A stretch of 30,740 nt of DNA from a virus (IMGVR_UViG_3300034082_001032), one strand, 5' to 3'. Numbered from the stretch's first letter, positions 1 through 30,740 are shown. A program made the numbers and translations. The notes: generated by a model not told the origin, from the letters alone.

Positions 1-1887
1 AGTTTCTATTTTGTATGTAGAAAGAATGGCGTAGAGCGTAAGTATATGATGTATGAAGGAGAAGATGTAAACACTATCGATCTTCTCTATGAAACCTCTA
101 CAGACCAAAGAAACGGTGTAAAGGTGATTGTTCCTGTTAGGTTCTATGATAGAAGTAGCTTTGTAAGTAAGATTAAAGAGCAATTGGCTTATTTTGAGAA
201 TGTATATTTCAATGTTGATGGTGTAGATAATGATTTCACCATCATGAGGCATGATCATTTTCAATGGAGTCCTCTGTCTACAAACAGTCAATTGCACATC
301 TGTTTGGACAATGTCTACTATCCTATTGATTTTGGTAAACTTGGAATAGATACCATCTATTTTCCCGTTGGTCTCAGGTTTAGTTTGACAGACGGTTTGT
401 TTCCTACACCAAACAGAGAATCTCTTCGTTACACTGCAGAAGCTAAAGCAGTGATAATGAAGAAGTTACAGGGTGTAGCTAATTATTTTGTTGAGAAGTA
501 TAACGAAAATGTACAGAATACAACCGATATATGGACAGCAATGGAGCACTTCCGTAACTCAGATAGAAACCTTAACTTGTTTGGTAAAAATGGTTTGAAT
601 GTTTCCTATTTTGCCAAGTATGCTACAATAGGTTTTGCATCTCCAAAGGTAGATGGTGTGTATTATCAAACTGTTGAGTATTACAATCGCATCAGGGAAT
701 CCATGTTTGGTGAATATGTAATGAAACATGAGGTGTCTAGAGGAAGATTCTGTAAAGCTAGCTCTTATTGGGACTTATCTAGGAGGTATGGTGAGAAGAT
801 ATATGTTTATTCAGATAGACTTAGTGGTATTAAGAAAGAATACCTGAAGAGTATTAATAAAAGAGGATACACTGAGTATATTGTTAAGAAGGAAAAGAGT
901 TTCAAATTGGGAACTGATAAAGAGGCTCTTGCAGGATATGAGAACTATTACAAGATTCTTCAGCTTAACAAGTTTCAAAAGAGTGAATGGAGAAATGTAA
1001 TTAAGGAGTTCCAGGAGATGGTTAGGCGTGTTACAGCTAACTTTATCAATCTTGACACTCTCGAAGTTCATCAAGCATTCATTGATAGCAAGAAGAAGGT
1101 TTCTTTCACCAATGGTGTTGCTGGTCCTAAAGAAAGAAGGAAGAAACTTGAGGGTGAATTGACAGGTAAGGTGGCTACAGCTCTAGAGAGAGCTGTATAT
1201 GGTCAGCATGCTAAATTTGTTCCCACCGTGTTTCAAATGAAGAATGCCCATAGGAATCCTTATTTGCTGGTTTACGGAAACTCTACACATCAAACTACAT
1301 TTGATAAGATGTTTTCTGTATTTCCATTTCATAGCACTAGATTCATGGTTCTTTCTGAAAGAGAACTTAAGCGCATGGAAGAAATAGATTTACATAACTG
1401 GATACATATAGACAAATTTATGGAAGGAGATCACATAGTTTTTAAAAGAGCAGCTACAGCTTATTTGATTAATGAGCTGACTAAAGATTACGCAGAAGTG
1501 TTCAATAGAATAGATAAAATTGGTGACATATCAACAGAACTCTATAAGAAGATGTTGATGTTGGATAGTTACAAAAAGAAATATTATCTAAGCGGTGATA
1601 ATTCTTTATATCAATCTATCATTAAGTTGGCTGAAGAGAAAAATCTATTTGACCTTTCCGTTTATTCTGTTTATAATGAAGTGAAAGATGTGTTTGCAAT
1701 GCTTCCATTCCTTAAACCTATGTTTGGTATGATGAGCAGATATGGGTCTAATAGCAATGGTGTTAATGATGCAGTTCGTGATCTCTTCAAGTATTACAAA
1801 CAGCGTGTTGACTGGAAACACTACAACATCAAATTGAATGATGAAGTGGTTGCAGAAGCATCAGTGGATGTAGAAGAATTATCTTAA
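1..1887 (+). CDS. rIIA: RIIA-like protein (GHKL-ATPase-type N-terminus), 5'-truncated by the window edge
   Basis: The frame is open from base 1 (SFYFVCRKNGVERKY precedes the tracked Met). The segment LLYETSTDQRNGVKVIVPV resembles the end of the RIIA ATPase domain, and the gene lies directly upstream of an rIIB-like gene. Confidence 0.7.
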   Translation, partial: SFYFVCRKNGVERKYMMYEGEDVNTIDLLYETSTDQRNGVKVIVPVRFYDRSSFVSKIKEQLAYFENVYFNVDGVDNDFTIMRHDHFQWSPLSTNSQLHICLDNVYYPIDFGKLGIDTIYFPVGLRFSLTDGLFPTPNRESLRYTAEAKAVIMKKLQGVANYFVEKYNENVQNTTDIWTAMEHFRNSDRNLNLFGKNGLNVSYFAKYATIGFASPKVDGVYYQTVEYYNRIRESMFGEYVMKHEVSRGRFCKASSYWDLSRRYGEKIYVYSDRLSGIKKEYLKSINKRGYTEYIVKKEKSFKLGTDKEALAGYENYYKILQLNKFQKSEWRNVIKEFQEMVRRVTANFINLDTLEVHQAFIDSKKKVSFTNGVAGPKERRKKLEGELTGKVATALERAVYGQHAKFVPTVFQMKNAHRNPYLLVYGNSTHQTTFDKMFSVFPFHSTRFMVLSERELKRMEEIDLHNWIHIDKFMEGDHIVFKRAATAYLINELTKDYAEVFNRIDKIGDISTELYKKMLMLDSYKKKYYLSGDNSLYQSIIKLAEEKNLFDLSVYSVYNEVKDVFAMLPFLKPMFGMMSRYGSNSNGVNDAVRDLFKYYKQRVDWKHYNIKLNDEVVAEASVDVEELS

Positions 1888-1893
1888 TTTATC

Positions 1894-1918
1894 AGGAGGG
1901 GACAATATATCCCCTCCT
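1894..1918 (+). terminator. GC-rich hairpin between rIIA and rIIB (weak U-tract)
   Basis: Perfect 9-bp stem AGGAGGGGA / TCCCCTCCT with a 7-nt loop, just after the rIIA stop. Confidence 0.5.
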
Positions 1919-1938
1919 TAACTTTTAAAAACAAGTAT

Positions 1939-3408
1939 ATGAGTATTTTTTCGCTATCATGGTTCAAAAGACAGTCAGAGTTAGAAAACTTGGTTATTGA
2001 AGAACAACAGCTCAAGAATGAGATTTTAAAGAAAGAGTTAGGCGTTGATTTAGACAAGAAGCCTTATTTGAATGTTAAGTTAGTAAATGATTCACTAACA
2101 ATTGTTCTTAATGATGGATCTGTATTGAGTAAACCAAATGCTACAAAGGATGATTATTATGCGGCAGTGAATGCTAGGACAGAAGGTTCTTTGTACAGTA
2201 TTTGTGCTGATTCAACTGTAATGGAAGAGAAGAGAAAGCAAGAAGCAGAGATTGCTAGGATTAAAGCTGTTCAGCAAGGAATCAAAAGGCTAGAAGGACT
2301 AGCTGATTTTGAAATAGAAGGTAATTCTGTTAAGCTGGCTGGAACTGGTAGAACTATGCCACAGCTTCTTGTAGAGAAGTTCATTGAATTGGTAGACCTC
2401 TATGATGTAGATCCATACAATGATGTAACAGATGATCAAGAGTATCAAGCTCTTAAGAGATTCTTTATGTGGTGTTGCCTCAATCCTAGGGCAGAAGTAG
2501 CTAATGATTTGTATGACTTCCTGAATAAGAATAGTTTCAGGATTACAAAACAAGGTTTCTTTGTAGCTCTTAGGAATGTAGTTACATTACGTGGTAGCGT
2601 AGAGCTTGTACAATTTGTAAGCAATGCTTATAATAAAGTGAAAGCTGTATGGAAGAAGAGTCCTGATAAGTACACTGTGTTTCTTGAGAATTGTGAATAT
2701 AAATTGGTACATGAGGATGATCTTTATGAAACTGAACTAGTAGAATGTCAGGATTGTGATGGTCAAGGAATTGATTGGAGTTGTGAAAACGATGAAGATT
2801 CTGTGTGTGAGTTTTGTGATGGTGTAGGTCAATGCGACAACATGAATCAAATTAATCATGGAGAGAAAATTGGTAATCTCACAGAACTCTATCTAGATCT
2901 TCCTAATAGGCATGAGAATAGGTTTACAGATGCTCACACAAGGACATTTGACATTCGTGTAGGACAAGTGGTAAACATGCCTCCACAGGAGTGTAATTGG
3001 TCTACAGCAGATTGTGCACATGCAGGATTGCATTTCACAGCTGATGAGATTAATTATGTAGGATGTGGTGACCAGTCTGTTCTTATCCTTATCAATCCTA
3101 TGAAGGTTGTAGGTATTGGTGAAGCTAAGGGTAGGTGTTATGAATATCTTCCTATTATGACTGTATCTCGTGAAGAGTCTACAGAAATTCTACACGATCT
3201 TGATTTTGACACTCTTGAGCTTGATGAGGCTTTCGCAATTCACGAATTGGAAAACTTGGCTGAGAAGGTTAAAGGAGGATTTGTGTTAGAAGCTTCTAAG
3301 CATCAGTTTAACATTCCAGCAATGACACATGTTCAGATTGAGAACATCGTTGCTTCTTTGGAAGAGATGAAGTATTCCATCTCTAACAGGGTGAATATAA
3401 TCAAGTAA
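1939..3408 (+). CDS. rIIB: RIIB-like protein with an inserted DnaJ-type CxxCxGxG zinc finger
   Basis: Motifs LYDFLNKNSFRITKQGFFVALRNV, FTDAHTRTFDIRVGQVVNMP, CAHAGLHF and INPMKVV...GRCYEY match the RIIB pattern; paired with rIIA. Confidence 0.75.
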   Translation: MSIFSLSWFKRQSELENLVIEEQQLKNEILKKELGVDLDKKPYLNVKLVNDSLTIVLNDGSVLSKPNATKDDYYAAVNARTEGSLYSICADSTVMEEKRKQEAEIARIKAVQQGIKRLEGLADFEIEGNSVKLAGTGRTMPQLLVEKFIELVDLYDVDPYNDVTDDQEYQALKRFFMWCCLNPRAEVANDLYDFLNKNSFRITKQGFFVALRNVVTLRGSVELVQFVSNAYNKVKAVWKKSPDKYTVFLENCEYKLVHEDDLYETELVECQDCDGQGIDWSCENDEDSVCEFCDGVGQCDNMNQINHGEKIGNLTELYLDLPNRHENRFTDAHTRTFDIRVGQVVNMPPQECNWSTADCAHAGLHFTADEINYVGCGDQSVLILINPMKVVGIGEAKGRCYEYLPIMTVSREESTEILHDLDFDTLELDEAFAIHELENLAEKVKGGFVLEASKHQFNIPAMTHVQIENIVASLEEMKYSISNRVNIIK

Positions 3409-3412
3409 TAAA

Positions 3413-3443
3413 TTGGGCTTGTAACAAAAATGTAGTAAATTTG
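3413..3443 (+). promoter_or_regulatory. Bacteroidota-type housekeeping promoter
   Basis: TTG (3413-3415), 20-nt spacer, TAAATTTG (3436-3443). Confidence 0.65.
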
Positions 3444-3458
3444 TTACAAGCCCTTTTT
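3415..3458 (+). terminator. Intrinsic terminator
   Basis: Perfect 14-bp stem GGGCTTGTAACAAA / TTTGTTACAAGCCC followed by TTTTT. Confidence 0.8.
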
Positions 3459-3472
3459 ATAAATCATTGATT

Positions 3473-3874
3473 ATGAGGAAGAAAACAGTAAGAAAGCCCA
3501 GAGCAAATGCAGCACCTAAGACTAGGAACAATGGCACTATGACAGAGAGTGCGTTCTGGAGTTTTATAAGAAGTGGTCTTAGACAAAAGAGTAGATGGTG
3601 GAAGCCTATTACACAATGCAAACTAAATGCTAAGAGAACGTATAAAGGTCCTAATAAGCGTCAAAAGTTTGAATATCAATGTAATAGCTGTAAGAAATGG
3701 TTTGCTGAGAAGAACATTAACGTTGACCATGTGCTTCCTGCAGGAAGCTTGAATTGTGCTAATGACCTACCAGGGTTTGTTGAACGACTGTTTGTAGAAG
3801 TTGAAGGTTTACAAATATTATGTTCAATTTGTCATGACAAAAAGACAGCTAAAGAAAGAGAAAGTAGATTATAA
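3473..3874 (+). CDS. HNH-family endonuclease
   Basis: Contains CNSC...VDHVLP...LQILCSICHDKKT. ATG at 3473 is preferred over the tracked TTG at 3467. Confidence 0.8.
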   Translation: MRKKTVRKPRANAAPKTRNNGTMTESAFWSFIRSGLRQKSRWWKPITQCKLNAKRTYKGPNKRQKFEYQCNSCKKWFAEKNINVDHVLPAGSLNCANDLPGFVERLFVEVEGLQILCSICHDKKTAKERESRL

Positions 3875-3878
3875 AATA

Positions 3879-3910
3879 TTTGGTAGTTTACTCTTTTATT
3901 GTTATATTTG
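3879..3910 (+). promoter_or_regulatory. Bacteroidota-type promoter, probably giving a leaderless mRNA
   Basis: TTTG (3879-3882), 20-nt spacer, TATATTTG (3903-3910); ATG follows 4 nt later. Confidence 0.75.
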
Positions 3911-3914
3911 TCAT

Positions 3915-4775
3915 ATGAAAACATATTATTTATACCTTAAACAAAGTCCTATTGGTTTGAAATACTTAGGTATTACAACAAGGGATCCTTACAAGTATTT
4001 AGGAAGTGGTAAGTATTGGAGAAGACATTTAAAAGCTCACAATTTTTCATCTTCAGATATTAAAACAGAAATAGTTTTTTCTTCTATTATAGAAGAAGAA
4101 GTTAATTCTGTTGCTTTAGAATATTCAGAAAAATTTAATATAGTAGAATCTAAAGAGTTTGCTAATCTTATGCCTGAATCTGGTATGGATTGTACTTTAG
4201 GTAGACCTTGTTCAGAAGAAACTAAACGTAAAATTAGTGAATCTAATAAAGGAAAGCAGCTTTCTCAGGAGAGTATTGCTAAAATACTTAAAAATAGAAA
4301 ATCTAATAAAGGATTTAAACATTCTGAAGAAAGTAAAAGAAAAATGTCTGAATGGAGAAAAGGTAAGAAACTTTCTAAAGAGACTATTGAAAAAATGAGA
4401 GCTAAGACAAAAGGATCTAGATTAAAAGCTCACTTTAAAGAAGTTCATCAATATGATTTAGATGGTAATTACTTAAAGTCTTTTCCAAGTATTACAGATG
4501 CTATCAAAGAATATCCTTGTGATATTTACAATGCTGCTTCAGAGAGACATTCTACAGCTGGAGGATTTCAATGGAGATTGTATAAAAAAGATAACATTGA
4601 TGCTTTCTCAAGAGTTTGTAAAACAGTTTATCAATATTCTTTAGATAACACTTTAGTTAAAGAATGGAATGGTACAAAACAACCTTCAGAAGAATTAAGT
4701 ATTCATAGAGGAGCAATTAGAAATTGTTTATCTGGAATAGCTAAAACAGCTGGAGGCTATTTTTGGAAATATTAA
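3915..4775 (+). CDS. Free-standing GIY-YIG (Seg-like) homing endonuclease with NUMOD3-like repeats and two NUMOD1-like C-terminal modules
   Basis: N-terminal YYLY...KYLGIT...YLGSG; repeats SEETKRKISES / SEESKRKMSE; VHQYDLDG and VYQYSLD...KTAGGYFWKY. Start reassigned to the ATG at 3915, immediately after the promoter. Confidence 0.85.
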   Translation: MKTYYLYLKQSPIGLKYLGITTRDPYKYLGSGKYWRRHLKAHNFSSSDIKTEIVFSSIIEEEVNSVALEYSEKFNIVESKEFANLMPESGMDCTLGRPCSEETKRKISESNKGKQLSQESIAKILKNRKSNKGFKHSEESKRKMSEWRKGKKLSKETIEKMRAKTKGSRLKAHFKEVHQYDLDGNYLKSFPSITDAIKEYPCDIYNAASERHSTAGGFQWRLYKKDNIDAFSRVCKTVYQYSLDNTLVKEWNGTKQPSEELSIHRGAIRNCLSGIAKTAGGYFWKY

Positions 4776-4792
4776 AACTCAAAACGAAAAGA

Positions 4793-5098
4793 ATGGCAAT
4801 TTATAGCGATCAAGAAGACCCAAACCACATTATGTGGAACAAAGAGAACGAAAAAGAGAATGAAATTAGCATTGCTGTTGAGAAGACACCATCATTTGTT
4901 GAAACTTGGTATGAAGGAGTTATAGAATACCAAGGAAAGAAACATCAGTTCTGGATTATAGATCCTGAAGGAAGTGAATATGAAATAGAATGTAGATGGT
5001 TCTTCAAGAATGTCCCTAGAGAAGTGAGAATGATGTACAATAGTATTATTGAATCTTATAAACAAATTAAGTATGATAGAAGGAAAGAAGAAAACTGA
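4793..5098 (+). CDS. Hypothetical protein
   Basis: The ORF fills the gap between neighbours. ATG at 4793 follows an A-rich leader; the tracked start at 4763 overlaps the upstream gene. Confidence 0.6.
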   Translation: MAIYSDQEDPNHIMWNKENEKENEISIAVEKTPSFVETWYEGVIEYQGKKHQFWIIDPEGSEYEIECRWFFKNVPREVRMMYNSIIESYKQIKYDRRKEEN

Positions 5099-6119
5099 AG
5101 CAATGTACAGGGCTATCGAAATGGATAGCTCTAGTTCATTAAAAGAGTTCTCCATGGACAGAAAGAAATACCATCGTAAGTATGTTCTTGGAGAGAAGAT
5201 TGATGATAAGGACACCCAGGCTGCTACAATTGGTAGAATTGTAGAAACATTGCTATTAGAACCAGAAGAGTTTGACAATAGGTTCTATATGTCTAGCTGC
5301 GCAACAGCTCCTACAGGACTAATGCTTGCATTTGTAGAAGCTTTATATAAGTTTACTAAAGATGCTACAGATGAATTTGGTAATATTTCCAGGCAGTTTG
5401 AGGAAATTGCAAAAGATGCATATGTTGAAAGCGGTTTCAAAATCAAATTTGATGCTGTAATTGGTAAATTTGTAGGAACAGATGCTGAGATTTATTACAA
5501 TGAAATCAGAACTGTAAGAAGCAAAGGACTAACAGTGATTACAACAGAAGATGTCACAAATTCTGAAAAGATTGTGACAGAACTGAAGACTAATAGTGTC
5601 ACTGCAGAAGTGGTTAATCTTATAAACAGCGCAAGATGGGAAGTGTTCAATCAAGTGCAGATAGAAGGATATAAAGTTGGAGGAGTTGAGTTTAAGAGTA
5701 TGATGGATAAATTGATTGTCGATCATACCAACAAGACTGTACAAGTTTATGACCTTAAATGTGTTTGGGCTGTAGAAGGATTCTATGAAGAATACTATCT
5801 CTATAGAAGAGCATATATTCAAGCCTATCTGTATTGGGTGGCTTGTACTAAGTTTAAGGAAGAACTTGATATTGTAGATTATTATGTAGAATATCCAAAG
5901 TTTATCGTTTGTGACAGTACAAACTATTTTAATCCTTTGATTTACACACTTGATACAGACGACATGCAGGATGCTCTCACTGGATTTGAGCATAAAGGAC
6001 GTAACTATCCAGGTGTAACTAGTCTAATTGAAGATTTGAAATGGGCTAAGGAGAATGATGTATGGAATATATCAAGAGAGAATTATTTATCTAATGGATT
6101 AGTAAACATAAGGAGGTAG
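5073..6119 (+). CDS. PD-(D/E)xK exonuclease (RecE/exonuclease VIII-like)
   Basis: SSSSLKEF...GRIVETLLLEP at the N-terminus; KSMMDKL...YDLK catalytic pattern; YIQAYLY helix. Confidence 0.75.
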   Translation: MIEGKKKTEAMYRAIEMDSSSSLKEFSMDRKKYHRKYVLGEKIDDKDTQAATIGRIVETLLLEPEEFDNRFYMSSCATAPTGLMLAFVEALYKFTKDATDEFGNISRQFEEIAKDAYVESGFKIKFDAVIGKFVGTDAEIYYNEIRTVRSKGLTVITTEDVTNSEKIVTELKTNSVTAEVVNLINSARWEVFNQVQIEGYKVGGVEFKSMMDKLIVDHTNKTVQVYDLKCVWAVEGFYEEYYLYRRAYIQAYLYWVACTKFKEELDIVDYYVEYPKFIVCDSTNYFNPLIYTLDTDDMQDALTGFEHKGRNYPGVTSLIEDLKWAKENDVWNISRENYLSNGLVNIRR

Positions 6120-6121
6120 GA

Positions 6122-6673
6122 ATGGAGCTTAAGAAAACTATTACAAGTATATTCATGGTGCCGACTCTTAAAGTTGACAGAGAAAGATTGAGAGATAATG
6201 GTTTTATAAATGCTTATATAATCGACGGAAGTAGAGATGTACAGTATAAGAATTCTATATATCTACTGTTTCATCCTACTAGTTTGGACAAATTCAAACT
6301 GTTTCTAGACGATGAGTATGAGCGTACAAAATTAATCGTAGATGATTATGACCATTCTGGTGGATTTGTAGTGGTTGTTTATGAACTCAACAAGAAGTTT
6401 CAAAAGGACTTCTCTCTTATAAAGATGGGTAAATATTCCAAAACATCAAGAGAGTTCCAAGCTATGTTTCCAAAGATCATCAAGATTAAAAAGAACGGAT
6501 TGCATAAAGATGAGATTTCTTTGCAATATCGTATATTTAATAAGACAGAGGATTTGAAGAAATTCTGGGAGGAAAAGCTTGGTGTAGAATTTGATGATTC
6601 TATGGAAGTTTGGCAAGGATTTATAGAAGAAAACGAAACATTAGACATTAATAAACTTAAAGAACATGTATAA
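6122..6673 (+). CDS. Hypothetical protein
   Basis: 183-aa ORF tightly packed in the operon. Confidence 0.7.
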   Translation: MELKKTITSIFMVPTLKVDRERLRDNGFINAYIIDGSRDVQYKNSIYLLFHPTSLDKFKLFLDDEYERTKLIVDDYDHSGGFVVVVYELNKKFQKDFSLIKMGKYSKTSREFQAMFPKIIKIKKNGLHKDEISLQYRIFNKTEDLKKFWEEKLGVEFDDSMEVWQGFIEENETLDINKLKEHV

Positions 6674-6872
6674 CGAAGAGTTTTTACAAAAAGTGATTTA
6701 TGAGCATGGTGTAGACCAAGCTATTATATTTTGTCAGATTGAGAGTGATAAATACGGTGCGCAGTATGAAGAGATGGATATGGGTGATGCCATATCTATA
6801 TCAGAGATTAAGTATGAAAGAGACTGGTGGGCTGAAAGAGCAGAACGTTTAAAAAATAATGAACCATGCTAG
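6666..6872 (+). CDS. Hypothetical protein
   Basis: 68 aa, with short overlaps to both neighbours. Confidence 0.6.
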   Translation: MYNEEFLQKVIYEHGVDQAIIFCQIESDKYGAQYEEMDMGDAISISEIKYERDWWAERAERLKNNEPC

Positions 6873-7246
6873 AAACATTAGAGAAGTATCCAGAAGCAGC
6901 AAAGGTGGTAAATAACTACTACCTAGAAATTATGTTAAAAAGTTTGAATGATGACAGTCTTCCTGAAAACTTTAAGGAGTTTGTAAGAGAAATGGGAGTT
7001 GGCAATGATAAAATAGCTAAAATCATTGACGGTTCTCCAAGAGCGCTATTTGATGTTTTTGATGAAAATCAAATATACATTGAAATAAGTGTATCAAATG
7101 ATAAGTTTTCTTACAAAATATATCCTAGAGATATTAAATTCTTAGATGTTGTATGGTATGACACTAGGAAGGAAGTGGAGAAGATTGCTATTCTAGATGC
7201 GTTTAAACTATTAAATGATAAAATATGCGAACAGACCCAATTGTAG
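6866..7246 (+). CDS. Hypothetical protein
   Basis: 126-aa ORF packed in the operon. Confidence 0.65.
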   Translation: MLETLEKYPEAAKVVNNYYLEIMLKSLNDDSLPENFKEFVREMGVGNDKIAKIIDGSPRALFDVFDENQIYIEISVSNDKFSYKIYPRDIKFLDVVWYDTRKEVEKIAILDAFKLLNDKICEQTQL

Positions 7247-7479
7247 ACCAAGTGATTGAAAAGTTTCAACAGAGAAGTGCTGTTGGAATAAGAAAGTATA
7301 ACACAACGTTATATGAAAACAATCACGACAACTATCTATTACATCTCCAAGAGGAACTTCAAGATGCTACATTGTACATTGAGAAGATTATTAGCCAGAA
7401 TGCTGAGATAATCAATCTTGTTAAAACCACTTCAAATGATATGGAATTGGGAGTGAAAATAAGAATGTTAGTTAGATAG
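7225..7479 (+). CDS. Small helical phage protein, possibly MazG-like/nucleotide pyrophosphohydrolase fold
   Basis: Pattern DPIVDQV...RSAVGIRKYNTTL...HLQEELQDATLYIEK, with an EExxD acidic motif. Confidence 0.5.
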   Translation: MRTDPIVDQVIEKFQQRSAVGIRKYNTTLYENNHDNYLLHLQEELQDATLYIEKIISQNAEIINLVKTTSNDMELGVKIRMLVR

Positions 7480-7494
7480 AATTTTCAAAATGTC

Positions 7495-7525
7495 TTGGTT
7501 ATTAGAGGGGATTGCAGTAAGTTTG
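7495..7525 (+). promoter_or_regulatory. Bacteroidota-type promoter for nrdJ
   Basis: TTG (7495-7497), 20-nt spacer, TAAGTTTG (7518-7525). Confidence 0.7.
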
Positions 7526-7540
7526 CAATCCCCTTTTTTT
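7507..7540 (+). terminator. Intrinsic terminator
   Basis: Perfect 10-bp stem GGGGATTGCA / TGCAATCCCC followed by a T7 run. Confidence 0.8.
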
Positions 7541-7562
7541 AACTAATAAACAAAAAAAAACT

Positions 7563-9488
7563 ATGGATTTAGGATTGGACGCATTGAGTAAAATAACCGT
7601 GTTTAGTAAATATTCAAAATATTTGCCAGAACAAAAACGCAGAGAAACCTGGGATGAAATTGTAGACAGGTACCAGGGTATGATGATTAAGAAATATCCT
7701 AAATTAGAAAACGCTATTGTAAGTAGTGCTAAAATGATCAGGGATAAGAAGATCTTACCTTCTATGAGAGCTCTTCAATTTGCTGGTCCAGCTGCTGAAG
7801 TGAACAATTCAAGGATTTATAACTGTTGTTTTCTTCCAATAGATAGCTTACATAGCTTCAGTGAAACTATGTTCTTGCTATTAGGAGGAACAGGAGTTGG
7901 ATATTCTGTACAGAAGCATCATGTAGCACAACTTCCTGCAATCACTAAAACAGGCAAGAAAAGGCACTATTTGGTGGAAGATTCTATTATGGGATGGGCA
8001 GATGCTGTAAAAGTGCTGTTTAAAGCCTATTTAGAGGGAAAGTTTATGCCTGAGTTTGACTTTAGATCCATCCGTCAGAAGGGTGCTAGATTGATTACAG
8101 CTGGTGGTAAAGCTCCTGGTCCTGAACCTCTTAAGCTTTGTTTGTCTCACGTACAAGCTATTCTTGATAGGAAACAAGAAGGGGAACATCTCACACCTCT
8201 AGAGTGTCATGATATGCTTTGTCATATTGCTAACAGTGTACTTGCTGGTGGTATCCGCAGAAGTGCTATGATTGCTTTGTTTAGCCATGATGATGAGGAA
8301 ATGGTAACATGTAAGTATGGTGAGTGGTATATGCTAAATGAGCAGCGTGGTAGGGCTAATAACAGTGCTGTACTTGAAAGAGGAGTGGTAGGTGAAGAAG
8401 AATTCAATGCTCTATGGAAGAGGATTGAAGCAAGTGGATCTGGTGAACCAGGAATCTATTGGACAAACAATAAAGATTGGGGAACTAATCCATGTTGTGA
8501 GATTGCTCTCAGACCATATCAATTCTGTAACCTGTGTGAGGTGAATGTAAGCGATGTAACTAGTCAAGAGGATTTGAATGAGCGTGTTGCTACAGCAGCA
8601 TTCTTTGGAACTCTTCAGGCTGGGTTTACAGATTTTCATTATCTCCGTCCAATTTGGCAAAAGACAACACAAAAGGATGCTCTATTGGGAATTGGTATGA
8701 CAGGAATAGGATCTGGTGAGATTCTTAAGTATGATCTTGACATAGCAGCACATGTAGCCAAGGTGATGAATAGCATGATTAGTAATGTAATAGGAACTAA
8801 TGAGGCAGCTAGGATTACATGTATTAAGCCTAGTGGTACAACCAGTCTAGTGTTAGGTACAGCTAGTGGTATTCATGCATGGCATGCTCCTTATTACCTC
8901 AGGACTATGAGGTTTAATAAGAATGAAGACATGGCAGCTTACCTAATGGTAAATCATCCAGAGCTCTGTGAAGATGATGTCCTCAGACCTACAGACACAG
9001 TTTGTGTACGTATTCCTGTTAAAGCCCCAGAAGGATCTATATTCAGGACAGAAACAGCTATTGACACATTAGAACGTGTTAAAAGGTTCTCTCTAGAATG
9101 GATCAAACCAGGACACATTAATGGTGATAATACACATAACGTAAGTGCTACAATTTCTATTGATAGTAGTAGAAAATATTCAACTTGTATTACTCCTGAT
9201 GGATCACCTAATTACACTCCATCTGAGAAGGGAGAAGATAATGAATGGGAAATTGTAGGAAATTGGATGTTTAACAATCGTGAAGTGTATAATGGTTTGT
9301 CGGTATTGCCCTATTGGGGAGGTAGTTATTCTCAAGCACCTTTCGAGGACATTACTGAAGAAGAATACAACAAACGTATCACCTCATTGACATCTATTGA
9401 TTTAACTAAGGTGACTGAAATGGATGATTCAGTTGATTTTGGTGCTATACAGGCATGCGGAGGTGGTGCATGTGAAATCAACATCTAA
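7563..9488 (+). CDS. nrdJ: Class II (adenosylcobalamin-dependent) ribonucleotide reductase
   Basis: RIYNCCF, TNPCCEI (radical Cys), TCIKPSGTTS and C-terminal CGGGAC redox pair; no beta-subunit gene nearby. Confidence 0.9.
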   Translation: MDLGLDALSKITVFSKYSKYLPEQKRRETWDEIVDRYQGMMIKKYPKLENAIVSSAKMIRDKKILPSMRALQFAGPAAEVNNSRIYNCCFLPIDSLHSFSETMFLLLGGTGVGYSVQKHHVAQLPAITKTGKKRHYLVEDSIMGWADAVKVLFKAYLEGKFMPEFDFRSIRQKGARLITAGGKAPGPEPLKLCLSHVQAILDRKQEGEHLTPLECHDMLCHIANSVLAGGIRRSAMIALFSHDDEEMVTCKYGEWYMLNEQRGRANNSAVLERGVVGEEEFNALWKRIEASGSGEPGIYWTNNKDWGTNPCCEIALRPYQFCNLCEVNVSDVTSQEDLNERVATAAFFGTLQAGFTDFHYLRPIWQKTTQKDALLGIGMTGIGSGEILKYDLDIAAHVAKVMNSMISNVIGTNEAARITCIKPSGTTSLVLGTASGIHAWHAPYYLRTMRFNKNEDMAAYLMVNHPELCEDDVLRPTDTVCVRIPVKAPEGSIFRTETAIDTLERVKRFSLEWIKPGHINGDNTHNVSATISIDSSRKYSTCITPDGSPNYTPSEKGEDNEWEIVGNWMFNNREVYNGLSVLPYWGGSYSQAPFEDITEEEYNKRITSLTSIDLTKVTEMDDSVDFGAIQACGGGACEINI

Positions 9489-9664
9489 TGAAACAAGAAT
9501 TTATAAGAGACGTACACTACTATCTCGATGGGGATAAAGTGATTTTCACAGAAGCTTACTTTTTACAGAGGGGCACGTGCTGTGGCAACAAATGTAGGCA
9601 TTGTCCGTTTACAAAGCCCCCTGTAAAGGGTAACAAAGAACTGGAGAAAAAGAAAGAATTATAA
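9488..9664 (+). CDS. 58-aa Cys-rich protein (DUF5522-like); not in the ORF track
   Basis: Read by hand: MKQEFIRDVHYYLDGDKVIFTEAYFLQRGTCCGNKCRHCPFTKPPVKGNKELEKKKEL; TAATG overlap with the nrdJ stop. Confidence 0.75.
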   Translation: MKQEFIRDVHYYLDGDKVIFTEAYFLQRGTCCGNKCRHCPFTKPPVKGNKELEKKKEL

Positions 9665-9687
9665 CGTATATCTGTTTTTCGATTTAC

Positions 9688-9720
9688 GCCCTGGGATTTC
9701 TATCCTGGGGCTCTTTTTTT
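9688..9720 (+). terminator. Intrinsic terminator
   Basis: Stem GCCCTGGGAT / ATCCTGGGGC (two G-U pairs), 4-nt loop, T7 run. Confidence 0.8.
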
Positions 9721-9724
9721 ATTA

Positions 9725-9756
9725 TTTGGCCCGATTAATTATATTTTGTATATTTG
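9725..9756 (+). promoter_or_regulatory. Bacteroidota-type promoter for recA
   Basis: TTTG (9725-9728), 20-nt spacer, TATATTTG (9749-9756). Confidence 0.75.
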
Positions 9757-9772
9757 GTAAAAGAAAAAAACT

Positions 9773-10801
9773 ATGGCAAAGACAAAAGAACCAACTGGAA
9801 ATAAGTTCCAGGATGCAATGGACAAGTTGAACAAGACTTATGGTGTAGGTACAATCCTCACATTAGACAGCAAGACAGAAGGTGATTATGATGTAATCAG
9901 CACAGGAAGTATTGGATTTGATTGGATTACACTTGGTACAGGTGGATTCGTTAAAGGTAGGATGTACGAACTTATGGGATGGGAGGGTTCAGGTAAGTCT
10001 ACAATATGTGGTCATGCTGTGGCAGAATGTCAGAAGAAAGGTGGTGTTGTATTGTATATAGATGGTGAGCATGCTGTAGATAAGAAGTATTTTGAAACTA
10101 TTGGTGTAGACACTACAAAGATGTTAATTGCTCAGCCTAGTTGCGGTGAAGAAGGTTTTAATATTGCTATGGAAATGATTAGCACTGGAACTATTGATCT
10201 TGTAATCATAGATAGTGACAGCTCATTGATTCCTAAAAAGATGTTGGATGGTGATGTAGGAGATTCTTCTATTGGTAGGAAAGCTTTGTTGAATAGCTCT
10301 GCCTATCCAAAAATGAAATCTGCTCTTGCTGAGCACAATGTTTGTGTAATTGTAATCAGTCAATACCGTGAGAAGATTGGTGTAATGTTTGGTAATCCCA
10401 CTACCACTCAAGGTGGACATGCGCTGAAATACTATTCAGACTGTCGCATTGAGGTGAGCAAAAGCTTGTTGAAAGAGGGTGACGTAAACTATGCAAATCT
10501 GACAAAGGTGAAGGCTACAAAGAACAAAATGTCTCCTCCCTACAAAGTTCATCAATTTGAGATTGTTTATGGTCTGGGAATTGATAAGGAGAAAGAGATT
10601 ATGGAACTTGGTAGTGAGTTTGAGATTTTCAAGAAGTGGGGTAAAACCATTACATTTGGAGAGACTAAGTATGATCTTGAGCAATTTAGTGCACTATTGT
10701 TAGATAACGAAGAGTTCTATAACGACATTAAAGAAAAGATTAAATCTAAAATTAAACAAACAGAAATAAAATCTGAAGAACATGTTAAAAGTGAAATTTA
10801 A
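9773..10801 (+). CDS. recA: RecA/UvsX recombinase
   Basis: Walker A GWEGSGKST, IDGEHAVD, VIIDS, SQYREKIGVMFGNPTTTQGGHALKYY. Confidence 0.95.
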   Translation: MAKTKEPTGNKFQDAMDKLNKTYGVGTILTLDSKTEGDYDVISTGSIGFDWITLGTGGFVKGRMYELMGWEGSGKSTICGHAVAECQKKGGVVLYIDGEHAVDKKYFETIGVDTTKMLIAQPSCGEEGFNIAMEMISTGTIDLVIIDSDSSLIPKKMLDGDVGDSSIGRKALLNSSAYPKMKSALAEHNVCVIVISQYREKIGVMFGNPTTTQGGHALKYYSDCRIEVSKSLLKEGDVNYANLTKVKATKNKMSPPYKVHQFEIVYGLGIDKEKEIMELGSEFEIFKKWGKTITFGETKYDLEQFSALLLDNEEFYNDIKEKIKSKIKQTEIKSEEHVKSEI

Positions 10802-11228
10802 AAAACTCTACCCAGATGCAAAACTACCTATAAAGGGTAGTTTGCATGCTGCTTGTTTTGATGTTTACGCACAGAGCGTAACCTATAATGCTAAGTTTCC
10901 TAACAAGAGATATGTAGGACTAGGGTTTGCTACAGAGATTCCAGAGGGCTATAGAGGCGTATTGGTTCCACGTAGTAATTTTACAAAGCATAACTGGATT
11001 ATGAACAACTCTATAGGAATAATTGACAGTGATTATAGAGGAGAATGGATGGCAGTCTTTACCAATGTTACAGATAACGCTTGGCTTTATCCATTCCCTT
11101 ATGAAGCTGGAGAAAGAGTGGCTCAAATCTATTTTGAGAAGATTGAGAATGTAGAGTTTGAAGAAGTGGATAGTCTTAATGAGTCAGAAAGAGGTGAGGG
11201 TGGATTTGGATCCACAGGAACTAAATAA
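10782..11228 (+). CDS. dut: Trimeric dUTPase
   Basis: All five motifs present: ACFDV, PRS, GIIDSDYRGE, RVAQ, RGEGGFGSTG. Confidence 0.95.
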   Translation: MLKVKFKKLYPDAKLPIKGSLHAACFDVYAQSVTYNAKFPNKRYVGLGFATEIPEGYRGVLVPRSNFTKHNWIMNNSIGIIDSDYRGEWMAVFTNVTDNAWLYPFPYEAGERVAQIYFEKIENVEFEEVDSLNESERGEGGFGSTGTK

Positions 11229-11246
11229 CAATAAAAACCAAATAGC

Positions 11247-11390
11247 ATGAAAAAGAAGACAACAAACATGTACAAGACCATTAGCGGAACCTACAGAGCT
11301 AGGAAGTATGTAAATGGTGTACGCATTAGCAAGAATTTCACTACAATGAAAGCTGCTAAAATGTGGCTGGAATCATTAATCGTGAACTAA
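11247..11390 (+). CDS. 47-aa basic protein, possibly AP2/arm-type DNA-binding; not in the ORF track
   Basis: Read by hand: MKKKTTNMYKTISGTYRARKYVNGVRISKNFTTMKAAKMWLESLIVN; ends 1 nt before the next ATG. Confidence 0.6.
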   Translation: MKKKTTNMYKTISGTYRARKYVNGVRISKNFTTMKAAKMWLESLIVN

Positions 11391-11391
11391 G

Positions 11392-11784
11392 ATGAAAACC
11401 CTATTCTATAACTCTGTACATTGTAATCTATGTGGTGACAATATACAAAGCTACTATGGTCATGACTACAAGCATTGTTCTTGTGGGAATGCCATGGTGG
11501 ATGGGGGATTAAACTATGCTAGATGGGGGTGGCGTGAAGAGAATAGTGTAATTGATTTTAGTATGTTCATAGAGGACCACCCATTTTCTATCATTAGACA
11601 GTATTTCTATAGATGGAATAATGTTATTGGGAAATATGTTCTTCTCAAAGACATTCCTGATGATTGGTTACAAGCTATTCTTCTATATTACATTCCATCT
11701 CCTGCACAAACAGCAACAATGCGTGATGAATATCTGATATTATTTCTAATGGAAAAACAATATAGAATGTATGGCGAAGAGTAA
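11392..11784 (+). CDS. Hypothetical zinc-binding phage protein
   Basis: CNLC...HDYKHCSCG...VDGG motif. Confidence 0.65.
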   Translation: MKTLFYNSVHCNLCGDNIQSYYGHDYKHCSCGNAMVDGGLNYARWGWREENSVIDFSMFIEDHPFSIIRQYFYRWNNVIGKYVLLKDIPDDWLQAILLYYIPSPAQTATMRDEYLILFLMEKQYRMYGEE

Positions 11785-12001
11785 ATTAATCCTCAGTGTA
11801 GCAGAAGATGATTTAAAATTGTTCAACAAACAATACATTAGCCTTGTAGACCTACACGAAGAGATTGAGAAGCTTTTTGAAGAAGGAAAACAAATCGACG
11901 GTAGAAAGAAGAAACAAGTTGCAGAATGGAAAGAAAGGATAAACTTCCTAATTCATATGTACAACTCTAGATCTAAATTTAAAACTTACAACAAGGTGTA
12001 A
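11771..12001 (+). CDS. Hypothetical protein
   Basis: 76-aa ORF packed in the operon. Confidence 0.6.
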   Translation: MAKSKLILSVAEDDLKLFNKQYISLVDLHEEIEKLFEEGKQIDGRKKKQVAEWKERINFLIHMYNSRSKFKTYNKV

Positions 12002-12053
12002 CATGAAGCAGAAATGTCAAGTTTTCTGCACATAAAACTTCTTGACATTTTTC

Positions 12054-12084
12054 TTGACAATATGAAAAATTAGTTATATCTTTA
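12054..12084 (+). promoter_or_regulatory. Near-consensus Bacteroidota-type promoter for the EndoVII-like gene
   Basis: TTG (12054-12056), 20-nt spacer, TATCTTTA (12077-12084). Confidence 0.55.
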
Positions 12085-12097
12085 CAAAAAAGAGGAT

Positions 12098-12541
12098 ATG
12101 ACAAAAGAAAAATTAGAGGAACTAATAGCTGCTGGTGCTACTAGAAAATGTAATAAATGCAATGAAATGTTACCAGTTAGTGAATTTCATATAAAAGCTG
12201 ATAAAAACACTAACCGTTACAGATTTAATTCTCCTTGTAAATTTTGTGCTCATATTGGCAGAAATATCAATTACCATAAAGCTTATCAAAGAAAGATTAA
12301 GTACAATTTAACTCAAGAAGAGTATGATTTAAAGTTAAAAGAACAAAACTACTCTTGTGGAATATGTGATATACATAAAGATGATTATCCTAAGGAGTTT
12401 TGTGTAGATCATTGTCATATAACAGGAAAAGTAAGAGGACTATTGTGTAATAATTGTAATTCTGGTATAGGTTTTTTTAAGGAATATGAACATGTTATGA
12501 AAAAAGCTATTCAATATTTAAAAAAGTACAAAAAAAGATGA
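12098..12541 (+). CDS. Endonuclease VII-like (His-Me finger) homing endonuclease
   Basis: QNYSCGIC...VDHCHITGKVRGLLCNNCNSGIG; N-terminal CxxC...CxxC. Confidence 0.85.
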   Translation: MTKEKLEELIAAGATRKCNKCNEMLPVSEFHIKADKNTNRYRFNSPCKFCAHIGRNINYHKAYQRKIKYNLTQEEYDLKLKEQNYSCGICDIHKDDYPKEFCVDHCHITGKVRGLLCNNCNSGIGFFKEYEHVMKKAIQYLKKYKKR

Positions 12542-12927
12542 AATGTAAAATCTGTGGAAAAAATGCAGAAACTGAGTATTGTTTTCTTCATAAACGAAAA
12601 AAGCCTTTAGCTGTTTCTTCTAGCAAAAAACTTGACAAATCTGAAGAGGAAATTCAACAAATATCCGAAATGCAAGAGTTTTTCTTACGTGTTTGGAGAA
12701 AAAGACCACACCATTCAGAGGTGAGCATGGATTATTTAGGCAAAGAACCTATGTCAGTATTCTTTCATCACATTCTTCCAAAAGAAAAATATCCTCAGGC
12801 TATGTTTGATGAAGAAAATATCATACTTTTGACATTAGAAGAGCATGACAATGTTGAAAGGGATGTATATAAGTATCCAGAAGTTAACAGAAGACGTGAA
12901 TTATTAAAAATCAAATACGAATTATAA
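12538..12927 (+). CDS. HNH/NinG-like nuclease-fold protein
   Basis: FHHILPKEKYP...ENIILLTLEEH; N-terminal CKIC...C..H. Confidence 0.6.
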   Translation: MKCKICGKNAETEYCFLHKRKKPLAVSSSKKLDKSEEEIQQISEMQEFFLRVWRKRPHHSEVSMDYLGKEPMSVFFHHILPKEKYPQAMFDEENIILLTLEEHDNVERDVYKYPEVNRRRELLKIKYEL

Positions 12928-13226
12928 TGAAGAATCAGTTTTTCTACACTCGCAAAGAGTTGAAGAGTGGTACACCAGAGAACCCTGTGTACAACGAATT
13001 TAGAGACAGCTTTAACATGGAAAAAGTAGTAAGAAGCGTAGGAATTGAGGACGGTCGTGTTCTTATTCTGTTAGATGACTTGCATGAAAGATCCCAAGAG
13101 GTTCCTGATGTAGATGTTCGTACTAACAAGGTTAAAGGTGTTAAGAGGCAGCGTAACACTTTCCAGTCTGAAATCTATTTAGAACCAGAAGACGCTAAAA
13201 GATTTTTTGAATTGACTTCTATATAA
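12927..13226 (+). CDS. Hypothetical protein
   Basis: 99 aa, TAATG-coupled on both sides. Confidence 0.65.
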   Translation: MKNQFFYTRKELKSGTPENPVYNEFRDSFNMEKVVRSVGIEDGRVLILLDDLHERSQEVPDVDVRTNKVKGVKRQRNTFQSEIYLEPEDAKRFFELTSI

Positions 13227-13990
13227 TGAACTATCCGTCTATTTCATGTAAAATGATCACCTATGGAAGAGTTCATCTTCTAGAGGAATCTCTTAATTCT
13301 TTCCTCAAACAGGAATATCCTGGGAAGAAGGAGTTGGTAATTGTTAACGATTACCCTCTTCAGAAATTGGTGTATGATCATCCAGATGTGAAGATTTTAA
13401 ATCTTGACAAAACATTTGATACAATAGGTGAAAAAGAAAACTTTGCTGTAGAGCAATGTCAGTTTGACATCATTGTACAATGGGATGATGATGATATAGC
13501 AATGCCTAATCATCTGATGAACATAGCCAAATATTTCACCCCTGGAACAAATCTGTTACATTGGAAGAAAGGAGTGTATTATAACGATCCAAACATTACA
13601 GACATTACATGGATAGGAAACTCTGGAATTGTTTATACAAAACAGGCATGGGAAAGTATTGGTAGGCATCCTATTGAGAATGCTGGGTATGATATGACTC
13701 TTGTAGAAAAGATGCATAGTCTTGGAAACATTGTTCTTGCAGAGCCTCCTAATGATGAAGTGAGTTGGTTCTATATGTGGGGTGGTAGAGGCTATCACAT
13801 GTCTGGACAAGGACATGATAAAGAAGGCTCACCTAATGTTATTCAAAGACACAGTGCCTACATTGAGCTCCAAAGAGTTAAAGGAACAATTCCAACAGGA
13901 GAAATTAAGTTAGATCCTTATTTTAGACATGATTATATTCAACTATTAAAAGACTTCAATGCTAGTAGACTTCATAATTCCAACATATAA
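13226..13990 (+). CDS. GT2-family glycosyltransferase
   Basis: ITYGR...IVND...QWDDDD, a GT-A pattern. Confidence 0.85.
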   Translation: MNYPSISCKMITYGRVHLLEESLNSFLKQEYPGKKELVIVNDYPLQKLVYDHPDVKILNLDKTFDTIGEKENFAVEQCQFDIIVQWDDDDIAMPNHLMNIAKYFTPGTNLLHWKKGVYYNDPNITDITWIGNSGIVYTKQAWESIGRHPIENAGYDMTLVEKMHSLGNIVLAEPPNDEVSWFYMWGGRGYHMSGQGHDKEGSPNVIQRHSAYIELQRVKGTIPTGEIKLDPYFRHDYIQLLKDFNASRLHNSNI

Positions 13991-14528
13991 TCGTCCAGCT
14001 CCCTTGAAATGCATGTTAGCATCCCTAGTTGCCCAAACCGATGGGCACTGGGGAGCTAATGTTGTTATTGATGGGACAGATCATCTCAATGAAACATTAG
14101 AGGTTATTAAATCTATTAATGATTCTAGGATAACCTATACGGTTACAGATAAGAGATATAATGATTGGGGACACACACCAAGAGAAATTGGTAAGCAAAT
14201 GAGCACTGCTGAATACATCATCATGACTGGTGATGACAATTATTACACTCCTAATTTCATTAAAGAGATTAGATCATTATGTGAAGTGGAAGTGGGTATG
14301 ATTTATTGGGATATGGTGCATTCTCATTATGATTATGCATATTTTAAATGCAGACCAGCAGGAGGACAAATTGATATGGGAGCATTTGCCACCCGTAGAG
14401 ACTTAGCTCAACAAATCTCATTAGGAATAGATTTTGCTGCTGATGGATGGTTTGTAGAGCAGTTTAAACAAAAGTTTCCAAAAGAACAGATTATTAAAGT
14501 GGAGAAAGTGCTATTCGTACACAACTAA
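13959..14528 (+). CDS. GT2-family glycosyltransferase
   Basis: IIPTYNRP...VIDG...WGHTPREIG...TGDDNYY. Confidence 0.85.
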   Translation: MLVDFIIPTYNRPAPLKCMLASLVAQTDGHWGANVVIDGTDHLNETLEVIKSINDSRITYTVTDKRYNDWGHTPREIGKQMSTAEYIIMTGDDNYYTPNFIKEIRSLCEVEVGMIYWDMVHSHYDYAYFKCRPAGGQIDMGAFATRRDLAQQISLGIDFAADGWFVEQFKQKFPKEQIIKVEKVLFVHN

Positions 14529-14532
14529 TTTT

Positions 14533-15078
14533 ATGGGAAGACTTACAGATATTGCTAACCGTCAGAAAACTGACAAGGGTACAGAACATTTTGAAAAACA
14601 CGGATATACAGAAGTGTATGATCAATATATTCCTGAAGCTGGTAAGTACAAGCTCTTTGAGATAGGAATATATCACGGAGATTCTCTAAGGATGTGGGAA
14701 GAATATAACCCAGAGTTAGAAATCTATGCAATTGATATAGATGAGAACGTTAATCAATGGATACAACAACCCAATCCCTATCACATTTATATTGGAGATC
14801 AGACAGATGCTTCTATAATAGATGAGATTACTAATAACGGTGGTCCATTTGACTTCATCATAGATGATGGAAGCCACGTAGGTCATCATATTACAGCATC
14901 ATTTAAGATGTTGTGGCAACATCTAAAGCCTGGAGGATATTATTTCATTGAAGACTTGCATGCAGGACATGCTAATAGGCAAGAGACCATTAAAACTGTT
15001 ACAGAGTTTATAGCTGGTCAGTCCTATTTTATGACCCTACTGCTTGATACAAAGCTTCTTATTATTCAGAAACGATGA
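14533..15078 (+). CDS. Class I SAM-dependent O-methyltransferase (sugar O-MTase-like)
   Basis: TDKG...HGYTEVY, LFEIGI...GDSL, IDID, FDFIIDDGSH, LKPGGYYFIED. Confidence 0.85.
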   Translation: MGRLTDIANRQKTDKGTEHFEKHGYTEVYDQYIPEAGKYKLFEIGIYHGDSLRMWEEYNPELEIYAIDIDENVNQWIQQPNPYHIYIGDQTDASIIDEITNNGGPFDFIIDDGSHVGHHITASFKMLWQHLKPGGYYFIEDLHAGHANRQETIKTVTEFIAGQSYFMTLLLDTKLLIIQKR

Positions 15079-15728
15079 AGATTCCTGTTATAATAAACAA
15101 CCGTAACTTTGTCACATGGCCTAAGGCTATGGTGGAGAAGATAAAAGAATATGACGGAGTGGGAGAAATAATTATTGTGGACAATGCTTCCACCTATCCA
15201 CCTTTACTAGAATGGTATGCTACTAATCCCTGTAGAATAGAAAGATTAAATAACAATGTTGGTGTAGCTGCTCCTTGGATATCAGGAGTGGTAGAAAGCT
15301 TAAAAGGTGTTCCATATGTTGTAACTGATCCAGATCTTGGTCTAAATGATACACCAAAAGACACCCTACTTTATCTATTGGACAAACTCAATAGTTTACA
15401 ATTAGATAAGGTGGGGCTTGGTCTGGACTGGCAGAGAGTGGAAAGTAAATCTCCTTATTACGACCGTCTTCATTTATATGAAAAAGATAGATGGGTCAAA
15501 TCTCCTAAGAAGGATGGAGTGGCTCTTGAAGTGCAAATAGACACTACATTTGCTTTATATAAACCCCCTGTGTATTTCATAGGAGGTTCATCCACTACAT
15601 TTCCTTATGTAGCCAAACACTACCCATGGGAATTCTCTATTGAGGAAGCTAAGAACAATGAGGAGTTTATGTTCTACATGAACAATGCAACAAATGCTTC
15701 TTCCTATAAAACGATCGTAAACATTTAA
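15075..15728 (+). CDS. GT2-like glycosyltransferase
   Basis: PVIINNRN...IIIVDNASTYPPLL...YVVTDPD. Confidence 0.7.
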   Translation: MKIPVIINNRNFVTWPKAMVEKIKEYDGVGEIIIVDNASTYPPLLEWYATNPCRIERLNNNVGVAAPWISGVVESLKGVPYVVTDPDLGLNDTPKDTLLYLLDKLNSLQLDKVGLGLDWQRVESKSPYYDRLHLYEKDRWVKSPKKDGVALEVQIDTTFALYKPPVYFIGGSSTTFPYVAKHYPWEFSIEEAKNNEEFMFYMNNATNASSYKTIVNI

Positions 15729-15730
15729 TA

Positions 15731-15760
15731 AAAAAGCCCTCTAATTGAGGGCTTTTCTTT
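15731..15760. terminator. Bidirectional terminator between convergent transcription units
   Basis: AAAAGCCCTC-taatt-GAGGGCTTTT, with an A-run before and a T-run after. Confidence 0.85.
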
Positions 15761-15888
15761 TCTCCCAGTGGGAGCAGACCTATAATACTGAGACTATAGG
15801 GGGGAAATGACTCTTCTTTAAGACCACAGTTCTAGAAACTGGAGGATCAACCTGAGCGTGCAGTTCGTTGGGATGCAGGAGAAGACAA

Positions 15889-16047
15889 TTATTTTGAAAG
15901 CCTCTTCTGCTTCATAGGAAGCATAGGACTCTTTCTTTGTAACTTTGTATCAGACTCCTTCATATAATTACCATTAATTGGTTTAGGAGCTGGTACCTTT
16001 GGTGCTTTACGTGGCTTACCTGATTTCTTAGCTTTACCTGATGTCAT
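15889..16047 (-). CDS. 52-aa Lys/Pro-rich basic protein; not in the ORF track
   Basis: Read by hand: MTSGKAKKSGKPRKAPKVPAPKPINGNYMKESDTKLQRKSPMLPMKQKRLSK; TAATG-coupled to the upstream gene. Confidence 0.7.
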   Translation of the reverse strand: MTSGKAKKSGKPRKAPKVPAPKPINGNYMKESDTKLQRKSPMLPMKQKRLSK

Positions 16048-16466
16048 TAGCAACCGTATTTACATTTACCACCACCCATCATCATTTTTACTCCACTCTT
16101 AGCTTTTGAATAGTTCTTACCAAGAACTTTCTTATATCCACCAAGATTAGAAGAAACGCTTTTTTTAGAAGGAGCAAGAGTTGCACCACTTTTAGCTTTC
16201 TTTTTAGCAGCTACAATGATGTCAGCACGAGTTACACCTGGATTGCTGTCATAACCAGCTTTCACTGATTTCATTCCAAGAGAACCACCATCTTTCATTT
16301 TCTTCTTAGGAGCTTCTTCTTTCTTTTTAGTAGTGATGTATGGTCCTTTGGTTACAGCAGATTTAGGAATCATCTTACCAGGATTCATTTCACTTTCAAC
16401 TGAATCTTTAACAGCTTTCTTTTTAACTACAGCTTTGCCCATTTGAGCTTTTGATACCTTTGCCAT
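16047..16466 (-). CDS. Lys-rich basic protein
   Basis: 139 aa, very K/G/A/S-rich; contains KAQMG, MKDGG and AKSG motifs. Confidence 0.75.
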   Translation of the reverse strand: MAKVSKAQMGKAVVKKKAVKDSVESEMNPGKMIPKSAVTKGPYITTKKKEEAPKKKMKDGGSLGMKSVKAGYDSNPGVTRADIIVAAKKKAKSGATLAPSKKSVSSNLGGYKKVLGKNYSKAKSGVKMMMGGGKCKYGC

Positions 16467-16468
16467 TA

Positions 16469-16912
16469 TTATTTCTTTTTAGTTTGTGACTTAATCTTCT
16501 TTTCTTGCTTGAGCATTTGTGCTGTAGGTTTCTTTCCAGATCCTTTATTAGCCCTGATGTTATCCCAAAGTCCTCTTTGAGATACAGATCCATCTGCGCG
16601 TTTAATCATCACCTTTCCACCAGATTTCTTTTTCTCATACTTTTTACTGTTCTCCAAACCTTCTTGTGCTCCAATATGTGTACGTAAAGGTTCAAATATT
16701 CCTGGTTTTCTTCCACTAACTCCTATACTATATCCTTTTCTATATTCAGCACTGTCTTGTGAACTAGGTGTTTTTCCTGACGCAGTCCAGTTATCTAAAT
16801 ATTTATAATTAGTTCCAGGAACTTTACTTGTTACAGGTTTTTTAACACTAGTGTTATCAGCTTTAGCTCTAAGACCATCTTGTGCTTTCTTAACTTTCTT
16901 TACAGTTGCCAT
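16469..16912 (-). CDS. Lys-rich basic protein
   Basis: 147 aa; KKAQDG, TPSSQDSAEYRKG, KSGGK, GLWDNIRA. Confidence 0.75.
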   Translation of the reverse strand: MATVKKVKKAQDGLRAKADNTSVKKPVTSKVPGTNYKYLDNWTASGKTPSSQDSAEYRKGYSIGVSGRKPGIFEPLRTHIGAQEGLENSKKYEKKKSGGKVMIKRADGSVSQRGLWDNIRANKGSGKKPTAQMLKQEKKIKSQTKKK

Positions 16913-16929
16913 ATTTTTATTTTAATAGG

Positions 16930-17211
16930 TTAGCAGTTCCATTTTTTAAGTGCCAGTGATTTTCTAGTAGGTTTACCGTTAGGTTTTGTCATAGGTCCTT
17001 TAACTCCTGACATTCTACTACAAAAACTACGTCTTCTCTTAGCAGCCTTACTACCCTTCTTTAACTTTGAAGGAGGTGTAGTTACTGCCATCTTGAGCTT
17101 ACTACCTGGATTTTCCCTTCTATAGCTTGCAACACCTTTAGCGTTCAATCCTCCTGATTCTGATTTACCTTCTTTCCTTTGCCAGGCTGCAGATTTTTTA
17201 ACTGTTGCCAT
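16930..17211 (-). CDS. Basic conserved phage protein (DUF6321-like)
   Basis: AWQRKEGKSESGGLNAKGVASYR...RRRSFCSRM...LKKWNC, a pattern recalled from small phage proteins. Confidence 0.7.
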   Translation of the reverse strand: MATVKKSAAWQRKEGKSESGGLNAKGVASYRRENPGSKLKMAVTTPPSKLKKGSKAAKRRRSFCSRMSGVKGPMTKPNGKPTRKSLALKKWNC

Positions 17212-17398
17212 TTCTTCCGAATGTTATATTGTTCTTTACAATAATGTCTTTGTGTCTAAGTTGCCACATTTCACCTGTATCATCAATGATTACAGTGTAT
17301 ATTGTGTCTGTCTCATGACCGTAGTCTATTACATAAAATAGCACACCATCTCCTTTTGGAGTCGAAACCTCTACTCTATTAATAAATTCATGAATCAC
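17198..17398 (-). CDS. Hypothetical protein
   Basis: 66 aa, beta-rich, overlapping both neighbours. Confidence 0.6.
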   Translation of the reverse strand: MIHEFINRVEVSTPKGDGVLFYVIDYGHETDTIYTVIIDDTGEMWQLRHKDIIVKNNITFGRNGNS

Positions 17399-18062
17399 TT
17401 AAGTTATTATTATAATCTTTTAAATAAATTATAGGAGTATTATTTTTTCTATTTCCAGAAAGTTTATCAACTAGTTTTTTGTAATTTGTATGTTTTTGAC
17501 ACAAAGTAATAGAGTCATATATAATATTTGTGCTTGTGTCAATTACTTTTATTGCTTTATAACTAGTTTTTCCGTATTGAGGATGTTTTTCTCCCTTTAA
17601 AGAGTTACTTATTTTTTCTCTAGTTTTTTCAGAAACAGGTCTACCTTTTAAAGAATTTATTATTTTCTCCTTGTGTTCATTTGTAAATTTCTTACCAAAC
17701 CAATAGGCTTTTCCATCTTTTTGTCTTTGAGATAATTTTAACTTATATTCTTCTGATCTAACTACTCCTACCATACCCTCACCGCCATTAGTCATATTAG
17801 CAAGGGTTCCTGTACCTAAATTTATTCTACCATATAAAGTGATAAATTCTTTTTCTTTTTGACAAGCTTCTTCCCAAGTAATATTATCAAATAGAATTTC
17901 TACTTCATAAGATGTCTTATTTATAATATCTATCCAAATTTTATTTCTTTTTTCTATAGATTTATAATAAGCCCTTTCGAATTCATAACCATCACCTTTA
18001 CCAATACCTATATAGAATGGTTCATTTTTATCAACTCTTATATGTCTATAAACATATGCCAT
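17388..18062 (-). CDS. Free-standing GIY-YIG homing endonuclease with NUMOD3-like repeats
   Basis: AYVYRH...FYIGIG...RAY; LANMTNGGEG; SEEYKLKLS and SEKTREKISNS repeats. Confidence 0.85.
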   Translation of the reverse strand: MAYVYRHIRVDKNEPFYIGIGKGDGYEFERAYYKSIEKRNKIWIDIINKTSYEVEILFDNITWEEACQKEKEFITLYGRINLGTGTLANMTNGGEGMVGVVRSEEYKLKLSQRQKDGKAYWFGKKFTNEHKEKIINSLKGRPVSEKTREKISNSLKGEKHPQYGKTSYKAIKVIDTSTNIIYDSITLCQKHTNYKKLVDKLSGNRKNNTPIIYLKDYNNNLSDS

Positions 18063-18068
18063 TTTATA

Positions 18069-18452
18069 TTACTTACCCTTACGAGCTTTAGCAATTTTCT
18101 TGAATGTCTTAGCTAAGACTTTAGCTTTACCAGTGCATCCAGGTTTGGTGATAGGAGTGCATTTACCTTCTGTACCTCTACGTTTGATAGATGCAGTGGC
18201 TTTCTGAATCCATTTACCATCTTTAGCCTTAGTAGTTCTTTTTGAAGCTTCATTATATCCTCTTACTTCAGCCCCTGTTGGAGAAGGATACTGTTTAAGA
18301 TCTTCACCCTTGATCTTTTTATCAAAGCCTTTTCTGTAATCAGCACTATCTTTAGATGTAGGAGTTTTGAACAAATCCCAACCTTTACCTTTTATATTGC
18401 TATAATTAGGTTTTAGTTTATTACCACCTTGAGCCTTTTTAATTGTAGCCAT
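18069..18452 (-). CDS. Lys-rich basic protein
   Basis: 127 aa; KKAQGG, TPTSKDSADYRKG, KAKDGKWIQKA...LAKTFKK. Confidence 0.75.
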   Translation of the reverse strand: MATIKKAQGGNKLKPNYSNIKGKGWDLFKTPTSKDSADYRKGFDKKIKGEDLKQYPSPTGAEVRGYNEASKRTTKAKDGKWIQKATASIKRRGTEGKCTPITKPGCTGKAKVLAKTFKKIAKARKGK

Positions 18453-18454
18453 GA

Positions 18455-18658
18455 CTATTTCTTTTTTGCTTTACCACCAGACTTCATCATCTTTGTAGCA
18501 CCCAATTGTTTGTTCTTAGTAAGACTAACCTTAGTCTTTACATTGCGAGGAGGAAGATTCATTTCTTGCACCTCAGTAAAAGCTCCTTTAGGATCAATAG
18601 GTCCTACACGTTTGTTAGAAGCTTTTAAGCCAGCTTGTGCTTTCTTAACCTTTTTCAT
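18455..18658 (-). CDS. Lys-rich basic protein
   Basis: 67 aa; KKAQAG, MKSGGK. Confidence 0.7.
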   Translation of the reverse strand: MKKVKKAQAGLKASNKRVGPIDPKGAFTEVQEMNLPPRNVKTKVSLTKNKQLGATKMMKSGGKAKKK

Positions 18659-19014
18659 TATTTAGACTTTTTATATTTGTAATCAGGATTGTCCTTGTGC
18701 CATTTCTTTGTAGAAGCTACGCCCTGTTTAACAGTTTTGGCTCTACCCTTTTTAGTGAGATTGATTGTGTCCCATTGACCCTTGTCTTTTGTAGGATGGT
18801 TTACAATTATGTCTCCTTTGGTAGCTTTACTACTGTTTTTAGAAGCTTTGTAAACTACGTGCTTCTCACCACCTGCTGTAACTTTTACCTTTCCACCATC
18901 TTTAAGAGTGGACCCTTTAAATGGTCCCTTCTTTTTAATTAAGGGACCATTAGGGACAGGTGTTACGTTACGCATCCTTGGAGCAGATTCTAAAAGTTTC
19001 TTAATAGTAGGCAT
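18658..19014 (-). CDS. Lys-rich basic protein
   Basis: 118 aa; LKDGGK; TAATG-coupled. Confidence 0.7.
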   Translation of the reverse strand: MPTIKKLLESAPRMRNVTPVPNGPLIKKKGPFKGSTLKDGGKVKVTAGGEKHVVYKASKNSSKATKGDIIVNHPTKDKGQWDTINLTKKGRAKTVKQGVASTKKWHKDNPDYKYKKSK

Positions 19015-19094
19015 TATTTATTGCTTTCTTCTAGACATTTAGGACATAGTCCATCATTGTCAAGAGGTATTATATGAATGCCACAAAGGTTCAC
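19014..19094 (-). CDS. 26-aa CxxH/CxxC microprotein; not in the ORF track
   Basis: GTG start 2 nt after the upstream TAG; MNLCGIHIIPLDNDGLCPKCLEESNK; TAATG overlap with the downstream gene. Confidence 0.55.
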   Translation of the reverse strand: MNLCGIHIIPLDNDGLCPKCLEESNK

Positions 19095-19096
19095 TT

Positions 19097-19372
19097 CTAC
19101 AAAGATGAAGAACTTTCTTCTGGAGCTTCTTTCACTACACCATTTTCTACAGCTCTAGCAAGAGCGTTCTCAACAATATCGTTAGCTTTAGAAGCCAACA
19201 GAATTCTTTGTGACTCAGGAGTGTTGATTATTGCACGGATTGCGTTAAGCAATACACCAAATTCACCACCTGATACAATAAATAGATCATCTTGACCCCA
19301 GATGTATTTCTTGTTAGGATCGAATGTTACAGTTTGCTCACTTGCTGGTTGTTGATCGATAGCTTGTTCCAT
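19097..19372 (-). CDS. Hypothetical acidic protein
   Basis: 91-aa ORF packed in the operon. Confidence 0.65.
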   Translation of the reverse strand: MEQAIDQQPASEQTVTFDPNKKYIWGQDDLFIVSGGEFGVLLNAIRAIINTPESQRILLASKANDIVENALARAVENGVVKEAPEESSSSL

Positions 19373-19395
19373 ATATTAAATTTTTGATTTACTTA

Positions 19396-19427
19396 CAAAG
19401 ATGGGAAAACTTTTTCAATTTTCCAAA
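19396..19427 (-). promoter_or_regulatory. Possible near-consensus promoter
   Basis: On the - strand TTTG, 20-nt spacer, CATCTTTG (one mismatch to TAnnTTTG), upstream of the ATG at 19372. Confidence 0.35.
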
Positions 19428-19702
19428 TGTATTTTAAAGTTTATTGTTGCAGAGCTCTTGATACTCTTGGAGAGGTTGAGCTTGATGTTCAACATGTTAT
19501 GTAGTTTTAATATTTCTTCAAGAAGCATACTGTTGTACATTGGTAGTGACGGAGCTAATCTAAAATGATAGCTATCTGGATGCTTTGTCACCTCTAAAGT
19601 AGAGAGCTCATCCACAGAATCAATGATGCCTTGTAGATGAGCAAAATACGCCAGTTCATTCTCCTTCATTACATTAGGAAAGAACTTCTTGTTTATCTGC
19701 AT
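19415..19702 (-). CDS. Hypothetical protein
   Basis: 95 aa, TAATG-coupled to the ferritin-like gene. Confidence 0.65.
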   Translation of the reverse strand: MQINKKFFPNVMKENELAYFAHLQGIIDSVDELSTLEVTKHPDSYHFRLAPSLPMYNSMLLEEILKLHNMLNIKLNLSKSIKSSATINFKIHLEN

Positions 19703-20109
19703 TATGACAGTGTTAACAAATATTTTGTTTTAGCCGCCTCTCCAGAGAGAGCATCAGCTAGATTTGAAATATCATGATAACCATTGCTTTCACCATAGCT
19801 TTTTAGGCTAGAAGAAAAACTCATGAGTTCACTTACGACATTAGAAGCACCTGCTCCATCAGATAGAGGTTCTATCTTGAATGCCTTAGGACGCTTGCCT
19901 GTGTAACCCATGAGTTTCTCTACTACACCATCTTTAAAATCATGCACATAATCATACAATCCACCAAGAGCTTGATGTTCTGCATAACTAGTTGTCTGCC
20001 AGTGCAATAGATGTAGTTGCTCATGAAAATAAGTAAGCTTTGCAGCCACACTATCCACAGACATTTCTGATCCAACAAGCATTTCTGAAGGAAATATTGA
20101 TTTTGCCAT
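19702..20109 (-). CDS. Ferritin/Dps-like four-helix protein
   Basis: QLHLLHWQTTSYAEHQALGGLYD...DGVVEKLMG, a Dps-like HW...H...D...E pattern. Confidence 0.7.
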   Translation of the reverse strand: MAKSIFPSEMLVGSEMSVDSVAAKLTYFHEQLHLLHWQTTSYAEHQALGGLYDYVHDFKDGVVEKLMGYTGKRPKAFKIEPLSDGAGASNVVSELMSFSSSLKSYGESNGYHDISNLADALSGEAAKTKYLLTLS

Positions 20110-20119
20110 TGTTTAGTTT

Positions 20120-20326
20120 TTAACGAACTGTAGTGGTAGTAGTGGTAGTGGTGGGAGTTGCAGTGGTTGTAGTGGTTGTAGTTGTTGGATTACAACACTC
20201 GTTTGCATCAATCTCTTGCCAATTACCCACCTTAGGTTTGAACCTCTGAAGAATCAAGCTACCAGCGATAACACGTCCTGTACCATCGTAACGAACGTAT
20301 GCTTTTAATTTATTATTAGTTGCCAT
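20120..20326 (-). CDS. Small protein with a poly-Thr C-terminal tail
   Basis: LKAYVRYDGTGRV...ECCNP followed by a Thr-rich tail. Confidence 0.75.
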   Translation of the reverse strand: MATNNKLKAYVRYDGTGRVIAGSLILQRFKPKVGNWQEIDANECCNPTTTTTTTTATPTTTTTTTTVR

Positions 20327-20337
20327 GTTATATTAAT

Positions 20338-20571
20338 TTAGAGAGGAGGAGCAGTGGTTGTGGTGGTTGTTGTGCTACTGGTACTAGTAGTTGTGCTAGT
20401 GCTGCTGGTACTAGTAGTGGTAGTAGGATTGCAACATTCATAAGCTGGAATCTCCACCCACTTACCCACCTTGGGTATCTTTCTTCTAAGGATTAGGCTG
20501 CTGGGAACGATTCTCCCAGTACCATCAAAGCGTACGTATGCTTTGAGAGGGCGTCTGTCAATTGTGGCCAT
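20338..20571 (-). CDS. Small protein with a Thr/Ser-rich C-terminal tail (paralog of 20120-20326)
   Basis: LKAYVRFDGTGRI...ECCNP followed by a T/S tail. Confidence 0.75.
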   Translation of the reverse strand: MATIDRRPLKAYVRFDGTGRIVPSSLILRRKIPKVGKWVEIPAYECCNPTTTTSTSSTSTTTSTSSTTTTTTTAPPL

Positions 20572-20573
20572 AA

Positions 20574-21593
20574 TTAATAATTTAAATTGTATTTATTTTT
20601 AATATCAATAAGTTGTGAAACGTAATGATGATTGCAAAGTGTTTTACTTTTCTCATCATTATACACTTTATATAAGTGTGGATCTTCAAAAGGACTACTT
20701 CCTGTATGATAGTTACCTTTATAGAACGTAGGAATATCACCTTGTGTATTACCTACTATCCCTGCATTATGAAGAATCCCCATTCTATCTAGTTTAGATA
20801 TGTTGTCTGAGCTCCAAGCAAATTCCATTTCAGGAACCACCTTTGTCTCTTGATCTCTTAACCAGAGATTCCAGAGAACAGCCCACATATCAGCACACCA
20901 TGATTGAAATCCTTTTGCCTCACTTTCAAAAAACTGTTTGTTTATATTACTGAGATAGGTTCTAATCAACAAACAATCTGTCATCACCTTATCCCAGAAA
21001 CTCCCACCTATATTCTTTATGAGGTATTGTGCTCCTCCAGAATGTAGATTGTTTTTCTCACAGATCTCTCTAGTGATACCAATCAAACTTGTGATTTCTG
21101 AAAGGATGTCTATTTTCTTATACTCTTCAAGCATTTCAGGCTTGACATCTTTTATCTTACTATCAAAATATGAGGCGTTTATGTAGCTGTTTGTATCTGA
21201 CAAATAACATACATCATCATGTATATATTGCTCAATATCAAATCGTTCTGTAAAAACTATGTCTGAATCACAATAGAACACAGCTTTGTTAACCATGTCT
21301 GGATGCTCGTTGAAATATTTCATCAAGACATAGGGACGAATAATGGGAATATATATTCCCAACAGCTTACTGGCGTTATCTACATCCTTATAGAAAACAA
21401 ATTCAGACTCTGGATAGAGTGCCATAACTTGTTCCCATTTAGGATTTCTCTCTCTGAAGTTTGGAATAAAGATGAGAACAGTTGCTTTGTCTGAGTGTCC
21501 TATCTTTCTTAAACTCTCTAACCAGAGATGCACTTGCCATGTATAATATGTATCATCAGGCTGACAAGTTATAAACTTTAATTCTTTTCTCAT
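20574..21593 (-). CDS. GT-A glycosyltransferase resembling GT95/GT96 protein O-glycosyltransferases
   Basis: YYTWQ...LESL, RPYVLMKYF, YCDSD (DxD), GGAQYL, WCADMWA and LHNAG. The motif order resembles plant HPAT/SGT1 as recalled, not as aligned. Confidence 0.55.
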   Translation of the reverse strand: MRKELKFITCQPDDTYYTWQVHLWLESLRKIGHSDKATVLIFIPNFRERNPKWEQVMALYPESEFVFYKDVDNASKLLGIYIPIIRPYVLMKYFNEHPDMVNKAVFYCDSDIVFTERFDIEQYIHDDVCYLSDTNSYINASYFDSKIKDVKPEMLEEYKKIDILSEITSLIGITREICEKNNLHSGGAQYLIKNIGGSFWDKVMTDCLLIRTYLSNINKQFFESEAKGFQSWCADMWAVLWNLWLRDQETKVVPEMEFAWSSDNISKLDRMGILHNAGIVGNTQGDIPTFYKGNYHTGSSPFEDPHLYKVYNDEKSKTLCNHHYVSQLIDIKNKYNLNY

Positions 21594-22195
21594 TATATAG
21601 TTACTATTGGTTTACGCCTTTCATCTCTTCTCAGAATATCAGTTACATTGAACTTCCAACTTTTTCCAGCTATAATTGCTCTAACTATATAAATACTAAT
21701 ATTCATTATCTCAGCAACTTCTTTTGTAGATTTCCCTGAGTTATACAGTTCCTTTAGAGCAGTAACTTTCTCGTCTGTAAGAGTTGCTCTACCGTTACCT
21801 TCACCAGATCTATTAGGTTGTAGTCCTAATTTATAGGCATGTAGTTGATTTTCTGATTGAGTTACCCATTGAAGATTAGTCACTCTATTATCAGTTTTTA
21901 TACCATTGACGTGATTAATTTGAGTACAATGTTCAGGTTTTGTTAGAAAGGCACTAGCTACAAGTTTGTGAACTAATCTCGTATGAGATCCATTTTTACG
22001 AAGTCTAACCTCAGGATACCCTTTTTTATTAAGAACCTGTTTTAACTCTTTTCCTCTAATTAAACGAAGTCCATGTTTACTGTTTCTAAGTCTATCTACT
22101 CCTCTAACTCTACCAAAACTACTCACCTGATATCCATCAAATTCAGGAACCTCTCTCCATTCTTCAGAAGTACAGATGAACTTAAGATCCTTCAT
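21593..22195 (-). CDS. NUMOD4-HNH homing endonuclease with a C-terminal HTH
   Basis: EEWREVP...YQVSSFGRVR; VHKLVASAFL; INHVNGIKTDNRVTNLQWVT..EN..HA. Confidence 0.9.
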   Translation of the reverse strand: MKDLKFICTSEEWREVPEFDGYQVSSFGRVRGVDRLRNSKHGLRLIRGKELKQVLNKKGYPEVRLRKNGSHTRLVHKLVASAFLTKPEHCTQINHVNGIKTDNRVTNLQWVTQSENQLHAYKLGLQPNRSGEGNGRATLTDEKVTALKELYNSGKSTKEVAEIMNISIYIVRAIIAGKSWKFNVTDILRRDERRKPIVTI

Positions 22196-22227
22196 ATATG
22201 TAGTTTGTTGGTTTCTAACTAATTCTC

Positions 22228-22365
22228 TTATGGAGCAGCTGTAGTGGTAGTGGTTGTGGTAGTCAATGATGCAGTCACCTTAATCAACTGATCCAATTGC
22301 TTGGAAATCTGCCAAAGAAGGTTTGACTCTGTACTCCAACCTATTTGTCTACTTGGTATTGCCAT
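22228..22365 (-). CDS. 45-aa protein with a poly-Thr tail; not in the ORF track
   Basis: Read by hand: MAIPSRQIGWSTESNLLWQISKQLDQLIKVTASLTTTTTTTTAAP; the N-terminus is near-identical to that of 22377-23720. Confidence 0.8.
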   Translation of the reverse strand: MAIPSRQIGWSTESNLLWQISKQLDQLIKVTASLTTTTTTTTAAP

Positions 22366-22376
22366 TTTAAATTAAT

Positions 22377-23720
22377 TTAATATATTTCTCTCCACTGAAC
22401 AGAAGCGCCTGCTGTTGTAGATGTAGTACCAATATTAGTCACTGCAATTATATAAATTTCTGAATCTGTAGAGTCGTAGTTTTGTGAAATGTAATTCTGT
22501 CTTGCGTCTGATGCATTTGCATCAGCATTCACAGCTCCTCTATTCCCAACAGCAGCAGAAACATATCCTGAAGCAAATGTAAGACCATCTGTATATGCTG
22601 TAGCATTTACGCTATACTCCACCCCAGACCTTGCATCTACAGGAGCCCAAGTTTCTCCAGTTAAATAGGATGAATCTGGAAGCTTTATCACTTTGTACAC
22701 AAGAGGTTCCTTTACAGAATAAAGACTAAATTCCTGTAAACGAACAAAAAGTCTATTTGGATAGCTTTGAAATGTATTGGTTAACCTAATTGCTATTAAT
22801 GGAAGTGTATCTCCTGCAGCAACTGTTCTTAATGTTGAATTTAATGTTGACCAGTCTTGACCAGCATCAGCATCACCACCCTCACTTATTACTGATGAGC
22901 ATATTTGGTTCATTGAACCGCCTGTTGTAGTTCCTGTATTAAATATCTCACATCTTAAAGGTAAGTTAGGACTAGACATATAAGGAACATCAATTGTGTT
23001 TGATGTTCTAAATTCATGGGCTATTATAAATTGTCCATTAACTAAAAATCCACACCTCACTCTACCAAGACCAAGCCATGTGAAATCTGTATAAAAGAAC
23101 TGTGTTTTAGTTATATCTAGATTATATCCTGAAGGTCCTGTACCGTCACATTTATCAGTGTTCCATGAAGACTGCGCAACCTTAGAAGCATCACTAGGTG
23201 TTCCACTAGTGTTTGTTCTTACACAAAAACTTAAAACACCAGCACCATTTTGTTCAAAGTAAATACCATTATCATCATCAAAATAACCTGTTCTTTTTGT
23301 AACATTAACAACAGCTGCTTTAAAACAAATAGTTGAAAATATCAATTGGCTCTTTCCAGGAATATAGTTATGATAGACTTTTGTCTGATGAATAGCACTA
23401 CTTGCAGGATTTGACGTTGTAGATAATAAAGCACTTGACTGATCTGGTTGAAACGTAACAGTTCCCCCATTTGCTAACTTGTCAAGAAAATTTATATTTA
23501 GTCCGTACACATGTTTATAGTCTCCAATAGTAAATGGTAAAGATGCTCTAAGTCTAGCAAAAGCATCTAACCCTGTACTGTCAGCATAGGTTATAGCACT
23601 ATCAACTGTAATATTGTTTAGTGTAGACGTTATACCAGAAAGCCTGTTAACTTCTTTTAACAGTTCCCAAAGAAGATTACTCTCTTGGCTCCAACCTATT
23701 TGTTTTGATAAAATAGCCAT
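22377..23720 (-). CDS. Putative virion structural protein (beta-rich, S/T/G/A-rich)
   Basis: 447 aa; DAFARLR..PFT, YIPGKSQLI, RTGYFDDDNGIYFEQ and WLGLGRVRCGF resemble recurrent phage structural proteins. Confidence 0.5.
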   Translation of the reverse strand: MAILSKQIGWSQESNLLWELLKEVNRLSGITSTLNNITVDSAITYADSTGLDAFARLRASLPFTIGDYKHVYGLNINFLDKLANGGTVTFQPDQSSALLSTTSNPASSAIHQTKVYHNYIPGKSQLIFSTICFKAAVVNVTKRTGYFDDDNGIYFEQNGAGVLSFCVRTNTSGTPSDASKVAQSSWNTDKCDGTGPSGYNLDITKTQFFYTDFTWLGLGRVRCGFLVNGQFIIAHEFRTSNTIDVPYMSSPNLPLRCEIFNTGTTTGGSMNQICSSVISEGGDADAGQDWSTLNSTLRTVAAGDTLPLIAIRLTNTFQSYPNRLFVRLQEFSLYSVKEPLVYKVIKLPDSSYLTGETWAPVDARSGVEYSVNATAYTDGLTFASGYVSAAVGNRGAVNADANASDARQNYISQNYDSTDSEIYIIAVTNIGTTSTTAGASVQWREIY

Positions 23721-23727
23721 AACTGCA

Positions 23728-23757
23728 CAAATTTATGTAATAAGTTTTGATTATCAA
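23728..23757 (-). promoter_or_regulatory. Bacteroidota-type promoter for the structural / poly-Thr block
   Basis: On the - strand TTG, 19-nt spacer, TAAATTTG; ATG follows 7 nt later. Confidence 0.7.
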
Positions 23758-23813
23758 TGACCTATGTTAAATTTGCTTAACTAAGTCAATTAAATCCACT
23801 CTAATCAAATTGA

Positions 23814-23942
23814 TTATTTACCTTGTCCTACATATTTCTTAACTGGTTTGTCTTTTGGACCTCTAGTTTTAGAAGCTTTTCCATTTTTACGTTTGCCAAA
23901 GTTGATTTTCTTGGCTTCTCCTGATGATTTTCCTTTTGCCAT
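23814..23942 (-). CDS. 42-aa Lys/Gly-rich basic protein; not in the ORF track
   Basis: Read by hand: MAKGKSSGEAKKINFGKRKNGKASKTRGPKDKPVKKYVGQGK. Confidence 0.7.
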   Translation of the reverse strand: MAKGKSSGEAKKINFGKRKNGKASKTRGPKDKPVKKYVGQGK

Positions 23943-23952
23943 CTTATTAAAT

Positions 23953-24552
23953 TTATGCTAGTGCTGCGTTGAATGTTTTAAACTTACTTATTCTGTCATC
24001 AAGACCGTGAGTACCACCATTCACTTTCTTAGTGATTGCTGTAACATCTGCCACTGTAGCTCCTTTATCAGCCAAAGCATTTAAACTTCTACTGTTCCAG
24101 AACCAGGCTGCTGATAACAATGGGTATTTGGTAGCCACCAACTCAGGAGCACTGAGGATGTTATCATCTACCACTTTATCAAATGCTGAATAATTATCTT
24201 TACCTGTCAGTTGAATATATCCTCTACCTCTGAACTTGAATCCATCTCCACTAGCTTCATCTCCATTACCCATCCTAGAAGCATACACTTTATTAGCTAT
24301 CTTCTCAGGCTTTCTTTCAGAAGCCTTAGCTGATGCATCGTCTTTAAAGTATTTCCCAAATATAGAACGCAGTCCTGCTGCACCATAATTAAGGTTTTCA
24401 CTAACAGCTTTGAAGTTGCCACTCTCATGAGCACATTGTGCCAAGAAGTGAGCCAGCCTAAGTGGTGTATTTATTTGAAACTTCTCAATTACAGCAGGGA
24501 TTTGATCTGCTACAGTGGCTGGAATGATTGTGTTGAGTTTTGTCAGATTCAT
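23953..24552 (-). CDS. GH19-family endolysin (chitinase-like lysozyme)
   Basis: AHFLAQCAHESG...ENLNY...DGFKFRGRGYIQLTG...AAWFW...KVNGG. Confidence 0.9.
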   Translation of the reverse strand: MNLTKLNTIIPATVADQIPAVIEKFQINTPLRLAHFLAQCAHESGNFKAVSENLNYGAAGLRSIFGKYFKDDASAKASERKPEKIANKVYASRMGNGDEASGDGFKFRGRGYIQLTGKDNYSAFDKVVDDNILSAPELVATKYPLLSAAWFWNSRSLNALADKGATVADVTAITKKVNGGTHGLDDRISKFKTFNAALA

Positions 24553-24555
24553 ATT

Positions 24556-25308
24556 TTATTTTTTTTGTTTACCATCGTCTTGAGTGGCATATTTGATACC
24601 CATAATTGTTCCCACTATTGAAAATGCGTTGGTCAATAGTACGCTAAACATATTTGACCAGGTTGACCCTATTATCTGTGTATCTCTGCCAGTAACCATA
24701 GCCATCCAATACATAATAGTTGTTACAACACCAACACCCATAATAACTACCAAAGCAACTACAACAATTGTCTTGATTAACTCGGATTGTGACTTCTTCA
24801 TCAGTATATCCAAGTCATTCAAAGCAGCGTTCTTCTCTATCTCAATTGCGTTTTTTAGTTGTTGTGACTTATCCAGCTCAAGTTGCAAGTCTTTAGAAAG
24901 AGCATCAATCTTGTTCTTATAATTGATTGTTTCTGTTATGTCAGTCGCAATCTTCATCACCTTTGTGATGACATTGTTTTCATCAAAGATAGGATTGTAG
25001 GTTGCTTGTAAAAATATAGGTGCACCATCCATCTTCTTCCTTTCAAATTCACCTTCAAAAAACTTGCCGCTTCTTAACGTTTCCCAAAACTTTTTATACT
25101 CATCAGATTTGGAATACTCATAACTTACAAAAATACTATGATGCTTTCCAATTAGTTGCTTATGGTCTTCCTCTTGATATCCCATTGCCAAGAGAAAGAT
25201 TGAGTTCATCCCCAAGATGTACCCTTCCAAGTCAAAGTAGATGATAGCATTGGAACGATTGATTGCTTCAAGCCTACTTAAGAGCTCTTCCTTTGAGAGA
25301 TTCTTCAT
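24556..25308 (-). CDS. PAS/PAC sensor domain, coiled coil and two C-terminal transmembrane helices
   Basis: AINRSNAIIYFDLEG...N..FL..MGY....LIGKHHSIF...FWETLRSG..FEGEF.R..DG..I.LQATYNPI.D......KVMKIATDIT, a BdlA/MCP-type PAS; two hydrophobic segments at the C-terminus. Confidence 0.85.
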   Translation of the reverse strand: MKNLSKEELLSRLEAINRSNAIIYFDLEGYILGMNSIFLLAMGYQEEDHKQLIGKHHSIFVSYEYSKSDEYKKFWETLRSGKFFEGEFERKKMDGAPIFLQATYNPIFDENNVITKVMKIATDITETINYKNKIDALSKDLQLELDKSQQLKNAIEIEKNAALNDLDILMKKSQSELIKTIVVVALVVIMGVGVVTTIMYWMAMVTGRDTQIIGSTWSNMFSVLLTNAFSIVGTIMGIKYATQDDGKQKK

Positions 25309-25541
25309 TCTTTTTCTTCAGGTTTTTTGAAGATTGTCTGGGCAGCTGAAATACCAAGAGCACCAATTGCTACAGCTGTAACACACTCAACAAGAATGGT
25401 TGAAGGCGCAATATGTTCTTCGCTGAAGCTATTCCAAAGTAGGGTGATGCATAGGAAAAGTGTTGATATTAAGCCAGCAAATCTCTTGCTGCTAAGTTTT
25501 CCATCTTCAGCCAATAGGCTCCAAATAAAGTTCTTTATCAT
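25305..25541 (-). CDS. Holin-like two-TM membrane protein
   Basis: 78 aa, SSKR followed by two hydrophobic helices and a charged C-terminus; located in the lysis cluster. Confidence 0.6.
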   Translation of the reverse strand: MIKNFIWSLLAEDGKLSSKRFAGLISTLFLCITLLWNSFSEEHIAPSTILVECVTAVAIGALGISAAQTIFKKPEEKE

Positions 25542-25542
25542 A

Positions 25543-26151
25543 TTAGAATAATTTTATATACATATTAAGTCCGTATACAGTCCTTTGGTTATTACCAATT
25601 CCTACAGATGCTCCATATAACCTATCACGTTTGGTTTTAACCATCACTCCAACTGAAGGACTTTGGATTCCTTGTCCTTGTAAATAATCCACTCTACCAC
25701 CTAGGTATAGTTGTGCTTTAGGTTTCTCTTTTACAGTGATTGTATTGGTTACAGAAGGAAATTGTAAGTCTGCAGACATAGCTCTACCTACAAGTTTATT
25801 ATATTGCACTGTATCATCTATATATATCTGTCCAAACTTACCCACCTTCATAGTGTCTTTGAACGTGTTTTTTGCATAAAATTGCGAGAGTATCGAATCA
25901 ATCTGTGCAGAGTCAAGCACAGGCACAGGTAGATAAATAGTAGTGTCATGATAGATGTCCTCTCCTTTCTTGTATTTGGTTTCTTTCACTTTAATGTATT
26001 GAGTATCAATCACTTGTTTGATCACCTCATACTTTTTTCCATCGATTTTAATTGTCTCACCTGGAACAACAGGCTTGCCACATTCTGTTCTATAGAGCAT
26101 GATGATGGCAAATAGAATTACAACTGAGTTTATAATATAACTAGTCTTCAT
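25543..26151 (-). CDS. Putative spanin-like protein
   Basis: N-terminal TM segment, DT-rich extended middle region, C-terminal amphipathic beta-strands ending YIKLF; located in the lysis cluster. Confidence 0.45.
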   Translation of the reverse strand: MKTSYIINSVVILFAIIMLYRTECGKPVVPGETIKIDGKKYEVIKQVIDTQYIKVKETKYKKGEDIYHDTTIYLPVPVLDSAQIDSILSQFYAKNTFKDTMKVGKFGQIYIDDTVQYNKLVGRAMSADLQFPSVTNTITVKEKPKAQLYLGGRVDYLQGQGIQSPSVGVMVKTKRDRLYGASVGIGNNQRTVYGLNMYIKLF

Positions 26152-26413
26152 CTATTTCTTTATTTTTTGGAAGAACACCTTCAAATCTAGCCAATATCAT
26201 CATTGGATTTTCATCAGGGTGATTTGTAACTGTCTTATATACATTCCTCTCTAGATTATCTATACGAGTTTTGTCAATGTTTGACTGAGCCATCAATGCC
26301 TTTACATCAGCTTTGATCTCATTCACGTCGTTCCAGATCATGATGGAAACTAATGATACAAGTCCTGGGAATATCCAAGATTTTATCACTGCAACTGTAG
26401 GATTGTCTTTCAT
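26141..26413 (-). CDS. Single-TM coiled-coil membrane protein (lysis-associated?)
   Basis: WIFPGLVSLVSIMIW followed by a heptad region; first gene of the operon. Confidence 0.55.
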   Translation of the reverse strand: MKDNPTVAVIKSWIFPGLVSLVSIMIWNDVNEIKADVKALMAQSNIDKTRIDNLERNVYKTVTNHPDENPMMILARFEGVLPKNKEIDED

Positions 26414-26426
26414 GTTCTTACATAAT

Positions 26427-26471
26427 GTAAAAATAGCACATACCTATCCTGTAGATAGGGAAATGCTATTT
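26427..26471 (-). terminator. Terminator-like hairpin in the lysis operon leader
   Basis: AAATAGCA / TGCTATTT outer stem and CCTATC / GATAGG inner stem; pairs better on the - strand; followed by a U-run. Confidence 0.5.
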
Positions 26472-26496
26472 AGTTATGGTGAAGGGATAAATTTAT

Positions 26497-26540
26497 AAAA
26501 AGTAAAACACTCCTACTAACAACTATAGAGGAATGTTTTT
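26497..26540 (-). terminator. Terminator-like hairpin in the lysis operon leader
   Basis: On the - strand AAAACATTCCT...AGGAGTGTTTT (U-G wobble only in this orientation), followed by ACTTTTT. Confidence 0.55.
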
Positions 26541-26592
26541 TGTATGCTTTTTTGCATAATATAGCGTAAAGTGCACATTACACTTATTGAAG

Positions 26593-26624
26593 CAAATCTA
26601 TGTAATTAATTTGAAACTACCAAA
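26593..26624 (-). promoter_or_regulatory. Bacteroidota-type promoter facing the lysis operon
   Basis: On the - strand TTTG, 20-nt spacer, TAGATTTG. Confidence 0.7.
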
Positions 26625-26641
26625 TATTTTTTCTACCTTTG
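26610..26641 (+). promoter_or_regulatory. Bacteroidota-type promoter for the multidomain glycosyltransferase
   Basis: TTTG (26610-26613), 20-nt spacer, TACCTTTG (26634-26641); ATG at 26650. Confidence 0.75.
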
Positions 26642-26649
26642 AACCACTT

Positions 26650-29600
26650 ATGCCAAACAGTTATTCTTATTTCAAATCTGACATAAAACAGTGGTTTATA
26701 GACAATATTCCTACAGGAACACGCATTCTAGATGTAGGTCCTGGACAGGGAACATATTCAGACTTGCTAAGGAATTTAGGATATAGAATGGATGCTGTAG
26801 AAATATGGGCTCCTTATATAGACCAGTTTAACCTGAGGTCTAAATATGACAATGTTTATGTTGGAGACATCCTAACATTTGATGTAATGTCCTATGACTT
26901 TATCATTCTAGGAGATGTTCTTGAACATGTTCACACAGAGAAAGCTACAGATCTACTTACACACTTTAACCTAATAGATAAAAGATTTCTTGTGGCAGTT
27001 CCCTATATGATGCCTCAGGATGGTGAGGAGTATGGGAACGAGTATGAAACTCATCACCAAGCAGACCTTACACCAGATGTAATGTTAGAACGCTATCCAG
27101 GATTGATAAAACTGTATGACAATCAGTGGTATGGGTACTATGTCAATGAGGACAGAAGATGGGAAAAAGCTTATGTACTCTATGCTACAGAGAGTTATAA
27201 AGAAACTGTATTAGCCTGTGTAGCTTCTATCAGGACATTTAGTAGTTTCCCAGTGATGGTATACATGCTCAACTCAGATATAGATATAGATGGAGCTATC
27301 ACTTTCCGTTGGGATTGTAAAACAAAAGACCTCCCTCAGCAGAAATATATTGATAGGGTTAACATAGATGTTTACAATATGCTCATCCAGCGTCCATGCA
27401 TTGTTAAAGATGCACTGAAGTATGCTAAGGTGGTGGCATATGTAGATGCTGATAGTGTAGCTACCAGGTATGTAGACAGAATATTTGACTATTTCCCATC
27501 CAAGAACAACTATCCATATTTCACAGAAGGGATATACGAATGGATGATTATTAATGGTAGAGGTGGTGTAGAAAGTAGAGATGACATGTCTACAAGTCTT
27601 GAACATCCAGCATGTGAGCTGTTTGGTGTAAACCAATATATAAGAGATAAATACAGACAGACGGGCTATTTTGTGGCTGGACAGTGGTGTATAGAGTTCT
27701 TGGATGAGTGGTGGTGGATGTGTAATCATCCTAAAGTGTTACAAAATCCACAATATTATGCTCCCTACCACGAAGAAACAATAGCTAACATTCTCTTATG
27801 GGCTCAGAAAGGGCTCAAAGGGCTTCCTTACATCTACATGAACGCATCTCTAGATAGAGTGAACAATGTAGAGTTTGCTGGATATAAAAAACAGATTGGT
27901 CATTTTGTATCTACACCAGCCTCAGTGAATGAGTTGTTATTCTATCATGGAGAGAAGGATGCTGCCACTATGTATAAGATGTTAGAACGCCAGAAGAATT
28001 ACTTAAGAATACTATTCATAGCACCACATCTATCCACTGGTGGGATGCCTGCCTTTCTCTTGAGAAGAATACAGGCTTTGCAGGCTCACACAAATGTAGA
28101 AATCTATGTTGTGGAATATTCCAATCACAGCGATCACTTTGTTGTACAAAAAGATCAGATAAAAAAGTTAGTGCGTCACTTCTGGACACTGGGAGAGGAT
28201 AAGATGGAGGTGATGGACATCATCAAGAATAATAATATTGATGTTGTACATATAGAAGAAATGGTGGAAGATGGCTGGAACAATTGGCCAGAATCCCTGA
28301 GAGAAGCTTTGTATGCTCCAGATAGGACATGGAGGATGATTGAGACATGTCACAACATTATATTCAAGCCAGACATTGAGAAGCGCTTCCACCCAGACAG
28401 CTACATGTTCTGTACACCACATCATCTAAAGACATTTGCAAACATGCCTTCTCCTAAGTATGTAGTGGAGTTTCCTATAGAGAAGAAGGAGGCCACTAAA
28501 TTTATGTTTGGAGAGGGAATGCATGTGCTCAATGTAGGACTATGGACACCTGGCAAGAATCAAGGAGAAGCTGTAGAACTAGCTAGACAAATACCAGATG
28601 TACATTTCCACTTTGTAGGTAACCAAGCTGGTAACTTCCAGCACTACTGGGAGCCCCTGATGAAAGACCTTCCTGATAATGTACATGTATGGGGAGAGCG
28701 TAATGATGTAGATGAGTTTATGGCAGGATCTGATTTGTTCCTGTTCAACAGTACATTTGAATGCAATCCATTAGTGATTAGAGAAGCCATAGGGCATGGA
28801 CTACCGATCATTGCTAGGAATCTTCCTCAGTATGGAGACATGTTTACGAAATATATTACTGATTTAGATCCATCTAAGCTGAAAGAACAGGTGTATGAGC
28901 AGCTTAAGAACCTAAAGACTTATAACATTCCTGAGAACCAGGAGCTTGAATTTGCTCTTACACATCTTACCATCTATCAGAAAGTTGTACAAAATGTTGT
29001 ACAATCTAGCGAACATGTGACAATTGATCACAACTTTGTATTAGAACCATTCCTTGAAATCAAGGGAAGATCTAAGAGCAAGTTTAGAGTGGAATATTAC
29101 GATGAAGCAGGTGTGTGTCATTACAGAAACACAATAGGTGTCCAGAACTGGATTAAGCTAAATAGGAGGTGGTTCACCAAGTGGACGATTAAGATGTGGA
29201 AAGATGATGTTCCTTATTATGAATACACTCTAGACTATACAAACCAACGTGTTTACATAGCATTTGATAGTCAATCCTTAGGAGACACAATAGCTTGGAT
29301 GCCATATGTGCTAGAGTTTAAGAAGAAACACAACTGCCATGTAATAGTGAGCACGTTTAAGAACTTCCTGTTCAAGGATGTCTATCCAGAGCTTGAGTTT
29401 ATTGAGCCTGGTCAGAGGGCTGAAAGTATATTTGGTATGTATAGCATAGGTTGGTTCTACAATCCAGATAAAGAACCAGCTTTGTGCAACACTGTAAACC
29501 TCCAAGAGGCAGCCACTAACATCTTAGGTCTTGATTATCAAGAACTTAAACCAAGAATTGCGTTCACTCCTCGTAACAATTTATATGGTAAATATGTTAC

Positions 29601-30069
29601 AATAGCTACAAATTCTACCTCTGGATGTAAGTTCTGGACCAAGGAAGGATGGCAGCTTGTAATAAACTTCCTACACGAGAAGGGATACAATGTTATCAAT
29701 GTATCTAAGGAGAAGAATCCTTTTGACAATTGTGAGCAGATAGAAGATGCATCCATAGAGAACACTATGAATATCATTCATCACAGTCATCTGTTCATAG
29801 GACTATCTAGTGGACTTAGTTGGTTAGCCTGGGCTATGAATAAAAAAGTGGTTATGATCAGTAATTTCACTGAAGATAACCACGAGTTTGATTGTATTAG
29901 AATTACAAACAAAAATGTTTGTCACGGGTGTTGGAATAGAGAAGACGTAAGATTTGATGCAGGAGATTGGGACTGGTGTCCTGAACACAAGGGAACAGAC
30001 AGACAGTTTGAATGCCACCAGAAGATAGATGCTAGTCAGGTTGTTTTTGTCCTTTTAAACCATATCTAA
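26650..30069 (+). CDS. Multidomain enzyme: SAM methyltransferase, GT-A (GT8-like), GT4 (GT-B) and TibC/AAH-like O-heptosyltransferase domain
   Basis: LDVGPGQG...DAVEIW (MTase); YVDADS...HEET (GT-A); FIAPHLSTGGMP...GKNQ...ECNPLVIREA (GT4); SLGDTIAW...FIGLSSGLSWLAWA...CHGCWN...WCP...FEC (TibC-like with four Cys). Start moved to the ATG at 26650 because the promoter lies within the tracked 5' extension. Confidence 0.8.
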   Translation: MPNSYSYFKSDIKQWFIDNIPTGTRILDVGPGQGTYSDLLRNLGYRMDAVEIWAPYIDQFNLRSKYDNVYVGDILTFDVMSYDFIILGDVLEHVHTEKATDLLTHFNLIDKRFLVAVPYMMPQDGEEYGNEYETHHQADLTPDVMLERYPGLIKLYDNQWYGYYVNEDRRWEKAYVLYATESYKETVLACVASIRTFSSFPVMVYMLNSDIDIDGAITFRWDCKTKDLPQQKYIDRVNIDVYNMLIQRPCIVKDALKYAKVVAYVDADSVATRYVDRIFDYFPSKNNYPYFTEGIYEWMIINGRGGVESRDDMSTSLEHPACELFGVNQYIRDKYRQTGYFVAGQWCIEFLDEWWWMCNHPKVLQNPQYYAPYHEETIANILLWAQKGLKGLPYIYMNASLDRVNNVEFAGYKKQIGHFVSTPASVNELLFYHGEKDAATMYKMLERQKNYLRILFIAPHLSTGGMPAFLLRRIQALQAHTNVEIYVVEYSNHSDHFVVQKDQIKKLVRHFWTLGEDKMEVMDIIKNNNIDVVHIEEMVEDGWNNWPESLREALYAPDRTWRMIETCHNIIFKPDIEKRFHPDSYMFCTPHHLKTFANMPSPKYVVEFPIEKKEATKFMFGEGMHVLNVGLWTPGKNQGEAVELARQIPDVHFHFVGNQAGNFQHYWEPLMKDLPDNVHVWGERNDVDEFMAGSDLFLFNSTFECNPLVIREAIGHGLPIIARNLPQYGDMFTKYITDLDPSKLKEQVYEQLKNLKTYNIPENQELEFALTHLTIYQKVVQNVVQSSEHVTIDHNFVLEPFLEIKGRSKSKFRVEYYDEAGVCHYRNTIGVQNWIKLNRRWFTKWTIKMWKDDVPYYEYTLDYTNQRVYIAFDSQSLGDTIAWMPYVLEFKKKHNCHVIVSTFKNFLFKDVYPELEFIEPGQRAESIFGMYSIGWFYNPDKEPALCNTVNLQEAATNILGLDYQELKPRIAFTPRNNLYGKYVTIATNSTSGCKFWTKEGWQLVINFLHEKGYNVINVSKEKNPFDNCEQIEDASIENTMNIIHHSHLFIGLSSGLSWLAWAMNKKVVMISNFTEDNHEFDCIRITNKNVCHGCWNREDVRFDAGDWDWCPEHKGTDRQFECHQKIDASQVVFVLLNHI

Positions 30070-30259
30070 TCCACTTATACCATATACGTTCGTGGATGTA
30101 GTATTGTATAGGTTTCCATAACAACTCAGCCACACCAAATGCAGCACCTGCTTTTATAGATCCTGTTACAATAAACATAGTGAGAACACCAATGAGTGTA
30201 CTTATGAGGCGGTAGCTAACAGTTTTAGCTATGTGTCGTTTTCTTTCTACTTGCATCAT
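30032..30259 (-). CDS. DUF2061-like small membrane protein
   Basis: RHIAKTVSYRLIST...YYIHERIW. Confidence 0.7.
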   Translation of the reverse strand: MMQVERKRHIAKTVSYRLISTLIGVLTMFIVTGSIKAGAAFGVAELLWKPIQYYIHERIWYKWIRYGLKGQKQPD

Positions 30260-30642
30260 AACTTACCCTCTGCTTTCATTTGTTCTCTAATCTTTGTAGC
30301 AGAGATGTCATGTATGTCTGCAGGAGGAACATGTTCTATAACATCATAACCCACTCCTCTACCAATATTGATAGATTCAATATCAGGGATGATGATGATT
30401 CTCAACTTACCTTCCTCAACAAGATCTATTAGTTCGTTAGTGAGGTTCATCATCACTTCAATAGCAGACCAGGGGTTCTTCTCATCCACAGGAACATCCC
30501 TTATACACAAGAGCACCTTTTTATCTTCGTTAAATGCTTGGTCAATCAACCATCTGTGTCCTTCGTGCCATGGTTGCCATCTACCAATGAACATTGCCCA
30601 TTGTCCTGATTTACTTGCTGCTTTTGCTAGAACGTTTTGCAT
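30256..30642 (-). CDS. HxGH nucleotidyltransferase (cytidylyltransferase-like / NadM-like)
   Basis: FIGRWQPWHEGH, NPWS, ISATKIRE. Confidence 0.8.
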   Translation of the reverse strand: MQNVLAKAASKSGQWAMFIGRWQPWHEGHRWLIDQAFNEDKKVLLCIRDVPVDEKNPWSAIEVMMNLTNELIDLVEEGKLRIIIIPDIESINIGRGVGYDVIEHVPPADIHDISATKIREQMKAEGKL

Positions 30643-30740
30643 TGATGTAGTTGTTTATTAGTTGTACACAATGATCCAAAGATAAGGAAGATGTATCAAT
30701 GTACAAAGCTTCTTCTTCTGAAGGTTGTTCAAAGTCTTGA
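30611..30740 (-). CDS. C-terminal end of a probable adenylyl-sulfate kinase (truncated by the window edge)
   Basis: Read by hand on the - strand: QDFEQPSEEEALYIDTSSLSLDHCVQLINNYINAKRSSKSSK. The E.P...IDT...CV..I pattern matches APS-kinase C-termini, and the DUF2061-like neighbour supports the call. Confidence 0.5.
   Translation of the reverse strand, partial: QDFEQPSEEEALYIDTSSLSLDHCVQLINNYINAKRSSKSSK

Follow-up and report, generated by a model that had tools for sequence, protein, structure and literature searches.

What is a sensory domain doing in the lysis cassette of a phage? In a 30,740-nucleotide stretch of viral DNA (IMGVR_UViG_3300034082_001032; hereafter, the window), a gene for a PAS domain joined to a membrane domain with two transmembrane (TM) helices has a small holin-like gene on one side and an endolysin gene on the other. 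From this arrangement, an earlier note had proposed that the timing of lysis is coupled to a cytoplasmic environmental signal through a sensor-holin or a sensor-antiholin. ORF calling places five genes head to tail on the minus strand (p90, p202, p78, the PAS gene, and the gene for a GH19 endolysin), with a sixth, short gene (p42) after them (Table 1). By their coordinates, p90 and p202 overlap by 11 nucleotides; the remaining junctions, read directly from the sequence, show a single nucleotide between the stop codon of p202 and the ATG of p78, an ATGA shared by the p78 stop and the PAS gene start, and three nucleotides between the TAA of the PAS gene and the ATG of the endolysin gene. At the last two of these junctions, which the earlier note had read in the same way, the PAS gene is translationally coupled to the small holin-like gene and to the endolysin gene.

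Table 1. Features of the minus-strand gene run and of the PAS protein
Feature	Coordinates	Strand	Description	Basis
p90	26141..26413	-	First of the five-gene run; N-terminal hydrophobic helix, then a coiled-coil-like region	ORF call
p202	25543..26151	-	N-terminal hydrophobic helix, beta-rich remainder, C terminus KLF	ORF call
p78	25305..25541	-	78 aa; two TM helices, charged C-terminal tail	ORF call, family alignment
PAS protein	24556..25308	-	250 aa; PAS domain, one long helix, two-helix membrane hairpin	
PAS protein, residues 1-127	24928..25308	-	N-cap helix and PAS core; predicted cytoplasmic	Pfam, AF2 model
PAS protein, residues 128-176	24781..24927	-	Helical coiled-coil linker with a conserved juxtamembrane motif at its end	AF2 model, alignment
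PAS protein, residues 177-250 and stop codon	24556..24780	-	TM1, short outer loop, TM2, basic tail	Alignments, HMMER
GH19 endolysin	23953..24552	-	199 aa	phrog_181, Pfam Glyco_hydro_19
p42	23814..23942	-	42 aa, very basic; after the endolysin gene	ORF call

The endolysin was assigned by family (phrog_181, E value of 8.5e-71; Pfam Glyco_hydro_19, E value of 7e-7), and its N terminus has no hydrophobic stretch resembling a signal anchor. Neither p90 nor p202 matches any family in Pfam or PHROGs; the former may have an accessory role in lysis, as a spanin-like protein or otherwise, and the latter is a candidate outer-membrane-acting lysis protein. Of the genes in the cassette, p78 looks most like a holin, judged from its sequence and its predicted N-in/C-in topology. 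A scan of positions 23600 to 26800, made without Bacteroidota-type promoters, returned sigma-70 and terminator signals no stronger than the shuffled expectation.

The N-terminal part of the protein is a PAS domain. Residues 20 to 127 match PAS_9 (PF13426; E value of 1.6e-10, 41.6 bits against a gathering threshold of 27) and PAS_3 (PF08447; E value of 5.1e-10, 39.9 bits against a gathering threshold of 25.6), and an AlphaFold2 (AF2) model built with 42 homologues as input (pLDDT of 77) has the corresponding fold: an N-cap helix at residues 6 to 18 and a PAS core at residues 21 to 123, with strands at 21 to 25, 30 to 34, 84 to 91, 97 to 108, and 114 to 123 and flanking helices. Foldseek matched this model to PAS/LOV structures at a probability of 1.00. 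The remainder of the model is a continuous helix (residues 125 to 206), a turn (207 to 209), and a second helix (210 to 244), and, from the hydropathy of close homologues, the two TM segments span approximately 177 to 195 and 220 to 238. At E values of up to 0.1, the Pfam scan found no kinase, MCP, or other output domain, and the sole PHROGs match was a weak one between the C-terminal half and phrog_1544, a family of unknown function (E value of 0.007). The earlier description of the protein, as a PAS domain followed by a coiled coil and two TM helices with no kinase or MCP output domain, therefore holds in each respect.

Because the AF2 model and the distribution of charges (KKSQSELIK ahead of TM1, KYATQDDGKQKK behind TM2) agree, both ends of the hairpin are predicted to be cytoplasmic, which fits a protein composed of a cytoplasmic PAS domain, a helical linker, and a hairpin of N-in/C-in topology. 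TM2 (TWSNMFSVLLTNAFSIVGTIMGIKYA) is near-invariant and belongs to a conserved output module comprising residues 177 to 250, and the linker helix is closed by a juxtamembrane motif (A..DLD...KK.Q.EL) in which, over an alignment of the PAS-fused and kinase-relay forms described below, L166 is invariant and D165, K171, K172, Q174, and E176 are each conserved in at least 90% of sequences. Values of dN/dS range from 0.06 to 0.08 over the three parts of the protein (0.06 for the PAS part), figures that are rough because dS is near saturation; by this measure, all three parts are under purifying selection.

The nearest relatives of solved structure, whether by fold or by sequence, are flavin-type PAS modules (short LOV proteins, the YF1 LOV-kinase, NifL, MmoS, and Aer; PDB accession numbers 7r5n, 8a3u, 2gj3, 3ewk, and 8dik). 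Foldseek ranks short LOV proteins, LOV-kinase chimeras, NifL, MmoS, and Aer nearest, and the closest solved domains by sequence are the FAD-binding ones of MmoS (3ewk; E value of 3.5e-7) and Aer (8dik; E value of 1.4e-3), at approximately 24% identity at best. Like the PAS protein, such modules consist of an N-cap helix, a PAS core, and a C-terminal helix that runs on as a coiled-coil signaling helix, but the output of the PAS protein is a TM hairpin in place of a kinase, an MCP, or the control of NifA, and the LOV adduct cysteine and most of the positions that contact FAD in Aer are replaced. The FAD contacts of Aer, R57, H58, D60, W70, N85, and Y93, correspond in the HMMER alignment to 8dik to V, S, E, W, E, and I, such that the tryptophan alone is kept and the Aer-type set of an FAD-binding PAS domain is missing. 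Similarly, the photoactive cysteine of LOV domains (FMN-binding and sensitive to blue light) lies in a segment of the type GRNCRFLQ; the equivalent segment here is GKHHSIFV, with His57 at the position of the cysteine. His57 occurs in every homologue of the PAS-family alignment and in every PAS-bearing row shown of the hairpin alignment, and the GKHHS block and the tryptophan of the FW motif are invariant in the family alignments. These comparisons lend no support to the analogy with heme-binding BdlA drawn in the earlier note. From the nearest PAS relatives, our guess is that the signal is an intracellular energy or redox cue.

If the protein acts in lysis, its homologues should be linked to lysis genes, and in IMG/VR most of them are. 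We called genes around each of 86 homologous loci and clustered the neighbors, the commonest of which is the p78 family (59 of 86 loci, directly upstream in 36). Next come an endolysin of approximately 153 aa of the Peptidase_M15_3 type (phrog_894; 35 loci, directly downstream in 23), GH19 (27 loci, directly downstream in 16), and GH24 phage lysozyme (10 loci, directly downstream in 5), and homologues of p202 and p42 lie close to the PAS gene in 21 and 16 of the 86 loci, respectively. We then applied family HMMs to the 48 PAS-type IMG/VR loci that are fully flanked (2.5 kb or more of sequence to either side). Within 2.5 kb, 42 of them carry an endolysin gene from these three families and 41 carry a p78-like gene; by our own estimate, a gene picked at random from a phage genome of 100 to 200 kb would fall within this distance of the endolysin gene only a few percent of the time. 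The three endolysin families are unrelated to one another, and a neighbor that stays in place as one endolysin family gives way to another is typically a component of the lysis cassette; it is because the adjacency persists across all three families that we read the PAS gene as such a component.

This linkage has exceptions. Six of the 48 PAS-type loci have no endolysin gene within 2.5 kb, and a minority of homologues are surrounded by replication genes instead of a lysis cassette: at two loci (L075 and L078), a two-PAS gene sits among genes for a UvsX-like protein, an exonuclease, DnaB, and RNR. Together with the near-invariance of TM2 beside different holins and endolysins, which could indicate a conserved host target or strict self-assembly, such loci raise the alternative that the protein is a sensor-controlled membrane effector outside the lysis pathway (e.g., acting as a controlled leak for ions, in host takeover by modulating some conserved membrane machine of the host, or in superinfection exclusion) and that its adjacency to endolysins reflects late-gene co-expression only. 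We consider this a serious rival, although less probable than a role in lysis: co-expression does not readily account for an adjacency that outlasts changes of endolysin family, and the translational coupling on both sides of the PAS gene in the window is hard to explain without a common pathway. Distance from an endolysin is in any case weak evidence against a role in lysis, because these phages carry T4-type replication genes and, in the window, rIIA- and rIIB-like genes, and T4 scatters its lysis genes.

A second alternative concerns the division of labor between the PAS protein and p78. The hairpin of the PAS protein could itself form the holes that free the soluble GH19 endolysin, with the PAS domain gating its oligomerization and p78 serving as an antiholin or second holin. 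In its predicted features (two TM helices, N-in/C-in topology, and a charged, basic C-terminal tail, from hydropathy, model, and charges), the hairpin resembles a class II holin; its Asn/Ser/Thr/Gly-rich TM2 is conserved as an oligomerizing helix would be; its gene stands immediately upstream of that for the endolysin, both in the window and at the 44 of 86 loci made up of the M15, GH19, and GH24 cases counted above (23, 16, and 5, respectively); and seven fully flanked loci have no p78-like gene. Nevertheless, we judge this alternative to be improbable. At 250 to 371 aa, the proteins are far above the size of known holins (roughly 60 to 150 aa), their conservation is unusually high for holins, the PAS protein matched no established family of holins or antiholins in the Pfam and PHROGs searches, other small TM proteins are found nearby in all but two of the seven loci lacking p78, and an ungated holin would be lethal in the replication-gene modules in which some homologues reside.

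No holin family was matched by p78 in Pfam or PHROGs; a Pfam scan of 18 members of its family likewise returned no holin family and only weak TssN-like matches, and an ESM Atlas feature search led to nothing beyond unnamed viral clusters and, weakly, DUF2644. The p78 family and the hairpin module family are not homologous (hhalign probability of 1.2%), and a complex prediction for p78 with residues 125 to 250 of the PAS protein, run without controls, scored 0.00 and carries no weight either way. In the family alignment, p78-like neighbors are highly divergent (12 to 51% identity), and, TM2 of the PAS protein being near-invariant, this hints at self-assembly or at a conserved host target; it is not what a dedicated pairing of TM helices between the PAS protein and p78 would predict. 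In the holin-antiholin pairs of lambda (S105/S107, class I) and phage 21 (S68/S71, class II pinholin), the antiholin is made from an alternative start within the holin gene and is not known to respond to anything other than membrane potential. The PAS protein shares with these pairs a two-TM N-in/C-in arrangement, a charged C-terminal tail, a polar, small-residue face of TM2, and a position beside the endolysin, but it is encoded by a separate gene, is three to five times longer, carries a sensor of the ligand type, and, as the hhalign result implies, does not have sequence in common with its small neighbor as an antiholin of the lambda or phage 21 type has with its holin.

To what extent, then, is the hairpin tied to the PAS domain? 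A HMMER scan with residues 128 to 250 recovers 100 clusters (at 50% identity) that share the juxtamembrane motif, TM1, and a near-invariant TM2 (TWSN....LLTN.FSI.GTIMG.KYA) and that differ in their N termini, which consist of one PAS domain, two PAS domains, a different PAS domain (P0132), a GAF domain (P0131), or a coiled coil only; the most frequent N terminus is a non-sensor head of approximately 60 aa with the motif LEGNILK. The gene for the GAF form lies in a cassette with a 78-aa gene, GH19, and a glucosaminidase, and in that cassette a 449-aa gene occupies the place of the structural gene of the window. As compared across these sequences, the conserved unit of the family is the C-terminal hairpin, which is phage-specific and independent of the PAS domain. 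One member with only the coiled coil occurs in a non-lysis context.

The LEGNILK-head form, with at least 564 relatives in IMG/VR, represents a split version of the same system. Among its 42 fully flanked loci, a response regulator consisting only of a receiver domain lies within 2.5 kb in 41, and a membrane-anchored histidine kinase (PAS_3/HATPase_c) lies within 2.5 kb in 40; over 80 surveyed loci, the receiver gene is directly upstream of the LEGNILK-head gene in 59. The PAS domain of this sister-family kinase is 44% identical to that of the window (E value of 2e-27), far closer than any solved PAS domain. Moreover, the locus with a kinase, receiver, and hairpin (L142) and one of those with a PAS-PAS-hairpin gene (L075) are syntenic: the two forms swap at one site, on either side of which translated matches between the flanks are 76 to 99% identical. 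Because the forms exchange at a single site and the PAS domains are this similar, it would appear that input and output, being of the same PAS type and the same hairpin, are joined either directly or via a phosphorelay. By gene content, the family includes both one-component forms, with PAS or GAF fused to the hairpin, and two-component forms, with kinase, receiver, and hairpin genes in a run.

On comparative grounds, this exchange between fused and split versions argues strongly for control of the hairpin by the PAS signal. The kinase-relay loci also bear on a role outside lysis, to which they lend some support, in that about two-thirds have no endolysin gene within 2.5 kb; the coil-only member, in its non-lysis context, lends support of the same kind. 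Among 16 long contigs with the relay form, approximately half have an endolysin gene within 4.5 kb, in some cases divergent from or abutting the operon. With respect to the coupling of lysis to a cytoplasmic signal as originally proposed, the connection to lysis is upheld by the persistence of the neighborhood across endolysin families, and the path from signal to membrane is upheld by the domain swaps and the split version; a minority of homologues lie within replication modules, and overall the proposal is partly supported.

The family is large. A word-indexed search with the PAS protein gave 4,778 matches, the best 120 of which are 69 to 77% identical and mostly 371 aa in length with two PAS domains. 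Since its relatives in IMG/VR (at least 269) include both one-PAS (approximately 250 aa) and two-PAS forms, the one-PAS form is a common natural variant, not a local deletion. We had considered that the 250-aa form arose from the 371-aa form through an in-register deletion that ran from one PAS repeat into the other and dropped this idea after constructing a domain tree: the first third of the PAS domain in the window resembles the first repeat, PAS-A (86% versus 39%), and the remainder is intermediate, and single-PAS forms fall outside the PAS-A clade, with only one inside the PAS-B clade.

The family also appears to be restricted to phages, because a search of 185,579 bacterial and archaeal species (one genome each) returned only eight matches, all on MAG contigs assigned to unrelated phyla. 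In 50,697 records of cultured phages, tblastn searches with the whole protein, residues 128 to 250, and a member of the sister family (P0141) produced matches to the PAS domain only or none, with the proviso that the low-complexity filter may partly mask such TM-rich queries; an ESM Atlas feature search with the hairpin part gave no usable match. Nor did full-text searches of the literature turn up any membrane protein of a lysis cassette, whether holin, antiholin, or other, that is coupled to a PAS domain, a GAF domain, or a kinase, and the architecture is, as the earlier note had suspected, new with respect to the lysis cassettes described in these sources.

This distribution weighs against a further alternative, namely, that the phage took over part of an Aer/BdlA-like receptor of its host, for chemotaxis or energy taxis, and uses it to imitate or block the signaling of the host. 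Many homologues are labeled "methyl-accepting chemotaxis protein" by JGI, and the PAS domain of Aer is a detectable relative, but we regard such an origin and role as highly improbable: the protein has no MCP signaling or HAMP domain, the family is essentially absent from the bacterial and archaeal genomes searched, the nearest relative of its PAS domain belongs to the phages' own kinase family, and the hairpin is a phage-specific module that does not depend on the PAS domain. As a family designation, the label itself is wrong because the MCP domain is absent (no PF00015 or HAMP in the Pfam scan), the protein ending 10 residues past TM2.

The explanation that we favor, at somewhat less than an even chance, is that the PAS protein is a signal-gated regulator of holin triggering that modulates the timing of holin-dependent lysis. 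We prefer a regulator to a holin proper because a smaller and more holin-like gene is almost always present, because holins are much smaller than the PAS protein and much less well conserved, and because some homologues occur amid early replication genes. As a regulator, it would be a one-piece phage transducer, with a cytoplasmic PAS domain as its input and a two-helix membrane hairpin as its output. By analogy with short LOV proteins and LOV-kinases, the PAS domain would probably form a parallel dimer in which a change of ligand or redox state makes the long linker helix shift in register or pack differently; movement of this helix would be passed to TM1 and TM2, flipping the hairpin between inert and active states. 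In the active state, the polar Asn/Ser/Thr/Gly-rich TM2 might restrain or promote the formation of holes by the small holin or, alternatively, might depolarize the membrane and so trigger the holin. The mode of action could therefore be antiholin-like or trigger-like, with both a delay and an advance of lysis being possible.

To our knowledge, holin timing in the systems studied so far is a matter of holin accumulation and membrane potential, and the action of an external cue is known chiefly from lysis inhibition in T4. This phage detects superinfection on the periplasmic side, by means of the soluble domains of RI and T, and the signal is relayed to the holin, T, by way of the antiholins RI and RIII (PMC11413866, PMC8385771). 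The concept is similar, in that a signal tunes the timing of lysis through a dedicated domain on, or binding to, the membrane hole-former, and this system is the closest to ours in function; the rII-like genes of the window are a T4-like trait as well. The PAS protein differs in its cytoplasmic PAS, GAF, or kinase-relay input and its two-TM hairpin, has no sequence kinship with the T4 proteins, and has a putative role in lysis only.

The closest phage PAS sensor is VqmA-Phage of vibriophage VP882, a soluble PAS-HTH transcription factor that controls the switch from lysogeny to lysis (PMC8284805). It, too, ties the killing of the host to a small-molecule signal, but the output of the PAS protein is a membrane hairpin, its gene is in the lysis cassette, and its phage appears to be lytic. 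In F1-cluster mycobacteriophages, two holin-like proteins, LysF1a and LysF1b, are both required for the correct timing of lysis, and their cassette resembles that of the window in combining two different membrane proteins, one of which is a small two-TM protein of N-in/C-in topology (PMC13056207). They differ in having no sensor domain, in the Gram-positive-like nature of the host, and in the absence of sequence kinship.

Signal-modulated control of lysis is thus already known in kind, and there is a substantial chance that the present system is a wholly new class. More broadly, we tentatively suggest, while placing this below an even chance, that lake and marine phages use a PAS/GAF or kinase-receiver pathway with a nontranscriptional hairpin output on the lysis machinery to set the time of lysis by the state of the host. 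If this is true, lysis time would follow the energy, redox, light, or metabolite state of the host instead of a fixed holin clock; many environmental phages would time lysis by host physiology; and the system would constitute both a new class of lysis control and, in the link from receiver to membrane hairpin, an undescribed type of two-component output. It would also bear on burst size, on how the viral shunt is modeled for lakes and oceans, and on the engineering of lysis switches that obey a signal. The system is directly testable, consisting of three small genes and an endolysin gene.

The host of the phage is indicated by two features alone, namely, the nearest DNA relatives of the endolysin gene, which are phages of Flavobacterium, Cellulophaga, and Olleya, and a GC content of 35%. 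A metatranscriptome search returned one contig of 282 nucleotides on the endolysin gene (approximately 96% identity) and none on the PAS gene, and it is uninformative as to the expression of the latter. At the DNA level, copies of a 2.7-kb stretch with hardly any changes are present in at least 23 metagenome runs from lake water.

The hairpin, the conserved C-terminal two-transmembrane module of the PAS protein, also occurs in one product of a widespread phage operon (L087:2-1673; L089-L168 among the related IMG/VR loci). The operon codes for a membrane-anchored PAS_3 histidine kinase, for a response regulator made up of a receiver alone, and for a hairpin protein of ~200 aa. The hairpin protein carries a conserved LEGNILK head, followed by a coiled coil and the same two-transmembrane hairpin as in the PAS protein, and the receiver may dock on this head. 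A pair of syntenic phage contigs differ at a single site, which is occupied by the kinase-receiver-hairpin operon in one (L142:2346-5661) and by a PAS-PAS-hairpin gene in the other (L075:4900-6102), with translated matches that are 76-99% identical in the flanks on both sides. The genes surrounding this exchange site are replication genes, not lysis genes. In a further fusion, a 360-aa protein (L086:4001-5083), a GAF domain is joined to the hairpin, and downstream of its gene come a gene of 78 aa and three small ones, as well as genes for a GH19 enzyme and a glucosaminidase.

Other proteins adjoin the sensor genes at related loci. A relative of 211 kb encodes a 231-aa protein (L001:7574-8269) whose gene stands between those for the PAS-PAS protein and the GH19 endolysin; it scores 27.2 bits for the four-helix-bundle sensory module of MCP type (4HB_MCP_1; cut-off 27) and would be a second sensor-like protein of a lysis neighborhood. 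Directly upstream of the PAS gene at L028 (2208-2528) and at five similar loci is a gene for a 106-aa coiled-coil protein with weak similarity to XhlA and to phrog_937 ("hemolysin"); XhlA is part of the lysis cassette of Bacillus PBSX.

Within the window cassette, the 202-aa protein has alternating beta-like segments and then a C-terminal Phe, and is a candidate for the outer-membrane step of lysis; its homologues are encoded close to the PAS gene in 21 of the 86 surveyed loci. The 42-aa ORF matched no family, and its homologues (40-45 aa) adjoin the cassette at 16 of these 86 loci.

Accessory, T4-type, and homing-endonuclease-like genes of the window
Feature	Position	Strand	Basis or remark
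RIIA-like gene	46-1887	+	phrog_612, E 1e-17
RIIB-like gene	1939-3408	+	phrog_609, E 5e-16
Homing-endonuclease family match	3801-4775	+	phrog_314
Ribonucleotide reductase	7563-9488		
UvsX-like recombinase	9773-10801		
Homing-endonuclease family match	17388-18062	-	phrog_314
Candidate HNH-like ORF	21593-22195	-	likeness by eye
42-aa ORF	23814-23942	-	14 Lys/Arg; directly 3' of endolysin
202-aa protein	25543-26151	-	N-terminal hydrophobic helix

Together, the RIIA-like, RIIB-like, UvsX-like, and ribonucleotide reductase genes give this lake-water phage a gene set of T4 type; the rII genes of T4 have historically been linked to lysis phenotypes. The candidate HNH-like ORF is situated between virion genes and glycosyltransferase genes.
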